Shown: in pieces, positions 1-64,000 of the stretch
Numbering within the stretch: the stretch's first letter is position 1
How the letters are laid out: every line of letters begins with the position of its first letter
Assembly (NCBI GenBank): GCA_045586685.1
Contig: JAZNAU010000009.1
Coordinates: 22,420 to 86,419 of the forward strand
Length of the DNA: 64,000 nucleotides
Reading direction: 5' to 3'
DNA from: Clostridia bacterium
Lineage (GTDB): Bacteria; Bacillota; Clostridia; HGM11514
Made by a program: the position numbers and the translations under genes
The notes under the pieces: model-generated
Seen by the model: only the letters and a program-made list of their open reading frames with translations
What the model was told of the DNA's origin: nothing
Databases searched by the model: none

Positions 1-503
1 TTTGCGGTGTAAAAACTGCCATTTTCGTAATGAATTCTGCCTTTATGATGGGCAGTATGGGTACTGTTGTAGGAGAAAAGATTACCCGCCTCTTTGAACT
101 GGCAACCAAGGAAAAGCTTCCTGTTGTAGGCTTTACCACATCAGGCGGAGCCAGAATGCAAGAAGGAATCCTCTCTTTGATGCAGATGGCAAAAACCAGC
201 GGCGCAGTAAAACGACACAGCGATGCAGGTCTTCTTTATATCACCGTTCTTACCGACCCCACTACAGGAGGCGTTACTGCAAGCTTTGCCATGGAAGGAG
301 ATATTATTATTTCCGAACCCAAGGCACTGGTTGGTTTTGCAGGCGCCAGAGTGATTGAACAAACCATTGGACAGAAGCTTCCGGAAGGCTTCCAGAGAGC
401 AGAATTTTTGTTGGAGCATGGGTTTATAGACATGATTGAACCCAGGGAAACCTTAAAAGAGTGTCTGTCTCATATTCTGATCATGCATGAGGTGAAAAAA
501 TGA
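1..503 (+). CDS. accD: acetyl-CoA carboxylase carboxyltransferase beta subunit, 5'-truncated at window edge
   Basis: Frame is open from nt 3; translation ...[27 protein letters not shown]... matches the AccD carboxyltransferase core; stop overlaps accA start (ATGA). Confidence 0.85.
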
Positions 504-1276
504 AAGCATATACAAGAGTTCAAAACGCAAGAAAAGGGCAAAGACCCTCAGGTTATTTTTTCATCAACCAAATGATTGACCAATTTACCGAATTTCACGG
601 TGACCGCAGATTTGGTGACGACGGTGCGATTGTGGCAGGGATTGGAACTTTAAACGGAACACCTGTTACTGTCATTGCCATGGAACGGGGCACTACCATT
701 GAGGAGAGAATGAAGCGGAATTTCGGCTGTCCTTCTCCCGAAGGTTATAGAAAAGCCCTGAGGCTGATGAAACAAGCTGAAAAATTTCACCGCCCTGTGA
801 TTTGCCTCATCGGGAGCTCCGGAGCATATCCCGGAATCAGCGCAGAGGAACGTGGTCAGGGAGAAGCCATTGCAGAAAATCTGATGGAAATGATGACCTT
901 AAAAACACCCATTGTATCAGTGGTTGTAGGCGAAGGCGGCAGCGGCGGTGCGTTGGCACTGGGTGTTGCAGATACGGTCATCATGCTGGAAAACGCAGTA
1001 TATTCCGTCATTTCTCCTGAAGCCTGTGCAAGTATTCTTTGGAAGGATGCGGCTAAGGCGGATGAAGCGGCAGATGCTCTCAAGCTGACCGCATATGACC
1101 TAAAAGAATTTGGTGTGATTGAGACGGTCGTCCCCGAACCGGAAGACATCTCCCCCGAACAGCTTTGCGCAAGTCTGAAAGCTGTTTTAGTGCGGGAAAT
1201 CAATCAAAAAAGCAAGCTGTCTGTTGACAAACTGGTAGAACAGAGATATCAAAGATTCCGTAAAATCGGAAGCTAA
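500..1276 (+). CDS. accA: acetyl-CoA carboxylase carboxyltransferase alpha subunit
   Basis: 258 aa; GTxxxxIAMERG..[23 protein letters not shown] motifs typical of AccA; translationally coupled to accD. Confidence 0.9.
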
Positions 1277-1337
1277 TGCGAATTAACAAAAAGGAATCTC
1301 CTTTGGTAGCAGATACATTTCAACATACAAACAACAA

Positions 1338-1375
1338 ACTCCCCAATACCCTGATGGGTATTGGGGAGTTTTGGC
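1338..1375 (+). terminator. rho-independent terminator after accA
   Basis: hairpin ctccccaataccc-tga-tgggtattggggag followed by tttt. Confidence 0.6.
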
Positions 1376-1404
1376 TTTCAAGTACATAATAGATGCAGTT
1401 AATT

Positions 1405-1590
1405 TTAGCGATATACTCGCTATTGCTCGTGCGATATATTTGCTTCTCAAATTCGATATAACTCCACTTCGTTTTGTTGCGATATGATATAAATTCCTTT
1501 TTCTCGTTGCCGCAAGGCAACATATCGCATCAAAGATATATCGCGTACGAAGTACATATCGCAAATTCCGTCAGGAATTTATATCGATGA
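1405..1590. repeat. array of eight GCGATAT/ATATCGC heptamers (4 direct then 4 inverted) around central palindrome gttgccgcaaggcaac
   Basis: forward copies near 1408, 1431, 1453, 1479; reverse copies near 1522, 1538, 1556, 1581; spacing about 16-26 bp; central palindrome 1506-1521. Confidence 0.6.
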
Positions 1591-1622
1591 AAAAACGACA
1601 AGTCGAAACTTGTCGTTTTTTC
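1590..1622. terminator. bidirectional hairpin terminator abutting tRNA-Pro 3' end
   Basis: aaaaa-acgacaagtcgaaacttgtcgt-ttttt. Confidence 0.6.
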
Positions 1623-1699
1623 TGGTCGGAGTGACAGGATTCGAACCTGCGACATCCTGCTCCCAAAGCAGGCGCGCTACCAACTGCGCTACACCCCGA
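1623..1699 (-). tRNA. tRNA-Pro (anticodon UGG)
   Basis: reverse complement CGGGGTGTAGCGCAGTTGGTAGCGCGCCTGCTTTGGGAGCAGG...GGTTCGAATCC...CCGACCA folds as a cloverleaf; anticodon loop UUUGGGA. Confidence 0.9.
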
Positions 1700-1775
1700 T
1701 TTATTTATTATACCTTAAATAATAAACAAATGCAAGGCTTGAAATAAATAAAAAAAGGCTGTTTTTTCTGGTTTA

Positions 1776-2495
1776 CTATGATTTTCTTTTATTTTCTTCT
1801 ATTATCTGCTTTTTTAATAAAATTATCTTTTCTTTCTCTGTCAAATACCGCCATTGTCCCACAGGCAAATCTCCTAGCAGAACCCGTCCCACGGAAATCC
1901 GCTTTAATTCTACTACAGGATGACCGACTGTCTCCAGCATTTTTCGCACCTGTCTGTTTCTGCCTTCGTGAATGGTAAGTTGCACTCTTTCCTCCTTCCA
2001 TTCCGCTTTTGCAGGGGCGGTTTTTCTTCCATCTATCACAACTCCTTGGCGAAGTTTCTCCAACACAGCTTCATCAGGAACCCCTTGCACCTTTGCCACA
2101 TAACATTTATCCACCTGATTCTTAGGGTGGGTCATCTGATAGGCAAACTCCCCATCGTTGGTCAGCAAAAGAAGGCCTTCCGTATCATAATCCAGACGAC
2201 CAACAGGAAAAACCCGATAAGGAAGAGAAATCAAATCAATCACACTTTTTCTGCCAAATTGGTCGGAAACGGTAGTGACTACACCTCTTGGCTTATTTAG
2301 CATCAAATAAACCTTTTCTTGTTGCATGCCAATGACCAAGCCATCTACCTTAATCACATCAACACATGGTTCTATCTGAACACCTTGTGTCATAACAACA
2401 GTATCATTCACCATCACACGTCCTTGACTGATGATTTCTTCACATTTTCTGCGAGAGGCCACTCCGCACTCCGCCATATACTTTTGCAATCGCAT
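1776..2495 (-). CDS. rluB: rRNA pseudouridine synthase, RsuA/RluB family (S4 domain + catalytic domain)
   Basis: 239 aa; N-terminal S4 motif MRLQKYMAECGVASRRK; core PVGRLDYDTEGLLLLTNDG. Confidence 0.8.
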   Translation of the reverse strand: MRLQKYMAECGVASRRKCEEIISQGRVMVNDTVVMTQGVQIEPCVDVIKVDGLVIGMQQEKVYLMLNKPRGVVTTVSDQFGRKSVIDLISLPYRVFPVGRLDYDTEGLLLLTNDGEFAYQMTHPKNQVDKCYVAKVQGVPDEAVLEKLRQGVVIDGRKTAPAKAEWKEERVQLTIHEGRNRQVRKMLETVGHPVVELKRISVGRVLLGDLPVGQWRYLTEKEKIILLKKQIIEENKRKS

Positions 2496-2496
2496 A

Positions 2497-3621
2497 TCAA
2501 TCTCCCATTAACAAAACCTCTATTTCCTGTAATAGAAACAGAAAAAATTGTTTTCTTTTATCTTCCTGTACGCTAGCACCTACATATAAATCCCCTTGTG
2601 ACATCTGTTCATTTCCGATCAACACCCGTACTGTTCCCACCTTTTGTCCTTTTGTAAAAGGTGCCTTAAGTGATTTTGGCACCTCCACTTCCAAACGATA
2701 ATCAGGATGTTGATTTTGTTTACACACAAAGGATAATTTGTCTTCTGTATAAATTCCCACCGTTTCCTCTGTACCGCCTATGACGGGAAGCTCTTTTACA
2801 AAGCCCTTTTTTGGAATCACTTCCACTGTCTGGTATGAACCAAATGCATTGTCAAGCAGAAGTTTATGATCATTCCAGTCATCAGGTGCATTTAAGGTCA
2901 CTGCTACCACTTGCATTCCGTCCCGAGTGGCTGAAGATACCAAAGCACGACCGGTACTTTTGGTAAACCCTGTTTTGACACCGTCACAGCCCTCATACAT
3001 CCGCAGCATTTTGTTATGATTCACCAGTTTCTTATCATATTCCCTACCGGGCCAAGGAATGTTTCGTTCTCTTGTACTTACAATTTTGCAAAACCACTCA
3101 TTTTCCAATGCATAACAAGCAATCAGTCCCAAATCGTAAGCGGTAGTATAATGCCCTTCCTCCGGCAATCCGTTAGGATTGACAAAATGCGTCTGCGAAG
3201 CCCCAATCGCTTTCGCCTTCTCGTTCATCATACTGCAGAAATTTTCAACCGTTCCTCCCACATACTCAGCCAATGCCACTGCGGCATCGTTTCCGGAATT
3301 TAACATCAACCCGTAAAGGAGATTTTCCACAGTAATGGCCTCCCCTACCTCCAGCCACATGGAAGACCCTTCTACTCCTACCGCATTTTTACCAATTTTC
3401 ACAACTTCATGAAGCTCGGTGTTTTCTAACGTAACAATAGCAGTCATAATTTTTGTAGTACTTGCCATACCAAGTTGCTCATACGCGTTGGATTCAAACA
3501 ACACCTTCCGCGTACCTTGTTCCATTACCACTGCCGACTGCGCCGAATAACAAAATCCTTTTATGGGAATCAGAACTATCAACAGTAAAATCAATAAACT
3601 ATGTTTAAACAGAACAATCAC
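2497..3621 (-). CDS. D-alanyl-D-alanine carboxypeptidase (serine-type, PBP5/DacB-like) with signal peptide
   Basis: 374 aa; hydrophobic N-terminus; SxxK active site ASTTKIMT; SGN motif LNSGND. Confidence 0.8.
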   Translation of the reverse strand: MIVLFKHSLLILLLIVLIPIKGFCYSAQSAVVMEQGTRKVLFESNAYEQLGMASTTKIMTAIVTLENTELHEVVKIGKNAVGVEGSSMWLEVGEAITVENLLYGLMLNSGNDAAVALAEYVGGTVENFCSMMNEKAKAIGASQTHFVNPNGLPEEGHYTTAYDLGLIACYALENEWFCKIVSTRERNIPWPGREYDKKLVNHNKMLRMYEGCDGVKTGFTKSTGRALVSSATRDGMQVVAVTLNAPDDWNDHKLLLDNAFGSYQTVEVIPKKGFVKELPVIGGTEETVGIYTEDKLSFVCKQNQHPDYRLEVEVPKSLKAPFTKGQKVGTVRVLIGNEQMSQGDLYVGASVQEDKRKQFFLFLLQEIEVLLMGD

Positions 3622-3657
3622 CTGCCCTCATTTAAGAATATGAGCAGGTGATGGGGT

Positions 3658-4077
3658 TTATTCTTCTGACTGTTCTTTGTTTCCTTTTTTACTTGTAATA
3701 GCAGAGCTGATTTTCTCTACCGCATCCGGAATATAATCCACCAGCTTGTCAATAGGATTGTCCTGATTGACAGGCATCAGCTTAATCTGATTTTTTCCAA
3801 CAATCATAAATGCTACCGGTTGGATTGAAACTCCTGCACCGCTTCCTCCTCCAAAGAGATTGGTATTATCCGGTGCTTTCACTTTTTCCGGAGTATGAAA
3901 CTCGGATCCGCCTGCCGCAAAGCCAAAGCTTACCTTTGAAATCGGAATAATCACTGTACCATCTGCAGTTTCTACAGGGGAACCTACAATGGTATTCACA
4001 TCTACCATCTCTTTAATGCTTTGCATTGCAGTTGCCATCAAACCCTGAATTGGATGATCAGACATTGTTATAACCAC
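3658..4077 (-). CDS. ytfJ: sporulation protein YtfJ (GerW family)
   Basis: 139 aa; HPIQGLMATAM..VNTIVGSPVETADGTVIIPISKVSFGFAAGGSEF closely resembles B. subtilis YtfJ. Confidence 0.85.
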   Translation of the reverse strand: MVITMSDHPIQGLMATAMQSIKEMVDVNTIVGSPVETADGTVIIPISKVSFGFAAGGSEFHTPEKVKAPDNTNLFGGGSGAGVSIQPVAFMIVGKNQIKLMPVNQDNPIDKLVDYIPDAVEKISSAITSKKGNKEQSEE

Positions 4078-4251
4078 CTTTCTTATCTACAACTCATGTT
4101 TAATATGAGCCAAAATGATGTAATCTATACTTTTATTATACACCAAAAAAAACAAAAGCGCAAGTATATTCTTGAAAAAAATTCCAATCCATGAATAAAC
4201 TTATTTTCTTCTGTCCACAATACAATTATCAATCATAAAGGAGAGGTCGCC

Positions 4252-4521
4252 ATGATTTACGGAAAATCCAGAAATGTAGTAGTTATTCAGAATATTGATT
4301 CAACTTATGTAGAACAAGCCATTCTGATTTTAAAAAAAAATCCGGGAAACAAAGAATTTTACGCCTCTGAGGAGGGCATTGTAAAAGAAGCACAACGCAT
4401 TATTGAACAATATAATCAAAATCAAATGACTCCACCAAACAATAAATTACATCGTTTTTGGGGATATCTGTTAATCGGAGCAACCGCTGTTGTTTCCTGT
4501 ATCTTATATCTGGTTTCTTAA
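4252..4521 (+). CDS. hypothetical small protein with C-terminal transmembrane segment
   Basis: 89 aa ORF with aaggagag RBS 7 nt upstream; followed by hairpin terminator at 4532-4562. Confidence 0.5.
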   Translation: MIYGKSRNVVVIQNIDSTYVEQAILILKKNPGNKEFYASEEGIVKEAQRIIEQYNQNQMTPPNNKLHRFWGYLLIGATAVVSCILYLVS

Positions 4522-4564
4522 ATTATAAAAAAATGAGGTTGTCAAATGACAGCCTCATTTTTAT

Positions 4565-4771
4565 TTAGTGATGTCTGGCAGGCTCCTTTTCTCGGAACAA
4601 CAAGGTAATTGCCCAAAGTCCGGCAAGACCTACCAGAGAGAAGATAATTCTGCTGATTGCAGCTCCCTGACCACCAAACAGAGAACCTACCAAATCGAAT
4701 CCAAACAAACCGATAGATCCCCAGTTCAACGCACCAATAATGATCAACACCAAAGATAAATTATCAAGCAT
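4565..4771 (-). CDS. DUF378 family small membrane protein
   Basis: 68 aa; IGALNWG motif and two transmembrane helices typical of DUF378. Confidence 0.7.
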   Translation of the reverse strand: MLDNLSLVLIIIGALNWGSIGLFGFDLVGSLFGGQGAAISRIIFSLVGLAGLWAITLLFREKEPARHH

Positions 4772-4947
4772 TGCAATATCTCCTTTTCATTGAAACTCTT
4801 TGATTCATAAATCATTATGTGCAATTTTCTAATTTTTATTCAATTTCAGGTATCAAACTAAAAAAATAACAAAATGGTCAACAAAACCAAAGATTGACCG
4901 GCCACCAAATACATAACATCCAATGCTTTCCACATTTTTAAAAAATA

Positions 4948-5709
4948 TTATAATCGTACGGAAATTCCCCGTTCTTTTAAATAATTTTTTAAATCGGAAA
5001 TTGCAATTTCGTTATAGTGGAATAAGGATGCCGCTAATACCGCTTCTGCACCGCCGTCCACAAAGGCATCATAAAAATGCTCCAAGCTTCCCGCACCTCC
5101 CGATGCAATGACGGGAATATCCACCAAATCTGAAATTTTTCTGGTTAATGCAATATCATACCCGTTTTTGGTTCCGTCACAATCCATACTGGTAAGCAAT
5201 ATTTCTCCTGCTCCAAGACGATATGCTTCTTCTGCCCATGAGAGGGCATCAAGACCGGTGTTCACCCGACCGCCGTTCAAGTAAACCTCCCACTTATCCT
5301 GGTTGGGGTTTCTTTTTGCATCAATAGCGACCACAACACATTGACTTCCAAATTTATCTGCCGCCTCACGAATAAGAGTGGGATTTTTAATTGCCGCAGA
5401 ATTGACGGAAATTTTATCTGCCCCTTCTCTTAAAATCGCCTTAAAATCCTCAACTGTACGGATTCCGCCACCCACAGTAAAAGGTATAAACACGGTTTCT
5501 GCAACCTTTCTGACCAAATCTAAAATGATATTGCGGGAATCAGAGGAGGCGGTTATATCCAAAAACACAAGCTCGTCCGCTCCTGCCTTGTCGTATGCCG
5601 CACCAACCTGTACAGGGTCTCCTGCATCACGCAAATTGACAAAATTTACACCTTTTACAACACGGCCCTGATGAACATCCAAACAGGGAATAATTCGTTT
5701 CGCATGCAT
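4948..5709 (-). CDS. hisF: imidazole glycerol phosphate synthase cyclase subunit
   Basis: 253 aa; [27 protein letters not shown] typical HisF. Confidence 0.9.
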
Positions 5710-6324
5710 CTAATTCTCCCCCATTTCCACAAAATTCTTTAAAATTTGAAGTCCTACCGTTCCGCTTTTTTCGGGATGAAACTGCGCTGCCATCACATTT
5801 CCCTGTTCTACCGCAACAGGAAGTTCAATGCCGTAATCAGTAGTAGCAGCAACAATGGTTTTGTCAGAAGGCTCCATATAATATGAATGAACAAAATACA
5901 CAAAAGGATTGTCCCCAATTTTTTTCAGAAAGCCGTTTTTCTTTTCAATGTTCAACTGATTCCATCCCATATGGGGAATTTTTAACCCTTGTCCCGCAGG
6001 AATTTTTACAATTTTACCGGACAGAATACCAAGTCCTTTCACATCAGGACTTTCCTCGCTTTCTTCAAACAGAAGCTGGAGACCCAGACAAATTCCCAAA
6101 AAGGGTTTCCCTGATTGAACTGTCTTTTGAATGGTTTTATCCAATCCCCGCTTTTTTAATTGTTCCATTGCTTCTCCAAAAGCACCCACTCCGGGTAAAA
6201 TCACCCGTTTTGCGGATAAGATTTCGGATTCCTCTGAGGTAATCACCGCTTCATATCCCAAAAATTCCAGTGCTTTTTGAACACTTCGCAAATTTCCTGC
6301 ATCATAATCAATTATTGCAATCAT
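5710..6324 (-). CDS. hisH: imidazole glycerol phosphate synthase glutamine amidotransferase subunit
   Basis: MIAIIDYDAGNLRSV..GVGAFG..; start set at second ATG with AGGTGG RBS 6 nt upstream; the ORF-track start 6342 would overlap the tyrS stop. Confidence 0.85.
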   Translation of the reverse strand: MIAIIDYDAGNLRSVQKALEFLGYEAVITSEESEILSAKRVILPGVGAFGEAMEQLKKRGLDKTIQKTVQSGKPFLGICLGLQLLFEESEESPDVKGLGILSGKIVKIPAGQGLKIPHMGWNQLNIEKKNGFLKKIGDNPFVYFVHSYYMEPSDKTIVAATTDYGIELPVAVEQGNVMAAQFHPEKSGTVGLQILKNFVEMGEN

Positions 6325-6334
6325 AAAACGCCAC

Positions 6335-7552
6335 CTATGCAAGAATTACTTTAAAGTAATGTTTTTTGCCCTTTTTCACCATCAATCCGTCTTCGTCAAA
6401 GTCCCCTTTGGTAAATTCATGGTCAATAGAAGTAATCTTTTGGTCATTGACAGTCAGTCCGCCCTGAGTAATCAACCGTCTTCCTTCTCCGCGGGAAGGA
6501 ACAATCCCTGTATTGAAAATCAAATCCAAAGCAGTCATGGTTTCAAAATCACCTGCAATGGTTTTGGTGGGAACATCCCCTGTAGGACCGCCTGCTTCAA
6601 ACAAGGCTTGCGCTGCCGCCTGTGCTTTTTCTGCTTCTTCTTTCCCATGTACCAAAGCAGTTACTTCATATGCTAAAATCTTTTTGGCTGTATTGATTTC
6701 CTGACCTTCCAGTTTTTCCAGCTCTCTGATTTCGTCCATGGGCAGGAAGGTAAGCATTTTCAAGCAACGGATGACATCTTGGTCACCCACATTTCTCCAA
6801 TACTGATAAAAATCATAAGGAGAGGTTTTCTTAGGATCCAACCAAACAGCTCCCCCCTGAGTTTTCCCCATTTTCTTTCCTTCGGAGGTGGTAAGCAGAG
6901 TAAAGGTCATTCCGTACACTTCCTCACCTTCCACACGGCGAACCAATTCCAGACCACCCAGAATGTTAGACCACTGGTCGTCCCCTCCCAGTTCCATTTT
7001 ACAACCATAATTCTGATACAGCTTTAAAAAGTCGTAGCTTTGCATCAGCATATAGTTAAATTCGATAAAAGAAAGCCCCTTTTCCAAACGGCTTTTAAAA
7101 CATTCTGCTGTCAACATACGATTTACGGAAAAGTGAACACCGATATCCCGCAAGAACTGAATGTAATTTAAATCCATCAGCCAATCCGCATTATTTACCA
7201 TCAGTGCCTTTCCGTCTGAAAAATCAACCAAACGGGCAATCTGTTCCTTAAAACATTCGCAATGATAATTGATGGTTTCTACCGTCATCATGGTTCTCAT
7301 ATCCGTTCTTCCGGTCGGGTCCCCAACCATCCCTGTACCACCGCCAATCAAGGCAATGGGACGGTGACCGGCACGCTGCATATGTGCCATAACCATCAAC
7401 TGTAAAAAGTGACCTACATGAAGACTATCTGCGGTAGGATCAAAGCCGATATAAAATGTCACCTTTTCTTTTTCTAACAATTCTCTAATTTCTTTTTCGT
7501 GAGTCACCTGAGCAATTAACCCACGTTCCTCCAGTACATCATAAACACTCAC
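6335..7552 (-). CDS. tyrS: tyrosine--tRNA ligase
   Basis: 405 aa; HVGH class I motif (LHVGHFLQL), KMGKT (KMSKS-type) motif, C-terminal S4-like domain. Confidence 0.9.
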
Positions 7553-8858
7553 TGCAATATTCCTCCTTATAGCCTCTCAAGGCTTCCAATGCTCTTTGAG
7601 AAATGGCTTCGTTTTTTTCACGTTTCCCTCTGATTCGCACTCCCAATGGTGGGAGCAAACCAAAATTTATATTCATAGGCTGAAAATCCGTAACCGATTG
7701 GTTACTCACATACCTTGCCAATGCACCAAGTGCAGTTTCCTCCGGCAAGGAGGGTAATTCCTTCCCATGTACCCTTGCTCCGCAGAACAAGCCTGCAGTA
7801 AGACCGGAGGCAGCAGATTCCGCATATCCTTCCACCCCTGTCATCTGTCCTGCAAAATAAAGGTTGGGTTTCCGTTTCAGCCGATAAGAATCGTCCAACA
7901 ATTTGGGAGAATTTAAAAATGTATTCCGATGCATCACACCATAACGGATAAATTCTGCATTCTCCAAACCGGGGATGAGAGAAAATACCCGCTTTTGTTC
8001 TCCCCATTTCAGATTAGTCTGAAATCCTACTATGTTATAAAGGCTTCCCGCTCCGTCATCCTGCCGCAACTGCACCACCGCATAAGGGACTTCGTCGCTA
8101 TGAGGATTTCTAAGACCCACAGGCTTTAGCGGACCGAACAGCATGGTCGCCTCTCCCCGCTTTGCCATTGCTTCAATGGGCATACAACCTTCAAATACAC
8201 TGCCCTTTTCAAACTCCTTTAACACCGCCGTTTCAGCCTGAATCAGCTCATGATAAAAACGGTCATACTCTTCTTTTGTCATAGGACAGTTTAGGTAATC
8301 CGCATCCCCCTTATCGTAACGAGAGGCACGGAATACTTTCGTCATATCAATAGAATCAAATGCAACAATGGGTGCTGCTGCATCATAAAAGTGAAGATAA
8401 TCCTCCCCTGTCAATCGGCTAATTTCAGGAATTAAGCCATCTGAGGTCAAGGGCCCTGTTGCCACAATCACAGGAACATCCTCAGGTAGCTTGGTGACTT
8501 CCTCTGACACTACCTCAATTAAGGGGTGAGACCGGAGGGTATCCGTAATCTCCTGCGAAAATGCTTCTCTGTCCACCGCCAAGGCTCCCCCTGCCGGAAC
8601 ACGATGCTTGTCCGCACTCCTCATAATCAGGGAATTCATTTCTCTCATTTCTTGTTTTAACAAACCCACTGCATTGGATAGCAGATCCGCCCGAAGGGAG
8701 TTACTGCAAACAAGTTCCCCAAACTTTTCGCTTTTGTGAGCCGGCGAGTATTTTTGAGGTTTCATTTCGTAAATCCGAACGGGAATCCCCATGTTTACCA
8801 GTTGCCATGCAGCCTCGCATCCCGCAAGACCGGCACCGATGACATGAACCGTCATCAT
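7539..8858 (-). CDS. trmFO: methylenetetrahydrofolate--tRNA-(uracil54-C5)-methyltransferase TrmFO (Gid)
   Basis: 439 aa; [20 protein letters not shown]-binding N-terminus and TrmFO-typical core. Confidence 0.85.
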
Positions 8859-10939
8859 TCTCCGCCCCTCTCAAAATCACATTTACCACAGTATTGCTTT
8901 TTCTTTTTTCCTATTTTTTTATCAAACAAGCTACCGCCACACTTGGGGCAATGCTCCTTTGTTGGCTGATCCCATGTTACAAAATCACAGGTAGGATTGG
9001 ATTCACACCCAAAATATTTCTTTCCCTTTTGGCTCTTTTTCTCCAATACCCGCCCTCCGCATTTGGGACACAAAGCTCCTGTATCAATTACAATTGCTTT
9101 GGTATTACGGCACTCCGGGAAGCCGGGGCATGCAAGGAATTTTCCATACCGACCCATTTTATAAACCATGGTTCTGCCGCACTTATCGCAAATTACATCT
9201 GATTCTTCATCTGCAATAGTAATTTTTTCCATTTCCTTTTCTGCATTATTCAAATCCTTTTCAAACGGACCGTAAAACTCTTTCAGAATTTGAACCCAAT
9301 CGGTAGAACCCTCTTCCACCTGGTCAAGCTGGTGCTCCATGGTTGCGGTAAATTTTACATCAACAATATTTTTAAAATATTGCTTCATCAAATCAGTTAC
9401 CACCGTACCCAGTTCTGTGGGTTTTAACACTTTAGAATCACGCACCACATATCCTCTTTGTAAAATGGTAGAAATGGTAGGTGCATAGGTACTGGGTCGT
9501 CCAATTCCATTTTCTTCTAACGCTTTTAACAAAGCCGCTTCACTATATCGTTGGGGTGGCAAAGTAAAATGCTGTTTGGAATTCAGATTTTCTTTTACCA
9601 GCACATCTCCTTCAATCAGTTCAGGCAGCTTTACCTCCTTTTCCTGATCAGCATCCTCCTGTTTGGAAACGTCCGTTGCTTCCTGATACAGCACCATAAA
9701 ACCGGCAAATTTCTGTTTGGAACCGTTGGCACGGAACAGGTAGTCATTGGCTGTAATCTCTGCTGAAATCGTATCATACACAGCCGCCTCCATCTGACTT
9801 GCCACAAACCGTTCCCAAATCAGCTTGTATAACTTATACTGATCAGTCGGCAAAGTTTTCTTTAATCGGTCAGGCGTAATGGAAACCATACTGGGACGAA
9901 TGGCTTCATGGGCATCTTGTGCATTGTTCTTCGATTTATAAACTCTCGGTTTTTTGGGAAGATAGTCCTCCCCGTATTTGCTTTGAATATATGCTCTTGC
10001 TTCTGCCTGAGCTTCTTCTGAAATCCGCAAAGAGTCTGTTCTCATATAGGTAATCAGACCTACCAGACCAATCCCTTCAACCTCAACCCCTTCATAAAGC
10101 TGTTGTGCTGCGGACATGGTTTTTTTGGCAGTATAACCGTACTTTTTAGAAGCTTCCTGTTGGAGGGAACTTGTAATAAAGGGAGGCACGGGTGATTTTG
10201 TTTTCTTGGCTTTTTTTATAGAGGTTACCCGATAGTCAGCTCCCTCCAAGCCCCGTAAAACATTATTCACCTGCTGTTCATTTTCCAGTTCAATTTTCCC
10301 TTTTTTATTCCCGTAGAAACGAGCATCAAAGGATGCTTTTCCCTTTTTTAATTCCGCTGTCAAAGACCAATATTCTTCAGGTACAAATTGTTCAATTTCT
10401 GCTTCACGATCTACCACAAGACGGGTTGCAACAGATTGGACACGTCCTGCACTCAAACCCTTTTTCACCTTTTTCCAGAACAAAGGGCTGATTTGATAGC
10501 CAACCACTCTGTCCAGCACCCTTCTTGCCTGTTGTGCATTGACCAAATCTTCATTGATTTTACAAGGCTGTTTTACAGCCGCTTTTACTGCATTTTTGGT
10601 AATCTCATTAAAGGAAATCCGACATTCGGATTCCTGATCAATTTGCAATAAGTGTGCCAAATGCCATGAAATTGCCTCTCCTTCACGGTCAGGGTCAGTT
10701 GCCAGATATATTTTGTCCGCATTTTTTGCATCCCGTTTTAATTTACTGAGCAATTCTCCCTTTCCGCGAATGGTAATATATTTGGGTTCAAAATCATTCT
10801 CGATATCAACCCCCAACTGACTTTTGGGCAAATCACGCAAATGCCCCATGGAAGCTACAACTTTATAATTTTTTCCTAAATATTTTGTAATGGTTTTTGC
10901 TTTCGCCGGTGATTCCACAATCACCAAATATTTTGCCAT
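8855..10939 (-). CDS. topA: DNA topoisomerase I
   Basis: 694 aa; Toprim N-terminus [17 protein letters not shown]; C-terminal C4 zinc ribbons. Confidence 0.9.
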
Positions 10940-10963
10940 AGTTTCCTCCTATTTTTAAGGATG

Positions 10964-12070
10964 CTAAGAAATGAAACGGTAAACATCTCCGCCCAAATTC
11001 ATTACCAATCCTTTTATTTCCATCATCATAAGCGCAGACAAAACCTGTGGTCCTGGCAGATTCACATACTCGGTCAAGTCATCAATAAACAACTGACCGT
11101 GATACTGCAACACCTCTGCAATTTTCCGTTCTGCCGGAGGTAGTCCGTCCAAATCCATCTCTGTTTTTTCTTCTTTTGGAGCGTCAACAATCTCCCAATG
11201 AAACACTTCGTAAATATCCGTAGGACTCATCACAGGACGAGCACCGTCAAACAGTAACCGGTTACTTCCTACATGATTGTAAGAATAAATACTTCCCGGA
11301 ACTGCAAATACTTCTTTATTTTCCTCTAATGCCCGATTGGCAGTAATCAATGCACCGCTTGTTTTTGGTGCTTCCACCACTAAGGTTCCTTCTGAAATCC
11401 CCGCCATAATTCGGTTACGAATGGGAAAATGATGTGCATAGGGACGGGAACCGGGAGGATATTCACTGAGTATCAAGCCGGTCTGAATCAGTTTTTCCAT
11501 CAACCCGCTATTATAAGCTGGGTATACCACATCCACTCCGCAGCCTAATACTGCAATGGTTGGTGTGGGCCCTTCCGATGCACCTTTGTTCGCATAAGAA
11601 TCAATCCCTTCTGCCATACCACTGACCACCGTAATCCCATGTTGTGACATTTGTGCCGCAAACTCATAGGCCGTTTTATTTCCTTCTTTGGTGGATTTTC
11701 TCGTTCCTACAATGGTAAACAGGATACTTTTAGAAAAATCAGGAATCTTTCCTTTATAATAAAGCACTACGGGCGGACTGTAAATTTCTTTCAACTGCTT
11801 AGGAAAACGAGGATCTTCATAGGTTAAAATGCCAATTCGTCCTTCCTCACACTGTTTAATAATTTTTTCTGCTTTCTTCAGGCTTTTGTTACACAATGCA
11901 CGTGCTTCTTTTCTTCCTATCTGGCTCATTTCCTGTAATGTTTCTCGGTTTGCCAGTTCATAAACTTTGCGGGCAGAGCCAAACCATTCCAAAACAGGTT
12001 TTACATACCGATTCTCCGCACCCAAGCCTTCTGCTAACCATATCCAGTACAATTCATCCATTGTATTCAC
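10964..12070 (-). CDS. dprA: DNA processing protein DprA (Smf)
   Basis: 368 aa; Rossmann-like core ...TIVGTR..GIDS..; conserved position upstream of topA. Confidence 0.85.
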   Translation of the reverse strand: MNTMDELYWIWLAEGLGAENRYVKPVLEWFGSARKVYELANRETLQEMSQIGRKEARALCNKSLKKAEKIIKQCEEGRIGILTYEDPRFPKQLKEIYSPPVVLYYKGKIPDFSKSILFTIVGTRKSTKEGNKTAYEFAAQMSQHGITVVSGMAEGIDSYANKGASEGPTPTIAVLGCGVDVVYPAYNSGLMEKLIQTGLILSEYPPGSRPYAHHFPIRNRIMAGISEGTLVVEAPKTSGALITANRALEENKEVFAVPGSIYSYNHVGSNRLLFDGARPVMSPTDIYEVFHWEIVDAPKEEKTEMDLDGLPPAERKIAEVLQYHGQLFIDDLTEYVNLPGPQVLSALMMMEIKGLVMNLGGDVYRFIS

Positions 12071-12082
12071 CCAATCAAGAAT

Positions 12083-12838
12083 TTATTTCACATTCCTCTG
12101 ACGGAAGGCCTCATAAGCCGCCACACCAAAGGCAACAGCCGCATTTAAAGACTCGCTTTTGCCCACCATAGGAATTTTTATTTTCTCTTTTGCCATTGTT
12201 AAAACCGCCTGACTCACGCCATGAGCTTCATTTCCCACAACGAGAGCAAAGGCTTTGGTAAAATCAAAATCATAAAGGGAAACAGATTCCTGCAAATCAG
12301 CACAAACAAGATGAAAATCAGAAAGCTGTTCCACATCAGGGACTTTTACAATGGGCAAATCAAATAATGCACCCATAGTAGACCGCACCACTTTAGGACT
12401 GTACACATCCACACAGTCCCCCAACAAAATCACACCGCCAAAACCGGCCGCATCTGCCGTACGAATAATTGTGCCCAGATTTCCCGGGTCGCTCAACCCG
12501 TCACAAACTGCAATAGGCTTATTTTTATCAAGAGATTGCAAATCTGCTTCCGGCTTCTTTGCAACAGCAATAATTCCTTGAGAATGACAGGTATCGGACA
12601 AATCGGACAAAATTCTGTCATCCGCTTCATAACACTCTAAAGCGGTCAATCCCTGTTCGAAATACTCATGACGGGCAAACACCCATTGCAAGGGGATTCC
12701 CTTTTTCAAAGCATCAAATACCAGCCGTTCTCCTTCCAACAAAAACAAACCCGTTTTCTCGCGGTGGTTTTTTTTCAGAAGCTTTTTGGTTTCGGACACC
12801 TTTCGGTTATCCCGACTTGTAATCTTTTTCACCGTCAA
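12083..12838 (-). CDS. RNA 2'-O-methyltransferase, TrmH/SpoU family (RlmB-like)
   Basis: SPOUT motifs DPGNLGTIIRTADAAG and GNEAHGVS; start placed at TTG (LTVKK...) with AAGGAG RBS 8 nt upstream, whereas the ORF-track ATG at 12904 adds 22 aa. Confidence 0.7.
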   Translation of the reverse strand: MTVKKITSRDNRKVSETKKLLKKNHREKTGLFLLEGERLVFDALKKGIPLQWVFARHEYFEQGLTALECYEADDRILSDLSDTCHSQGIIAVAKKPEADLQSLDKNKPIAVCDGLSDPGNLGTIIRTADAAGFGGVILLGDCVDVYSPKVVRSTMGALFDLPIVKVPDVEQLSDFHLVCADLQESVSLYDFDFTKAFALVVGNEAHGVSQAVLTMAKEKIKIPMVGKSESLNAAVAFGVAAYEAFRQRNVK

Positions 12839-12952
12839 CCTTATCGCTCCTTTTGTTTTTACAGGATTAGCCCTCGGCGCACCTTTTGCACCGAAGGCTG
12901 TCAATAAAATTTTAGACCCGCTAATACAACGGATCTAAAAATTCGGTTCTTA

Positions 12953-13306
12953 TTACAGGCTTGCTTTTGCAGTTTCAACCAACTTAGCAAAACCTTCAGC
13001 ATCATGAATTGCCAGTTCGGAAAGCATTTTACGGTTCATCACGATACCTGCCTTCTTCAGACCGTTCATAAAAGTAGAGTAGTTCATGCCGTTCATTTTA
13101 GCGGCTGCACTGATACGTGCAATCCACAGCTTTCTGAATTCTCTCTTCTTTTGCTTTCTACCAACATATGCAAAAGCCAAAGATCTCATTACTGCTTGGT
13201 TCGCAATTCTGTATTGCTTTCCTTGAGCGCCTCTGAAACCTTTTGCAAGTTTCAATACTTTCTTATGTCTTTTTCTGGTGGCCATAGCACCTTTTACTCT
13301 TGCCAT
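12953..13306 (-). CDS. rplT: 50S ribosomal protein L20
   Basis: 117 aa [26 protein letters not shown]... Confidence 0.95.
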
Positions 13307-13327
13307 TTTGTTCTCCTCCTATTCGGC

Positions 13328-13525
13328 TTATTTGTAAGGAATCAATTTCTTTACGGTTGCTGCGTTTGCAACACTTGCATAGCCCGGCTTACGCAGACCT
13401 CTTTTTCTCTTGGTGGATTTCTTTGTCAGAATATGACTGCGAAATGCTTTTCCTCTTTTAACTTTACCGGTTTTTGTAAGTGAAAAGCGCTTTGCCGCAC
13501 CTCTGTGAGTTTTAATCTTAGGCAT
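13328..13525 (-). CDS. rpmI: 50S ribosomal protein L35
   Basis: 65 aa [14 protein letters not shown]... Confidence 0.95.
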
Positions 13526-13580
13526 TTTAATAACTCCTTCCCTTGCTTGAATTTTTAAATTTCAGCCCTCTGCAAGTAAT

Positions 13581-14096
13581 TTACTTTTGAGCAGTAGGCG
13601 CAATAAACATTACCATATTTCTGCCTTCCATTTTAGCAGGACGATCTACTGTGCCGAATCCTTCCACACCGTCTTTAAATCTGTCAAGCAACGTGGTTCC
13701 CAATGCAGTATGCTGCATTTCCCGACCGCGGAAACGAACCGCAACCTTTACCTTATCGCCGGATTTCAAAAACTTCAGCGCATTATTCAGCTTGGTTTCA
13801 AAATCGTGAGTATCAATGGAGGGAGACAGACGAACCTCTTTTACTTCTACAATCTTTTGATTCTTTCTGGCTTCCTTTTCCCGTTTGGCAAGCTCAAATT
13901 TATACTTACCATAGTCCATAATTTTGCAAACCGGAGGTTTTCCCTGAGGCGCAATCAACACCAGGTCCAAATCTTTTTCAACCGCCAGCTTTTTTGCTGC
14001 CGTACTGGTCATGATTCCTAGCTGATCCCCGTCAGGTCCAATCACTCTGACTTCTTTCTCACGGATTTCTTCGTTCATGATTATTTCCTTGCTAAT
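13581..14096 (-). CDS. infC: translation initiation factor IF-3, with non-canonical ATT start codon
   Basis: From the ATT codon the N-terminus ISKEIIMNEEIREKEVRVIGPDGDQLGI aligns with B. subtilis IF3 MSKDMLVNDEIRAREVRLIG; GGAGGTG RBS 7 nt upstream of ATT; the ORF-track ATG (14165) has no RBS. Confidence 0.8.
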   Translation of the reverse strand: MSKEIIMNEEIREKEVRVIGPDGDQLGIMTSTAAKKLAVEKDLDLVLIAPQGKPPVCKIMDYGKYKFELAKREKEARKNQKIVEVKEVRLSPSIDTHDFETKLNNALKFLKSGDKVKVAVRFRGREMQHTALGTTLLDRFKDGVEGFGTVDRPAKMEGRNMVMFIAPTAQK

Positions 14097-14099
14097 AAC

Positions 14100-14281
14100 A
14101 GTACACCTCCCAAAAAAATAAAACAGACAAGCCCTTCGCCTGTCCGTCCAACGATACAAAGACACATATCCCTATGTGTTCCTTGCTCTATTAACCCGGA
14201 CGAACAAAATCGCAAAGGTGAGAAACTAACGTTTCTTCTTGATTTCTCAATTATTCTACCACAGTTTCCCTCCTCTGTCAA
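14100..14281 (-). promoter_or_regulatory. infC-rpmI-rplT leader region (candidate ribosomal protein L20 leader) with promoter TTGACA-17-TAGAAT
   Basis: -35 TTGACA (14276-14281) and -10 TAGAAT (14253-14258) on the minus strand; about 150-nt leader with attenuator, as in the Firmicutes L20-regulated infC operon. Confidence 0.5.
14109..14146 (-). terminator. attenuator terminator inside infC leader (L20-type autoregulatory leader)
   Basis: minus-strand hairpin gacaggc-gaagg-gcttgtc followed by uguuuuauuuuuuu, located between the promoter and the infC RBS. Confidence 0.5.
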
Positions 14282-14382
14282 GGGTTTTTTAAAAAAAATA
14301 TGTAAAAATCATAAAAACATGTTTTCATCTTGACTATCTGAAAAAAAGGGGGTAAAATAAAATATTGTGGAGGTTGATACAA

Positions 14383-15291
14383 ATGAAAAATACGAAATTG
14401 AAGGGAAATTTAATTTTACTGCTGACGGCGTTGGTTTGGGGAATTTCTTTTATTTCCCAAAGCAAGGGTGTGGAATTGATTTCACCCGTTACCTTCAACG
14501 GTGTACGATGTATGTTGGGAGCCCTTGTGCTGGTTCCTGTTATCTTGTTTTTGGATAACAACAAAAAAAGAAAGGGAATGTCTGTACAGAGAATTGATAA
14601 AAACCTTCTGATTGGCGGAATTGTTTGCGGTACCTTTTTATGTCTGGCAAGCACTCTCCAAACCGCCGGTATGGTTTACACCAGCCCGGGAAAATCAGGG
14701 TTTATCACCGCTCTTTATATGATCATTATTCCCATCTTGGGTCTTTTTATGGGAAAACGTCCCTCCACTGCAATTCTGATATCTGTCTTGATTGCAACGG
14801 CGGGAATGTATCTGATGTGTATTGACTCTGCTTTCACCATCAATAAAGGAGATGTTTTGACCTTAGGGTGTGCCTTTTTGTTTTCCGGACATATTCTTGC
14901 CATTGACTACTTTTCTCCAAAAGTCGATGGTGTGAAGCTTGCCTGTCTGCAGTTTTTTGTATCGGGTCTCTTCAATCTTACTTATATGTTTTGTTTTGAA
15001 GAACCACAGCTTCTTCCTATTTTAAATTGTTGGGGTGCTATTGGCTATTCCGGAATTATGTCCTGCGGAGTTGCTTACACCCTCCAGATTGTAGGACAAA
15101 AATATACCGACCCCACCTCAGCATCCATTATTATGAGTTTAGAATCGGTATTTGCTACTCTGTCCACCGTCTTTTTGATTGCCTTGGGTTGGAATTTAAC
15201 AGGCGGTGCGCTAACAACAAGAGAAATCCTCGGTTGTATCCTCATGTTTATCGCAATTATCTTGGTTCAGCTTCCTGAAAAAAAGAGATAA
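14383..15291 (+). CDS. DMT superfamily (EamA-like) transporter
   Basis: 10 predicted transmembrane segments arranged as two EamA-like repeats; GGAGG RBS 8 nt before the ATG at 14383. Confidence 0.75.
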   Translation: MKNTKLKGNLILLLTALVWGISFISQSKGVELISPVTFNGVRCMLGALVLVPVILFLDNNKKRKGMSVQRIDKNLLIGGIVCGTFLCLASTLQTAGMVYTSPGKSGFITALYMIIIPILGLFMGKRPSTAILISVLIATAGMYLMCIDSAFTINKGDVLTLGCAFLFSGHILAIDYFSPKVDGVKLACLQFFVSGLFNLTYMFCFEEPQLLPILNCWGAIGYSGIMSCGVAYTLQIVGQKYTDPTSASIIMSLESVFATLSTVFLIALGWNLTGGALTTREILGCILMFIAIILVQLPEKKR

Positions 15292-15424
15292 TTTTGTCGA
15301 AAAAACAACTTGACTTTCTACCTTATGTATGCTACCATAATATTAACAAATTGTGAACACCTTCAAAAGAGGATGTTAATCTAGTTTTTGAAGGACGTTA
15401 CAAAAAATACAAAGGAGGTTTAAA

Positions 15425-17047
15425 ATGAAGATTTTAAACAAGAAAAAGCTGTTAACCCTCTTTGTCTCCATCCTGTGTTTGCTTGCGACTGCAACCGTTG
15501 TATTGGCAACAGGCGAAGGCGAAGAACCCGTAAGCAAGCTGTATGCTACCTTCTGGGCATTGGTTCCCCCGTTGGTTGCCATCGCACTTGCTCTCATTAC
15601 CAAGGAAGTATATTCCTCCCTGTTTATCGGAATTGTACTGGGCGGGCTTCTTTCTGCAAACTTTAACCCCATTGGTGCTCTGGATAATGTACTGAACGAA
15701 GGTATTATTGCTGCCGTTTCCGGTACAGCCGGTATTTTTGTTTTTCTGGTTATCTTAGGTGCTATGGTTGCTCTCATCAACAAAGCCGGTGGTTCTGCTG
15801 CTTTCGGCCGTTGGGCTGAAGTACACATCAAAACCCGTGTTGGTGCTATGTTTGCTACCTTTATCTTAGGTGTTTTGATTTTTATTGATGACTATTTTAA
15901 CTGTCTCACCGTCGGCGGCGTAATGCGTCCTGTTACTGACAGACACAAAATTTCCCGTGCAAAGCTTGCATTTTTAATTGACGCAACTGCGGCTCCTGTC
16001 TGCATGATTGCCCCTGTTTCCTCCTGGGCGGCTGCAGTTTCCAAATTCACAGAAGGCACAGGTTTTTCCGGAATTGAGTTGTTTGTTCGTGCCATTCCCT
16101 ATAACTTTTATTCTTTGCTGATGTTCGTGTTTATTATCGCCATCACATTGATGAAGTTTGATTACGGTCCCATGAAACTGCATGAATTTAATGCAATGAA
16201 CAAAGGTGATTTATTTACAAGCGGAAAAGAGGATATTGCCGCAGAAGTGGAAACAGAGGCAAATCCAAAGGGTCGTGTGATGGACCTGATTTTGCCGGTT
16301 ATCGTTTTGGTTATCATGTCTATCGTGGGTCTGATTTATGTGGGCGGTTTCTTTGCCGGAGATGACTTTATCACCGCCTTTGGTAACACTGATGCAACGG
16401 TAGGGTTGCCTTGGGGTTCCATTGTTGCATTGATTGTCACTATTATTTATCTGATGGCAAGAAGAGTCATTACCTTCAAAGAAGCTATGGAATGTATTCC
16501 CAAGGGTTTTAACGCCATGGTTCCCGCCATTCTCATTTTGACCTTTGCAACCGCTCTTAAGAACATGACAGGACTGTTAGGTGCTGCAGAATTTGTTGAA
16601 CTGCTAATGGATTCTGCCGCTGCAGGATTGGCAAACTTCTTGCCTGCTATTATCTTCCTGGTTGCTTGCGGACTGTCCTTCTCCACCGGTACTTCCTGGG
16701 GAACCTTCGGTATTCTGATTCCTATCGTTACCGCAATTTTCGACCCTACAAGCGAACTGCTGATTATCGGCGTATCAGCATGTCTGGCTGGTGCCGTATG
16801 CGGTGACCACTGCTCTCCTATTTCAGACACAACCATTATGTCCTCTGCAGGAAGCCAATCAAACCACATCAACCATGTTTCCACTCAGCTGCCTTATGCC
16901 ATTACAGTAGCATTGATTTCCTTTGTTGTTTACTTACTGGCAGCACTGGTACAAAATGCATTCGTACTGTTGCCTGTGGGTATTATTCTGACACTGGTTA
17001 CACTCTTTGTCATCAAACAGGTAAGCGGTAAAAAATCAGTCGAATAA
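15425..17047 (+). CDS. Na+/H+ antiporter, NhaC family
   Basis: 540 aa polytopic membrane protein with NhaC-like composition; AGGAGG RBS upstream. Confidence 0.7.
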   Translation: MKILNKKKLLTLFVSILCLLATATVVLATGEGEEPVSKLYATFWALVPPLVAIALALITKEVYSSLFIGIVLGGLLSANFNPIGALDNVLNEGIIAAVSGTAGIFVFLVILGAMVALINKAGGSAAFGRWAEVHIKTRVGAMFATFILGVLIFIDDYFNCLTVGGVMRPVTDRHKISRAKLAFLIDATAAPVCMIAPVSSWAAAVSKFTEGTGFSGIELFVRAIPYNFYSLLMFVFIIAITLMKFDYGPMKLHEFNAMNKGDLFTSGKEDIAAEVETEANPKGRVMDLILPVIVLVIMSIVGLIYVGGFFAGDDFITAFGNTDATVGLPWGSIVALIVTIIYLMARRVITFKEAMECIPKGFNAMVPAILILTFATALKNMTGLLGAAEFVELLMDSAAAGLANFLPAIIFLVACGLSFSTGTSWGTFGILIPIVTAIFDPTSELLIIGVSACLAGAVCGDHCSPISDTTIMSSAGSQSNHINHVSTQLPYAITVALISFVVYLLAALVQNAFVLLPVGIILTLVTLFVIKQVSGKKSVE

Positions 17048-17108
17048 TCTTTCATAAAAAACCACTCCGAAGAGTATCTTCGGAGTGATTTTTATATAAC
17101 CTATTGAT

Positions 17109-18455
17109 TTATGCAAGTCCCATTACTTTCAGCACGATATAGATAACAAACAATGCAACGGATACCCACATAACACCGCTGATTTCCTTAACCTTGCCAA
17201 TGATGAGCTTCAAGATAACCCATGCCAGCATACCAAACATAATACCATTTGCAATGGAATAGGTCAGAGGCATCATAACGATTGCCAGGAATGCACCGAT
17301 AGTATCAGCAGCATCACCGTTGAAGTCAACCTTCTTTACAGAAGAAAGCATCAAAAGACCAACATACAGCATTGCAGGAGTGGTAGCAAAACCGGGAATT
17401 GCTGTGAAAACAGGAGCCAGAACCAAGGATACAAAGAACAGCAAGCCTGTTACAACAGATGCAAGCCCTGTTTTACCGCCGGCTGCAACACCTGCGCTGG
17501 ATTCAACATAGCTTGTAACAGTAGAAGTACCTAAAACAGCACCAACAGTAGTACCTACAGCATCAGCCATCAAAGCACCGCCTGCATTAGGCAGTTTTCC
17601 TTCTTCATCCAATAAATCGCCTTTTTCTGCAACACCGATTAAGGTACCAACGGTATCAAAAATATCGGTGTATAAGAAAGTGAACATAATCAAAAGGAAA
17701 GCGGGCAGATTCTTTGCAATAAATCCAAAATCAAACTCACAGAACAAGGGAGCTTTAAAAGCGTCCAAGCTGAAGCTTGGGATAACAGAATAAACACCTG
17801 CTTCAATATCAACTACATACCAACCAACTAATTCTGCAACAATACCAAAAATCCAGGTAATGATGATACCCAGCAAAATACTTCCGGGAACCTTGAAATG
17901 ATCCAAAACACCGATAATCAGCAAACCAGCCAGTGCCAATACAACACCGGGAGATGCCAGATCTCCTAATGCAACAGTAGTTGCAGGGTCAGCCACCACA
18001 ATTTTGGCATTGATCAATGCAATAATGGTGATAAACAGTCCAATTCCGGCTGTGATACCAAATTTCAGGTTGTTAGGGATGGTGTTCACCAGAGCTTCAC
18101 GGAACTTGAACAGGGAAAGTATCATGAAAATAATACCTTCAAATAAAATTGCCGTTAACGCTACCTGATAAGAGTAGCCCATTGCACCGCATACGGTAAA
18201 AGCAAAAAACGCATTCAGACCCATACCGGAAGCCAAAGCTACAGGATAGTTGGCAAAGAATGCCATGCACAGTGTTGCGATCCCTGCGGAGATTGCAGTT
18301 GCAGAAAACGCAGCACCTCTATTGATGCCCGCAATTTCCATGTAATTGGGATTTACCGCTAAGATATACGCCATTGCAAGGAATGTGGTAATACCCGCGA
18401 TAATCTCCGTGCGAACGCTACTGCCGCGTTCTTTGATTTTAAAAAACTTTTCCAT
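17109..18455 (-). CDS. NCS2 family purine permease (PbuG/AzgA-like hypoxanthine/guanine permease)
   Basis: N-terminus MEKFFKIKERGSSVRTEIIAGITTFLAMAYILAVNP closely matches PbuG; start set at ATG 18455 with GAGGAG RBS. Confidence 0.8.
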   Translation of the reverse strand: MEKFFKIKERGSSVRTEIIAGITTFLAMAYILAVNPNYMEIAGINRGAAFSATAISAGIATLCMAFFANYPVALASGMGLNAFFAFTVCGAMGYSYQVALTAILFEGIIFMILSLFKFREALVNTIPNNLKFGITAGIGLFITIIALINAKIVVADPATTVALGDLASPGVVLALAGLLIIGVLDHFKVPGSILLGIIITWIFGIVAELVGWYVVDIEAGVYSVIPSFSLDAFKAPLFCEFDFGFIAKNLPAFLLIMFTFLYTDIFDTVGTLIGVAEKGDLLDEEGKLPNAGGALMADAVGTTVGAVLGTSTVTSYVESSAGVAAGGKTGLASVVTGLLFFVSLVLAPVFTAIPGFATTPAMLYVGLLMLSSVKKVDFNGDAADTIGAFLAIVMMPLTYSIANGIMFGMLAWVILKLIIGKVKEISGVMWVSVALFVIYIVLKVMGLA

Positions 18456-18493
18456 AGAGATTTCACTCCTCAATAAAATATTTTTACACTTTA

Positions 18494-18522
18494 ATTTTAC
18501 AATATTTTCCCTTCTTTTGCAA
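18494..18522 (-). promoter_or_regulatory. candidate sigma-A promoter of the permease gene (TTGCAA-17-TAAAAT)
   Basis: hexamers read on the minus strand about 40 nt upstream of the start codon. Confidence 0.4.
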
Positions 18523-18641
18523 GTTATTTCGAGAATTTTTGACATTTTGGCACTTTGAACAAGAAATGTATTTTTCATTTGTAAAATATGCCGTAAAAAA
18601 AGAGCCAAACGATTGGCTCCTTCAAGTTCTATGTTGTTCCG

Positions 18642-19292
18642 CTAAAGCACACTTTTTACGGTTGCAACTCCTTGCTCCACTGTAAATTTCACGGTGAATG
18701 TACCAAATGTAAAAGAATAAATTCTATGAGGATCGTCCTGATAAGAAGGCCTAGGGTCTTGCTCCAGTACCTTTGTCAGTGCCACTCTTTGCTCAGAAGT
18801 CAATTCTCCTGTCTCTTCAAAAACAACAGTCAGACGATACTCCCGTACGTCTTCTGCAAATCCGCCTTTGGCATTGGGATAGCTGTCTGCAAAGGACAGA
18901 TAAGGTTTGATGTCATAAATGGGTGTTCCGCTCATCAAATCCGCTCCCCGTACAGTAAGCACTCCCCTTTCAATTTTCTCCAACCGAACCGCTGATAGTC
19001 CCAATCCATTTGGACGGAAAGGAGAACGGGTGGCAAACACGCCCATCCGCTTGTTCCCGCCAAGTCTGGGGGGACGCACCGTGGGTGACCAGCCCTTTGA
19101 TTGGGAAAATCCCCAAATCAGCCAAACGTGAGAAAATTCCTCTAATCCCCGAAATGCCTCCTCTCTGTCAAATTCAGGCTCTATTATAATTCTGGAGGTT
19201 AGCTCGTCAATCAATCCGCTTTGTCTGGGCAAGCCGAACTTTTCCGGAAAATCATTTTCAATTTTTGCAATGACCTGTAATTTCATGTTCAT
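18642..19292 (-). CDS. trmO: tRNA (adenine37-N6)-methyltransferase TrmO (TsaA/YaeB family)
   Basis: YaeB-like core ...HVWLIWGF...RPNGLGLS...; start ATG overlaps xth stop as ATGA. Confidence 0.75.
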   Translation of the reverse strand: MNMKLQVIAKIENDFPEKFGLPRQSGLIDELTSRIIIEPEFDREEAFRGLEEFSHVWLIWGFSQSKGWSPTVRPPRLGGNKRMGVFATRSPFRPNGLGLSAVRLEKIERGVLTVRGADLMSGTPIYDIKPYLSFADSYPNAKGGFAEDVREYRLTVVFEETGELTSEQRVALTKVLEQDPRPSYQDDPHRIYSFTFGTFTVKFTVEQGVATVKSVL

Positions 19293-20050
19293 AACGTTCC
19301 TTTTATACTTAATTCCACCGGACAATGGTCCGACCCGAAAATTTCTGTATGAATGGATGCAGAAGATAATCTGTTTTCCAATGTTTCGGAAATGAGAAAA
19401 TAATCAATCCGCCATCCTGCATTTTTCTCTCTGGCTTTGAATCGGTAAGACCACCAGGAATACATTCCTTCCTTGTGGGGATAAAAATACCGATAGGTGT
19501 CAATAAAACCGCTGTTCAATAACCGACTCATTTTCTCCCGTTCCTGATCGGTAAAGCCCGGGTTGTTTCGATTTGTTTTTGGGTTTTTTAAATCAATTTC
19601 TTTATGTGCTACATTCAAATCTCCGCATAAAATCACGGGTTTTTTCTTCTCTAAGCCTTTCAGATAAAGAAAGAGGTCATCCTCCCACTTCATCCGATAA
19701 TCCAATCGTTTCAATTCATTTTGTGAATTGGGGGTATAGCAAGTTACCACAAAAAATTCCTCAAATTCTGCAGTAATGACCCGACCTTCCCCATCGTGTT
19801 CTTCAATTCCTATCCCATAACAAACAGAGATGGGTTTTGTTTTACAAAAAAGCGCTGTACCAGAATAGCCTTTTTTTTCTGCAAAATTCCAGTATATGTG
19901 ATATTGGGGTAAAAAAAGCTCCGCCTGTCCCTCCTGCATCTTTGTTTCCTGTACACAAAACACATCGGCATCCAAGAAATTTACAATATCCTCAAATCCT
20001 TTTCCCAAACAGGCACGCAACCCGTTTACATTCCAAGAAATCAATTTCAA
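19289..20050 (-). CDS. xth: exodeoxyribonuclease III
   Basis: MKLISWNVNGLRA...QETK... canonical ExoIII N-terminus when started at TTG 20050 with GAGGTGA RBS 5 nt upstream; the ORF-track ATG adds 13 aa. Confidence 0.8.
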   Translation of the reverse strand: MKLISWNVNGLRACLGKGFEDIVNFLDADVFCVQETKMQEGQAELFLPQYHIYWNFAEKKGYSGTALFCKTKPISVCYGIGIEEHDGEGRVITAEFEEFFVVTCYTPNSQNELKRLDYRMKWEDDLFLYLKGLEKKKPVILCGDLNVAHKEIDLKNPKTNRNNPGFTDQEREKMSRLLNSGFIDTYRYFYPHKEGMYSWWSYRFKAREKNAGWRIDYFLISETLENRLSSASIHTEIFGSDHCPVELSIKGTL

Positions 20051-20060
20051 CCATATCACC

Positions 20061-20375
20061 TCATTGCGCTTCTTCATCCAACGCTTCAATATAAAAGCTT
20101 ACAGGTCTGAATCCGTCATTACAGGAAATCATGGCAGATTTTCTGTCCTTCATCCAACCCTCATAAATGTTTTCCCCTCCATGAGAAAGGGTCATGACAA
20201 ATGCAGACATACTCTCCCACGCACTGTCACATAAACCCTCCGGTTTTTTCCAGCCGTTTGCAATAAAAACCTGTCCCTCTTTCAAATCACAAGCATGTGC
20301 AATGGGATTTTCGTATTTGTCAATTAAATCATCATACCGTGCCACTTTCATAACAGTGATTCTGCATTTTTTCAT
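20061..20375 (-). CDS. small conserved hypothetical protein (resembles TIGR04076-type proteins)
   Basis: 104 aa; Cys/Trp-containing pattern C..G..W.KPEGLCDSAW...SCNDGFRPV; overlaps start of the downstream gene by 4 nt. Confidence 0.4.
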   Translation of the reverse strand: MKKCRITVMKVARYDDLIDKYENPIAHACDLKEGQVFIANGWKKPEGLCDSAWESMSAFVMTLSHGGENIYEGWMKDRKSAMISCNDGFRPVSFYIEALDEEAQ

Positions 20376-20935
20376 CTTATCCTAATCTCCTTCAATTGAT
20401 TTCTGCACAGCTTCCAATCAGGACAAACCTTTTCCAATTCTTCGTAAAACTTACTTGAATGATTCCCGTGCAAAAAGTGGGTAAATTCATGCAACACCAC
20501 ATACTCTATACATTCTTTCGGTGCATACATCAAATTTATATTAAAAGTCAGAATCCCTTTTGCCGGATGACAACTCCCCCAACGAGACACCATTTTACGA
20601 AATTTTATCTGGGGATATTTGATGCCAAGACATTGGTAATAAGGATATGCTCTCTGGCAAAGTGCAAGAATAATATCTTGTATTTCCTCCTCTTCAAAAT
20701 ACTTCTTTTGGGGTTTCTCTGAATTATTCTCATTTCGTTCTAGTACTTTCAGAATAAATTCCGCCTTAGACAATACAAATGCATCAATGAACTGTTCAGA
20801 AACGCTTTGATTTGCTGATACATGAACTGTTCCGTCAGACTTAATGCGAAGATTGATATTTTTGACTTTTTTTATCTGAAAGTCATATTGAATGACTCGA
20901 TTTTGAAACACTACTGCTTTTTTCATAATTTCCAA
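20372..20935 (-). CDS. YgjP-like metal-dependent hydrolase (DUF45 / M48-like, HEXXH)
   Basis: 187 aa; HEFTHFLHGNHS zinc motif near the C-terminus. Confidence 0.7.
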   Translation of the reverse strand: MEIMKKAVVFQNRVIQYDFQIKKVKNINLRIKSDGTVHVSANQSVSEQFIDAFVLSKAEFILKVLERNENNSEKPQKKYFEEEEIQDIILALCQRAYPYYQCLGIKYPQIKFRKMVSRWGSCHPAKGILTFNINLMYAPKECIEYVVLHEFTHFLHGNHSSKFYEELEKVCPDWKLCRNQLKEIRIR

Positions 20936-21226
20936 AACCCTTATCTTGTCCCATCATATTTTAAAAGTCTCTGATGTTTATTATATCACAGGATGACGGA
21001 TAGGTCAATATTTTAAAGACTACGCTCGTATACTCCCCATAGCCTCTGCTTCTTTTTGATTTAAAAGAACCTATTTTTATGTTTCCATTTTCTTATCATC
21101 TTTCTTTCACGCTTTTCTTCATCGTATATCCAAGTCTTTCACACCTATCCAACGATAAAATAAAAAGAAATGAGTCCGGTACAATACCGAACTCATTTAC
21201 ATAAAAGACAATAAATTTAATAGTTC

Positions 21227-22657
21227 TTATTTTTGTGTTGCCTTCCACTCAGCATACTGACGTTCAATTTCGTCTTTTACGATCTGAGCACCAGCAAGCT
21301 CTCTCTTATCCCAATGTTTCTGGTAGGTTCCTTCGATATCCTCTACCACACCTCTTTTTAATCCGGTGGTATACTCTGTTACAGAATTCAAATTTGTAAT
21401 TTCTGTTTCTACAGGAGCAGTATCAAATACAAAACCAACATTTTCATCAACCGGTGCTTCTCTGTTCAGACGGTCTGTTTCTTCCCATACGCCTTCTTCA
21501 TAGCCGGGCATTAAGTAAGCAAGCAACTGATTTCCGATTCTGAATTCAGGAATATGATAACCATTTCCTTCGGTAGGTGTAATTCTGTTTCCGTCCTTGG
21601 TGTAGTTTACACCCTCAATTCCGTAAGCCAACAGGTTAAACAGATATTGGTCGGTGGTTACCAGTTCCAAAAGTTTTAATGCACGAACAGGATTTTTTGA
21701 TACACGGTTGATAGCAGTCAATGCACTTTGCATTTCATTTCTTCTTAAAATCATGTCACTGGTAGGTACTGCAATAACATCCCAATCATAGGAAATTGCG
21801 TGTTTTGCTTCTGCACCGGGCAAATGACGGTTATAACGAGAGAACAGTTTTCCTGCCTTCAAATAAGGATTTTCATCAAATACAACGTCCTGAGTAGTAA
21901 TTGCTTTTTCATACCAACGTCTTGCAACGTAATATTGAGGTAACAGTTCTTCCCGTCTGTCGGTTACTTCACCGTCTACAATACAGAAACCGCCCTTGAC
22001 AGGAGTCATGTTTACATCAAACTGGTTGAGTGTCATGCCGCTAATCATCTGCATACCAGGTTCGTTTGGTTTAACTACGTCATAGATTGCTTCCATATCT
22101 TCGTAAGAAGAAATTGATTTTACTTCATCTACCAGATCATATTTTTCAACTTCGTCCTTTTTAAACCATAAACCGCACTGGTGATACATAACCTGATACA
22201 TGGGAACTGCAAAAATCTGGTCATTTAATGTTAATGCATCCCAATACATTTCGTCAAAATAGTCATAAAGTTCGGGAGTTTCGGTTTTCAGAATTTCTGA
22301 CAAATCATAATAAGCACCCTTAAGAGCGTTGCCTTCATACGGATTCTGCCAGTTGGATGTGAACATCAAATCCCAAGAATCATCCTGAGCTGCCATCATC
22401 ATGCTTGTTTTTTGACCAAAATCACCAGGTTGGATAAACTGAATTTCCAAGGTTGCATTGATTTTTTCCAGCAAATACTTATTTACTTCTTCGATTACTT
22501 CATCGTATCCCGCCGGTTCGTCCAGAGCGATAGCCCATACCAGGTTTACCTGTTTGCTCATATCGTCCTGACTTGCTGTTTGCTTTGTTTCTCCGCAGGC
22601 ACAAACGGAAAGTGCCAGCAGTGCTGCCATTGCCATGGCTAACATTCTTTTTACCAT
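21227..22657 (-). CDS. ABC transporter extracellular solute-binding lipoprotein (orphan, no adjacent permease/ATPase)
   Basis: 476 aa; signal plus lipobox LALSVCAC; SBP family 1-like composition. Confidence 0.7.
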   Translation of the reverse strand: MVKRMLAMAMAALLALSVCACGETKQTASQDDMSKQVNLVWAIALDEPAGYDEVIEEVNKYLLEKINATLEIQFIQPGDFGQKTSMMMAAQDDSWDLMFTSNWQNPYEGNALKGAYYDLSEILKTETPELYDYFDEMYWDALTLNDQIFAVPMYQVMYHQCGLWFKKDEVEKYDLVDEVKSISSYEDMEAIYDVVKPNEPGMQMISGMTLNQFDVNMTPVKGGFCIVDGEVTDRREELLPQYYVARRWYEKAITTQDVVFDENPYLKAGKLFSRYNRHLPGAEAKHAISYDWDVIAVPTSDMILRRNEMQSALTAINRVSKNPVRALKLLELVTTDQYLFNLLAYGIEGVNYTKDGNRITPTEGNGYHIPEFRIGNQLLAYLMPGYEEGVWEETDRLNREAPVDENVGFVFDTAPVETEITNLNSVTEYTTGLKRGVVEDIEGTYQKHWDKRELAGAQIVKDEIERQYAEWKATQK

Positions 22658-23122
22658 TTTTTTCTTCCTCCTTAGATTTTTGGAATTTTACTTCCATGGT
22701 TTTATTTTGCTCATAAGCGCGGATGGTTGCATTGATGATATAAACAGGTGTTAAAAACCCCCATAAATTCTCAACGCCCTTCCCCGTTTGAGTCATGTGA
22801 TAAATCCCCTTAAGCCCGGCATATGATAAGCATTGCTTAAGGTAATGCTTTTGGAACTGCATTCATTGCTGTTTTTGTAAGCTGTTACACCAAAACCGCT
22901 TCCCCGAATGCAGTAACATTGTAATTCTCATAATGATATGTAATTTAAACTGTGTCTATGCCAATGTTATACATATAATCATTGGATGTTGCGTTCGTTT
23001 CTTCCTTGACAGATAAGGGCAATTTCCAACCATTCTGTATGGCAAAATCTCCCATTTTGTCAAGCTGTTTATTCTTTGTTACCACACATCGGATGATGTG
23101 TGGCAACAAAGAGAAAATACAA

Positions 23123-25630
23123 TTAGGAAATATCTGCAATCAATTCGCGAATCATAAATTCGTCATCTGCAGAAATCAGCTCGGTTTCTGCACTGATTAC
23201 GATCAAGCCTCTGTTATCCCAGAACACATTTTTACCAAGGGATTCTGCAATCGCACGCAGAGGAATCACCGTTCTGTCATTTAAGGTCTGAGCAGGAACA
23301 TCCAATTCGGTTACTGTTCCGTTCACATTCATTTCCTTGCTGTTAATCTTGAGAGTAATTGTGTTGCTTCCCATGGTAATGGTAACGGTTTCAGTTGCTC
23401 CGTCCCAACCTACATTTGCACCAAAGGATTCTGCGATGAAACGTACAGGAACTAAAGTTCTGTCATTTAATACCACAGGCTGAACTGCTTCGTTTGCAGG
23501 GTCAACCATGGTCTTATTTCCCATTGCAATCGCTTTGGGAGAACCAATCAACAGAGTCACCGCTTTTGATTCTACTGTTTCAACTACATCATCCAGCAAT
23601 CCAATCTTTTCAAAAGGAATAGGTTCAAAATCAGGCAACTTTGTGAAGATTTCACTGTCTTCTTTCAATGTAAAGTCTTTGTTTTTGTAATCAACAAAGC
23701 CCTTGGTATTAGAGATGTCAATATTATTTTTAAAGGTACCGTTATCCATTGCCACCTGATCAATTTTATAGCCTGGAGATTTATACTGTACATTGTTACG
23801 GATAATGTTACCCATGGGTTTTTCGGGGCTGTTTTCCAGAACGTTTGTTAACAAGGGATACTTTTCAGCCCAAATGCCTTCTTTATAAGGAACGTTCATT
23901 AAGTTCTGATAAATTTCGGAACCTTTTCCGGTATCCATCCAGCTCATACCACGGCTGTCCAGACGGAACGCCTGAGCACATTCCAGCATCAGGTTGTTTT
24001 CAAAAACATTGTCACGTCCGCCGCCCACCAGTGCAATCTGAGAGATCTTATACATAACGTTTCCATATACATGGGTGGAAGAATGCATATCATCCAAGTA
24101 CACCCCTGCTGCGGTCATACCGGTGTTGGTATCCATGAGAGTAACATCATGTAAATAGTTATAACGAATTACATTTCCTCTTTGAGTCCAGTCACGGCCG
24201 GTATAGATCATACCCTGGTCAGCAGTATTCTGACAAACAAAGCCGATATCGTTATATTCAATTATGTTGTCATTTCCTCTATAGAAAATAGCTTGTGCTG
24301 CACCGTATGCAATCTTGTTATGAGCAATTCTTGTACCAACGCTCTGGTTAATGTGGATTGCAGTATTAGCTCCATTAGAATCATACAACTGGAACCGTTC
24401 AATGGTGTTATTGATGATTTCGTTATTACCGGAGGTCAGTGTAATTCTGTCACCGCCCTGAAAATGAATGGCACCGCATCCCAGGTCATGGAAATAGTTA
24501 CTGCGGATTTCTGTGTTGGTACCTGTTCCGCGGACTGCAGTATCGGTAATCAAAGAAAATTCACAGTTATTGATACTTACATTGTCTACCTCATTTAATT
24601 CAATTCCGTAATTTAAGTTCTTGGTAAAGTGAATTCCGGAAATGGTAACATTCTTAGCCTTATCAACCTTAATAAAAGGTTTGTCGCTGGTTACCAGTGC
24701 AATCTGATTGGAAGAAGTAATTTCCTTTTCAGAGTACAAATACAGGATTCCATTTTCCCGATCCAAGTACCATTCACCGGGAGCATCCAATTCTTCAAGC
24801 AGGTTATAGAAATAAAAACGCTGATTTTGGGCTACACTGTAGTAAGCCGGAAATTCAGATTTAATAATGTTTTTGTTATCAAAGTCAATTTGAACGACAA
24901 AGCTCTGTCTGTGCCAGTCGTGCATCCAATAACCTTCAACGTAAAATTCGCTGTTAGCAGTCCACTTATTCAGACGGCTATCGGTTGTACGAATCTGAAA
25001 TCCTTCCAGATTTTTCAAAGGTGCTGTCATGTTTCGAGGATCAGAACCTTGTTTTATTACTTCATCAATATTCAGATAGCCCTCATTGGGATATCTTGCA
25101 ATCGTCTGCAATTTGCCATCTACATACAGCATTGCAGTGTTACTTTCCGCAACTGTCTTTTGAGAACCGTCTTCTAATGTTTCATAGGAAGTATATCCCA
25201 CTACACCGTAATCGGTAATGCCATTTGCCTTCAGGTCAGCAGCATAAATTTTATCTTTTGCATTTTTGGTTACAATTCTGTCCAAAATGGCAGTATCGGT
25301 TACTTTTTTAAACCAGCTGCTATCCAGCTCATTTGTACCTGTTACCGCTACTTTTTCGTCGCCATAAGCACGAATGGTAAGTCCGTTATGTTTTTGGGTT
25401 AAGGTGACAGTATCTTTAATCAGATAATTGCCTTCTCTTAAGTAAATAGTCGCTTGCTTTCCTTCTGCCAGTTCAACTGCTTTTGCCAAAGTTGCCAAGG
25501 GCGCATCAGCAGAGCCGACAGCAGAATCACTTCCCGTTGGTGCAACATAATACACTGCATCTGCAGCCAAAACAGGGGCACACAAGGAGGTGATCAATAA
25601 AACACATAGTAATAATGCTATTTTTTTCAT
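23123..25630 (-). CDS. secreted right-handed parallel beta-helix protein with two C-terminal copper-amine-oxidase N-terminal-like (stalk) domains
   Basis: 835 aa; signal peptide MKKIALLLCVLLITSLCAPVLA; YYVAPTGSDS..G N-terminal motif; repeated NN.I/NN beta-helix rungs; C-terminal repeats PVRFIAESFGANVGWD and PLRAIAESLGKNVFWD. Confidence 0.7.
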   Translation of the reverse strand: MKKIALLLCVLLITSLCAPVLAADAVYYVAPTGSDSAVGSADAPLATLAKAVELAEGKQATIYLREGNYLIKDTVTLTQKHNGLTIRAYGDEKVAVTGTNELDSSWFKKVTDTAILDRIVTKNAKDKIYAADLKANGITDYGVVGYTSYETLEDGSQKTVAESNTAMLYVDGKLQTIARYPNEGYLNIDEVIKQGSDPRNMTAPLKNLEGFQIRTTDSRLNKWTANSEFYVEGYWMHDWHRQSFVVQIDFDNKNIIKSEFPAYYSVAQNQRFYFYNLLEELDAPGEWYLDRENGILYLYSEKEITSSNQIALVTSDKPFIKVDKAKNVTISGIHFTKNLNYGIELNEVDNVSINNCEFSLITDTAVRGTGTNTEIRSNYFHDLGCGAIHFQGGDRITLTSGNNEIINNTIERFQLYDSNGANTAIHINQSVGTRIAHNKIAYGAAQAIFYRGNDNIIEYNDIGFVCQNTADQGMIYTGRDWTQRGNVIRYNYLHDVTLMDTNTGMTAAGVYLDDMHSSTHVYGNVMYKISQIALVGGGRDNVFENNLMLECAQAFRLDSRGMSWMDTGKGSEIYQNLMNVPYKEGIWAEKYPLLTNVLENSPEKPMGNIIRNNVQYKSPGYKIDQVAMDNGTFKNNIDISNTKGFVDYKNKDFTLKEDSEIFTKLPDFEPIPFEKIGLLDDVVETVESKAVTLLIGSPKAIAMGNKTMVDPANEAVQPVVLNDRTLVPVRFIAESFGANVGWDGATETVTITMGSNTITLKINSKEMNVNGTVTELDVPAQTLNDRTVIPLRAIAESLGKNVFWDNRGLIVISAETELISADDEFMIRELIADIS

Positions 25631-25903
25631 TTTATTTTTCCTCTCTTTCTTCTTTTCTTTCCTTATTTTTTCACCATTTTGAGTTGGAAACCTAAGTCAT
25701 TTTTTCTGTTGTTTTTTCGTTTTTTTGCCTTCCTTTCTTTGTAAAATTTATTGTAAAGAGAAAATATGTACCTACCTCTCCAACATACTTTTATTATAAT
25801 CTTTTTATGCAAAAAAGACAATACGAAAAATTGATTAAAAAATTATGTTTTTTTGTGATTTCCCTTCCGGAATATTTTTTCAAAAGAGACTTGATTTTTT
25901 CAT

Positions 25904-26821
25904 ATGAATCATGTAAAATATAATAAAAGGAAGTGCACAACAATGATTGTAAATAAACAGAATAATTATAGTTTATATAGTAATCCCGATACAAATCTAT
26001 TATCCAATCAAATTTGTTTCTCTCTGTTTGAGCATACTTACTTTGAATGTTCAAAAGAGGTTACCACCGTTCACAGCAACAAACGATTTAACAATACTAA
26101 TTTAATTTATTATATCATCGAAGGTGGCGGAACCATCCTATTGTCGGATCGAAAAATTCCTATTGTTCCCGGAAAAATTTATTTTTTCCCCTGTGTAAAA
26201 CCCGAAAATTACACCTCTGTAGTTCAACCGGATACAAAAAAAGTACAGATTCAATTTCAATGCAATCTGTACAGTAATCAGGATATTTTCGCTGATGTGC
26301 TTTATCCCCAATGTCTGGAGGATACTCACCATCTGATTCCTATTATAAAAGAAACGGTTCTTTCAAAAAACCCAGGAACACAAGTCCTGCTTTCTCCTTT
26401 GATTCAGTTAAGTATTGCTCCCTTATTTAAGCTAGTCGAGCAATCCTTAAGCGAGCAACTGATAAAAGGAAAAAAATACAGTACTCTCTTTGACTATATT
26501 AACCATAATTTATACATTGACCTGACCACAGAAAAATTGGCTAAGGAAACCGGTTTTTCTGTTTACTCCCTGACTCATACCATTCCAAAAGAAATGGGAT
26601 TTACCTTTAAAAAGTACATTACAAACAGAATTTTACGGTTGGTTTGCTTAGATTTAATTTATACAGAAACCTTAATCCGCAACATCGCTTTTAAGTACCA
26701 CTTCTCTACCGAAGGATATTTTTCAGATTGGTTTTTCAAATTAACCGAAAAGCGCCCCAAGGAATATCGTCAAAAATTCCGTTCTGCAGGGAATTACAGT
26801 TTTTATCAAAATCATATTTAA
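25904..26821 (+). CDS. AraC family transcriptional regulator (cupin + HTH)
   Basis: 305 aa; C-terminal AraC HTH (..LAKETGFSVYSLTHTIPKEMGFTFKKYITNRILRLVCLDL..); very AT-rich. Confidence 0.75.
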   Translation: MNHVKYNKRKCTTMIVNKQNNYSLYSNPDTNLLSNQICFSLFEHTYFECSKEVTTVHSNKRFNNTNLIYYIIEGGGTILLSDRKIPIVPGKIYFFPCVKPENYTSVVQPDTKKVQIQFQCNLYSNQDIFADVLYPQCLEDTHHLIPIIKETVLSKNPGTQVLLSPLIQLSIAPLFKLVEQSLSEQLIKGKKYSTLFDYINHNLYIDLTTEKLAKETGFSVYSLTHTIPKEMGFTFKKYITNRILRLVCLDLIYTETLIRNIAFKYHFSTEGYFSDWFFKLTEKRPKEYRQKFRSAGNYSFYQNHI

Positions 26822-26911
26822 CGATTGAACATTTAGATTTTTAAGGTAACCGATTTTTGAGAAGTTTTACTAATAAATTAAGCAGAACCATAGAGATATT
26901 TAATTTATAAT

Positions 26912-27106
26912 AATTTGACAACTTCGTTGTCATGAATTGGTTTTACCATGAATTGTTGCTGTCGCAACATGAATTGAATTGCCTTAATGCACCCTAAGGT
27001 GCAATTCATGAGCCGTAGGCTTAATTCATGAAATCGCAGATTTCAATTCGTGCCGTCAGGCAATTTATTGAAAAAGCGACTTGTCAAAACAAGCCGCTTT
27101 TTCTGG
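26912..27106. repeat. repeat R, copy 1 (about 195 bp), ending in hairpin terminator
   Basis: near-identical to 30548-30726 apart from one 15-bp indel and 4 substitutions; contains TGACAACttcgGTTGTCA palindrome and multiple ATGAATTG/CAATTCAT octamers. Confidence 0.9.
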
Positions 27107-27120
27107 AAGAACCCAATGGT

Positions 27121-28560
27121 TTAGATGCCACAATTTATTAAGTAATTATGTTTCATCGGTCCCGAGCCATTTCCCAAATCAAGACCTTCTAAAAGTGCAT
27201 ATGATATATATTCTTTCGCTCTTTTAACCGAGTCTTTGAGGTTAAGTCCTTTTGCAAGATTTGATGCTATTGCACTGGAAAGAGTGCATCCGGTTCCATG
27301 TGTGTTTGGGTTATCAATCCTTTTTCCATCGAACCATACAAACTTACCACTTTCATACAAAAGATCATTTGCATCATTTATACTATGCCCACCTTTCAAC
27401 AAAACGCAGCACCCATAGTTTTTCTCAATGAATTCTGCTGCTTTTATCATATCGTCATTACTCTTGATTTTCATATCTGATAAAATTTCCGCCTCAGGAA
27501 TATTGGGTGTCACAACAGTTGCAATGGGTAAGAGTTTTTGAGTTAATGTTTTTACGGCATCTGTCTTCATAAGAGTTGAGCCGCTTGTTGCAACCATAAC
27601 CGGATCTACAACAATATTCTTTGCATTATAAAATTTAAGTCTATCTACAATTACTTTAATAAGTTCGCTTGAGGATACCATCCCGATTTTTACACTATCG
27701 GGAAATATATCTTGAAATACTGCATCAATTTGTTCTTTTAAAAATTCGGGAGTAGTTTCCTCAATCGCTCTTACTCCAAGTGTATTTTGAGCTGTAAGTG
27801 CAGTAATGGCACTCATAGCATAAACACCATTCATTGTCATAGTTTTGATATCTGCCTGAATACCTGCACCACCACTTGAATCACTGCCGGCAATAGTTAA
27901 TACCGTTTTCATTTTGGTGGCAAAGCAGAAGCTTCCGAAATCCTTTATGTAATAATCTGAAATTTCTTTCATCTGCTCTTGACTTAGTTCGTGTTCATCA
28001 TAAACTGCCGCAACCTTAAATCCATCATCTTTAGCAGTTTTAAGTGCATGAACCACATCTTCAAAAACTACAGTTTCTGTTTTTTCTGTACCAAGATATT
28101 CAAGTGCTTTACGATAAATATGAGATGTGGTTTTGTCATAACCTACTTCTGCACAGGAGAATATTTCAGAAAAGTATTCCAGAACCCCCAATCGTTTTAA
28201 CACATCTTCTGCAATAGCTCTGTCCGTCACAGTTGCAACACACATTTTTACACCTTTATAATGTAACCTTTTTAGAAAATCTTTCACACCTGATTTCAAC
28301 GTTACCTTTGTCCGATAAATTTCAGCCACCATATTATTTATATCGTTAACAATTTCTTGGGCAGAAAGATTAACACCATAATGCTCGCGATAATATTCTG
28401 CGGCTTGCTGGAGTGTAAATGTTTTAAATGCTTCTGCAAGGTTTTCTTTGGGTTCTTTCCCAAGTGTTCTTAAATAATCCTCGCCAAACGTGTCCCATAT
28501 CCACATAGAATCTATAATTGTTCCGTCTAAATCAAATATTGCACCCTTAAACACCTTCAA
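27121..28560 (-). CDS. thiD: fusion protein: N-terminal HAD-superfamily hydrolase + C-terminal hydroxymethylpyrimidine/phosphomethylpyrimidine kinase (ThiD)
   Basis: residues 1-200 FDLDGTIIDS... (HAD motif I); residues about 205-479 VLTIAGSDSSGGAGIQADIKT...GTGCTLSSAIA (ThiD ribokinase-fold signature). Confidence 0.8.
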   Translation of the reverse strand: MKVFKGAIFDLDGTIIDSMWIWDTFGEDYLRTLGKEPKENLAEAFKTFTLQQAAEYYREHYGVNLSAQEIVNDINNMVAEIYRTKVTLKSGVKDFLKRLHYKGVKMCVATVTDRAIAEDVLKRLGVLEYFSEIFSCAEVGYDKTTSHIYRKALEYLGTEKTETVVFEDVVHALKTAKDDGFKVAAVYDEHELSQEQMKEISDYYIKDFGSFCFATKMKTVLTIAGSDSSGGAGIQADIKTMTMNGVYAMSAITALTAQNTLGVRAIEETTPEFLKEQIDAVFQDIFPDSVKIGMVSSSELIKVIVDRLKFYNAKNIVVDPVMVATSGSTLMKTDAVKTLTQKLLPIATVVTPNIPEAEILSDMKIKSNDDMIKAAEFIEKNYGCCVLLKGGHSINDANDLLYESGKFVWFDGKRIDNPNTHGTGCTLSSAIASNLAKGLNLKDSVKRAKEYISYALLEGLDLGNGSGPMKHNYLINCGI

Positions 28561-29191
28561 CCACCTGCTTTGTTAATTCTTTTAATTCCGATGTAGCTTT
28601 TTGAATATTGTCTGCAGCAAAAATTGCACTGATAACTGCAACTCCATCTATTCCGCTTCCACTGAGTTGCAAAACATTGCCTGCTCCAATGCCACCAATG
28701 GCAACCACAGGAATGCTTACAGCCTCGCATATTGCTTTAAGTGTTTCATAGCTTACATCATCGGCATCTGCTTTTGAGGCTGTACTAAACACAGCCCCTA
28801 CACCTAAATAATCAGCGCCCATTTTTTCAGCAAGCAAAGCTTGTTCTACCGTTTGTGCGGATACGCCAAGAATTTTATTATCTCCAATGCTATCTCTGAC
28901 CAATCCTGCTTCCATATCCTTTTGCCCTACATGAATCCCATCTGCATTTGCCTTGACAGCAATATCTACATTGTCATTGATAACAAAAGGAACATTATAC
29001 TTTCTACAAAGTTCTTTTATTTCAAAAGCCTCTTTGAGAAATGCTTCATCATCTAATTCCTTTTCTCGAAGTTGAATAAAAGTTGCTCCGCCCCTAAGTG
29101 CTTCTTCTACTTGCTGATAAAGAGTTCTGTTTCCAATCCATGTACAGTCGGTAACAGCATATAAAAGTAAATCTTTTTTATCTAACTTCAT
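28547..29191 (-). CDS. thiE: thiamine-phosphate synthase
   Basis: 214 aa; LLLYAVTD..IQLREK..GADYLGVGAVFST... typical ThiE. Confidence 0.85.
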   Translation of the reverse strand: MKLDKKDLLLYAVTDCTWIGNRTLYQQVEEALRGGATFIQLREKELDDEAFLKEAFEIKELCRKYNVPFVINDNVDIAVKANADGIHVGQKDMEAGLVRDSIGDNKILGVSAQTVEQALLAEKMGADYLGVGAVFSTASKADADDVSYETLKAICEAVSIPVVAIGGIGAGNVLQLSGSGIDGVAVISAIFAADNIQKATSELKELTKQVVEGV

Positions 29192-29999
29192 ATTTCGCTC
29201 CTTTGTTTAACATATCTGCATCCATATTATAAATTGCATCAATTATGCGATTTCTCAAAGTGGAGTTTCCTTCTCCTGTCTTTAAATCTGTATAACCAAT
29301 TTCACCTGCAAGTCCCATCATACAAACTGCTGCTGCAACTGCTTTTGTTTTGTCATTGGGATTGGCTACAGCGAAAGCTGTTGCCAGTGCTGAAAGCTGA
29401 CAACCTGTACCTGTAATTTTACTCATTTCAGGTCTGCCGTTACGGATAACATAGCATTTTTCACTATCTGCCACAAGGTCAATTGCACCTGTAATTGCTA
29501 TAACAGCATTTGCTTTTTGAGAAAAATTTTTCGCAAAAGCTACCATGTCATCAAGATTATCTTCTGTTACTGTGTCAGCTGTATCTGCATCAACACCCTT
29601 TGTCGTTCCGCATCCAAGTGCTAAAGTTTTAATCTCTGAAATATTCCCACGAATAACATCAAACTTAATTGTATTCATAAGTTTAATTGCTGTATCTGTG
29701 CGAAGTTTACTTGCACCGGCTCCTACAGGATCAAGTAAAACTATATGGCCGACTTCATTCGCTTTTACACCTGCAATAAACATTCCCTCAATACTTCTTT
29801 GGTTCAAAGTACCGATGTTGATATTAAGCCCTCCACAAATCGATGTAATATCGGCTACATCCTCCGGTTCGTCCGACATAATCGGGCTACTTCCACAAGC
29901 AAGCAAGACATTTGCTACATCATTTACCGTAACATAGTTTGTGATGTTATGCACAAGCGGTGCTTTTCTCCTTACATTTTCCATACAGTTTCCTAACAT
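29178..29999 (-). CDS. thiM: hydroxyethylthiazole kinase
   Basis: 273 aa; PLVHNITNYV..GSSP.M N-terminus typical of ThiM; AGAGGT RBS. Confidence 0.85.
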   Translation of the reverse strand: MLGNCMENVRRKAPLVHNITNYVTVNDVANVLLACGSSPIMSDEPEDVADITSICGGLNINIGTLNQRSIEGMFIAGVKANEVGHIVLLDPVGAGASKLRTDTAIKLMNTIKFDVIRGNISEIKTLALGCGTTKGVDADTADTVTEDNLDDMVAFAKNFSQKANAVIAITGAIDLVADSEKCYVIRNGRPEMSKITGTGCQLSALATAFAVANPNDKTKAVAAAVCMMGLAGEIGYTDLKTGEGNSTLRNRIIDAIYNMDADMLNKGAKYEVR

Positions 30000-30065
30000 T
30001 TTTTACCTCTTTCTGCCGCAATTTATCGGCTGTTTATTAACTTAATAACAAACCTTGCCAAACAA

Positions 30066-30098
30066 AAAAGGAAGCTACCGATTTGGTAACTTCCTAAA
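30066..30098 (-). terminator. TPP riboswitch expression-platform terminator (attenuator)
   Basis: minus-strand hairpin ggaaguuacc-aaauc-gguagcuucc followed by uuuuuuguuu, between the aptamer and the thiM RBS. Confidence 0.7.
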
Positions 30099-30117
30099 AA
30101 GTTCTTTGTTCCTCCTA

Positions 30118-30215
30118 ACACTATGTATCAGGCATCCCTACGTTGGCATTATCCAAATCAGGTTCTCGGTCGAAGGTCATACCTTCCTCTCAGCCTGTAA
30201 TACAAGCTCCCGTTT
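30118..30215 (-). promoter_or_regulatory. TPP (THI-box) riboswitch
   Basis: minus strand reads ...GGCUGAGAGG...AACCUGAUUUGGAUAAUGCCAACGUAGGGAUG..., matching the THI-element consensus CUGAGA / ACCUGAUCUGGAUAAUGCCAGCGUAGGGA. Confidence 0.9.
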
Positions 30216-30230
30216 ATTAAGTTTAAACAT

Positions 30231-30259
30231 ATTATATCACTTTTCAAAGTATATTTCAA
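30231..30259 (-). promoter_or_regulatory. promoter of the thi operon (TTGAAA-17-TATAAT)
   Basis: hexamers on the minus strand immediately upstream of the riboswitch. Confidence 0.6.
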
Positions 30260-30329
30260 TAGATTTTGATAAATTATTTTAAAGAATATAAAAACTGAAT
30301 AATTAGATGTGTCATCTAAATCATTCGGT

Positions 30330-30530
30330 TTCTATGGTTCCCCCTGTTGGACTCAAACCAGACACGTTTGCAACCTCAATTCAATTTCTCCAACCCGGCG
30401 GCTCATTTCATCGTGTTGTGGCACAGCCCTACGCCGTCGTTGGTTCTTCCGCCGGCAGCACTCCGGCTCGGTCCTCTTTGGTTAACGCCGCATATGCGGC
30501 TGTTTACCCTTAATAATAGTTGGCTTTTGG
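30330..30530. other. GC-rich about 200-nt non-coding segment with several stable hairpins; candidate structured RNA of unknown identity
   Basis: markedly GC-rich relative to flanks; hairpins gccggcagcactccggc and gccgcatatgcggc; only short spurious ORFs. Confidence 0.4.
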
Positions 30531-30547
30531 CTACATAATATTTTAAT

Positions 30548-30726
30548 GATTTGACAACTTCGTTGTCATGAATTGTTGCTGTCTCAACATGAATTGAATT
30601 GCCTTAATGCACCCTAAGGTGCAATTCATGAGCCGTAGGCTTAATTCATGAAATGGCAGATTTCAATTCGTGCCGTCAGGCAATTCATTGAAAAAGCGAC
30701 TTGTCAAAACAAGTCGCTTTTTCTGG
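30548..30726. repeat. repeat R, copy 2 (about 179 bp), its terminator hairpin abuts the 3' end of the CAU tRNA
   Basis: see copy 1; ends ...gcgacttgtcaaaacaagtcgctttttctgg immediately followed by the tRNA CCA end. Confidence 0.9.
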
Positions 30727-30800
30727 TGGGCCTTCAGGGATTCGAACCCGGGACCAACCGGTTATGAGCCGGTTGCTCTGACCAACTGAGCTAAAGGCCC
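30724..30800 (-). tRNA. tRNA with CAU anticodon; the body resembles tRNA-Ile2 (lysidine-modified), elongator tRNA-Met not excluded
   Basis: reverse complement GGGCCTTTAGCTCAGTTGGTCAGAGCAACCGGCTCATAACCGGTTGGTCCCGGGTTCGAATCCCTGAAGGCCCACCA; similarity to B. subtilis tRNA-Ile(CAU) is recalled from memory. Confidence 0.8.
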
Positions 30801-30914
30801 GTTTCACAAATAACATTATAATTATACACGATTTTTCCTTATTTGTCAATAGCTAAATTATACGAAAAAGGCAATTTCCAAGACGATTTTTAAGCCCCGT
30901 CTTTTCCCTAAGAA

Positions 30915-30953
30915 TATAAAAAAGACACTAACCAATGGTTGATGTCTTTTTTC
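30915..30953. terminator. hairpin terminator abutting tRNA-Leu 3' end
   Basis: aaagaca-ctaaccaatggttga-tgtcttt plus T-run. Confidence 0.5.
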
Positions 30954-31040
30954 TGGTGCAGAAGACGGGACTTGAACCCGTACGACCAAACGGTCACTAC
31001 CCCCTCAAAGTAGCGTGTCTGCCAATTCCACCACTCCTGC
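30954..31040 (-). tRNA. tRNA-Leu (anticodon GAG), class II with long variable arm
   Basis: reverse complement GCAGGAGTGGTGGAATTGGCAGACACGCTACTTTGAGGGGGTAGTGACCGTTTGGTCGTACGGGTTCAAGTCCCGTCTTCTGCACCA; anticodon loop UUGAGGG. Confidence 0.85.
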
Positions 31041-31149
31041 ATACAACAGAAATAGTATATCAGCATTTTATCCATTTGTCAAGTCCCTTTTTTAATTTTC
31101 ATCAATTTTTTATGCCTGTCTTTTCCGTTATGTAACCTTGATTGCATCT

Positions 31150-34100
31150 TTATTCCCCATCACTAAACTGCAATTCAAAAATTCGTTGCAATACAACCTT
31201 GATGTTGGAAAGAATTCTATCCGCATCCTGTACCGCTGCTTTTCTAAAGGTAAGACAAGGCTTATTCCCAGCTGAGAACAGTAATTTATATTCTGCAATC
31301 ACCTGACTAAGTGATTTCATAAGATCGGGGGAAATTTCTTGCCAGTAAAAATTCAAATTTTCTCCAACCTGACGAATTTCCGTTATCCCCACCTTACCCG
31401 CAGTATTTTTCACCAGTGCAACCTCCAGCAAATTCAAGACACATGCAGGGGTATCCCCAAAACGGTCACACAGTTCATCTGCTACCTCATTATATTCTTC
31501 ACGGGTTGCAATTTTTGCAATTCTGCGATACAAATCCATTCTTGTCTGTTCACCGGAAACATAGGTTTTGGGAAGATATGCATCAATCTGCAAATCAATC
31601 TGCACCTCGGTTATTTCGTTCTCAATCATTTCGCCGTTTCTGCGACGGACTTCTTCTTCCAGCATATCACAGTACAGCTCATAACCTACCTGATCCATAT
31701 GCCCATGTTGCTCCGCACCCAACACGTTCCCCGCTCCTCTAATTTCCAAATCACGCAAAGCAATTTTAAAGCCGGACCCGAACTCTGTAAAATCACGCAA
31801 TGCAATCAGCCGTTTCTGAGCCGCATCATCCAGCACCTTATCCTTTTGATACATTAGATAAGCATACGCCATTTTATCCGACCGCCCTACCCGTCCTCTT
31901 AGCTGATATAGCTGAGAAAGACCAAGACAATCCGCATTTTCAATTAAAATGGTGTTCACATTGGGAATATCAAGACCTGTTTCAATAATGGTAGTACAAA
32001 CCAGTACATCAATCTCCCCTTCCGATACCGCCAGCATAATTTTTTCCAACTGTCCTTCCTTCATTTTTCCGTGAGCGAATTCCACACGGGCAGAAGGAAC
32101 CATTTTGCTGATTTTATGGGCAAGCGAAGAAATCCCCTCCACACGATTATACAAATAATACACCTGTCCGCCGCGGGACAATTCGCGAACAATGGCATCC
32201 TGTATCACCGAATCATTATGCTCCATCACATATGTCCGTACAGGATAGCGGTCTCTTGGGGGTGTGGAAATGACACTGATATCCCGAATTCCAATCATAG
32301 ACATATGTAGAGTTCTGGGAATGGGGGTTGCGGTCATGGTAAGCACATCTACATCCTGTTTCATTTCCTTTAGCCGTTCCTTGTGGGCAACTCCAAACCG
32401 TTGCTCCTCATCCACAATCAAAAGTCCTAAAGAGGGAAATTTCAAATCCTTCTGCAAAATCCGATGTGTGCCAATAATAATATCAATCTGTCCTCGTTCC
32501 AGCCGTTCTAAAATCTCCCGTTGTTCTTTTGCAGTACGGAATCTTGACAGCATTTCTACGCGAATCGCAAAGGGTTCCATCCGCTTTTTAAAATTCTGAT
32601 AATGCTGTAATGCCAAAATGGTAGTAGGTGCCAGATATGCCACCTGCTTATTATCCATAACACATTTGAAAGCAGCACGAATGGCAACCTCTGTTTTGCC
32701 GTAACCCACATCACCGCACAAAAGACGATCCATAGGAATAGGCCGTTCCATATCTTTTTTCACATCATCAATACACTTGATCTGATCCTCCGTTTCCGTA
32801 TAGGGAAAGGCTTCCTCAAATTCTTGTTGCCAAGAAGTGTCCTCAGAAAAGGAATATCCTTCTATATTCTGTCGGGCGGCATAAAGGCGAATGAGTCCGT
32901 CCGCCAGATCCGCACAACTTGCACGGACACGGCTTTTTGTATTATTCCATTCTTTTCCGCCCAGCTTATTCACCTTAAGAGAGGTTTTGGCTCCTACATA
33001 TTTATGGAGCAAATCCAGTTGGGTTGCAGGAACATACAGCATATCCGTTCCGCCATAGCGAATTTTAAGATAATCCTTTGTCACACCGCCTGCCGTCACA
33101 AGTTCCTGACCTAAATACTGACCGATTCCGTGATTGACATGAACCACATAATCTCCTGCATTTAAATCGGTAGCAACATTGAGAATCTTTTGCTGGTCTT
33201 TGGACTTTCGTCTCTTTTTTTCTTGCTTTTTCTTGTTGATATCGCGGTCACTGATGACCGCCAGCCCAATGGAAGGATACTCAAATCCACCGCTCAGGCT
33301 TCCCGTTGTGACAGAAAGAGAAACTGGCTCGCTCTGTGGATTTTCGTCAAAAACAGCAGGCAACCCGTCTTGTTGAAGATGATCAGACAAAATCATTCCG
33401 CGGCTTCTGCTTCCTGCCAATATTATAACACGATACCCCTGTTCCTGGTACAGTTGTAAATCTGCCGTCAACAGCGTCATGTTCCCATTGTATGTACTTT
33501 GATTTTTACATTCCAGCGTTACTAACTTTTTATAAGAAATTCCTGTGTTACTCTGCAGTAAGGGGCAAAAGCTCATGACCGTATTCCCCTTTAACCGATG
33601 AATCAATCCCTCGTATTCCAATGAATAATCTCCATCAACACCGCCCAAACTTCCTTGCTCCATCATAACAGAAACCGTTTGATGAACCTCCCACGACGCA
33701 TTTTCCGCTTTTTCCCGCAATAATGCAGGGTCATCAAGAAGAACAAGAGCATCACGGTCAAAATAATCCGTCAGCAAGGGTAACTTATCATAAAACAAGG
33801 GTAGATATTTATCATCAGATGGAAAATAACCAATTTCTCGCAGTCGTTCTGCATCCTTGGGACAAAACGGTTCTATTTTCGTTGCTACCTGTGCCCCCCG
33901 TTCCTTTGTATACAGCACCTCACGGGCAGGAGGAATGGTCACAGAAGAAATCCGTTCTACAGAAAGCTGAGTAAATACATCAAAGGTCCGCACTGTATCC
34001 ACTTCATCACCAAACAGTTCAATCCGCACAGGTTGTTCCAAATGAATCGGAAAAACATCCAAAATACCGCCTCTTAAGGCAAACTGGCCCTGTCCCTCTA

Positions 34101-34596
34101 CTGTTTCGAAACGGCTATAGCCTGCACTGACCAGTTTTGCAAGAACATGGTCAATGTCCACTTCATCCGCCTCAGAAATCGTCAGGGTATATTCTTTTAA
34201 ATGAGCAGGTGACAGCACCGGTTCACATACTGCCGAAACGGGAGCGACTACAATTCCGCCCTCACGAGAGATTCGTTCCAAAACAGAGATTCTTGCAGCA
34301 GTTGTTTCACGGCTGACTGTATCCATATCATAAAACACAAATTCCCGACCTGAAAACAAAAACACTCTCCGGTCCAGAAAAAAGCTCAAATCACGATACC
34401 ACATTCTGGCTGATTCTTCATTGGGTGCAATCACCAGACAGTTTTTCTGATTGGTATCCTGCAACAAAGAAAACAGAACATGGGCACGGCCCGTACCGGA
34501 TAAGCCGCTGACACAGACACATTCCTTATTTTCCAAACTATTTCGGATTTCCTTGTATCCTTCTAAGCAATCCAGCAATCCATCAAACCGTGGCAT
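31150..34596 (-). CDS. mfd: transcription-repair coupling factor
   Basis: 1148 aa; UvrB-homology N-terminus, DEAD/DEAH helicase motifs (GDVGYGKTEVA, DEEQRFG), TRG motif. Confidence 0.9.
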   Translation of the reverse strand: MPRFDGLLDCLEGYKEIRNSLENKECVCVSGLSGTGRAHVLFSLLQDTNQKNCLVIAPNEESARMWYRDLSFFLDRRVFLFSGREFVFYDMDTVSRETTAARISVLERISREGGIVVAPVSAVCEPVLSPAHLKEYTLTISEADEVDIDHVLAKLVSAGYSRFETVEGQGQFALRGGILDVFPIHLEQPVRIELFGDEVDTVRTFDVFTQLSVERISSVTIPPAREVLYTKERGAQVATKIEPFCPKDAERLREIGYFPSDDKYLPLFYDKLPLLTDYFDRDALVLLDDPALLREKAENASWEVHQTVSVMMEQGSLGGVDGDYSLEYEGLIHRLKGNTVMSFCPLLQSNTGISYKKLVTLECKNQSTYNGNMTLLTADLQLYQEQGYRVIILAGSRSRGMILSDHLQQDGLPAVFDENPQSEPVSLSVTTGSLSGGFEYPSIGLAVISDRDINKKKQEKKRRKSKDQQKILNVATDLNAGDYVVHVNHGIGQYLGQELVTAGGVTKDYLKIRYGGTDMLYVPATQLDLLHKYVGAKTSLKVNKLGGKEWNNTKSRVRASCADLADGLIRLYAARQNIEGYSFSEDTSWQQEFEEAFPYTETEDQIKCIDDVKKDMERPIPMDRLLCGDVGYGKTEVAIRAAFKCVMDNKQVAYLAPTTILALQHYQNFKKRMEPFAIRVEMLSRFRTAKEQREILERLERGQIDIIIGTHRILQKDLKFPSLGLLIVDEEQRFGVAHKERLKEMKQDVDVLTMTATPIPRTLHMSMIGIRDISVISTPPRDRYPVRTYVMEHNDSVIQDAIVRELSRGGQVYYLYNRVEGISSLAHKISKMVPSARVEFAHGKMKEGQLEKIMLAVSEGEIDVLVCTTIIETGLDIPNVNTILIENADCLGLSQLYQLRGRVGRSDKMAYAYLMYQKDKVLDDAAQKRLIALRDFTEFGSGFKIALRDLEIRGAGNVLGAEQHGHMDQVGYELYCDMLEEEVRRRNGEMIENEITEVQIDLQIDAYLPKTYVSGEQTRMDLYRRIAKIATREEYNEVADELCDRFGDTPACVLNLLEVALVKNTAGKVGITEIRQVGENLNFYWQEISPDLMKSLSQVIAEYKLLFSAGNKPCLTFRKAAVQDADRILSNIKVVLQRIFELQFSDGE

Positions 34597-34614
34597 ATTC
34601 TGCTCTCCCTTCCG

Positions 34615-35172
34615 TTAATTATACCGATTCATTGCCCTTTCTACATCCTTCAGCATCATTTCCACCGCATCACACACTGTAGGAACGAGGGAAATCATAA
34701 TTTTCAATTCTTCTTTCGAGAAAGTTCCCAAGACATGGTCAGCTAAATCCATTTCTTTATGCTCCGGTGCTCCTACACCGATTTTCAGGCGCGGAAATTC
34801 ATCTGATTGAAGCTGATAGATAATGGATTTAATACCATTATGCCCTCCTGCACTGCCTTTCTGTCGTATTCGCAATTTCCCCAGTTCCAGAGATATATCG
34901 TCAAACAAAATAATGATATCTGACGGAGAACAATCATACTTTTTACAAAGCGAAAGTACACTTTCACCGCTCAAATTCATAAACGTCTGAGGTTTTGCCA
35001 GCAAAACCTCTTGACCGGAAATTCTGCCAACACCGGTCAGCGCACGACATTCCAATTTCTTTATTTTAATATGATGCTTTTTTGCCAGACAATCCACATA
35101 AGAAAATCCTACATTGTGTCTGGTATCATCATATTTACTGCCCGGATTTCCCAGACCTACAATAATTTTCAT
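34615..35172 (-). CDS. pth: peptidyl-tRNA hydrolase
   Basis: 185 aa; MKIIVGLGNPGSKYDDTRHNVGF. Confidence 0.9.
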   Translation of the reverse strand: MKIIVGLGNPGSKYDDTRHNVGFSYVDCLAKKHHIKIKKLECRALTGVGRISGQEVLLAKPQTFMNLSGESVLSLCKKYDCSPSDIIILFDDISLELGKLRIRQKGSAGGHNGIKSIIYQLQSDEFPRLKIGVGAPEHKEMDLADHVLGTFSKEELKIMISLVPTVCDAVEMMLKDVERAMNRYN

Positions 35173-35265
35173 CCAAAACCCTCCTTTTTCGACAAATGTC
35201 TTTACGACACCATACCCCGTCTGATATTCAGACGGGGTATCGACAATTTATCAAAATAACAATGT

Positions 35266-36222
35266 TTAACTGAATAATGTGCTGACTGACAAATCCTCGT
35301 AAATTCTTTCGATTGCTTCTGCAAAAATAGGTGCAACGGAAAGAATTTTAATTTTGTCAATACACTTTTCTTTCGGCAGACAAATGGTATCCAGACAAAC
35401 CAACTCCTCAATGGGAGATTCGGAAATCCGCTCAATAGCAGGTCCGGACAATACACCGTGAGTACAGCAAGCATATATATTAGAAGCGCCTCTTTCCTTC
35501 AACGCATGAGCTGCATTGCAAATGGTTCCTGCAGTATCAATCATATCGTCAACCAGAATGGCTTTCTTTCCTTTTACATCGCCGATGATATTCATAATTT
35601 CACTTACATTTATCTTTGTTCTTCTCTTATCAATAATTGCCATAGGAAGCTCAAGACGTTCTGCAAAGCCTCTTGCTCTGGTTACACTTCCTAAATCAGG
35701 GGAAACAATAATACAGTTTTCCTTATCATCAACAAATTTTTTGTTATAATAAGGTGCCAGAATCGGCATTCCCAGCAAATGATCCACAGGAACATTGAAG
35801 AATCCCTGAATCTGGCTGGCATGCAAATCCATCGTCAGCACGCGGTCAGCGCCTGCAGTTGCAATCAGATCAGCAACCAGTTTTGCAGAAATCGGGTCTC
35901 TTGCCTTTGCTTTTCTGTCCTGACGGGCATATCCGAAATAAGGAATCACCGCAGTAATTCTACCGGCTGATGCTCTTCTGAAAGCGTCAATCATGATTAA
36001 GAGTTCCATCAAATTATCATTCACCGGTTCACAGGTGGATTGAACAACAAATACATCTGCACCGCGGACGGTTTCACCAATGTTTACATAAACTTCGCCA
36101 TCGCTGAATCTTCCTACCTTGGCAGTTCCCAGAGGAACTCCTACAATATTGGCAATGGATTTTGCCAAAGAAGGATTGGAATTTGCTGAAAAAACCTTGA
36201 TTGATCTGCTGTGTGGTATCAT
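35266..36222 (-). CDS. prs: ribose-phosphate pyrophosphokinase
   Basis: 318 aa; [16 protein letters not shown]..; PRPP-binding DDMIDTAGT. Confidence 0.9.
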
Positions 36223-36473
36223 TTCGAATTTTCTCCTTTCGGTTGGATGACCAACCTTATATATTTGTTTGTCTTTCGTCTTCGTTTGACACAGTTTCCT
36301 TATAATATCACCATATATGTATTCTTATATATCTATTATATCAAAAATTTTCCGAAATGCCAAGTAGGAAAATACAACAACAATCCGATTATTTTTTTCA
36401 TTCTATCGTTGATACTGCATAAAGTGAAAAAGACACGGGAATGGTTTCCGGTGTCTTTTCGATTCAGATTCAT

Positions 36474-36758
36474 TTATTCCTCGGCTGCGATATCCGCAGA
36501 TTCAGCCAAAGTTGCTTCATACTTTTCTAAGATAACGCCCTGCAGCATATCACGCATCTGCGCATTGATAGGATGAGCAATGTCTTTAAATTCTCCATCC
36601 GGCGTTTTACGGCTTGGCATAGCAATAAACAGCTTATCCTGTCCTTCTATTACCTTAATGTCATGAACAACAAAAGCGTCATCAAAGGTAACAGATACTA
36701 CAGCCTTCATCTTGCCCTCAGTATTCAGCTTACGAATTCTGATGTCTGTAATTTGCAT
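36474..36758 (-). CDS. spoVG: septation/sporulation regulator SpoVG
   Basis: 94 aa; [10 protein letters not shown]...[34 protein letters not shown]. Confidence 0.9.
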
Positions 36759-37024
36759 AACGGTTCCTCCTCTGTAGGATTTTCTATCTTGGACAAAAAA
36801 TCACGTCCGGATGCCGCATCTTTGTAGTCAAAATTAACCCCTATATACTATTATACACAAAATTTTGAAAAAGTAAATGGTTTTTTTGGTTTTTTTTCAT
36901 AGCTAAATGTGAAAAAAATACTTGCTATTTTTGGTTAAATTGTATAAAATAATATGTATGAACTATTTTTTCTCTAAATTTTCATGAATATTTTTTATTT
37001 TTATACATAGAAAGGATGATTGGT

Positions 37025-38356
37025 ATGAATTTTATGCAAAAAGGATGTCATGTTCATTTTGTGGGTATTGGCGGAATCAGCATGAGTGCATTGGCAAATA
37101 TTTTAAAAAGCAATCAAGTAAAGGTAACGGGCTCTGACATTTCCGAGTCTGATATGGTCAAGAAGTTAAAGAAAAGCGGAATCAGTGTAGACGTCCCCCA
37201 TCAGATAAACGAAATAAAAAATGCGGATTTGGTTGTCTATACCGCAGCCATCGCAAAAGACAACTGCGAACTTCTCTATGCAAAAGAACAAAAGATTCCC
37301 TGCTGGGAACGACCTGTCATGCTTGGTAAAATCATGGCACATTATCCGATTTCTATGGGTGTGTCCGGTACTCACGGCAAAACCACTGTGACCAGTATGC
37401 TGTCCCACATTCTGTTACGGGCTGAACTTGACCCTACCTTGCTGGTGGGCGGAGAGTTGCCGGACATCGATGGCAATCTAAAGATAGGACAAAGTGATTA
37501 TTTTGTCACGGAAGCCTGTGAATATGTAGATAGCTTTCTGAATTTTTATCCCACAATCTCCTTTATTTTAAATATTGAAGAGGATCATCTGGATTATTTC
37601 TCCGGTCTTGAACAGATTAAACAATCTTTTCGTCAGTATGCAAAGCAAACCACCGGTACGGTCATTGCTTGCGGAGAGGATGAAAATATTCAATCTGCCC
37701 TTGAAGGAATCCCCTTTGTCTCCTTTGGTGCCGGATGTGATTATGAAGCCAGAAATATTAAAACCGGAGACAAAACTGACTATACACTCTATCGCAAAGG
37801 AAATCCGGTATGTCCTGTTTCCCTGTCTGTTCCAGGAATACACAATGTAAATAATTCTTTAGCGGCATTGGCGGGAGCTGATGTGTTAGGAATCCCCTTA
37901 GAGGAAGCTGCATCCTATTTAGAAGATTTTACCGGCGCAAAACGTCGCTTTGAATACAAGGGTAGCAAAAACGGAATTGATGTGTACGACGATTATGCTC
38001 ATCATCCCACAGAAATTGAGGCAACCTTAAAAGCACTCAAACAAAAAAACTATAATACGATATGGTGTATCTTTCAACCTCACACCTATACCAGAACAAA
38101 AGCATTGTTTCAAGAGTTCATCACGGCTCTTTCTAAAGCAGAAAAATTGATTCTTACGGATATTTACGCTGCAAGAGAGCCGGATACAGGTCTGGTCCAT
38201 TCTGCCCAGTTGGCAGAACAAATTCCCGGTGCAGTTTACCTTTCTACATTTTCGGAAGTAAAGGAATATCTGGAACAAAATGCAAAGCCGGGGGATATGA
38301 TTATGACCATTGGCGCAGGTACCGTCTATCAGGCGGGGGAATTGTTTTTAAAATAG
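37025..38356 (+). CDS. murC: UDP-N-acetylmuramate--L-alanine ligase
   Basis: HVHFVGIGGISMSALA..GTHGKTTVTSM Mur ligase motifs; start at second ATG (37025) about 8 nt after AAAGGA; the ORF-track start is 37016. Confidence 0.85.
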   Translation: MNFMQKGCHVHFVGIGGISMSALANILKSNQVKVTGSDISESDMVKKLKKSGISVDVPHQINEIKNADLVVYTAAIAKDNCELLYAKEQKIPCWERPVMLGKIMAHYPISMGVSGTHGKTTVTSMLSHILLRAELDPTLLVGGELPDIDGNLKIGQSDYFVTEACEYVDSFLNFYPTISFILNIEEDHLDYFSGLEQIKQSFRQYAKQTTGTVIACGEDENIQSALEGIPFVSFGAGCDYEARNIKTGDKTDYTLYRKGNPVCPVSLSVPGIHNVNNSLAALAGADVLGIPLEEAASYLEDFTGAKRRFEYKGSKNGIDVYDDYAHHPTEIEATLKALKQKNYNTIWCIFQPHTYTRTKALFQEFITALSKAEKLILTDIYAAREPDTGLVHSAQLAEQIPGAVYLSTFSEVKEYLEQNAKPGDMIMTIGAGTVYQAGELFLK

Positions 38357-38433
38357 TCACCTTTTCCAACTCTGTTCATATTATAATAGTGAACATCCTT
38401 TTGATGTATCACTATTACAAAGGAGAATCTGTT

Positions 38434-38586
38434 ATGTGTTGCCGCAGAAGAAACCATCTCACTTTTGACTGTGAACAGTGGAAGCAAAGCCGAAGAACAA
38501 CGCCCCCTATGGACGTTTTTAACGGACAAAATCAAAACAATCATTGCGGTTGCAATAACAACTGCAGATGCGGTTGTTGTTGTTAA
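38434..38586 (+). CDS. 50-aa cysteine-rich, N/Q-rich small peptide (MCCRRRNHLTFDCEQWKQSRRTTPPMDVFNGQNQNNHCGCNNNCRCGCCC), function unknown
   Basis: AGGAGA RBS 7 nt upstream of ATG 38434; perfect hairpin terminator 38592-38626 immediately downstream; 10 Cys, 7 of them in the last 13 residues. Confidence 0.5.
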   Translation: MCCRRRNHLTFDCEQWKQSRRTTPPMDVFNGQNQNNHCGCNNNCRCGCCC

Positions 38587-38591
38587 TTGCA

Positions 38592-38626
38592 AAAAATCCC
38601 TCGAAGTTTTTTCGAGGGATTTTTTA
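38592..38626 (+). terminator. rho-independent terminator after the Cys-rich peptide gene
   Basis: aaatccctcgaa-gtttt-ttcgagggattt + ttt. Confidence 0.7.
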
Positions 38627-38707
38627 GGTAAAATCAACATCTGTCAAAGCCCGTTTCGTTGCTGACACACATCCGCTTTTTTGGACGAAAAGCCATAAGA
38701 AAACGCA

Positions 38708-39139
38708 TCAATCTCTGTTTGTTCGCTCTGTTGTAAGTGTGTTGTTCTTTCTAAAAATAATTTTACTTGCAATATAATTTAATAATATTACCAGGATATT
38801 CACCAGCAGCTTCATCATTCTCGCTTCGTAATGCAACAAATCCACTGTAATATACATAACCAGCAGATCCATTAACCCCGTAGCACCCCGGCATCCGGTA
38901 AAGGATACAAATTCTCTGACTGTTAATTTTAAATTCCAATCCTTGCTTTCAAACACATACCTTTTATTGGTCGCAAAAGCAAACAGAACGGCACCCGCCC
39001 AGGCAAGCACATTACTGATAATAGTTCCTGCCTCTAACTTATAATAAAGCCATTCAAACAAAATGAGATTTACCATGGTTGTGCCTACGCCAAACAGCAT
39101 GTATAAAAGCAGCATTTTTATTTTTTTACGATTCATCAT
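38708..39139 (-). CDS. GtrA family membrane protein
   Basis: 143 aa; 4 transmembrane segments, GtrA-like pattern (FxxVGxxxxxxNxxxF...). Confidence 0.6.
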   Translation of the reverse strand: MMNRKKIKMLLLYMLFGVGTTMVNLILFEWLYYKLEAGTIISNVLAWAGAVLFAFATNKRYVFESKDWNLKLTVREFVSFTGCRGATGLMDLLVMYITVDLLHYEARMMKLLVNILVILLNYIASKIIFRKNNTLTTERTNRD

Positions 39140-39140
39140 A

Positions 39141-40157
39141 TCACAAATCCAATTTTAAATCATTTTGTCTGATCCATTTTACCTTACGCAAAGGATAAGC
39201 AATAATGGGAGTGAGTACAGCGGGAAGAACAAAACAAATTAACACCATACCAATCATACTGAACAAGTCGGTATGACCTGCCGCCAGAACACCGATGGGT
39301 CCCACCAGACCGCAGGTTCCCATACCGGAGGCAACTGCAATTCCGTTTTCCATTTTAAATAGGCAAGTTGCCATAGGTCCTGTAATGGCAGAAACCAAAA
39401 TGGGCGGAATCCAGATACGGGGATTCCTCATAATATTCCCCATTTGAAGCATAGACGTACCCAACCCTTGGGCAATAATGCCGCCAAATCCATTTTCTTT
39501 AAAGCTCATTACCGCAAAGCCCACCATCTGTGCACAACAGCCCGCCGTCGCCGCACCGCCTGCTAAGCCCACTAATCCCAGAGAGGCACAAATGGCTGCA
39601 GAGCTTATGGGAAGAGTTAATGCAATACCCACCAGCACAGAAACCAAAATTCCCATTAACAACGGCTGTAATTCTGTACAGGTCATAATTAAATTTCCTG
39701 CAGCAGTCATAATTTTGGCAATCCAAGGACCTGTCAGCAGACTCATTGCCGTACCGGATGCAATCACCACAGTAGGAGTAACAATAATATCAATCTTCGT
39801 TGTTTTATAAAACAGTTTTCCAAGTTCCGTTGCAACAACTACTGCACAAAACACCCCAAGGGGGCCTCCTAAAGAATTGGCTCCGTACCCTACCGCGCAC
39901 ATGGAAAGAAGAACCAACGGAGGTGCTTCCAAAGCAGAGGCAACCGCGATTGCCATTGCAGGGCCCTGTGCTGCAACTGCATATTCCTTCATGGTTGCAA
40001 AAAACTCGATTCCTGTTTTGTCATAAATGGTTCCGAATATGGTACCTATCAACAACGAGGCAAATAACCCCATTGCCATTGCACCCAATGCATCAATAAA
40101 ATAACGTTTAAAAGAAATTTCGATTTTCTTTTGTTTTAAAAATCCTGCCATATTCAT
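39141..40157 (-). CDS. PTS EIIC-like polytopic membrane protein (PfoR / COG3641-type)
   Basis: 338 aa; about 10 transmembrane segments, Gly/Ala-rich EIIC-like segments; no EIIA/EIIB nearby. Confidence 0.45.
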   Translation of the reverse strand: MNMAGFLKQKKIEISFKRYFIDALGAMAMGLFASLLIGTIFGTIYDKTGIEFFATMKEYAVAAQGPAMAIAVASALEAPPLVLLSMCAVGYGANSLGGPLGVFCAVVVATELGKLFYKTTKIDIIVTPTVVIASGTAMSLLTGPWIAKIMTAAGNLIMTCTELQPLLMGILVSVLVGIALTLPISSAAICASLGLVGLAGGAATAGCCAQMVGFAVMSFKENGFGGIIAQGLGTSMLQMGNIMRNPRIWIPPILVSAITGPMATCLFKMENGIAVASGMGTCGLVGPIGVLAAGHTDLFSMIGMVLICFVLPAVLTPIIAYPLRKVKWIRQNDLKLDL

Positions 40158-40272
40158 TCAATCCTTTCATGTAAAATTTCTTTTTACTTATTATATTACA
40201 TCTTACATAAAATTTCAAGTATTTCCTTTATTTTTTATAAAAAATAAAGATCTTTTTGCCTTTCTTAAAACA

Positions 40273-40301
40273 TTGACATTGATTTTGGAATGTGATATAC
40301 T
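40273..40301 (+). promoter_or_regulatory. promoter of nth (TTGACA-17-TATACT)
   Basis: consensus -35 at 40273-40278 and -10 at 40296-40301. Confidence 0.55.
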
Positions 40302-40335
40302 AATATGTAAGAATCCAAGAAAGGACACCTTTCTT

Positions 40336-40977
40336 ATGAACAAAAAACAAAAATTTATTGCGGAGATTCGTCCTATTCTGGAGCAAGCCTATCCGGATTC
40401 TTGCTGTTCTCTGAATTTTGAGACAGCCCACGAGCTTTTGATTGCCACTCAGTTAGCAGCTCAATGTACCGATGCACGGGTCAATCTTGTTACCCCCGCC
40501 CTGTTCGAACGATATCCTACCATAGATGCTTTTGCAGAAGCAGACCAAAGCGAACTGGAAGGATACATTCATTCTACAGGATTTTTTCGGAACAAAGCAA
40601 AAAACATTATCGGATGCTGTCAAATGCTTCGTGATGAATTTGGCGGTACTGTTCCCGACTCCATGGAAGAACTGACCAGACTTCCCGGCGTAGGCCGAAA
40701 AACTGCCAATATCATTTTGGGTGATGTGTACGGTTTGCCCTCGGTTGTGGTGGATACTCACTGCATCCGTCTTTCCAACAGAATGGGTCTTACCAAACAA
40801 AAAGATCCGGTTAAAATTGAAATGGAACTGAGACAGATTATTCCGCAAGACTATCAAACAAATTTTTGCCATACTCTGGTTTTTCATGGCCGTGCTTTTT
40901 GTAAAGCACAGCGCCCTGATTGCGAGCATTGCCCTATCAATGCTCTTTGTCCCAAGATTATAGCAAAAAAGAAATAA
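40336..40977 (+). CDS. nth: endonuclease III (DNA glycosylase/AP lyase) with 4Fe-4S cluster
   Basis: HhH-GPD motif LPGVGRKTANIIL; C-terminal C-x6-C-x2-C-x5-C; start at MNKKQKF. Confidence 0.85.
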   Translation: MNKKQKFIAEIRPILEQAYPDSCCSLNFETAHELLIATQLAAQCTDARVNLVTPALFERYPTIDAFAEADQSELEGYIHSTGFFRNKAKNIIGCCQMLRDEFGGTVPDSMEELTRLPGVGRKTANIILGDVYGLPSVVVDTHCIRLSNRMGLTKQKDPVKIEMELRQIIPQDYQTNFCHTLVFHGRAFCKAQRPDCEHCPINALCPKIIAKKK

Positions 40978-41011
40978 TTGACAATCCAATGAAGAAAGGA
41001 AATAATGAAGA

Positions 41012-42730
41012 ATGAAACAGATTTTATTGGGAAACCAAGCTGTGGCAAGAGGATTTTACGAAGCCGGTGCAACGGTGGTTTCATCCTATCCCGGAACCCC
41101 TAGCACGGAAGTAACGGAATTTGCCGCATTGTATGATGAAATTTATGCAGAATGGGCACCAAACGAAAAGGTTGCAGTTGAAACCGCCATTGGTGCGTCG
41201 GTAGCAGGAGCGAGAGCTGCTGCCTGTATGAAGCACGTTGGCTTAAATGTTGCGGCTGACCCTGTGTTTACGGCATCCTATACAGGAACCAACGGCGGAT
41301 TAGTCCTTGTTGTGGCAGATGACCCGGGAATGCATTCCAGCCAGAACGAACAGGATACCAGACGAATATGCATAGCAGCCAAACTTCCCGTGCTGGAGCC
41401 CTCTGACAGTACAGAATGTAAAGAATTTACCAAATTAGCATTTAAACTTTCCGAAGAATACGACACTCCTGTTATATTACGATTATGTACAAGAGTGGCA
41501 CACTCACAAAGCTTGGTAGAGCTTTGTGAGCCGGAAGCGTTTGACAAAAAAGAATATGTAAAAAATGCGGGGAAATATGTGATGATGCCGGCTATGGCAA
41601 AGGTTCGTCATCCTTTGGTAGAAAAGCGGATGAAGGATTTGGCAATCTTGGCAGAAACCGCAGATTTTAATCGAGAAGAAAAGGGAAACGGAAAAATCGG
41701 TGTCATTACCTCTTGTACCTCTTATCAGTATGTGAAAGAAGCCTTGCCCGATGCAGGTGTTTTGAAACTTGGCATGACCTACCCGCTGCCTGAGGAAAAA
41801 ATTAAAAATTTCTGCAAGCAATATGAAACAGTCTATGTGATTGAAGAATTAGAGCCTGTGACGGAAGAATTTTGCCGTCAGTTAGGGTTAAAAGTGATCG
41901 GGAAAGACAAATTCCCCATGGAAGGAGAATACAATACCGAGCTGATTCGCTCCGTAGTAGCAGGAGAACAGGCAACCACCTTTACCATTGATGAAGCTTT
42001 GCCCGTTCGTCCTCCCGTTTTGTGTGCGGGATGCCCTCACAGAGGAGTCCACTACACCCTGAAAAAATTGGGCGTTCGTGTAACGGGTGATATCGGATGT
42101 TACACCTTAGGTGCTCTTGCTCCCATGCAAAGTCTTGATACTTGCGTCTGTATGGGTGCCAGCATTGGTATGATGCACGGAATGGAAAAGGCGGACACCG
42201 CCTCTGCAGAAAAAACCGTAGCTATTTTGGGAGACTCTACCTTTGTTCACAGCGGTATTACCGGTCTTGTAAATCTGGTTTACAATCAGTCTACCGGAAC
42301 AGTCATCATTTTGGATAACTCCATTACCGGCATGACAGGTCATCAGCAAAATCCCACCACCGGTCAGACGTTAAAGGGCGACCAGACCACTGCAATCAAT
42401 TTAGAAGCTCTTTGTAAGTCCTTAGGCATCAATCGTGTAAGAGTGGAAGATCCCTTTGATTTAAAAGGATTGGAGCAGGCAATCAAGGAAGAACTGAATG
42501 CCCGTGAACCTTCTGTAATTATTACAAGAAGACCTTGTGCACTGCTGAAAAACGTCACATTCCCCGGTCCTGTTTCCATTCACGAAACAAAATGCGTAAA
42601 CTGCAAGATGTGTATGAAAATCGGCTGTCCTGCCATTTCTTTAAAGAACGGCAGACCCGTCATAGACCAGACAGTATGTAACGGTTGCGGACTGTGTAAG
42701 CAGGTTTGCAAACCCGGTGCCATTGGATAA
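41012..42730 (+). CDS. iorA: indolepyruvate:ferredoxin oxidoreductase alpha subunit (TPP-dependent aromatic 2-oxoacid oxidoreductase)
   Basis: 572 aa; N-terminal MKQILLGNQAVARG..; TPP-binding GDSTF; C-terminal ferredoxin CxxCxxCxxxC pair. Confidence 0.85.
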   Translation: MKQILLGNQAVARGFYEAGATVVSSYPGTPSTEVTEFAALYDEIYAEWAPNEKVAVETAIGASVAGARAAACMKHVGLNVAADPVFTASYTGTNGGLVLVVADDPGMHSSQNEQDTRRICIAAKLPVLEPSDSTECKEFTKLAFKLSEEYDTPVILRLCTRVAHSQSLVELCEPEAFDKKEYVKNAGKYVMMPAMAKVRHPLVEKRMKDLAILAETADFNREEKGNGKIGVITSCTSYQYVKEALPDAGVLKLGMTYPLPEEKIKNFCKQYETVYVIEELEPVTEEFCRQLGLKVIGKDKFPMEGEYNTELIRSVVAGEQATTFTIDEALPVRPPVLCAGCPHRGVHYTLKKLGVRVTGDIGCYTLGALAPMQSLDTCVCMGASIGMMHGMEKADTASAEKTVAILGDSTFVHSGITGLVNLVYNQSTGTVIILDNSITGMTGHQQNPTTGQTLKGDQTTAINLEALCKSLGINRVRVEDPFDLKGLEQAIKEELNAREPSVIITRRPCALLKNVTFPGPVSIHETKCVNCKMCMKIGCPAISLKNGRPVIDQTVCNGCGLCKQVCKPGAIG

Positions 42731-42748
42731 GAAAGGATTGAAGCAACT

Positions 42749-43315
42749 ATGAATATAATGATTGTTGGTGTTGGCGGTCAGGGAACCCTGCTTGCCAGCA
42801 GAATATTAGGACAGACAGCGGTTTCGGCAGGATATGATGTGAAGGTGTCTGAGGTACACGGTATGTCTCAAAGAGGTGGCAGTGTTGTGACCTTTGTCCG
42901 TTACGGAAACAAAGTTCACTCTCCCATTGTGGAAAAAGGGTCAGCTGATGTGATTCTTGCCTTTGAAGAGCTGGAAGCATACCGCTGGATTAAATATTTA
43001 AAGCCGGAGGGAACGCTGATTGTCAATACACAGCAAAAAGACCCCATGCCCGTTATCACGGGAGCAATGGAATATCCCAAAAATATTTTGGATACATTAC
43101 AACAAAAAGGAATAAAAACCGTTACGGTAAATGCCTTGGAAAAAGCAATGGAAGCAGGAACCGCTAAAGCTACCAACGTGGTGCTGATGGGTGTATTTGC
43201 AGCACACAGCCCTATCAAACGGGAGCAGTTTGAAGAAGCATTAAAAACAACTGTACCACCTAAATTTTTAGAAGTAAACCAAAAGGCATTTGCCTTAGGA
43301 TATGACTTAAACTAA
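42749..43315 (+). CDS. iorB: indolepyruvate:ferredoxin oxidoreductase beta subunit
   Basis: 188 aa; MNIMIVGVGGQGTLLASRILG. Confidence 0.85.
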   Translation: MNIMIVGVGGQGTLLASRILGQTAVSAGYDVKVSEVHGMSQRGGSVVTFVRYGNKVHSPIVEKGSADVILAFEELEAYRWIKYLKPEGTLIVNTQQKDPMPVITGAMEYPKNILDTLQQKGIKTVTVNALEKAMEAGTAKATNVVLMGVFAAHSPIKREQFEEALKTTVPPKFLEVNQKAFALGYDLN

Positions 43316-43331
43316 GAAAGAAGGAAAAAAT

Positions 43332-44639
43332 ATGGCAAATTATTATCAACCGGAGATTGAATGTGCCTCTCCGGAGAAAATTAAGGCACTGCAGGATGAA
43401 CGCTTGGTAAAACAAGTAAAACATGTCTACGAAAATGTTCCTTATTATAAAAAACTTATGGACGAAAAGGGATTGACCCCAAACGACATTAAATCCACTG
43501 CTGACTTACATAAACTTCCCTTTCTGACCAAAAACGATTTAAGAGAAGCGTATCCCTACGGATTGCTGGCAAAACCTCTTTCCGAGTGTGTCAGAATCCA
43601 GTCCACAAGCGGTACTACTGGAAAACGTGTTGTTGCTTTTTATACCCAGCACGATATTGACCTCTGGGAAGACTGCTGTGCCCGTGCGATTATGGCTGTT
43701 GGCGGTACAAAGGACGATGTATGTCATGTCAGCTACGGATACGGTTTGTTTACAGGTGGTCCCGGCTTAAACGGTGGTTCTCATAAGGTAGGATGTCTGA
43801 CTCTGCCCATGTCTTCCGGTAACACAGAACGGCAGATTCAATTTATGAGAGATTTAGGTTCCACCATTCTTTGCTGTACCCCTTCTTATGCAGCCTATAT
43901 CGGTGAAACATTGCATGATATGGGTCTGACCCCGAATGACATAAAATTAAAAGCAGGAATTTTTGGTGCAGAACCATGGACGGAAGAAATGCGCCGTGAT
44001 ATTGAACGTTCTTTAGGGATCAAGGCTTACGATATTTATGGTCTTACCGAAACAAGCGGTCCAGGTGTTTCTTTTGAATGTGAAGAACAAACAGGAATGC
44101 ACATTAACGAAGACCACTTTATAGCAGAAATCATTGATCCTGACACAGGTGAGGTTCTCCCTGAAGGGGAAAAGGGTGAACTGGTATTCACCAGCATTAC
44201 CAAAGAAGCATTTCCTTTGCTTCGTTACCGTACCCGTGACATCTGCGTACTGTCCCGCAAAAAATGTTCCTGTGGCAGAACCTTTGTTAAAATGGCCAAG
44301 CCCATGGGCAGAAGTGACGATATGCTGATTATTCGCGGGGTTAATGTATTTCCATCCCAGATTGAAACGGTTCTTTTGGAACAGGGATATTCCCCCAATT
44401 ACCGCATTGAGGTTGACCGTGTGAACAATACTGATACCTTAGACGTATTTGTAGAGCTGACCTCTGACCAGTTCTCCGATACCGTAAAGGATTTGGCGAA
44501 GAAAGAAAAACAACTGGCAGATGCCGTCAAGACCATGCTGGGCATCAATCCGAAAATGCATCTGGTACCGCCCAAAAGCATTGTAAGAAGTGAAGGAAAA
44601 GCAGTTCGCGTCATTGACAAACGCAAACTTCATGATTGA
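43332..44639 (+). CDS. paaK: phenylacetate--CoA ligase family (aryl-acetate CoA ligase)
   Basis: 435 aa; N-terminus like PaaK (..ALQDERL..Y..LMDEKGL.P.DI.S..DL.KLPF..K.DLR..YP); AMP-binding SSGTTGK motif. Confidence 0.8.
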   Translation: MANYYQPEIECASPEKIKALQDERLVKQVKHVYENVPYYKKLMDEKGLTPNDIKSTADLHKLPFLTKNDLREAYPYGLLAKPLSECVRIQSTSGTTGKRVVAFYTQHDIDLWEDCCARAIMAVGGTKDDVCHVSYGYGLFTGGPGLNGGSHKVGCLTLPMSSGNTERQIQFMRDLGSTILCCTPSYAAYIGETLHDMGLTPNDIKLKAGIFGAEPWTEEMRRDIERSLGIKAYDIYGLTETSGPGVSFECEEQTGMHINEDHFIAEIIDPDTGEVLPEGEKGELVFTSITKEAFPLLRYRTRDICVLSRKKCSCGRTFVKMAKPMGRSDDMLIIRGVNVFPSQIETVLLEQGYSPNYRIEVDRVNNTDTLDVFVELTSDQFSDTVKDLAKKEKQLADAVKTMLGINPKMHLVPPKSIVRSEGKAVRVIDKRKLHD

Positions 44640-44663
44640 TTAAGAGGGAAAGGTGGAACGAAG

Positions 44664-45089
44664 ATGACAGTTACACAAATTTCAATTTTTTTGGAAAATA
44701 AAATGGGCCAGTTGGCAGAAGCAACCACATGGCTGGCAGAAAAAAAGGTAAACTTACGGGCAGTATCCATTGCTGATTCTCAGGACTTTGGTATTTTAAG
44801 AATTATTGCTGAGCATCCGGACAATTTGTTGTCTGACCTAAACGAGGAAGGGTATACTGCGATTGCAACCCAAGTGCTTGCCGTTGCCATTCCCGATCAT
44901 CCCGGTGCAATGGCAAAAATTCTTTCTGTTCTGTCTAATGAAACGGTGGATGTGGAATACACTTACGCATTCCTGTCCAGAAAGGAACAGGAAGCAACCA
45001 TGATTTTCCGTGTGAATGATAACGAGCTTGCAAAAAATGCCCTTCTCAAAGCGGGAATTAAGGTGTTGCAACAAAAAGAACTATTTTAA
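44664..45089 (+). CDS. ACT domain protein (two ACT repeats) often paired with PaaK-like ligases
   Basis: 141 aa; ISIFLENKMGQLAEAT..RAVSIADSQDFGILRI tandem ACT pattern. Confidence 0.7.
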   Translation: MTVTQISIFLENKMGQLAEATTWLAEKKVNLRAVSIADSQDFGILRIIAEHPDNLLSDLNEEGYTAIATQVLAVAIPDHPGAMAKILSVLSNETVDVEYTYAFLSRKEQEATMIFRVNDNELAKNALLKAGIKVLQQKELF

Positions 45090-45102
45090 ACCATTAGTAA
45101 TG

Positions 45103-45135
45103 ATCCCCCCGTACAACGGGGGGTATTTCATTTTC
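45103..45135 (+). terminator. terminator after the ACT gene
   Basis: gatcccccc-gtacaac-ggggggtat + T-rich. Confidence 0.65.
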
Positions 45136-45493
45136 GGGCATAGCCCTATCCTCTACTGGCTACGCACAAGTGTGTTTTTTTGTTGGCTTGCCCAACCATG
45201 GAATTGCTACTTGTTCCCCATAAATGGGCTGTACGGCTCTATCAAGGGGTCCAGGGGCGAAGCCCCTGTGTCGTTTTAAGGGGTGCGGGGGAAATCGAAA
45301 TCCCCCGCGTTTTTGCTACTTTTGTCGCACAAAAGTAGGCCCGCCCGGCAGGGCATACAAAACAAAAAGTCTGAACAACACCTCCCTGTTTTGTACACTG
45401 AAAAACAAAAGTAAATTTCTCGTTTTGATGAATTACTTATATTCTTTACATCTATTCTGTTTCATTTTTGTTTATGGAAACAGGCTGATTCCG

Positions 45494-45904
45494 CTACGGA
45501 ATCAGCCTGTCGCTTTCAATCAATAAAATTCTCTCAATAGGAATCTCTGTTTCATCCTCCATCACAATCAACCCTTCAAATTGCAAGAGCTTCTTTACGT
45601 TTCCCGAAAAAGTCTGGTATGCACCACCCGGCTTTTTTTCATCGGGTACAAAATAGGTGATGGTCACCTGCGGTTTTTCATCAAGGTGCTCCTGCAAATA
45701 AAGAAGCTTTCTGTTAAGCTCTTCCAGTTCATAGTCGTCTAACTCCACATACCCCTCTGTCAGTCTGGCAGTTTCTTTTACCGCCTCATCATGACCGGTC
45801 AGAGCGGCAAATGGAGCAAATTGAGCCGCACGGTCCGATACAGACATCCTTTTTCTGGTTTTAGATTGATGATGGGGTAAATGAATAATATCATCGTATT
45901 CCAT
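45494..45904 (-). CDS. YolD-like protein (accessory partner of Y-family polymerase)
   Basis: 136 aa; directly downstream of the Y-family polymerase gene; conserved-looking motif ..RAAQFAPFAAL.G. Confidence 0.6.
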   Translation of the reverse strand: MEYDDIIHLPHHQSKTRKRMSVSDRAAQFAPFAALTGHDEAVKETARLTEGYVELDDYELEELNRKLLYLQEHLDEKPQVTITYFVPDEKKPGGAYQTFSGNVKKLLQFEGLIVMEDETEIPIERILLIESDRLIP

Positions 45905-45913
45905 AGCGTCCTC

Positions 45914-47416
45914 CTATGCCTTATGCCCACCAATTTGTTTGTTTCGATCTACGGTAGTTGCACCCTCCTGAAGATTGGTCCCCTTCAGAACAGCATTTTT
46001 CCCAAACCTTTTCTTCAGTTCTATGGTGGTTTCCTGTATCTTCCGTTCTTTCAAAAGTTGTATTTCCTGCTGTTTTCGTTGTTTTTCCAATTCATCATAA
46101 TCAGTAAATAAATCAAACTGTTCTACCGCCCTTTGAACGGTCAGCTCCTCGGATACAACGTGATTTGCTACCAAATTGACCCGTCTTACCAGCAATTTTG
46201 AATCCACAATACGATCAAACAGTTCCATGACCGCCTCCATAATCAGCATGGTAGAAGAGGTCTGTTTTTCAAGATTCACACTTCCGTGAGCATGCTTTGG
46301 AATTTTTCTCCCATAATGGTCGGTCACCACTTCTCCCTGATAATATTGGCTGATTTCTGGATTGGTCAGATTTTCAATATCGTAGCCTACCGTCAGAACC
46401 ATCTGATCGGTTACCACTCTTTTTTCTACCAAATCCAAAACGAGCAGTTCGGTCATTTCCCGAACAATCAGCTTTGCTTTTTCGAACTCATAGGGACAAT
46501 GAAGCACCTGCCCTGCCCCTATGCTTTTATTTTCCGGCCGATAGGACTTTACATCCGCAATGGTGCAAGGCTCCCAGCCCCAAGCATGATCAATCAAAAG
46601 CTCTGCATTGATACCAAACAGCTTATAAAGCTTATTTTCTCCATAAGAGGAAAGAGAACATCTTGCAATATCGCCCATGGTAGTAAGCCGATTTGCTTCA
46701 AGCTTTTTGGCATAGCCCTTCCCTATTCGCCAAAAATCCGTCAAAGGACGATGATTCCAGAGTTGTTTGCGATAAGACATTTCATCCAGCTCTGCAATTC
46801 TTACGCCGTCGCTATCCGCCTCAATCCGTTTAGCCATAATATCCATGGCAATTTTTGCAAGATACATATTTGTTCCAATGCCTGCCGTGGCAGTAATTCC
46901 CGTGGTTTTCAGCACGTCGCAAATGATTGTCATTGCCAGTTCGCGAGCCGTCATCTTATACGCACTCAAATAATTGGTAATATCCATAAACACTTCATCA
47001 ATAGAATACACATGAATATCCTCAGGAGCAATGTATTTAAGATAAATATGATAAATGCGGGTGCTCCACTCCATATAAAGTGCCATTCTTGGCGGTGCGA
47101 TATGATAAGACATTTTCCAATCGGGATGCTCTGTTAACTCTTTAAAATCAGCAGATTCTCCTGAAAAGTGTTTTTTCGGTATTTTTCTTCTTCGTTCTTC
47201 ATTGATGTTCTTTACTGTTTGCACCACCTCAAACAATCTTGCTCTCCCTGATATCCCAAAGGATTTTAACGAAGGAGTGACTGCAAGGCAAATGGTTTTC
47301 TCGGTTCTGGAAATATCCGCAACCACCAGATTGGTGGTCATGGGATCAAGCCCCCGTTCCATACATTCCACAGAGGCATAAAAACTTTTTAAATCAATAC
47401 ATAAATAATGACTCAT
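45914..47416 (-). CDS. Y-family DNA polymerase (UmuC/DinB/UvrX-like translesion polymerase)
   Basis: 500 aa; N-terminus MSHYLCIDLKSFYASVE (Y-family active site with D..FYAS(V)E) and palm/fingers/little-finger-length architecture. Confidence 0.85.
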   Translation of the reverse strand: MSHYLCIDLKSFYASVECMERGLDPMTTNLVVADISRTEKTICLAVTPSLKSFGISGRARLFEVVQTVKNINEERRRKIPKKHFSGESADFKELTEHPDWKMSYHIAPPRMALYMEWSTRIYHIYLKYIAPEDIHVYSIDEVFMDITNYLSAYKMTARELAMTIICDVLKTTGITATAGIGTNMYLAKIAMDIMAKRIEADSDGVRIAELDEMSYRKQLWNHRPLTDFWRIGKGYAKKLEANRLTTMGDIARCSLSSYGENKLYKLFGINAELLIDHAWGWEPCTIADVKSYRPENKSIGAGQVLHCPYEFEKAKLIVREMTELLVLDLVEKRVVTDQMVLTVGYDIENLTNPEISQYYQGEVVTDHYGRKIPKHAHGSVNLEKQTSSTMLIMEAVMELFDRIVDSKLLVRRVNLVANHVVSEELTVQRAVEQFDLFTDYDELEKQRKQQEIQLLKERKIQETTIELKKRFGKNAVLKGTNLQEGATTVDRNKQIGGHKA

Positions 47417-47551
47417 TCCTTCTCCTAAATAAAGTTGGTAGAAATTCTCGGTTTCTTTTTCATGAAAGAAAGTTCAATTATATCAGACACAAGAAAAAAT
47501 GTCAACGAATCATCAAACGTCCCGGAAGTACCATCCGATTCCACTCAAACA

Positions 47552-48895
47552 TCACAGTTTTTTGGTCCCTTTTGCCAAGGTTTGCTTTAAAGCAGACTCC
47601 TTTGGAATTCCCGCCAGCCTCAGTTTATGAGCATAGCGTAATAGTTCTGAAAAACTCTCTCCCGGTGTCAAACCGTTCTGTATCAAATCCTGTCCTGTTA
47701 CATAAGGTCTTTTCATATATTCTTCAAAAACTCTCAGCCGTTCCCACAAAAAAGCTTCTGTATTCTCACAGTCTGCACGGGGAATTTTCCCCAAGCTGTC
47801 ACAAACAGCAAGATGAATCAAGTCAATCGGCTCCTTGGCGCTGTCAAACAGTTTATTGGTTGCCTTTACCGAAGATGAAGCACCTGCCATAACATTAGGC
47901 TTCATATGAAGCTCAGACATATTCAGCACATATTGAATCAATGCCCTTTCCTTTGTCAGTCTTTTCATAAAAGCATGAATCATCGGCAATCCAGCCCTTT
48001 CATGCTGATAGGCATGAAATTCACCATTTTTCAATTCTGTGCAAATCACTTTTCCAAAATCGTGAACCAAGGCAGTCAGCATAAAGCCCAAAGGATCGTT
48101 TACCCTTGACCTTCGTTTTGCCGCCTCATCCAGGACCATCATGCTGTGAGTCCACACATCTCCTTCTGCATGATGCTTTCTGTTTTGCTCGATTCCGACT
48201 AATTGTTCCGCCTCAGGAAACCAGTCTTTTACCTGATTCATTTTCCTTAAGGTTTCAAAAAACAAAGAAGGTTTTTCCGCCTTCAAAAGTGCTTTCTCCA
48301 TTTCTCCAAACACCCGTTCAGCGGAAAGCGGTTTGACATCAATATGACGACACAACTCAATCGTTTCATCCGCAACAGTAAATTGAAACCGAGCTGCAAA
48401 TTGAGCACAACGAAATACACGGAGGGGGTCCTCGCTGAAGGCATGGTCATTTACATGGCGGATGATTCCGTGTTCTAAATCCTCTATCCCGTTAAAATGA
48501 TCCAGTATTTCTCCTGTCATCACATCCATCATTAACGAATTGATTGTAAAATCCCTTCGGCATGCTGCCTTCTTTGTCCCAATAAACGGGTCAACATAAA
48601 TCGTAAAATCACGGTGTCCCATCCCTGTTGCCCGTTCCTGACGGGGCATGGCAATATCAAGAGAACATCCCTTTAAATGGTAAATTCCAAAGCTTTTTCC
48701 TATTTCAATGGAATTGCCAACCGATTCCAGAATTTCCTCCAACTCCTGGCTAGTAATACCATGAATCTCAATATCTACATCTTTATTTTCAATATTCAGC
48801 AGCCGATCCCGTACATACCCGCCTACATAATAAGCATTTCCTCCCTTAAGGGAAACAGCTTTTGCAATCTGTTTGGCATATTCGATTGTTGTCAT
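47552..48895 (-). CDS. cca: CCA tRNA nucleotidyltransferase (pol-beta head + HD domain)
   Basis: 447 aa; GGxVRD (YYVGGYVRDRLL), DVDIE, RRDFTIN motifs; HD motif HD..K. Confidence 0.85.
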   Translation of the reverse strand: MTTIEYAKQIAKAVSLKGGNAYYVGGYVRDRLLNIENKDVDIEIHGITSQELEEILESVGNSIEIGKSFGIYHLKGCSLDIAMPRQERATGMGHRDFTIYVDPFIGTKKAACRRDFTINSLMMDVMTGEILDHFNGIEDLEHGIIRHVNDHAFSEDPLRVFRCAQFAARFQFTVADETIELCRHIDVKPLSAERVFGEMEKALLKAEKPSLFFETLRKMNQVKDWFPEAEQLVGIEQNRKHHAEGDVWTHSMMVLDEAAKRRSRVNDPLGFMLTALVHDFGKVICTELKNGEFHAYQHERAGLPMIHAFMKRLTKERALIQYVLNMSELHMKPNVMAGASSSVKATNKLFDSAKEPIDLIHLAVCDSLGKIPRADCENTEAFLWERLRVFEEYMKRPYVTGQDLIQNGLTPGESFSELLRYAHKLRLAGIPKESALKQTLAKGTKKL

Positions 48896-49020
48896 CCTTT
48901 TGTATCACCTACTCAAAAACACATTTTTTGTTTCGGCTTTTTCCCATTTTATTTTCCCCAATAAAAAATAAGGAATACCAAAGCTTGAAAAAAATTGCCT
49001 GAAAACTTGGATGTTTCAGG

Positions 49021-49680
49021 CTAAAATAATTGCAGTAATTCAGAAGGATGAGAAATAATCAGGTCAGCACCGTTTTCAATCAATTCCTCCCGTTTTCGAA
49101 AGCCCCACAAAACGCCCACTGTGTAAGCACCCAAGGCTTTTCCTGTTTTCATATCAACTCCCGTATCCCCTACATATACCGTTTCCTCAGGTAAAATACC
49201 AAATTCCTTTAGTACATTTAAAGCTCCTGTGGGATCGGGTTTGATAGGAAGCCCCTCCTGTTGACCGCAACAACTGTCAAATAATTGATTCCCAAACAGT
49301 TTTTCCGTACAAAGTAATGCAGTAGTGTGAGGCTTGTTGGTAACAATCCCCAGCTTAATGCCCTGTTCTTTAAGTTGCGTTAAAAGTGGCATCATACCGT
49401 CGTAAACCTTTGACAAGTAGACAGGATTTTCATTATAAAATTTACGAAATACCGTAATTGCTTTTTGAAAGGTTTCATCATCATCACGATGATGAAGCGC
49501 CAAAAGACGATGAACCAGAATGTCTGCTCCGTTCCCTACCAAATATTTATATTCATTTTCATCCTCCGGTGCCTTTAAACCCACTGTATCCAATGCATTT
49601 TTGGAGCAATAGGAAAGATCCGCAAGGGTATCCACCAAGGTTCCGTCAAAATCAAATAATGTTGCTTTATACATTTTCAC
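49021..49680 (-). CDS. HAD-IA family hydrolase (phosphoglycolate phosphatase-like)
   Basis: 219 aa; FDFDGTLVDT motif I; C-terminal GD.G.D. Confidence 0.75.
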   Translation of the reverse strand: MKMYKATLFDFDGTLVDTLADLSYCSKNALDTVGLKAPEDENEYKYLVGNGADILVHRLLALHHRDDDETFQKAITVFRKFYNENPVYLSKVYDGMMPLLTQLKEQGIKLGIVTNKPHTTALLCTEKLFGNQLFDSCCGQQEGLPIKPDPTGALNVLKEFGILPEETVYVGDTGVDMKTGKALGAYTVGVLWGFRKREELIENGADLIISHPSELLQLF

Positions 49681-49829
49681 TCATCCTTTTTCATAATGAT
49701 TAACGATAGTATTATATCAGAAACAGAATAGAAAGTCAATAAAAGGACATTTGATACAATATTTTTCTTGTATTCTGTCGAAATTTGTGATACAATTTAC
49801 ATAACAAGAAAAAAGTGAGGGTATTTATA

Positions 49830-50678
49830 ATGAGAGAAGGAAGAAGAATCAAAAGCAGTATTCCAATGGATATGGTTTCGCCCTTCATCATGCCAACCCG
49901 TGTTGGGGCATCCAACATTTTTTCCGGAACAATAGAGATAGAAAACTGTGAAAAACTGATTCGTCAAAAAAGAGCCGAGGGCATGACCGGATTGGGAATG
50001 ATTCATTTGTTTATGACCGCATATGTACGGGTTGTTTCACAACATCCGGGGATCAATCGTTTTATTCGGGGGCAGAGATTATATGCAAGAAACGGAATTG
50101 AAATTTGCATGGCAATAAAAAAAGAAATGAAATTAAATGCACCGGAAACGGTCATCAAGCTGTATGCTTCCCCTGAAGATTCATTAACTTCTATCTATCA
50201 GCAATTAACGCAGGAAATTGCAGAAAACAAGCAATCCGGTGATCGAAATAACATGGATACTGTTGCAAGAATCCTTGTCAGTCTCCCTGGTATCTTTTTA
50301 AAATTTACTGTTTGGTTTTTAAAGCTTTTGGATTATTTTGGATTACTGCCCCGTTTTCTTACAAAGCTTAGTCCTTTTCATGGATCATTATTTATTACCA
50401 ATATAGGTTCTTTAGGGATGCAACCCATTTTTCATCATCTTTATAATTTTGGTAATTTACCTCTGTTTATTTCCATGGGAAAAAAACGGACAGAATACGT
50501 GCTAAACAAAGATGGAATTGCTGAAAAACGCCGTGTATTGGATTTCACATTTGTCTGCGATGAACGGATTTGTGACGGGCATTATTACGCCACTGCCTTC
50601 AAACAATTAAAAAGAATTTTAGAACATCCCGAGCAACTTCTCCTTTCTCCCGAATCTGTGGTTGAAGATATTCAATAA
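49830..50678 (+). CDS. 2-oxoacid dehydrogenase E2-like acyltransferase catalytic-domain protein (no lipoyl domain); catalytic His replaced by Glu
   Basis: 282 aa; C-terminal FVCDERICDGHYYATAFKQLKRILE aligns to the E2 active-site motif DHRxxDG..A..F; GAGGG RBS before ATG 49830. Confidence 0.6.
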   Translation: MREGRRIKSSIPMDMVSPFIMPTRVGASNIFSGTIEIENCEKLIRQKRAEGMTGLGMIHLFMTAYVRVVSQHPGINRFIRGQRLYARNGIEICMAIKKEMKLNAPETVIKLYASPEDSLTSIYQQLTQEIAENKQSGDRNNMDTVARILVSLPGIFLKFTVWFLKLLDYFGLLPRFLTKLSPFHGSLFITNIGSLGMQPIFHHLYNFGNLPLFISMGKKRTEYVLNKDGIAEKRRVLDFTFVCDERICDGHYYATAFKQLKRILEHPEQLLLSPESVVEDIQ

Positions 50679-50727
50679 ACTATCATGAACATCTCAAAAA
50701 AATAAGTGTTACGTATGAAAAGACACG

Positions 50728-50990
50728 AAACTTCTTCCTTATTCACAATTACTTATTACTTTTCAAAAATCCACAAGTCTTTTTAGGGAAACGTGAATAG
50801 CTCATAAAAAAAGAACACCTGACAGTGTTCTTTTTAGTTTTTCAAAGCAGAACAATATAGATACATAAAAAAACAAACTCGCAAAAGCAAGTTTGCACCT
50901 AACTTCTTCCTTATTCGCTATTACCTATTACTTTCCAAAAATAGACAAGGACGATTTTTAGGGAATAGTGAATAGTGAAGAGTGAATAGG
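50728..50990. repeat. two diverged tandem copies (period about 173 bp) of an about 75-90 bp element, each followed by a hairpin terminator
   Basis: copy A 50728-50800 and copy B 50901-50990 share aacttcttccttattc.c.attac.tattactttt/ccaaaaat..acaag...tttttagggaa..gtgaatag; the GTGAATAG motif is iterated 4 times in copy B. Confidence 0.7.
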
Positions 50991-50999
50991 TAAAAAGTA

Positions 51000-51034
51000 A
51001 AATCGACAAGACTCTGGCGAATCTTGTCGATTTT

Positions 51035-51035
<1 letters not shown>
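51000..51035. terminator. hairpin terminator abutting tRNA-fMet 3' end
   Basis: atcgacaaga-ctctggcga-atcttgtcgat + ttttt. Confidence 0.6.
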
Positions 51036-51111
<76 letters not shown>

Positions 51112-51191
51112 ATATTCAGTTGCTATTTTTCTGACAGCTATATTATTATAACACAAAAAAAGATGTTTGTAAACCCCTTTTTTAAAAAAAT

Positions 51192-51764
51192 TCAATTTAT
51201 TTTTTTTGATGCTTTGTCTGCATAAAGCATTTCATCCGCTTTTAAAAAAGCTTCTTGAAAGCCTTCTCTATTGTCAATCATAGAATATCCCTTTGAAAAC
51301 CGCAATTTTCCCTGTTCATTTTCACATTGACGAACCTCCAAAAGCTTATCGATAATTTCCTGTTCTGAAATATTTTCTGTAATTACAGCAAACTCATCTC
51401 CTCCGATTCGATACAAACTGTATCCTTTTCCAGAAAATATGTCTTCGAACATAAAAGCAATCATCTGCAATACTCTATCTCCCGTCATATGTCCATACGC
51501 ATCATTTATTTTTTTCAAATTATCAACATCAAACAAAATCAAACCATAATTTCCTTTTGCCTTCGTTTTCTCAATTTCTTTGATATGCAGGGTATAAGCG
51601 GTATAATTTTTTATTTTGGTCAAATTGTCAGTCATTGCCATATGATACCACTTCTTCACCTCCAATAATTGTATGTTTTCTTTACGCAATCTTTTTTCTC
51701 TATGTACCATAACAGACAAAGTTGCGATTGCAATCAGTGCCATTATAAATAACAAATCCTTCAT
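51192..51764 (-). CDS. membrane-anchored GGDEF domain protein (putative diguanylate cyclase)
   Basis: 190 aa; N-terminal transmembrane segment; RIGGDEF motif. Confidence 0.8.
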   Translation of the reverse strand: MKDLLFIMALIAIATLSVMVHREKRLRKENIQLLEVKKWYHMAMTDNLTKIKNYTAYTLHIKEIEKTKAKGNYGLILFDVDNLKKINDAYGHMTGDRVLQMIAFMFEDIFSGKGYSLYRIGGDEFAVITENISEQEIIDKLLEVRQCENEQGKLRFSKGYSMIDNREGFQEAFLKADEMLYADKASKKIN

Positions 51765-51880
51765 GTCGTTCCTCCTAATGTATAAATAAAAGTCTTCTTG
51801 TGTATATTATAGACGTTTTCTATCTAAAAGTCAATAGAAAGTTTGTGTCTATGGTAAATTAGATAGGGGTGATGGATCAT

Positions 51881-52102
51881 ATGAACTTAACAGTTGGTGA
51901 AAAAATTCGAAATTTGCGGGAAGAAAAGAATTTAACACAAGCCATGTTAGGAAAAGAACTGAATATGACACAAAGGAAAATTTCTTATATTGAGTTGGGA
52001 AAATACGAACCCGGCATAGACGATATCAAAGCAATTTGTGTCTTTTTCCAAATATCAGCTGATTATCTTTTAAGTTTACCAAGTAATCTTATTTATCCAT
52101 AA
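51881..52102 (+). CDS. XRE family HTH transcriptional regulator
   Basis: [41 protein letters not shown]; start could be 51869/51872 instead. Confidence 0.7.
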
Positions 52103-52245
52103 TCATGTTGTTATTTCGGACACTGAACTCCTTCACAATGATTTTTAACAAGCTGAATCTCCAATTTTGCGGGGGTTCTTTTTTGGAATTTATTTCATTG
52201 ACAAAAACTTGTTTTTATTGTACAATAAAAACAGGAGTGAGAGCC

Positions 52246-52845
52246 ATGAATTTTTTTGCGGCACCTGTTGCCAGATTGATTGAAGAATTTGAAAAATTAC
52301 CCGGCATTGGCAGTAAAACTGCCCAACGGCTGGCTTATTATATGCTGAACATTCCCAAGGAATCTGCCCTGTCTTTTGCAGACGCCATTCAGGAGGCACG
52401 AGAGAAGGTGCATACCTGTGCTGTTTGCCAGGATTTGACCGAGCATGAAAAGTGTCGGATATGCCAAAACCCAAAACGGGACCAAGGTACAATTTGTGTG
52501 GTGGAATCTCCAAAAGATGTGATTGCAATGGAGAGAACGAGAGAATATACAGGGGTTTATCATGTGCTACATGGTGCACTGTCCCCTATGGACGGCATCG
52601 GTCCTTCTGACATTCGAATAAAAGAACTGGTCACCCGCCTCGGCACAACGGATGTGACAGAAATCATTCTTGCCACCAACTCCACCGTTGAAGGAGAGGC
52701 TACTGCCATGTATCTGGCAAAATTATTAAAGCCCTTTCAGGTGAAAATTACACGGATTGCCCACGGGATTCCCATGGGCGGTGATTTGGAATATACAGAT
52801 GAAATTACGTTGGCAAAAGCCCTGGAAGGACGGCGTGAATTATGA
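52246..52845 (+). CDS. recR: recombination protein RecR
   Basis: 199 aa from ATG 52246 (AGGAG RBS); [13 protein letters not shown] HhH, C4 zinc finger CxxCxxxxxxxxCxxC, Toprim domain; the ORF-track N-terminal extension lacks similarity. Confidence 0.9.
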
Positions 52846-54377
52846 TTGTAACATTAAGTTCCTGCGGTTTGATGGGAATTGACGGATATGAAGTGATTGT
52901 AGAAGTGGATATTTCACGGGGTATCCCTTCCTTTGATGTAGTGGGACTGCCGGATGCGGCAGTAAAAGAGTCCCGCGAGCGTGTTCGTGCTGCCATTAAA
53001 AACGCTGGGTTAGAGCTTCCTTCCAGACGAATTACCGTCAACCTTGCTCCGGCAGATATAAAAAAAGAAGGGGCGGCATACGACCTGCCCATTGCCCTTG
53101 GAATCCTCCTTGCCAGCCAACAATTAACGGCTGAGCATCTGGAGGATTATGCTTTTGCGGGAGAACTATCCTTAAATGGCGATTTACGAGGAATTCACGG
53201 AGTCCTGTCTATGACAGACTGTGCAAGACGGCACGGAAAAAAATATATGGTCGTCCCCAAAGAAAATGCCTTTGAGGCAGCAGTAACAGAAGGAATTACA
53301 GTATTTGCACCGGACAATCTTGCCCAGCTCATGCTTCACTTGAACGGCACAAAGCCCTTGGAGCCTATGCTCTGCAACAATACAGAATATTTTCGTTCGG
53401 CACAGGAATCAGCATTGGACTTTGCTGATGTAAAGGGGCAAAAAATTGCCAAGTACGCATTAGAGGTTGCAGCAGCAGGCGGTCACAACTGTCTGATGAT
53501 CGGCCCTCCGGGATCGGGGAAAACCATGCTTGCCCAACGACTCCCTTCCATTTTACCCGATTTGACCTTGGAAGAAGCCCTGGAGGTAACCAAAATTCAT
53601 TCTGTGGCAGGGGAACTTCCCTACCACACCCCATTGATTACCGCCCGACCTTTTCGTCATCCCCACCATACATCCTCTGCTATTCGACTGGTAGGAGGAG
53701 GAACGGTGCCAAAACCGGGAGAAATCAGTCTGGCACATCATGGTGTTCTGTTCTTAGACGAATTTCCCGAATTTGAACATCGGGCAATCGAGGTGATGCG
53801 CCAACCCTTGGAGGACGGCTCGGTCACCATTTCAAGAGTGAACCAGTCGGTGACCTTTCCTTGTAACGCCATGCTCATTGCTTCCATGAATCCGTGCAAA
53901 TGCGGTCACTTTCAGGACCCCAGACAGGAGTGTACCTGCACGAGTGCACAGGTAAAAAAATACATGTCAAAAATCAGCGGTCCTATGCTGGACAGAATTG
54001 ATTTACATATTCGTGTTGCGGCAGTGCAATACGACGAGCTGCAGGAAAAGGAACAAGGAGAATCCTCAGCATCAATTCGGGAACGTGTGAATAAAGCACG
54101 TAGGATTCAGTTAGAGCGATATAAAAGCGACGGCATTTTCTCCAACTCTCAGCTGACTGCACCCATGATTACAAAATACTGTCCATTAGACCAACAGGGC
54201 TCTGTCCTTTTAAGCCAAGCATTTGATGCTTTGGGAATGAGTGCCAGAGGATACAGCAGAATTTTAAAGGTTGCCAGAACAGTTGCGGACTTACAGGGTT
54301 CTGAGCAAATCACTGCGGCTCATTTAAGTCAAGCGATTTCTTTTCGTTCCCTTGACCGTGAAATGACTCAATTTTAA
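52842..54377 (+). CDS. comM: YifB/ComM family Mg-chelatase-like AAA+ ATPase
   Basis: 511 aa; N-terminal Lon-like domain, Walker [10 protein letters not shown]-terminal ChlI-like domain. Confidence 0.85.
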
Positions 54378-54435
54378 AAACAAAACTTGTAATTCAAAAA
54401 GTTTGGAGTATACTAAAAAACAGAGGTGAACACTT

Positions 54436-56325
54436 ATGTTTCAATGGATCAGAATCGGCGCGTCAGTTCCTTCCATTGCTCTGGGAAATCCTGAGCAAAA
54501 CGCCGAAATCATCTGTCATCAGATAAAAACTACAAAAGACCTTGCTTTATTGGTGTTTCCTCAGCTTACGCTGACAGGGAACACCTGCAGTGACTTGTTT
54601 TTTCAAAGCACACTGCAATCCGAAACCCTACAGGCAATCAAGACCATTGCAAAAGCAACCAAAGGGTATGAAGGAATTGCTGTCATCGGTGCTCCTCTTG
54701 TGATGGATAACCGTCTGTTTAACTGCGGTATTGTCATAGCAAAAGGCAGGGTTTGGGGAATTGTTCCAAAAACCTATTTATCTCAAGCAGAATTCCGTTG
54801 GTTTGGTTCGGCTATGGAATTATCGAAAAGAGAGCTGTCCCCTAAGGAATTGGGACTTAGTCAGGACGAACCTGTTCCTGTGGGAAACGACCTGATATTT
54901 GATGCCCAAGCCTTTCGTTTTGGCGTGGAGATGGGCGAAGATTCCGTATCTCCCCTGTCGCCCGGAACCTTTCTTGCGTTAGAGGGAGCCGATGTGATTG
55001 TCAATCCCACTGCGATTCAATCAACGGTGGGAATGAAGCTGACGGCAAAAGAACTATCGGCAAAAAATTTGTGTGCATACGTGCAGGTATCCGCAGGAGC
55101 AGGAGAATCAACCACAGATTTCGTACTGTCCGGTTCCGGAGTAATTGCAGAACTGGGCAAAGCTCTGGCACAATCAGAAACGGCAGAGTTTCTTCTTTCG
55201 GATATTGACATTGAAAAAATTCGTTCCCAACGGCAGAAAAATGCCATTTTCCGTCAAGCGAAGGAAGGCAAAAAGCCATGTCGGATAATTGCTGTCCCTT
55301 GGGTAAACACCAGCGACGGCACCCTTTATCCTTTGAAAAAAACACCCTTTATTCCTGAAAATACCGAGATGAGACGAAACCGCTGTCTGGATATTTTTCA
55401 CATTCAAACAAAAGGACTGTGCAGACGGCTTCAAGTAACAGGAGGAAATATGGTCATCGGGGTTTCGGGAGGATTGGATTCCACCCTTGCCCTGCTTGTC
55501 TGTGCTTATTCTGCAAAACAGATGGGACAGTCTGCTAAAAGCGTCTGTGGAATTACCATGCCATGTTTCGGTACAACAGACCGCACTTATCAAAACGCCT
55601 TAACCTTGATGAACGCTTTAGGAGTCACTTCTATGGAAATTTCCATCAGTGACTCTGTGACACAACATTTTAAAGACATTGGCCATGACAGCGGGAGAAA
55701 AGACACCACCTATGAAAATTCTCAGGCACGGGAACGGACACAAGTACTTATGGATGTGTCCAACCGCCAAAACGCAATCGTTGTGGGAACGGGAGATTTA
55801 AGCGAGCTTGCCTTGGGATGGTGCACCTATAACGGGGATCACATGAGCATGTACGGCGTCAATGCCGACATTCCAAAAACCTTGATTTACTGGGTCATTG
55901 AAAGTATTATAAAAGCGAACATTTTCCCTGAGGCAAACGAAGTTCTTGCAGATATCTTAGACACTCCCATCAGTCCCGAACTCCTTCCTCCTCACGAGGA
56001 CGGAACCATTGCCCAGAAAACGGAAGATTTAGTAGGTCCCTATGAATTGCATGATTTTTACTTGTATTACATTCTGCGGTACGGCTTTTCCCCCAAGAAG
56101 ATTTACACCCTTGCCTGCCGTGCCTTTGGTGAGGAATACGATAAGGAAATGGTGCTTAAATGGCTGAAAACCTTCTACCGTCGGTTCTTTACTCAGCAGT
56201 TCAAACGAAGCTGTATGCCTGACGGTGTGAAGATTGGTTCTATCGGCCTTTCCCCCAGAGGGGACTGGCAAATGCCCAGCGACGCAAGTTTTGTTGCCTG
56301 GAGTAAGGAATTAAACGAACTTTAA
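54436..56325 (+). CDS. nadE: glutamine-dependent NAD+ synthetase (nitrilase-like domain + NAD synthetase domain)
   Basis: 629 aa; N-terminal CN-hydrolase domain; PP-loop SGGLDS. Confidence 0.85.
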   Translation: MFQWIRIGASVPSIALGNPEQNAEIICHQIKTTKDLALLVFPQLTLTGNTCSDLFFQSTLQSETLQAIKTIAKATKGYEGIAVIGAPLVMDNRLFNCGIVIAKGRVWGIVPKTYLSQAEFRWFGSAMELSKRELSPKELGLSQDEPVPVGNDLIFDAQAFRFGVEMGEDSVSPLSPGTFLALEGADVIVNPTAIQSTVGMKLTAKELSAKNLCAYVQVSAGAGESTTDFVLSGSGVIAELGKALAQSETAEFLLSDIDIEKIRSQRQKNAIFRQAKEGKKPCRIIAVPWVNTSDGTLYPLKKTPFIPENTEMRRNRCLDIFHIQTKGLCRRLQVTGGNMVIGVSGGLDSTLALLVCAYSAKQMGQSAKSVCGITMPCFGTTDRTYQNALTLMNALGVTSMEISISDSVTQHFKDIGHDSGRKDTTYENSQARERTQVLMDVSNRQNAIVVGTGDLSELALGWCTYNGDHMSMYGVNADIPKTLIYWVIESIIKANIFPEANEVLADILDTPISPELLPPHEDGTIAQKTEDLVGPYELHDFYLYYILRYGFSPKKIYTLACRAFGEEYDKEMVLKWLKTFYRRFFTQQFKRSCMPDGVKIGSIGLSPRGDWQMPSDASFVAWSKELNEL

Positions 56326-56469
56326 TCCTCCATACTTTTATTATATCATAAAAATATTGCCATGACTTGCAATGGAAAGAAAATGAGAAAGTGAAGGTTA
56401 TTGCACCTTTTCTTTCTCTCTTTTTTTGTTTTATTTTATATATTATATTTTTATTTTTATATAACCCAC

Positions 56470-56505
56470 ACTCTTACTCACACTTTTACTCATACTTTTA
56501 CTCAC
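56470..56505. repeat. three tandem 12-mers ACTnTTACTCAy, with an inverted copy GTGAGTAT about 30 bp downstream
   Basis: actcttactcac/acttttactcat/acttttactcac at 56470-56505; gtgagtat at 56536-56543. Confidence 0.7.
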
Positions 56506-56692
56506 AGTATCATTAACAAAAAAAGAAATTATTTTGTGAGTATGCCCTTTTTCTTCCTCACCTTTCTTAAAATTGCACAAGAAATGTCAATGAATTGAAT
56601 GAGCAACTGAAGTTATCCGTACTTTTTTAAATTTCCGGTTGAATTATGACAAAAATTGTGCTATACTATAAGGAAAGGAGAGAGACTATTTT

Positions 56693-58342
56693 ATGAAAAA
56701 GTGGCACTATCGGCAGTATAACAATAATCGGGCGAAAGAATTTGCCCGAGAAGAAGAGATTGATGAAGTTTTTGCCGCATTGCTGACCCAACGAGGGTTG
56801 GACGAACATAATAGGGTAAAGGAATTTGTCCGTCCTAATATGACTCATTTGCACGACCCCTTTTTGTTACCTGACATGAAAGAGGCAGTAAACAGAATAC
56901 TGCTGGCAAAAAAGCGTGGTGAACAGGTTACAGTATTTGGAGATTACGATGCAGATGGGCTGACTTCTACGGCGGTGGTGTACACTTGTTTACAATCCCT
57001 TGGAATGAAGGCAGACTGCTATATCCCCGACCGAATGAACGAAGGATACGGCTTGAATCGGGAGGCGTTGGAGGACATAAGGAACCGTGGAACAACCCTT
57101 GTCATAACAGTGGATTTAGGCGTTACCGCACTGGAGGAAACCCAAATTGAGGGGTTGGATTTTGTCATTACCGACCATCATCAGCCCTTGGAGGAGCTTC
57201 CCCATGTTTGCGCGGTGGTTGACCCGAAACGGGACGATTGCAAGTCCCCCTTTCGGGAATTAGCGGGAGTGGGAGTTGCTTTTAAGCTTGTGTGGGCGCT
57301 TCAATACGAAAGGCCGTTAGAAGAAATATTACGAGAAACCATTGATTTGGTGTGTCTTGGCACCATTGCAGATATTGTTCCCTTACGGGGAGAAAATAGA
57401 TTTTTTGCCAAATGCGGGTTGAAATATATTGAGCAGACCAAACGCCCGGGACTTCGTTCCCTTGTAACAAAAAGCGGTTATAAAACCGTGGATTCCACAG
57501 CGGTAGGTTTTGGGTTAGCCCCCAGAATTAACTCGGCAGGACGAATGGGAAATGCCCGCCTTGCATTAGAGCTTTTGTTAACCCGTGACGAGCAAAAAGG
57601 AGAGCAACTGGCAGAAGAACTTTGCAGACTCAATCTTCTCCGTCAAAAGACCGAGCAGGAAATTTTTGAACAGGCAGAAAAAAAGATTCAAGCCTCTGTT
57701 TTAAACTGCCCTGTTCTGGTGGTTTCGGGAGAAGGCTGGCATCAGGGCGTGATTGGCATTGTAGCATCTAAGCTGATGAATCAATATGATAAGCCTGTGG
57801 TACTACTAAGCATTGAGAACGGAATTGCTCACGGCTCCGCAAGAAGTGTGGAAGGATTTCCTATTTTTGACGCACTGTACGAATGTGAACATTATCTGTT
57901 GCGATTCGGCGGTCATGACAAGGCAGCGGGAATGACCTTAAAAGCAGAAGACATTTCTGGCTTTGCAGAAGAACTCAATCAAGTGGCAGAAGCGGTAACA
58001 ATGGGCGAAATCGGGGAAGGTCTGACGATAGATTTATGTTTGCCTCCCTCTAAAGTCACCTTGGAGCTTGCCCAAAAAATGTCCTTTTTTGAACCCTTTG
58101 GGGAGGGAAACCCCCAGCCTGTTTTTGTCATGGAAGATGTGGAGATAAAAAACTGTGTCCCCACCCGTGACGGCAAGCATCTTCGCCTGACCGCACAAAA
58201 GGACGGGCAAAGCTTTTCCTGTATCGGATTTGGAATGGGCAATTATTTGCCGGAGGAAAGAGCAGACATTGCTTTTTGTGTTACAGTGAATACATTCAGA
58301 GGGCAAACCTCATTGAATTTAATGATAAAGGATATTCATTAG
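56693..58342 (+). CDS. recJ: single-stranded-DNA-specific exonuclease RecJ
   Basis: 549 aa; DHH motifs (GDYDADG, DHH) and DHHA1 domain. Confidence 0.85.
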   Translation: MKKWHYRQYNNNRAKEFAREEEIDEVFAALLTQRGLDEHNRVKEFVRPNMTHLHDPFLLPDMKEAVNRILLAKKRGEQVTVFGDYDADGLTSTAVVYTCLQSLGMKADCYIPDRMNEGYGLNREALEDIRNRGTTLVITVDLGVTALEETQIEGLDFVITDHHQPLEELPHVCAVVDPKRDDCKSPFRELAGVGVAFKLVWALQYERPLEEILRETIDLVCLGTIADIVPLRGENRFFAKCGLKYIEQTKRPGLRSLVTKSGYKTVDSTAVGFGLAPRINSAGRMGNARLALELLLTRDEQKGEQLAEELCRLNLLRQKTEQEIFEQAEKKIQASVLNCPVLVVSGEGWHQGVIGIVASKLMNQYDKPVVLLSIENGIAHGSARSVEGFPIFDALYECEHYLLRFGGHDKAAGMTLKAEDISGFAEELNQVAEAVTMGEIGEGLTIDLCLPPSKVTLELAQKMSFFEPFGEGNPQPVFVMEDVEIKNCVPTRDGKHLRLTAQKDGQSFSCIGFGMGNYLPEERADIAFCVTVNTFRGQTSLNLMIKDIH

Positions 58343-58356
58343 GAAGTGGTAGACAG

Positions 58357-60540
58357 ATGGAACAAATGTATCAAAAATTAGAAAACATCATTATGGGCTA
58401 TAACCAGTCGGCGAACCTTTCAAGAGTGCAGAAAGCTTACAAGCTTGCGGAACAGCTGCACCATAATCAGGTGCGTCTTTCCGGCGAGCCTTATATTTTT
58501 CACCCTCTGTCAGTTGCCATGATTCTTGCCCAAATGGAAATGGATACAGATACCATTATTGCGGCACTCCTTCACGACACGGTGGAAGATACGGACTGCA
58601 CCTCTCAGGATTTGATACAGGAGTTCGGAGAACAGGTGGCAGAGTTGGTAGACGGAGTGACAAAGCTTAGTCGGATTCCCTATTCCTCTCAGGAGGAACA
58701 GCAGGTAGAAAACTTGCGTAAAATGTTTATGGCAATGGCAAGGGATATCCGCGTTATTCTTATTAAGCTTGCAGACCGACTTCACAACATGCGCACCTTA
58801 AAAAGCATGTCTGAGGAAAAACAAAGGCAGAAGGCTTTAGAAACCATGGAGGTGTTTGCCCCCCTGGCACATCGTCTTGGAATTTCTAAAATCAAATGGG
58901 AACTGGAAGATTTGTCTTTGCGTTACCTTGACCCCATTGCCTATCAGGAAATTATTCAGTCTATCAATCAAAAACGGCAAGAACGGGAAGAATACTTAGA
59001 TGAAATTAAAAATACCATTGGCAAAACTCTGTCCGAATCAGGGGTAAAATTTCATATAGAGGGCAGAGTGAAGCATTTTTACAGCATTTATAAAAAAATG
59101 TATTCTCAAAACAAAACCATTGATCAGATTTACGACTTATTTGCAGTGCGCGTCATTGTAGATTCGGTGGGAGATTGCTACAACGTTCTGGGCATGGTAC
59201 ATGAATTATACAAGCCCATGCCTGGGAGATTCAAAGATTATATTGCCATGCCAAAGCCCAATCTGTACCAGTCGTTGCATTCTACCGTAATCGGAACAAA
59301 GGGAACTCCTTTTGAAGTGCAGATTCGCACCTGGGAAATGCACCGCACCTCCGAATACGGGGTTGCCGCCCATTGGAAATATAAAGAGGGCAGAACGGCA
59401 ATGAACAATTTTGACGAAAAAATGAGTTGGATTCGTCAGTTGATGGAAATGCAGAAGGAAACGCCGGATGCAGAAGAATTTATGCGTTCCTTAAAAATTG
59501 ATTTATTTTCAGACGAGGTGTTTGTCTTTACGCCCAAGGGAGATGTGTTTAATCTTCCCTTAGGCTCAACCCCCATCGACTTTGCTTTTGCCATTCACTC
59601 TGCAGTCGGCAGTAAAATGTTGGGAGCCAAGGTCAGCGGAAAGATTGTGCCTTTGGATTATAAGCTTCAAAACGGAGATATTGTAGAGATCATTACCTCC
59701 TCGGGAGTCCATGGTCCCAGTCGGGATTGGTTAAAAATTGTAAAGACCTCACAGGCAAAATCAAAAATTAACCAGTGGTTTAAAAAGCAAAACCGTGACG
59801 AAGACATTGCCAAAGGGAAAGAGGCGGTGGAAAAAGAGCTGCGTCGTTTGGAGCTTTCCGAGGAAAAGGTGTTTGTAGAAGAAATTATCAGTTCCGTTTT
59901 ACGGAAATTCAGCTATAAAACGATGGATGATATTTATGCAAGCATTGGTTACGGGGGCATTCCTCTTTCCCGTGTCATCAACAGAATCCGTGATGAATAC
60001 GGAAAACGATACAGAGAAGAAACCCCTATTCCCGTGATTTCGGAAAAAACAGGGGCACAGAAAAAACCCGTTCCTTCCGGGGGCGTTTTGGTAAAAGGAA
60101 TTGACAACTGTCTGATTCGGTTTGCCCAGTGCTGTAATCCCATTCCCGGAGACGATATTATGGGATATATTACCCGTGGTCGTGGATTGTCCATCCACCG
60201 TAAGGACTGCGTGAATATTCAAAATGCTTTACTCAATCCAAATGAGGCAGGAAGGTTGCTGGATGCAACCTGGGCAGAGGTTCAAGAGGATTCTTACTGT
60301 GCAGGAATTGTATACACCTCTTATGACAGGGACGGAATTTTGTTAGAAATTGCCTCTATGATGACTCAGATGAAGGTGTCTGTCAAGGCATTAAATGCCA
60401 AGAGTAATGTGGATGATACCGCAACCATAGAGATGACGGTAGAGGTAGGCACCCGCTCCGAATTAGACTCCATTATGAAAAAACTGCGTAGTATGCCGGG
60501 AACCATTGATGTAAAACGGGCACTGGTGAAAAAGAAATAG
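58357..60540 (+). CDS. relA: bifunctional (p)ppGpp synthetase/hydrolase Rel (RelA/SpoT family)
   Basis: HD hydrolase domain (HD..ED), synthetase domain, TGS and ACT/RRM C-terminal domains; start chosen at MEQMYQ (58357) rather than the ORF-track 58276, which overlaps recJ. Confidence 0.85.
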   Translation: MEQMYQKLENIIMGYNQSANLSRVQKAYKLAEQLHHNQVRLSGEPYIFHPLSVAMILAQMEMDTDTIIAALLHDTVEDTDCTSQDLIQEFGEQVAELVDGVTKLSRIPYSSQEEQQVENLRKMFMAMARDIRVILIKLADRLHNMRTLKSMSEEKQRQKALETMEVFAPLAHRLGISKIKWELEDLSLRYLDPIAYQEIIQSINQKRQEREEYLDEIKNTIGKTLSESGVKFHIEGRVKHFYSIYKKMYSQNKTIDQIYDLFAVRVIVDSVGDCYNVLGMVHELYKPMPGRFKDYIAMPKPNLYQSLHSTVIGTKGTPFEVQIRTWEMHRTSEYGVAAHWKYKEGRTAMNNFDEKMSWIRQLMEMQKETPDAEEFMRSLKIDLFSDEVFVFTPKGDVFNLPLGSTPIDFAFAIHSAVGSKMLGAKVSGKIVPLDYKLQNGDIVEIITSSGVHGPSRDWLKIVKTSQAKSKINQWFKKQNRDEDIAKGKEAVEKELRRLELSEEKVFVEEIISSVLRKFSYKTMDDIYASIGYGGIPLSRVINRIRDEYGKRYREETPIPVISEKTGAQKKPVPSGGVLVKGIDNCLIRFAQCCNPIPGDDIMGYITRGRGLSIHRKDCVNIQNALLNPNEAGRLLDATWAEVQEDSYCAGIVYTSYDRDGILLEIASMMTQMKVSVKALNAKSNVDDTATIEMTVEVGTRSELDSIMKKLRSMPGTIDVKRALVKKK

Positions 60541-60556
60541 GATTTGGAGTGATACC

Positions 60557-61168
60557 ATGTTGTTAAAACAGTTGACAGTAGGAGATTTTAGCACCAATTG
60601 TTATCTGGTGTGGGATGAAGAAAGTCTGGAAGGATATGTGATCGATCCCGGAGCCGAAGGGGACAGAATCGTAAGTGAAATCAAAAGGTTCTCTATAAAT
60701 GTAAAAGGAATTTTACTCACTCATGGTCATCTGGACCATTTTGAGGCGGTGGACGTAGTTGCCTCAAAGACAGGTGCACCAGTGCTGATGCACCGTGCCG
60801 ACCATGACCAATATACTCAGATTCCTTCTTTTTTCGGTACTGTAAAGCCACCAGAAACAAAAATTTCAGAATTTCTGGTTCATGGTATGGAACTGAAAAC
60901 GAAACATTTAGTGTTAACAATATTGGAAACACCGGGACATACGCCGGGCGGAATCAGTATTTACGATGGAAAGAGTGCGGTATTTTGCGGTGACTCCCTC
61001 TTTTGGAGAAGTGTGGGAAGATGCGATTTGCCGGGAGGCAACTGGGAAACCCTGTCTCAATCCATTCAAACTGTTCTGTACACATTACCGGAGGATACCC
61101 AAATTTACTGCGGTCACGGTCCGGCTACTACAATCGGCGAAGAAAGGAAGAATAACCCTTACGTATGA
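60557..61168 (+). CDS. MBL-fold metallo-hydrolase
   Basis: 203 aa; THGHLDH motif. Confidence 0.8.
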   Translation: MLLKQLTVGDFSTNCYLVWDEESLEGYVIDPGAEGDRIVSEIKRFSINVKGILLTHGHLDHFEAVDVVASKTGAPVLMHRADHDQYTQIPSFFGTVKPPETKISEFLVHGMELKTKHLVLTILETPGHTPGGISIYDGKSAVFCGDSLFWRSVGRCDLPGGNWETLSQSIQTVLYTLPEDTQIYCGHGPATTIGEERKNNPYV

Positions 61169-62349
61169 TACAGGAAAAAGAAGCAAAACTGCCTTGGGGC
61201 AGATTAACGGGGATTCGTCCCGTAAAACGGGCAAATGTGTTTTTATCTCAAGGCTATAGCCCCCAAGAGGCAGAAGAACTGTTTCACCGTGAGTTTGGAG
61301 CAGACAAAGCCCGTTCCAAACGAGCAGTCGAAATTGCCATGCGTGAAAACAAACTGCTTGAACAAGCATATTCTGACGGAATTGGGCTTTATATCGGGAT
61401 TCCCTTTTGTCCATCCCGCTGTGTCTATTGCTCTTTCATCTCCTTTTCGGTGGAAAAATCGGCTCAGCTTATGGAACCCTACTTAACTGCACTGGAGCAG
61501 GAAATAAAAGCAGGAGCAGAAATTGTGAAAAATCTGGGGAAACGGATTGAAACGGTGTATATAGGAGGAGGCACCCCTACTACCCTGTCAGCAGACCAAT
61601 TAAACCGTTTGCTGGAGGTTTTGCACCAAGAATTTGATTTATCTGATATCAAAGAATTTACTGTTGAAGCAGGAAGACCCGACACGATTTCGGCAGACAA
61701 GCTTTGGGTGATGAAACAATGGGGCGTAACCCGTATCAGCTTAAATCCCCAAAGTATGAATCAGAAAATACTGGATAAAATAGGAAGAAAGCACAGTCCG
61801 GAAGAATTGATTTCCGCCTTTCAACTGGCACGGGAGCGAGGCTTTACGCATATAAATATGGATGTGATTGCAGGATTACCGGACGAGACCTATCCCGAAT
61901 TTTGTCATACGATGGAAGAGCTTTTCAAACTCGACCCTGAGGGGATTACGGTGCACACCATGTCGCTAAAGCGTGCGGCGGTGCTGACACAAAATGCAGA
62001 ACAATACGATTTAACCGCACAGGAAACTGTGGGAAACATGTTGGATTTTGCTTGGGAGCAGTTAGCAATTCGAGGATATCATCCCTATTATCTGTATCGT
62101 CAGAAAAACATTCTGGGAGGGTTTGAAAACACCGGTTTTTCAAAGTCAGGGAAGGAATGTCTTTATAATATTTACATCATGGAGGAAACCCAATCTATTC
62201 TGTCCTTGGGAGCAGGTGGCTCTACCAAAATTGTTGATGGGGACAGGATTGAACGGATTTTCAATGTGAAAGAACCAACAGAATACATCAATCGGATTGA
62301 CGAAATGATAGAAAGAAAGCAAGAAATTTATACGATTTTAGGAGGTTGA
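61165..62349 (+). CDS. radical SAM protein of the HemN/HemW/HemZ (oxygen-independent coproporphyrinogen oxidase-like) family
   Basis: 394 aa; CxxxCxxC (CPSRCVYCSF) after an about 80-aa N-terminal extension; HemN-C-like tail. Confidence 0.7.
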   Translation: MIQEKEAKLPWGRLTGIRPVKRANVFLSQGYSPQEAEELFHREFGADKARSKRAVEIAMRENKLLEQAYSDGIGLYIGIPFCPSRCVYCSFISFSVEKSAQLMEPYLTALEQEIKAGAEIVKNLGKRIETVYIGGGTPTTLSADQLNRLLEVLHQEFDLSDIKEFTVEAGRPDTISADKLWVMKQWGVTRISLNPQSMNQKILDKIGRKHSPEELISAFQLARERGFTHINMDVIAGLPDETYPEFCHTMEELFKLDPEGITVHTMSLKRAAVLTQNAEQYDLTAQETVGNMLDFAWEQLAIRGYHPYYLYRQKNILGGFENTGFSKSGKECLYNIYIMEETQSILSLGAGGSTKIVDGDRIERIFNVKEPTEYINRIDEMIERKQEIYTILGG

Positions 62350-62352
62350 AAA

Positions 62353-62721
62353 ATGGCAAACTTGGAATTTTTGAATGTACTGAAAGAAAAACTGAGTGAT
62401 ACAGGGGAAAAGATTGTGAAAAAGTCCGGTCAGTTGGTGGATACCACCAAGCTAAGCTATCACATCAGTACAGAAGAATCAGAATTAAAAAAGAAGTATG
62501 AGTTAATCGGAAAAATGGTGTATGAGGCAAAATGCGGGGATAGTGAACTGTCTGACGAAATTAACACAATTTGCGATGACATCCAGCTTACTTTGGAAAA
62601 AATTGAAGAAATGAAAAAACAACTGCAAGCTTTGAAGAATAAAACAAGTTGTCCTCATTGCGGTAAGGAAATTTCCAAAGATGCGCCGTTTTGTTCTTCA
62701 TGCGGTTGTAAAAATGAGTGA
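62353..62721 (+). CDS. zinc-ribbon domain protein (coiled-coil + C-terminal CxxC-x9-CxxC)
   Basis: 122 aa; ..CPHCGKEISKDAPFCSSCG. Confidence 0.6.
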   Translation: MANLEFLNVLKEKLSDTGEKIVKKSGQLVDTTKLSYHISTEESELKKKYELIGKMVYEAKCGDSELSDEINTICDDIQLTLEKIEEMKKQLQALKNKTSCPHCGKEISKDAPFCSSCGCKNE

Positions 62722-62737
62722 AAAGGAATGAAATCGG

Positions 62738-63082
62738 ATGAACAGGGTTCTTTTGTGCGGAGTGTGTGTGGGTGCGGTGTTGAGCTTACTTGGGGAGGAG
62801 TGTGCCTCCGTTACTCTCCTGACCGCCTCTGACGGTTCTGTCAAACAAAAAGTAACCCTTGATTGTTGCGAAAATGCACAGTCTATTTTGAAACGGGACG
62901 GACTCTGCTATCAGGCACAGGCATCCTTTACGGCGGAATCGGGTGTTACCCTTTCTGGCTGTGCTCATTTATTGGAGCAATCGCCTGCATTGGTCACTTT
63001 TCTGATGCAAAACATAGCCCGCCATCTGACAGACGAAGGGGTATCGGTATCTTTTTCTGTTACGGAATCGGATTTTGGTTGA
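62738..63082 (+). CDS. hypothetical protein
   Basis: 114 aa ORF in operon position after the zinc-ribbon gene; no recognisable motif. Confidence 0.4.
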   Translation: MNRVLLCGVCVGAVLSLLGEECASVTLLTASDGSVKQKVTLDCCENAQSILKRDGLCYQAQASFTAESGVTLSGCAHLLEQSPALVTFLMQNIARHLTDEGVSVSFSVTESDFG

Positions 63083-63087
63083 TTTCA

Positions 63088-63132
63088 TAAAACAAAAAGA
63101 CCATCTAAAAGCATCTGCTTTCGGATGGCTTT
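63088..63132. terminator. bidirectional terminator between convergent genes
   Basis: ccatc-taaaagcatctgctttc-ggatgg flanked by A-run and T-run. Confidence 0.6.
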
Positions 63133-63136
63133 TTTA

Positions 63137-63319
63137 TTACTGTTTTTCATCAGAAGGAGGCACTGTAACCGTATCAAGAGTCGCCCGCAAATTTCGGCGC
63201 ACATCTGCCACATACTGCTCCCGCAATACCTTTTGTTCCGCTTTTTCTGCCTCTGTCAAACCTTCTGTCCGTGCTTTTTTTGCCAGTTCATTGATTCTAT
63301 CAATTTGTTTTTGTTCCAT
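63137..63319 (-). CDS. DUF896 (UPF0291, YnzC-like) small protein
   Basis: 60 aa; ..RINELAKKARTEGLTEAEKAEQ..LR.EY resembles B. subtilis YnzC. Confidence 0.7.
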   Translation of the reverse strand: MEQKQIDRINELAKKARTEGLTEAEKAEQKVLREQYVADVRRNLRATLDTVTVPPSDEKQ

Positions 63320-63330
63320 ATTTCTTCTCC

Positions 63331-64000
63331 TTATCGTAATTCACAAATGGTAACGCCCGACTCCCCTTCTCCGTACCGTCCCAGACGAAAGGAGGCAACC
63401 CGCTTATCCGTTTTTAAGGCTTGGGAAATGCCTGCTCTCAATGCACCTGTCCCTTTTCCGTGAATGATAGTAACCTGACTCAAAGACGCCAACACCGCCT
63501 GATCCAAAAATCGCTCTACCTCCAACAAGGCATCTTCAAGCAACATTCCTCTTACATCCACCTCGGTTGCTGCTGAAACATTGGACCGTTTCACCCCTGC
63601 AGTGGCACGGGTTTTTACACCGTCTCGGGTCACGGTGGTCTGCCCTTCCTTCAAGCTTAAGCCTGACAGTTCCACGTGCATCTTCATCAGTCCTACCTGC
63701 ACCTGTACCCGACCGTCAGAAGAGGGCAATGCTAAAACGGTGCCTGTTTGCCCAAGCTCCGCAACCTCCACCGTCGTTCCGATTTTCAAATCCGAGGCTT
63801 TCACGCCCTTTGCTTTTACAAGAGAGGATACGGCTTGTGTCTTTTTTACCGATTCATTCAGCTTGGTTTTCACCTCAACCATTTTCTTTTGGAGACCTAT
63901 CTTTCCTACCTGAGCATGAAGTGCCTTGACTTCCTCTAACAAAGCATCGCTTTCCCGTTTTGCCTCCAGCACAATTTCCCGTGCTTGTTGTCTTGCTTTT
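63331..64000 (-). CDS. mutS2: endonuclease MutS2, C-terminal part (gene continues beyond window end)
   Basis: C-terminal Smr domain (VDVRGM..IIHGKGTGALR) preceded by a coiled-coil; ORF is open to the window edge. Confidence 0.8.
   Translation of the reverse strand, partial: KARQQAREIVLEAKRESDALLEEVKALHAQVGKIGLQKKMVEVKTKLNESVKKTQAVSSLVKAKGVKASDLKIGTTVEVAELGQTGTVLALPSSDGRVQVQVGLMKMHVELSGLSLKEGQTTVTRDGVKTRATAGVKRSNVSAATEVDVRGMLLEDALLEVERFLDQAVLASLSQVTIIHGKGTGALRAGISQALKTDKRVASFRLGRYGEGESGVTICELR

Follow-up and report, generated by a model that had tools for sequence, protein, structure and literature searches.

Two repeats in the 64-kb stretch of Clostridia DNA analysed here (the window), R1 (about 26910-27102) and R2 (about 30546-30722), jointly called R and 98% identical, are copies of a genuine and tightly organised element that consists of two back-to-back arrays, in which small hairpins are joined by a conserved 7-nt linker. 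Judged by linker, layout and model alignment, R is a divergent AUGAAUU-linker relative of the Gut-1 RNA motif, a new linker variant that lies below detection as an Rfam member. The reading that we favour, with about an even chance of being right, is that R is a Gut-1-class element whose hairpin-scaffolded linkers are putative sites for a pentameric protein of the PF05635 family.

One side of R carries AUGAAUU linkers and the other their complement, AAUUCAU, with short hairpins between them and a bidirectional terminator hairpin at the end (Table 1). The repeat match between the copies spans 160 nt at 98% identity (26947-27106 versus 30567-30726). R1 has one hairpin-linker module more than R2, and a similar polymorphism in module number is found between human-gut strains. 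Five substitutions separate the copies, and two of these compensate each other, a G-C pair of the outermost linkers being A-T in R1: position 26912 of R1 pairs with 27066 across about 150 nt, and the corresponding column pair (6/169) is GC in 17 sequences and AU in R1 only. The GC-rich stem plus U-run of an intrinsic terminator occurs only in the flanking hairpins (30691-30722 and 27071-27102), which carry both an A-run and a T-run and so are able to work on both strands; a consensus terminator scanner did not list them, and nearly every family member has a hairpin at this position. The array proper, apart from the flanking hairpin, is not a terminator. Searches of the window found no rRNA, and there are no exact-protein matches on record to its AraC-type and thiE genes. 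Several other candidate features were rejected: TTGACA at 30552 as a -35 box, which has no -10 box at 16-18 nt and is made up of linker and hairpin arm; a GC-rich stretch beside R2 as an RNA gene, which has neither a significant fold nor a family match; and CRISPR, attC, T-box or riboswitch readings of the arrays, for want of a long conserved repeat, an integrase, a cas gene or a consistent class of regulated downstream gene.

Table 1. Positions in the window of R1, R2, their parts and adjoining genes.
Feature	Position	Strand	Remarks
R2, complete element	30546-30722		tRNA-distal half-array, centre, tRNA-proximal half-array, terminator-like hairpin; from sequence, repeat and alignment comparison
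tRNA-Met	30724-30800	minus	CCA end abutted by R2
R2 tRNA-distal half-array	30546-30603	+	linkers and hairpins read on sequence
R2 distal linkers	ATGATTT 30546-52; ATGAATT 30568-74; ATGAATT 30589-95	+	
R2 distal hairpin GACAAC-TTC-GTTGTC	30553-67		inside the 17-nt palindrome of the first-pass annotation
R2 distal hairpin GTTGCTGTCTCAAC	30575-88	+	
R2 end of distal half	30596-30603	+	doubled GAATT, then GCC
R2 central hairpin GCACC-CTAA-GGTGC	30609-30622		helix in covariation alignment
R2 tRNA-proximal half-array	30623-30688	minus	half corresponding to the Rfam Gut-1 model; minus-strand reading AAUGAAUUG-hairpin-CACGAAUUG-hairpin-CAUGAAUUA-hairpin-CAUGAAUUG
R2 proximal linkers (+ coordinates)	AATTCAT 30623-29, 30643-49, 30682-88; AATTCGT 30665-71		
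R2 proximal hairpins	30630-42; 30650-64; 30672-81		
R2 bidirectional terminator-like hairpin AAAAA-GCGACTTG-TCAAAA-CAAGTCGC-TTTTT	30691-30722		between tRNA-Met and array
R1, complete element	26910-27102		canonical 4 + 4 linkers; directly 3' of thiD; faces converging HTH_18 gene
thiD stop codon	27121-27123	minus	
HTH_18 (AraC-type) gene	25904-26821	+	converges on R1
Extra hairpin-linker module GGTTTTACC + ATGAATT	26939-26954	+	in R1, absent from R2; from R1/R2 alignment
Compensatory difference, first half	26912 A in R1; 30548 G in R2		outermost linker, tRNA-distal half
Compensatory difference, second half	27066 T in R1; 30686 C in R2		outermost linker, tRNA-proximal half

The first-pass annotation had described R as an organised array of octamers in both orientations together with a palindrome, and the core of that description stands: the two copies, the perfect 17-nt palindrome (TGACAAC-TTC-GTTGTCA, at 30552-30568 in R2 and also at 26916-26932 in R1), the hairpin GCACCCTAAGGTGC bracketed by CATGAATTG and CAATTCATG, and an excess of octamers, with 14 in the window, 8 of them in R1 and R2, where 6.7 +/- 2.3 are expected and 100 shuffles all stay below 14. 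Its octamer counts, phasing and recJ motif do not stand. The plus-strand octamer ATGAATTG, given as twice per copy, is indeed present twice in exact form in R2, but three times in R1, and its reverse complement CAATTCAT, given as 3-4 times per copy, is exact only twice in R2 and once in R1, the remaining sites being the one-mismatch variants TAATTCAT, CAATTCGT and CAATTTAT; a further degenerate linker (ATGATTT / ATAATTT) lies ahead of the palindrome. Spacings are 16-22 nt within R; in a set of 86 family members they vary between 16 and 23 nt and follow hairpin length, and the conserved two-turn phasing of 22-24 bp that had been claimed is therefore absent. What had been noted as a related motif in the recJ leader is a single octamer at 56590, at chance level, and a 16-mer search that allowed three mismatches gave three matches against 1.8 expected, nothing above chance.

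The motif does extend well beyond the window. Scanned in GTDB species genomes, the family pattern CATGAATTG-N15-40-CAATTCATG-N5-30-AATTCATG gave at least 119 matches, where by our own estimate about one is expected by chance; almost all among them are Clostridia gut metagenome-assembled genomes (MAGs), several of which matched on two contigs. The same architecture recurs in more than 100 Clostridia gut genomes, with nearly invariant linkers and with hairpins that vary through compensatory changes. Exactly four linkers make up the tRNA-proximal half in 75 of 86 complete instances, and a module parse of family members indicates that hairpin identity is kept by position. Besides the two arrays of this window, five other loci (L011, L034, L045, L060 and L113) carry two each.

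Covariation across these relatives bears out the structured-RNA alternative raised in the first-pass annotation, at the level of a structured single strand. Among the outer four hairpin pairs, 88-98% are Watson-Crick, a level that shuffling of the partner arms lowers to 50-66% and that none of 500 shuffles attains, with 6-14 distinct stems per hairpin position, and in alignment A3, where 93.9% of cells are paired, nine pairs have changed on both sides against 2.6 expected, again unmatched in 500 shuffles. Such substitution patterns show an element that folds as single-stranded nucleic acid and whose hairpins are maintained by compensatory change. They likewise show, in the aligned family, that the outermost linkers pair and that a segment made up of the first linker and the first hairpin's 5' arm is complementary to the centre: the helix that this segment forms with the centre has a mean length of 10.6 nt in an array's own sequence and of 8.9 nt when partners are shuffled (no mean among 200 shuffles exceeds 9.3), these segments covary over about 90 nt, and in the GTGATAT family, where the first linker is GTTATAT, the centre copy alone matches it (ATATAA). 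G-U pairs are rare (about 1-2%) and equally so on both strands (in a first count, 28 G-U versus 24 A-C among about 1500 pairs), and loop types are mirror-symmetric between the two half-arrays; the pairing data are therefore neutral as to strand and as to RNA versus single-stranded DNA. Within the AUGAAUU family, nested and scrambled registers score equally for linker-linker covariation, the linkers being too conserved for it to indicate which pairs with which. The common linker variant AAAUCAU is usually uncompensated, and linker conservation exceeds what pairing requires.

Gut-1, an orphan Rfam family (RF01706), was published in 2010 as one unit, with 'human gut only' as its whole description and without function, partner or gene association (Weinberg et al., PMC2864571), so that the term 'uncharacterised', applied to R at first pass, is right for function but not for the motif class. 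Rfam lists it as a stand-alone small RNA. A full-text literature search retrieved no later paper mentioning Gut-1 and, for the R octamers, for PF05635/S23p or for four-helix-bundle proteins together with repeats, no description beyond the 2010 paper. Searched at the gathering threshold (50 bits for RF01706), the whole window gave nothing at R, whose scores of 16.7-20.2 bits fall short of membership: 16.7 bits for R2 (minus strand, 30618-30690), and for R1 20.2 bits on the plus strand (26908-26980), where the match is to the distal half equivalent to that of R2, and 19.2 bits on the minus strand (26998-27070). Each half nonetheless aligns to the full-length model on its own strand with hairpins and linkers in register, and R has what defines the motif, namely at least three short hairpins, supported by covariation in the R family, that are separated by a repeated purine-UGA heptamer linker with a CA-AUGA start. 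In Gut-1 and R alike, an upstream hairpin precedes a series in which CA-(A/G)UGAxxU linkers alternate with short covarying hairpins, three or four in number, in gut Firmicutes and often behind a tRNA terminator. The linkers themselves differ, being (A/G)UGAAAU or GUGAUAU in Gut-1 and, at two positions from GUGAAAU, AUGAAUU in R. Where the linkers of an array are (A/G)TGAAAT or GTGATAT, its proximal half reaches 50-73 bits on RF01706 and its distal half, on the opposite strand, 34-61 bits. What is new, from these comparisons, is that Gut-1-type units, published as single, come as convergent pairs with a defined centre, and that they are widespread in ruminant and other gut Clostridia, where they appear tied to PF05635 genes.

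The open reading frame found downstream of arrays encodes a small PF05635 protein (four-helix-bundle, Avd-like), a family that forms pentamers of four-helix bundles homologous to Avd (PMC10053308); the closest solved homologue of the associated protein, 2RLD, has five chains. Such a gene follows 17 of 107 AUGAAUU arrays. Independent look-ups that started from the protein found an array upstream in both of two cases, and of 57 distinct metagenome regions upstream of a PF05635 gene, 50 carry 3 + 3 linkers or more directly ahead of the gene, the sampled genes forming one Firmicutes-centred clade, 53-99% identical to the query, that is part of the family. Linker type (AUGAAUU, RUGAAAU, GUGAUAU, AUGAUAU, AUGAUG or GUGAAGU) follows the PF05635 protein clusters. 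The earlier notion of the repeated octamer as a protein recognition site thus survives in altered form, its double-stranded version giving way to a linker that is stricter than pairing needs and switches with the clade of the adjacent four-helix-bundle protein. The 64-kb window holds no four-helix-bundle gene, and R1 and R2 are orphan arrays. Guilt by association and co-diversification are what link array and protein, and co-inheritance of a linked module would also produce both.

Signals around the arrays point to transcription in at least part of the family. The Shine-Dalgarno sequence and ATG of the PF05635 gene lie 14-20 nt past the last linker, TTGnnn-17-TGnTATAAT promoters directly precede the 5' hairpin in 20 of 84 instances (5 of 84 in the other orientation), and a GGAG...GAG module with purine-rich mismatches occurs in 45 of 86 instances, on the common-orientation strand only. 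To judge from these signals, the common family orientation, which is the minus strand of the window, is probably transcribed, at any rate in arrays that have the protein gene within 15-20 nt after them or a sigma-A promoter ahead of them. Against the array being part of the protein mRNA, most non-AUGAAUU families have a TGnTATAAT box between array and gene and a terminator before the array, which therefore need not belong to that mRNA and might there be untranscribed; a terminator also precedes each window copy on the minus strand. Many species share a syntenic locus in which a U5-methyltransferase gene, an array and the protein gene stand together; every hairpin there evolves by compensation, and the last codons of the U5-methyltransferase form one arm of the array's 5' hairpin.

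Three other accounts of R bear comparison with the favoured one. The main proposal of the first-pass annotation, double-stranded iteron or operator half-sites for a dimeric regulator or recombinase accessory protein, could draw on the 9-bp CATGAATTG, which occurs four times in one orientation and then four times reversed, the two together giving the perfect palindrome CAATTCATGAATTG, on the location of the array, in most families, just upstream of the -10 box of the protein gene, as for an autoregulatory operator, and on the fact that inverted protein sites would trivially keep the halves reverse-complementary. Constant, helically phased spacing and unconstrained spacers, the marks of such arrays, are nevertheless foreign to the R family: linkers stand 16-23 bp apart without helical register, spacer hairpins are maintained by compensatory substitution, and the covariation of first linker, hairpin arm and centre, like the R1/R2 compensatory pair 150 nt apart, is unexpected for recognition of duplex DNA. 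Since, moreover, the arrays have no HTH-type regulator as a consistent neighbour, and the HTH_18 gene beside R1 is not conserved in that position, we consider this proposal very improbable. A protein-independent RNA element at operon 3' ends, serving tRNA, rRNA or mRNA as a compound terminator, an insulator or a stability/processing module such as a substrate of RNase III or RNase Y, would fit the position of both window copies immediately 3' of minus-strand transcription units, their start at a canonical terminator hairpin, the very stable fold of R (z = -8 to -9), the occurrence of arrays behind a same-strand tRNA gene in 21 of 41 metagenome loci examined, and the two arrays that follow the 23S rRNA gene in L034. 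Such a role, however, needs neither eight identical linkers nor family-specific ones nor a 4 + 4 layout, leaves the near-obligatory downstream four-helix-bundle gene unexplained, and sits poorly with the many instances that have their own promoter and no upstream gene; it seems to us improbable, if less so than duplex sites.

A stronger contender, though still unlikely in our estimation, casts R as a selfish or mobile repeat, of MITE or REP/BOX type, or as a cassette-insertion site: arrays would spread or recombine as DNA, the gene would be cargo or a neighbour, and the structure, with its ends folded in single-stranded DNA, would serve mobility and not a cellular RNA function. This account does not exclude protein-bound linkers. 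Several copies occur per genome or contig, and R1 and R2, direct repeats of 98% identity, enclose the thiMED operon; at a related locus (L022), tRNA-Met is followed by just one array, and a flank there matches the outer flank of R1. The proximal half-array is duplicated beyond the protein gene in L086, L078 and L130, the array in L100 is bounded by a direct repeat of 27 nt, and the array and gene of L120 carry 20 nt of a U5-methyltransferase 3' end to an unrelated site. Module number varies between copies and strains, arrays outnumber linked protein genes (107 versus 17), and G-U pairs are near-absent on both strands. Mobility is countered by the lack of any associated transposase or recombinase, the neighbours within 3 kb in L120-L138 being housekeeping genes; by the lack of a consistent target-site duplication or terminal sequence; by the cross-species synteny with U5-methyltransferase and the compensatory hairpins, which indicate long vertical inheritance under selection; and by absence from plasmid and phage collections, where a distant blastn search gave no match, with only five hits in IMG/VR. 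Compared with MITEs and insertion sequences, the halves of R are inverted repeats of the linker only, with duplications in some loci (L086, L078, L130 and L100). REP/BIME, BOX and Correia elements are likewise modular, hairpin-rich, multi-copy and intergenic, often at gene 3' ends and with variable module number, but there hairpin sequence is conserved within a genome, whereas the R family conserves linkers across bacterial families, lets hairpins drift with compensation, and has no associated RAYT or IS200-type gene.

Avd in diversity-generating retroelements (DGRs) works with a structured RNA encoded beside its gene. The array-associated PF05635 protein shares fold and family with Avd, as a pentamer of four-helix bundles, but near the arrays there is no reverse transcriptase, template repeat (TR) or variable repeat (VR), and the array is unlike the TR-spacer RNA; in L120-L138 the genes that lie up to 3 kb from the protein gene are housekeeping ones, with no reverse transcriptase family among those called. 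The intervening sequences of 23S rRNA that carry an S23p ORF, known from Leptospira and Coxiella (PMC4990558), share the protein family and the placement of a small ORF in or attached to stable-RNA units, with complementary sequences on its two sides that could pair into a long stem. Relatives of R, in contrast, lie behind tRNA, 23S or protein genes rather than inside 23S helices 25 or 45 (R2 follows tRNA-Met and R1 follows thiD), and their complementary halves are both upstream of the ORF, with one half sometimes duplicated downstream, whereas those of the intervening sequences flank it. By analogy only, the trp leader bound by TRAP also has a short RNA motif repeated once per subunit of a symmetric oligomer, with unrecognised spacers; R differs in having a heptamer instead of a triplet, structured hairpin spacers and a pentamer as its partner, the binding being putative.

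In each copy of R, the upstream transcription unit (tRNA-Met for R2, thiD for R1) is followed by the strong hairpin, a half-array, the centre and a second half-array. The latter is a like unit on the opposite strand, and hence on one strand its linkers read AAUUCAU. In the mechanism that we propose for R as a Gut-1-class element, hairpins would act as rigid spacers that present the repeated linker, with four full copies and a partial fifth per half, and the linkers would be candidate recognition sites for the pentameric PF05635 protein of the Avd / 23S-rRNA-IVS-protein family, proposed as partner on the basis of the PF05635 gene immediately downstream of such arrays in related genomes. An unbound array may self-pair through its complementary halves into a ladder of four-way junctions, and a switch between self-paired and protein-bound states would result. 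The orphans R1 and R2 presumably either work in trans, with a protein whose gene lies elsewhere, or are relics. Being dispersed repeats of 190 nt, the copies may also be recombination substrates and, we propose, therefore flank the thi operon; as direct repeats in that position they look recombination-prone.

More tentatively, and with more doubt than conviction, we suggest that double arrays and non-DGR PF05635 pentamers form a widespread two-component module new to the literature, lodged behind tRNA and rRNA genes and with a clade-specific heptamer code displayed as 4-5 linkers per half-array on hairpins, for which orphans such as R1 and R2 would be trans sites and maybe sites of cassette capture or recombination, as at the thi operon. 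If this is true, S23p / four-helix-bundle proteins outside DGRs, and Gut-1 RNA likewise, would have a ligand and a function assigned for the first time. Two orphans, the Gut-1 motif and the stand-alone four-helix-bundle / 23S-rRNA-IVS proteins, become testable together. The 50 of 57 association, the convergent pairs and the match of linker to clade predict a specific and swappable protein-nucleic acid recognition code. For annotation, Rfam thresholds miss a linker variant of more than 100 Clostridia species; for genome evolution, the arrays, 190 nt long, resemble hotspots of duplication and of cassette insertion, with the thi operon framed in this way.

The repeat element R, in which hairpins alternate with 7-nt linkers in two half-arrays around a centre, is present in the window as two copies, R1 and R2, which are 98% identical over 160 nt. 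Read along the plus strand, it comprises a degenerate linker (ATAATTT in R1, ATGATTT in R2), a hairpin GACAAC-TTC-GTTGTC that lies inside a 17-nt palindrome noted in the first-pass annotation, additional ATGAATT linkers with short hairpins between them (two in R2, three in R1), the centre CATGAATTGAATTGCC-TTAAT-[GCACC CTAA GGTGC], four AATTCAT-type linkers that alternate with the hairpins GAGCC..GGCTt, GAAAT..ATTTC and GCC..GGC, and a last hairpin AAAAA-GCGACTTG-TCAAAA-CAAGTCGC-TTTTT. This last hairpin abuts the CCA end of a tRNA-Met gene in R2 and is separated by 18 nt from the stop codon of a thiD-like gene in R1, so each copy directly follows a transcription unit of the minus strand, on which the order at both is gene, terminator-like hairpin, array. 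The promoter of tRNA-Met is near-consensus for sigma-A (TTGACA-17-TATAAT) and tRNA-Leu has its own (TTGACA-17-TATACT), hence these are separate transcription units, not one tRNA operon. Between R2 and the thi promoter lies a GC-rich stretch of ~180 nt, without an Rfam match and with no significant fold (z about -1), whose minus-strand end, GTGTCTGGTTTGAGTCCAACAGGGGGAACCA, is similar to the 3′ end of the tRNA-Asn preceding the array in another genome (L167); either a degenerate piece of a tRNA or the scar of a junction could explain it.

Positions of features in the window and in loci of other genomes (L-numbers)
Locus	Feature	Positions	Strand
Window	R1	~26910-27102	
Window	R2	~30546-30722	
Window	R1 and R2 as direct repeats with the enclosed thi segment	26910-30722	
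Window	Exchanged outermost linker positions, R1	26912/27066	
Window	Exchanged outermost linker positions, R2	30548/30686	
Window	Outer flank of R1	26880-26904	
Window	thiD-like gene, stop codon	27121	minus
Window	TGGCATCTAAA(T/C) motif	27120-27131	
Window	TPP riboswitch	30118-30223	minus
Window	GC-rich stretch	30326-30512	
Window	tRNA-Met	30724-30800	minus
Window	tRNA-Met promoter	30821-30849	minus
Window	tRNA-Leu promoter	31054-31082	minus
L022	Single array behind tRNA-Met	1-463	
L034	Tandem arrays	1926-3300	
L078	Repeated half-array	6277-6400	
L078	Second four-helix-bundle gene	7030-7381	minus
L120	Array and four-helix-bundle gene	2777-3000	
L130	Repeated half-array	3340-3700	
L199	Stable-RNA genes, array and four-helix-bundle gene	892-1500	

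The array of octamers first described in R is real and non-random, the octamer occurring 14 times in the window against 6.7 expected, with 8 of the 14 inside R, and a search with a pattern of only three linkers with flexible gaps returned at least 119 matches in GTDB contigs (one genome per species), where by our own estimate ~1 would be expected by chance. A single octamer in the recJ leader, earlier considered a related motif, is indistinguishable from chance. Nearly all matches listed are in MAGs of Clostridia (Oscillospiraceae, Acutalibacteraceae, Christensenellales and others) recovered from the gut of ruminants and other hosts; of the few outside Clostridia, those in Microcystis (L015) are a different thing, tandem copies of the palindrome GGGACAATTCATGAATTGTCCC with a repeated spacer, as the match in Bacteroidetes (L056) may also be. 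When oriented by the asymmetric centre CAATTCAATTCATG, which yields the orientation of the window's minus strand, exactly four ATGAATT linkers precede the centre in 75 of the 86 complete instances among the matches listed, and four AATTCAT linkers follow it in the canonical form. A TGGCATCTAAA(T/C) motif, which overlaps the thiD stop codon beside R1, lies within ~100 nt of arrays at 17 of 107 loci among the matches listed (L016, L028 and L100 included), and the L100 array has a 27-nt version of it on either side. Arrays also cluster with stable-RNA genes: L034 has a tandem pair ~900 nt past the sarcin-ricin loop of a 23S gene, and the order in L199 is tRNA-Val, 6S RNA, tRNA-Gln, array, four-helix-bundle gene.

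Two readings had been offered for R, phased half-sites for a dimeric protein on duplex DNA or a structured RNA. Linker spacing across the family is 16-23 nt, fixed by the length of the intervening hairpin, so that the helical phasing of 22-24 bp initially proposed is not conserved. The hairpins have fixed positions and vary in sequence between genomes (6-14 different stems per position) but keep their pairing, their outer four pairs being 88-98% Watson-Crick, as compared to 50-66% with 5′ and 3′ arms re-paired at random across sequences (0 of 500 shuffles reach the observed value). In A3, a subfamily alignment, 93.9% of cells pair, a value that falls to 27-40% when partners are slid, and both sides have changed in 9 pairs versus 2.6 in shuffles (0 of 500). 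Both strands of R fold much better than shuffled sequence (z = -8 to -9). Given the variable spacing and this compensatory change, the duplex-operator reading fails, and R-type elements fold as single-stranded nucleic acid.

Pairing also extends over longer distances. The centre is complementary to the first linker and the 5′ arm of the first hairpin, arms GCC, GCCC, GCAACC and GCGCC being met by centres GGC-, GGGC-, GGTTGC- and GGCGC-AATTCA, and the perfect helix averages 10.6 nt with an element's own centre against 8.9 nt with those of other elements (highest of 200 shuffle means, 9.3). The first linker of the GTGATAT family, GTTATAT, is matched only by the copy at the centre (ATATAA). Two of the five substitutions in all between R1 and R2 exchange a G-C for an A-T pair between the two outermost linkers, ~150 nt apart, with a chance probability that we roughly estimate at ~1%, which supports closure of the whole array through pairing of its ends. 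In every family found, each half carries linkers exactly reverse-complementary to those of the other, so that one strand can form a ladder of four-way junctions, 7-bp linker helices in turn with pairs of protruding hairpins; inside any one family the linkers are too invariant for covariation to distinguish the linker-to-linker register.

The element is likely RNA of the window's minus strand, a grade below that of the fold because the evidence divides. In the family's common orientation, which in the window is the minus strand, a TTGnnn-17-TGnTATAAT promoter places its start at the 5′ hairpin in 20 of the 84 instances listed, while the opposite orientation has one in 5 of 84. Genes that follow an array have their Shine-Dalgarno sequence and ATG 14-20 nt past its last linker, too close for another promoter to fit between. 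In 45 of 86 listed instances GGAG-stem-GAG stands in place of the first hairpin after the centre, and its flanks align to the Watson-Crick pairs of the GUUGC..GCAAC version as purine-purine oppositions, which would be plausible only on that strand. On the other side, the two strands have G-U pairs at the same low frequency, and loop types are mirror images between the two halves, each of which, on its own strand, looks like the same unit. The terminator precedes the window arrays on the minus strand and follows them on the plus strand. A role of both strands, or of single-stranded DNA, is conceivable.

A known relative came to light through L078, where a second array of the same layout, with GTGAAGT/ACTTCAC linkers, precedes a second four-helix-bundle gene, whose codon 23 is an in-frame TAG (perhaps a sequencing error or the mark of a pseudogene); the locus led to a search that started from the protein. 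Among the arrays so found, those with (A/G)TGAAAT or GTGATAT linkers match the Rfam motif Gut-1 (RF01706), at 50-73 bits for the gene-distal (tRNA-proximal) half and 34-61 bits, on the opposite strand, for the other; the model, CA-AUGAAAU-hairpin-GUGAAAU-hairpin-GUGAAAU-hairpin-GUGAAAU, is exactly one half-array. Gut-1 was reported in 2010 from 43 examples as "human gut only" and rated certainly RNA, without function or gene association (PMC2864571), and a full-text search found no later paper on it. R aligns with RF01706 end to end on both strands at 16.7-20.2 bits, low because its linker differs; by Rfam's own criterion (gathering score 50) membership is not detectable. We therefore regard R as a new linker variant of this known, uncharacterised kind, a divergent, paired form of an orphan motif.

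The gene after an AUGAAUU array encodes a PF05635 protein of 115-120 aa, annotated as "23S rRNA-intervening sequence protein" or four-helix-bundle protein, in 17 of 107 listed cases. Two independent exact-protein look-ups led to different neighbourhoods, the protein gene following Peptidase_M28 in one and a U5-methyltransferase in the other, with an array directly upstream of it in each. Scanning metagenomes by protein alignment gave 80 loci (53-99% identity); of their distinct upstream regions, 57 reach 250 nt, and 50 of these have three or more linkers and then three or more in reverse complement, while the remaining seven have mostly partial or degenerate arrays. The linker groups (ATGAATT, ATGAAAT, GTGAAAT, GTGATAT/GTTATAT, ATGATAT, ATGATG(T), GTGAAGT) coincide with protein-sequence clusters. 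A tRNA gene of varied identity directly precedes the array on the same strand in 21 of 41 loci examined, matching the position of R2; R1 and R2 are orphan arrays in the family-typical place behind a tRNA gene, with one duplicated to where the thi operon ends. The closest solved homologue of the protein, 2RLD, has five chains, and Avd, the DGR factor, is a homologue of the family, one representative of which forms an assembly of five four-helix bundles (PMC10053308). Among neighbours in the look-up loci examined, no reverse transcriptase was found.

That arrays move or recombine is shown by several observations. The thi promoter, a TPP riboswitch and thiM-thiE-thiD are enclosed by R1 and R2 as direct repeats, and in the related contig L022 a single array behind tRNA-Met is followed by a flank, AGCAGAACCATTGAGATATTTAT, matching R1's outer flank, which looks like the empty site to the window's filled one. 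The tRNA-proximal half-array is repeated downstream of the four-helix-bundle gene in L086, L078 and L130, so that gene and distal half are framed by direct repeats; the L130 assembly breaks into Ns at the duplicated half-array. Behind Peptidase_M28, the array and four-helix-bundle gene of L120 have been transplanted along with 20 nt of a methyltransferase 3′ end, CATGTTGAATCTATCGTTTG, elsewhere the last codons of the U5-methyltransferase (HVESIVC) and the 5′ arm of the array's first hairpin. Module number differs between R1 and R2 (by a 16-nt module) and between human-gut strains, L168 and L181 differing from otherwise near-identical strains of the GTGATAT family (L160 and others) by a clean deletion of two hairpin-linker modules. 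A simple MITE is nonetheless less likely: no transposase was found within 3 kb in the look-up loci and no regular target duplication, arrays are absent from plasmid and phage collections (IMG/VR giving only 5 hits), and the methyltransferase, array and protein-gene locus is kept across many species with compensatory drift, its 5′ hairpin having the enzyme's last codons as one arm.

Linker conservation is far stricter than pairing needs, with identity at ~8 positions of one element and change only along with the protein clade, and so looks like a repeated recognition site for an oligomeric protein; the four full linkers and partial fifth at the centre of each half-array would fit a pentamer. 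We propose that the pentameric protein would read the linkers of each half-array as putative sites with hairpins as spacers, and that the array, its halves being complementary, would hide its own sites and thus alternate between a self-paired and a protein-bound state; depending on the family, the array would form part of the protein gene's 5′ leader or lie immediately before the promoter of that gene. This mechanism as a whole, drawn from sequence comparison, we consider evenly balanced between right and wrong; co-inheritance of a linked module would fit the same array-protein association. In the literature searched we did not find a near-obligatory, clade-specific pairing of a Gut-1-type double array with an Avd-like protein. 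This pairing of arrays with Avd-like pentameric proteins, near-obligatory and clade-specific, is the wider result, and it is directly testable.

Follow-up and report, generated by a model that had tools for sequence, protein, structure and literature searches.

A cysteine-rich micro-protein gene conserved behind murC in an uncultured lineage of gut Clostridia, with a candidate role at the spore surface

Can a reading frame of 50 codons, lying between murC and a convergent operon, be recognised as a real gene and, if so, what might its Cys-rich product do? The locus lies in a stretch of Clostridia DNA of 64,000 nucleotides, referred to here as the window. An earlier, sequence-only reading had described a stand-alone mini-gene at this position and had listed four candidate functions for the encoded peptide without preferring any: a metallothionein-like metal-binding peptide, a redox peptide, the precursor of a ribosomally made, modified peptide, and a sporulation small protein. 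The length of a 50-codon frame cannot by itself beat chance; it is conservation that decides whether the gene is real.

A conserved reading frame behind murC

The mini-gene is read from the plus strand at 38434–38583, starting with ATG at 38434 and ending at a TAA stop codon (38584–38586); its 50-residue product is MCCRRRNHLTFDCEQWKQSRRTTPPMDVFNGQNQNNHCGCNNNCRCGCCC. The features of the coding region and its upstream neighbour are as follows.

37016–38356, plus strand: murC (UDP-N-acetylmuramate--L-alanine ligase), the sole directly adjoining conserved neighbour
38420–38427, plus strand: Shine-Dalgarno sequence AAGGAGAA, 6 nt from the ATG; it includes AGGAGA at 38421–38426, 7 nt upstream of the start
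38434–38529, plus strand: conserved basic N-terminal module, codons 1–32, MCCRRRNHLTFDCEQWKQSRRTTPPMDVFNGQ, supported by alignment, pN/pS and a hidden Markov model (HMM)
38530–38586, plus strand: hypervariable Cys/Asn/Gly tail, codons 33–50 and stop, NQNNHCGCNNNCRCGCCC

The sequence-only reading had placed AGGAGA 7 nt before the ATG of a 50-codon frame and had counted 10 Cys residues, seven of them among the C-terminal 13 residues; both statements agree with the sequence. The N-module contains Trp/Phe, Phe/Tyr and His (W16, F11, F29 and H8 in the window peptide), and it is the tail alone that is aromatic-free. An AlphaFold2 model of the single peptide sequence has a pLDDT of 48, a prediction of disorder for the ligand-free chain.

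Eight distinct homologous reading frames were found, all at syntenic loci directly 3' of murC and on the same strand. The MurC proteins of these loci share 93, 78, 78, 76, 74, 64 and 64% identity with that of the window. The family members range from 48 to 115 aa, the longest being the homologue at locus L003, and in the alignment they share a basic N-module of about 33 aa with the pattern MCC..RRN..C.QWK.SRRTTP.MD[VI]F.GQ. Conservation peaks in this aromatic-containing module, while the positions of the Cys residues in the tail are not conserved. The eight tails are 15–75 aa long, contain 20–39% Cys and cannot be aligned past their CxC and CGC motifs; they consist almost solely of Cys with Asn, Gly, Asp, Arg and Ser, arranged in CxC, CGC and CC motifs, and in L087 and L003 they carry in-frame tandem repeats of 6 and 12 nt. 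Over the whole proteins the Cys share is 19–24% across the family and 20–24% in the six shorter members.

Selection acts on one frame specifically. For a core of 20 codons, pN/pS is 0.29 in the frame that encodes MCC, with pS saturated at 0.90, against 0.50–1.80 in the five other frames, and pairwise differences at codon positions 1, 2 and 3 number 203, 142 and 300. The two most distant members, L090 and L003, were matched by an HMM of the N-domain at E = 2.2e-5 and 2.9e-5, in a search of 20,123 six-frame ORFs in which the best noise match had E 0.011. Homology of the L003 protein rests on synteny and on this HMM, since its pairwise BLASTP comparison with the window peptide was not significant (E 0.24–0.5). 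The ATG, the Shine-Dalgarno sequence and the stop codon are kept across the eight diverged copies; the layout AAGGAGAA-N6-ATG is identical in the six closer members, and L090 and L003 carry AAAAGGGG. These eight syntenic frames, the frame-specific purifying selection and the conserved layout of promoter, Shine-Dalgarno sequence and terminator establish that the mini-gene is real, is under purifying selection and keeps its place after murC. The sequence-only reading would have been undone had only the terminator been conserved in the syntenic regions of relatives; the search there found the frame itself conserved.

Other ways of reading the locus were rejected. A 65-aa form starting from GTG at 38389 has stops in its upstream frame in L086 and L084, and among the relatives it has neither a conserved start nor a Shine-Dalgarno sequence. 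Both an overlapping ORF of 66 aa in the +1 frame and an antisense ORF of 103 aa have a pN/pS of at least 0.5 and cross the promoter or the terminator.

The gene is not present everywhere in the lineage. It is absent 3' of murC in L088/L089 and L100, whose MurC is 80% identical to that of the window, and is replaced in L001 (91%). Judging from these loci, the mini-gene is dispensable in some close relatives.

The family has escaped annotation, as the sequence-only reading had anticipated for a frame of this size. Neither the 50-aa nor the 65-aa form occurs by exact look-up in a collection of 15 billion proteins, a word-indexed search of 5.8 billion protein clusters returned nothing for the window peptide or the 115-aa L003 homologue, and phmmer found 0 matches to the peptide among 1.84 billion cluster representatives. 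(The same look-up gave no gene position for the GtrA protein encoded next door.) A peptide scan of the GTDB species genomes and a tblastn search of plasmids and phages also found nothing, and alignment-based scans of the JGI metagenomes and IMG/VR matched patterns of which none was confirmed. Since the close MurC relatives come from NCBI, ENA and Logan only, the JGI set probably just does not contain the lineage. At E ≤ 10, none of the eight members matched an NCBIfam family and the window peptide had no Pfam match; among its seven relatives the one Pfam match, of the L090 member to 17kDa_Anti_2 (E 0.088), is unrelated. Nothing relevant was found with phmmer in the PDB, and the Rfam matches were all below threshold and took in the terminator hairpin. 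Where gene calls cover the ORF, in four relatives, all are wrong: those in L082, L083 and L086 lie in another frame of the same strand, and that in L081 is on the opposite strand. The mini-gene founds a previously unannotated family limited to one uncultured gut Clostridia lineage.

Transcription signals and neighbourhood

The mini-gene is flanked by the following elements.

38357–38361, plus strand: −35-like element TCACC, fitting the sigma-K pattern KCACM and starting 1 nt after the murC stop codon (TAG, 38354–38356)
38376–38385, plus strand: −10-like element TCATATTATA (sigma-K consensus GCATANNNTA), 16 nt past the AC of the −35 element
38393–38407, plus strand: short covarying hairpin ACAUC-CUUUU-GAUGU, about 7 nt past the −10 box
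38591–38625, no strand assigned: intrinsic terminator formed by a perfect inverted repeat of 15 bp, its 5' side bearing an A-run and its 3' side a T-run

The consensus KCACM/GCATANNNTA is that of B. subtilis, and the −10 element in the window is the same as that listed for the sigma-K promoter of spoVFB (PMC3416734). On both strands of the 64-kb window (128 kb in all), this is the sole match to K[AC]ACM-N15-17-CATANNNTA, a pattern of which 0.19–0.64 occurrences are expected at random. The sigma-K-type motif KCACM-N-CATANNNTA is kept in all eight copies amid diverging intergenic sequence, with a deviating −10 in L084. The −35 equivalents of the eight members are TCACC, GAACC or TAACC; CATANNNTA is present in seven of the eight, with three variable inner bases (CATACTATA, CATATCATA, CATAAGATA, CATAGAATA and CATATAATA), the −10 of L084 being CATACCTTG; L090 and L003 have a spacing of 18. 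Promoters for sigma-E, -F and -G were rejected as fitting less well by eye, with no GNATA, GTATA or TYATATTT at the right spacing. From this match to the consensus, the promoter would appear to be of the sigma-K type.

Each copy has a short hairpin past the −10 box, that in L090 and L003 being a different one at the same position. The hairpin of the window has 5 bp and, over seven sequences, 97% of cells paired. In L086 and L084 both partners of two of its pairs are exchanged, turning A-U into G-C; its folding energy is unremarkable (z about −1). It may be an mRNA-stabilising 5' stem-loop and, given a correct promoter assignment, the transcript would start here. A metal-repressor operator at this inverted repeat was considered and rejected, as the repeat covaries like an RNA stem and is not conserved in the manner of an operator.

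Downstream, a perfect stem directly after the stop codon had been claimed from the sequence alone with a length of 12 bp; its position and perfection hold, while its actual length is 15 bp. The arms are AAAAAATCCCTCGAA (38591–38605) and TTCGAGGGATTTTTT (38611–38625), with the loop GTTTT. Folding of 38580–38640 gives −21.6 kcal/mol (z = −5.3), and none of 200 shuffled sequences was as stable. A terminator-like hairpin stands right past the stop codon in every member of the family, and these hairpins are unrelated to each other in sequence. Flanked by an A-run and a T-run, the hairpin in the window probably works in both directions and also ends the convergent gtrA-like/EIIC operon (38708–40157, minus strand).

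The neighbours of the mini-gene in the window are murC, spoVG, a gtrA-like gene, EIIC, nth and iorA. Across the eight lineages only murC and spoVG, on the murC side, are kept, and downstream the neighbours differ by lineage (gtrA, glmS, nth, a tRNA or fucose isomerase). No terminator lies between murC and the mini-gene; transcription may therefore read through from murC, and the mini-gene could be expressed chiefly as part of a vegetative murC transcript.

Elsewhere in the window is a gene for a GerW/YtfJ sporulation protein (TIGR02874, 177 bits), preceded by what appears by eye to be a forespore-type promoter, GTATA-N18-CATATTA, and adjoined by a D-Ala-D-Ala carboxypeptidase gene. SpoVG is encoded in the window as well. 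These three genes suggest that the host forms spores.

Candidate functions of the peptide

Of the candidate functions, a role in sporulation is the best supported, because of the conserved sigma-K-type promoter. The peptide may be a late, mother-cell Cys-rich micro-protein of the spore coat or exosporium, expressed from a monocistronic gene and acting in cross-linking, metal binding or both; we put this forward tentatively, at somewhat under an even chance. Sigma-K RNA polymerase would transcribe the mini-gene late in the mother cell, perhaps supplemented by read-through from murC, and the 5' stem-loop and strong Shine-Dalgarno sequence would stabilise the short transcript. The peptide would then be delivered to the developing spore, with the conserved N-module as its docking part. 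There, its thiol-rich tail could form disulphide cross-links to other Cys-rich coat or exosporium proteins, metal thiolate clusters or both, and slippage of the short in-frame repeats could vary the length of the tail. The deviating −10 of L084, the spacing of 18 in L090 and L003, the possibility that expression is mainly vegetative and shared with murC, and the dispensability of the mini-gene all count against a role at the spore surface; searches of Pfam, NCBIfam and the PDB revealed no similarity to known coat or exosporium proteins, and the AlphaFold2 model lends the role no structural support. Of the functions suggested by the sequence-only reading, that of a sporulation small protein gains most from the sigma-K-type promoter, and a metallothionein-like function keeps some probability for the tail.

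A cytoplasmic, metallothionein-like metal buffer is the foremost alternative, though unlikely in our estimate. Here the tail, the N-terminal CC and Cys13 would bind Zn, Cu, Cd or Ni, and expression would accompany that of murC or follow metal stress, with nothing that ties it specifically to sporulation. The tail resembles small Cu-metallothioneins of fungi, for instance the 25-residue GDCGCSGASSCNCGSGCSCSNCGSK of Neurospora, and a metal-binding role would suit the high Cys fraction of the six shorter members, their CxC, CGC and CC motifs, the aromatic-free tail and a chain predicted to be disordered without ligand. Constitutive co-transcription with murC, which no terminator precludes, would be in keeping with such a buffer, yet the conserved promoter is of the sigma-K and not the sigma-A type. 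Moreover, no member has a match to a Pfam metallothionein or NCBIfam model at E ≤ 10, metal-sensor genes of the ArsR/SmtB, CsoR or CopY type are found nearby in none of the lineages, and the inverted repeat past the −10 box behaves as an RNA stem and unlike an operator. The part conserved best is the basic, aromatic N-module, whereas the Cys positions of the tail vary.

The two ideas can also be combined. In such a combination the peptide would be a sporulation-specific, metallothionein-type micro-protein of anaerobic Firmicutes, whose N-module docks a metal-thiolate tail, hypervariable and prone to slippage, in the surface of the spore. The tail would serve there to load or to sequester Zn, Cu, Ni or Fe-S fragments, or as a sacrificial thiol shield when the spore of the anaerobe meets oxygen. 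We regard this as distinctly unlikely. We know of no characterised metallothionein from Clostridia, nor of any that is tied to spore morphogenesis.

It is improbable, for its part, that the peptide is the precursor of a ribosomally made, modified peptide (RiPP), with the N-terminal 33 residues as leader, the Cys-rich tail as core and maturases encoded elsewhere. Modification of the core might involve thioether, thiazole or thioamide chemistry, and cleavage would follow the conserved F-x-G-Q. The alignment does display a conserved leader and a hypervariable core, with a conserved G-Q at their junction, and Cys-rich cores are common among RiPPs. Set against this, low-complexity repeat tails of 15–75 aa are unusual for enzyme-templated cores, and murC and spoVG are the only neighbours kept in eight lineages. 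Among the 50 larger ORFs of the window that were scanned there is no YcaO, LanM/LanB, MNIO, SPASM radical-SAM protein, peptidase or ABC exporter, and the sole radical-SAM gene found there encodes HemZ (61165–62349; TIGR03994, 535 bits) and lies 23 kb away. Gene calls within 4 kb include no radical-SAM/SPASM maturase in L081, L082, L084, L086 or L090, and none of the eight copies has a conserved maturase, transporter or regulator beside it. The view that no maturase adjoins the mini-gene is thus upheld, and the suggestion of a RiPP precursor, made in the same sequence-only reading, is weakened.

There is a slim chance that the peptide acts on the supply of peptidoglycan precursors, as a small partner protein or regulator for MurC or cortex synthesis. 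Its linkage to murC is strict in eight lineages while other neighbours change, and work by Vasudevan et al. 2007 is reported to place the build-up of peptidoglycan precursors for the cortex of B. subtilis under sigma-K control. The linkage has a trivial explanation: with the −35 box starting 1 nt past the stop codon of murC, the two genes are hard to separate. Furthermore, relatives whose MurC is 80–91% identical lack the peptide, and a hypervariable, low-complexity tail would be unexpected in a specific partner of an enzyme.

That the frame is non-functional, either a chance ORF in the 3'-UTR or terminator region of murC or a Cys-codon attenuator leader peptide, may be considered effectively refuted: chance ORFs of this size are many and Rfam gives a sub-threshold His_leader match (29 bits against a gathering score of 49), but that match, which covers the final third of the ORF together with the terminator, is attributed mainly to the terminator hairpin, and the pN/pS confined to the MCC frame, the ATG, Shine-Dalgarno sequence and stop shared by eight copies and the HMM E-values all favour a homologous coding gene. 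The attenuator was rejected in particular for want of a downstream same-strand operon. The next gene in the window is convergent (gtrA-like, minus strand), no same-strand gene follows in the window, L081, L082, L090 or L003, and in L084 and L086 the downstream gene appears by eye to have a sigma-70-like pair of its own, TTGACA / TATAAT.

The family provides a concrete, checkable case of conserved bacterial micro-proteins that are missing from current protein catalogues. If the role in sporulation is correct, it would be a very small, Cys-dense addition to the short list of lineage-specific spore-surface proteins; Cys-rich proteins of this type govern how robust the spores of gut Clostridia are and how they interact with the host. 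Its members also constitute a natural series of tail lengths with which the relation of thiol density to spore-layer cross-linking or metal binding can be probed. The scope is narrow, comprising one uncultured gut Clostridia lineage in which some close relatives do without the mini-gene.

Comparison with known systems

Like the SCIFF precursors of ranthipeptides, the peptide is Clostridial, is about 45–50 aa long and has a conserved N-terminal part and a Cys-rich C-terminus. Unlike them, it has no adjacent radical-SAM/SPASM maturase, and its tail is variable whereas the SCIFF core is highly conserved. The NCBIfam model for the SCIFF precursor (TIGR03973) was matched by none of the eight members at E ≤ 10, in agreement with the earlier judgement that the peptide is not SCIFF-like. 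Of the general marks of a RiPP, the leader and variable core are present, and a co-localised enzyme, protease or exporter is lacking. An attenuator like His_leader would combine a run of regulatory codons and a terminator with a regulated operon downstream on the same strand; in the window the next gene is convergent.

With the metallothioneins (SmtA/BmtA/PmtA, MymT and the fungal Cu-metallothioneins) the family shares small size, a Cys content of at least 20%, CxC, CC and CGC motifs and predicted disorder. It differs in matching no metallothionein model, in the sporulation-type promoter and in the basic N-module with Trp, Phe and His, so that Cys fraction and motifs agree with that class and the family match and paucity of aromatics do not.

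Among coat proteins, CotD of the Bacillus inner coat has about 75 aa, is sigma-K-dependent and His/Pro-rich, and carries His/Cys clusters at both ends. The present family, unlike CotD, is rich in Cys, Asn and Gly, and has no Pfam match to a coat protein.

Spore envelopes repeatedly make use of Cys-rich layers stabilised by disulphides (bioRxiv 10.64898/2026.09.03.749163). CotY, CotZ and ExsY of Bacillus and CsxA and CsxC of C. sporogenes are Cys-rich, late proteins thought to stabilise such layers through cooperative disulphides. These are folded proteins forming two- or three-dimensional crystalline lattices, with DUF3794/SPOCS domains in CsxA and CsxC; the peptide lacks the size and sequence complexity for such a scaffold, and could be an accessory cross-linker at most.

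The sigma-K-controlled coat and exosporium proteins are classed together by function, those known so far having no sequence relationship to one another.

With that class the family has in common a monocistronic gene with a sigma-K-type promoter, by match to the consensus, and a terminator of its own in each copy; no homology to a known member was found in Pfam, NCBIfam or the PDB. The closest parallels are cdeC and cdeM of C. difficile, both monocistronic and sigma-K controlled, whose products contain 9% and 8.7% Cys respectively; CdeC has 405 aa, with KKNKRR near its N-terminus and a C-terminal Cys cluster, CdeM has 161 aa and RREA repeats near its N-terminus, and cdeM is species-restricted and lies between housekeeping genes (PMC6101409). 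The localisation and sigma-K dependence of CdeC and CdeM are experimentally supported, whereas those of the present family are predicted from sequence. The family is smaller (48–115 aa), denser in Cys (20–24% in its six shorter members) and without detectable sequence similarity to CdeC or CdeM. Like cdeM and cdeC, the mini-gene is monocistronic, has a sigma-K-type promoter, lies among housekeeping genes in a narrow lineage and encodes a product with no conserved domains; like CdeM and CdeC, that product carries basic motifs near the N-terminus and Cys toward the C-terminus, and may, as is proposed for them, cross-link a layer of the spore.

The reading frame 3′ of murC and its homologues

The 50-codon ORF that follows murC in the window is almost certainly a real protein-coding gene (the mini-gene), and its family is new and unannotated. 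Its product, MCCRRRNHLTFDCEQWKQSRRTTPPMDVFNGQNQNNHCGCNNNCRCGCCC, contains 10 cysteines, seven of them within the last 13 residues. Shine–Dalgarno sequence, start codon, codon number and cysteine count are exactly as described in the sequence-only reading, and the perfect hairpin reported after the stop is present; its stem, given there as 12 bp, is 15 bp long.

Features of the locus in the window
38393–38407 (+), 5′ hairpin
38421–38426 (+), Shine–Dalgarno sequence AGGAGA, 7 bases ahead of the ATG
38434–38586 (+), mini-gene ORF: ATG at 38434, 50 sense codons, TAA at 38584–38586
38591–38605 and 38611–38625, arms of the terminator hairpin (perfect 15-bp inverted repeat, loop GTTTT)
38708–40157 (−), gtrA-like/EIIC operon, convergent to the mini-gene

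The gene order is pth(−), prs(−), spoVG(−), murC(+), mini-gene(+), gtrA-like(−), PTS-EIIC-like(−), nth(+), iorA(+). The terminator repeat starts 4 bases past the stop, and the region containing it (38580–38640) folds at −21.6 kcal/mol (z = −5.3), a value that none of 200 shuffles reached. Flanked by a 5′ A-run and a 3′ T-run and placed between convergent genes, the hairpin is able to serve both the mini-gene and the opposing operon.

The peptide has no match in Pfam and NCBIfam at E ≤ 10, none in a 5.8-billion-cluster protein set and none by phmmer among 1.84 billion representatives; its exact sequence is not on record in a public protein collection, and searches of JGI metagenomes, IMG/VR, plasmids and phages returned no copy. 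Because direct searches were empty, the neighbouring MurC was used as an anchor: syntenic DNA was taken from GTDB species genomes, and NCBI, ENA and Logan contigs were reached via MurC homologues, near MurC relatives being found in the latter three only. Eight distinct lineages, window included, carry a homologous ORF that directly follows murC in the same orientation.

Mini-gene homologues in syntenic loci (L numbers, ranked by MurC identity to the window)
Locus; MurC identity; ORF length; downstream neighbour
Window; reference; 50 aa; gtrA-like
L081; 93%; 50 aa; uncharacterised 452-aa gene, then gtrA
L082/L083; 78%; 58 aa; glmS (L082)
L087; 78%; 64 aa
L086; 76%; 60 aa; tRNA
L084/L085; 74%; 48 aa; nth, iorA (L084)
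L090–L097; 64%; 86 aa; fucose isomerase (L090)
L003; 64%; 115 aa; fucose isomerase

The suspicion that annotation misses such a gene was borne out in four loci, where the overlapping calls are wrong: in L081 an antisense ORF of 87 aa (5305–5568, −), and ORFs on the same strand in another frame, running through the terminator, in L082 (5417–5692, +, 91 aa), L083 (4357–4632, +, 91 aa) and L086 (5465–5695, +, 76 aa).

An alignment of the eight members defines a conserved N-terminal module, MCC-x(1-10)-RRN-x(3-5)-C-[EQK]-x-[WF]-[KR]-x-[SC]-RR-x4-M-[DN]-[VI]-[FY]-x-[GA]-Q, past which the tails have composition alone in common. Nei–Gojobori counts over all pairs in an ungapped 20-codon core gave pS 0.90 and pN 0.26 in the MCC frame (ratio 0.29), against ratios of 0.50–1.80 in the other five frames, and pairwise differences at codon positions 1/2/3 numbered 203/142/300. 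The closest pair, window and L081, differs by four synonymous changes and one non-synonymous change. An HMM of the module built from the six closer members, run against 20,123 six-frame ORFs from all loci (944 kb), recovered both distant members, L090 and L003 (E = 2.2e-5 and 2.9e-5); the next match was an Arg-rich fragment (E = 0.011). Homology is thus not based on synteny alone, which matters because pairwise BLASTP of the window peptide against L003 was not significant. The sequence-only reading had named conservation of the terminator alone as an observation that would count against a gene; in relatives it is the ORF that is kept, and the terminators are unrelated in sequence.

No mini-gene follows murC in L088/L089 and L100 (MurC 80%), where a glycoside-hydrolase-like gene or a terminator comes directly after it, nor in any of the loci with MurC identity of 60% or less (L004–L007, L098). 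In L001 (3089–3293; MurC 91%) the intergenic DNA is about 80% identical through the Shine–Dalgarno sequence, promoter-like boxes included; beyond it, unrelated sequence takes the place of the coding part and holds a 9-bp hairpin, AGACCGTTC-ACA-GAACGGTCT, and a 17–20-aa ORF without cysteine. That contig stops some 200 nt past murC, and the difference may be loss, replacement or an assembly break. Given these absences, the mini-gene is lineage-restricted and dispensable.

Promoter, leader and sporulation background

All eight copies share one signal layout, set in diverged flanking sequence: a −35-like box (TCACC, GAACC or TAACC), which, in the window and in L081, starts 1–2 nt past the murC stop; 15–17 nt further on, a −10-like box, CATANNNTA, whose inner bases vary among lineages; a short hairpin about 7 nt beyond it; a Shine–Dalgarno sequence (AAGGAGAA 6 nt ahead of the ATG in six copies, AAAAGGGG in two); and a private terminator directly past the stop. 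In B. subtilis the consensus for sigma-K is KCACM and GCATANNNTA, for sigma-E TYATATTT and KCATANANTN, for sigma-G GNATA and CAWAMTA, and for sigma-F GTATA and GGNAANAMTR (PMC3416734). The window site, TCACC-N-TCATATTATA, fits this B. subtilis sigma-K consensus, and its −10 is identical to that of the spoVFB sigma-K promoter tabulated there; checked by eye, sigma-E, -F and -G misfit in −35 or spacing. A regular-expression scan for K[AC]ACM-N15-17-CATANNNTA found no site but this one on either strand of the 64 kb, where a first-order Markov model expects 0.64 sites for the relaxed pattern and 0.19 for the strict one. In the interval from murC to the ATG, a generic sigma-70 scan detected no promoter on the plus strand. 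Expression during sporulation, under sigma-K, is probable.

The 5′ hairpin is 97% paired across seven sequences, and in L086 and L084 two A-U pairs have become G-C through changes on both sides; L090 and L003 carry a different, stronger hairpin at the same place. As sequences are few and folding energies ordinary (z about −1), we regard its conservation and covariation as suggestive. A transcript that begins at the start point predicted from the promoter would carry the hairpin as its 5′-terminal stem-loop. In Bacillus such stem-loops, like strong Shine–Dalgarno sequences, stabilise mRNAs, and we infer that the two together may stabilise this one. No terminator was found between murC and the mini-gene, so that read-through from murC is possible. 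In L081, L082, L086 and L087 a second small hairpin, between the first and the ATG and absent from the window copy, pairs CUCUU(U) with the AAGGAG Shine–Dalgarno sequence, which it might sequester in read-through transcripts.

In addition to SpoVG, the window contains the gene for a GerW/YtfJ sporulation protein (3658–4077, −; TIGR02874, 177 bits, cut-off 116), the first of a pair with that for a Peptidase_S11 D-Ala-D-Ala carboxypeptidase (together 2497–4077, −). Upstream of gerW (4078–4160) a GTATA-N18-CATATTA site is, by eye, of the forespore sigma-G/F type (PMC3416734 table), which suggests that Bacillus sporulation-promoter logic applies in the source organism. The sequence supports, short of proof, a spore former.

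Other small genes occur beside murC. L031 carries a different one (about 4671–4811, −), upstream of and divergent from murC, with a GTG start, a sigma-K-like TAACA-N16-CATACTATA, a GGAGG Shine–Dalgarno sequence and a strong terminator. Its 46-aa product, MNNCGCGFGNNSCLWIILIHILVCCCCGNNNGIGNGCGCNNGCGCD, has Cys/Gly/Asn-rich ends and a hydrophobic middle, has no match in NCBIfam and Pfam, and presumably resembles the tiny YjcZ-type sporulation proteins. In L098 (MurC 58%) murC is directly followed, at the contig end (4468–4545), by an ORF beginning MAKNQLVPEAKEALERFKMEAASEVG, whose product we liken to the small acid-soluble spore proteins of alpha/beta type; in several Clostridia lineages, the murC 3′ flank would thus host small genes of sporulation type.

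Elsewhere in the window, ORFs at 45224–45526 (+) and 62738–63082 (+) have no match in Pfam and NCBIfam, nor those at 63075–63353 (+) and 13004–13483 (+) in NCBIfam (92–159 aa). An 835-aa protein (23123–25630, −) with right-handed beta-helix repeats and a C-terminal Cu_amine_oxidN1 domain is probably a surface-associated polysaccharide-active protein.

Possible function and comparison with known proteins

The product could well be a spore-surface cross-linker or metal binder, a reading held tentatively. It would be made late in the mother cell and deposited on the spore, its basic N-terminal module docking to a partner and its tail forming a thiol-dense appendage that cross-links, binds metal, or both. 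AlphaFold2 predicts a short helix at residues 13–22 as the sole element, at low confidence. Tails span 15–75 aa, a hypervariability due at least partly to in-frame 6- and 12-nt tandem repeats, e.g. (TGCGAT)x3.7, encoding CDCDCD, in L087.

A metallothionein-like buffer of vegetative cells is unlikely; by sequence the peptide belongs to no metallothionein family, none of the Pfam models matching. A RiPP precursor with remotely encoded maturases is decidedly improbable: the 50 larger window ORFs scanned include no maturase, peptidase or exporter, in line with the sequence-only reading that none adjoins and that the peptide is not SCIFF-like, and downstream genes vary, murC and spoVG alone being conserved around the mini-gene. 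SCIFF itself was rejected, with no model match and no adjoining radical-SAM enzyme; the lone radical-SAM enzyme among those ORFs is HemZ (TIGR03994, 535 bits), 23 kb away. A partner linked to MurC or the cortex is very doubtful. That the ORF is non-functional or an attenuator is scarcely credible, an attenuator being rejected because most lineages lack a same-strand downstream gene; a sub-threshold Rfam His_leader match takes in the terminator hairpin. In L081, a 452-aa gene with no Pfam match on record (5648–7006, −) lies between the mini-gene terminator and gtrA-like; it is absent from the window.

The mini-gene illustrates cleanly how a conserved micro-protein escapes annotation pipelines; it offers a testable sporulation hypothesis and occurs within a narrow uncultured lineage, in which it is dispensable. 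Cysteine-rich, disulphide-forming proteins of unrelated sequence stabilise spore envelopes as a general principle (bioRxiv 10.64898/2026.09.03.749163). Together with a point-for-point match to cdeM and cdeC of C. difficile (PMC6101409), this principle leads us to propose the late mother-cell, spore-deposited product. Like the mini-gene, cdeM and cdeC are monocistronic with a sigma-K-type promoter (in the mini-gene, by consensus match), lie among housekeeping genes and have a narrow phylogenetic range; their products likewise combine a basic N-terminal motif with extreme cysteine content toward the C-terminus. The family most resembles such lineage-specific, sigma-K-driven cysteine-rich spore proteins, or metallothionein-like peptides.
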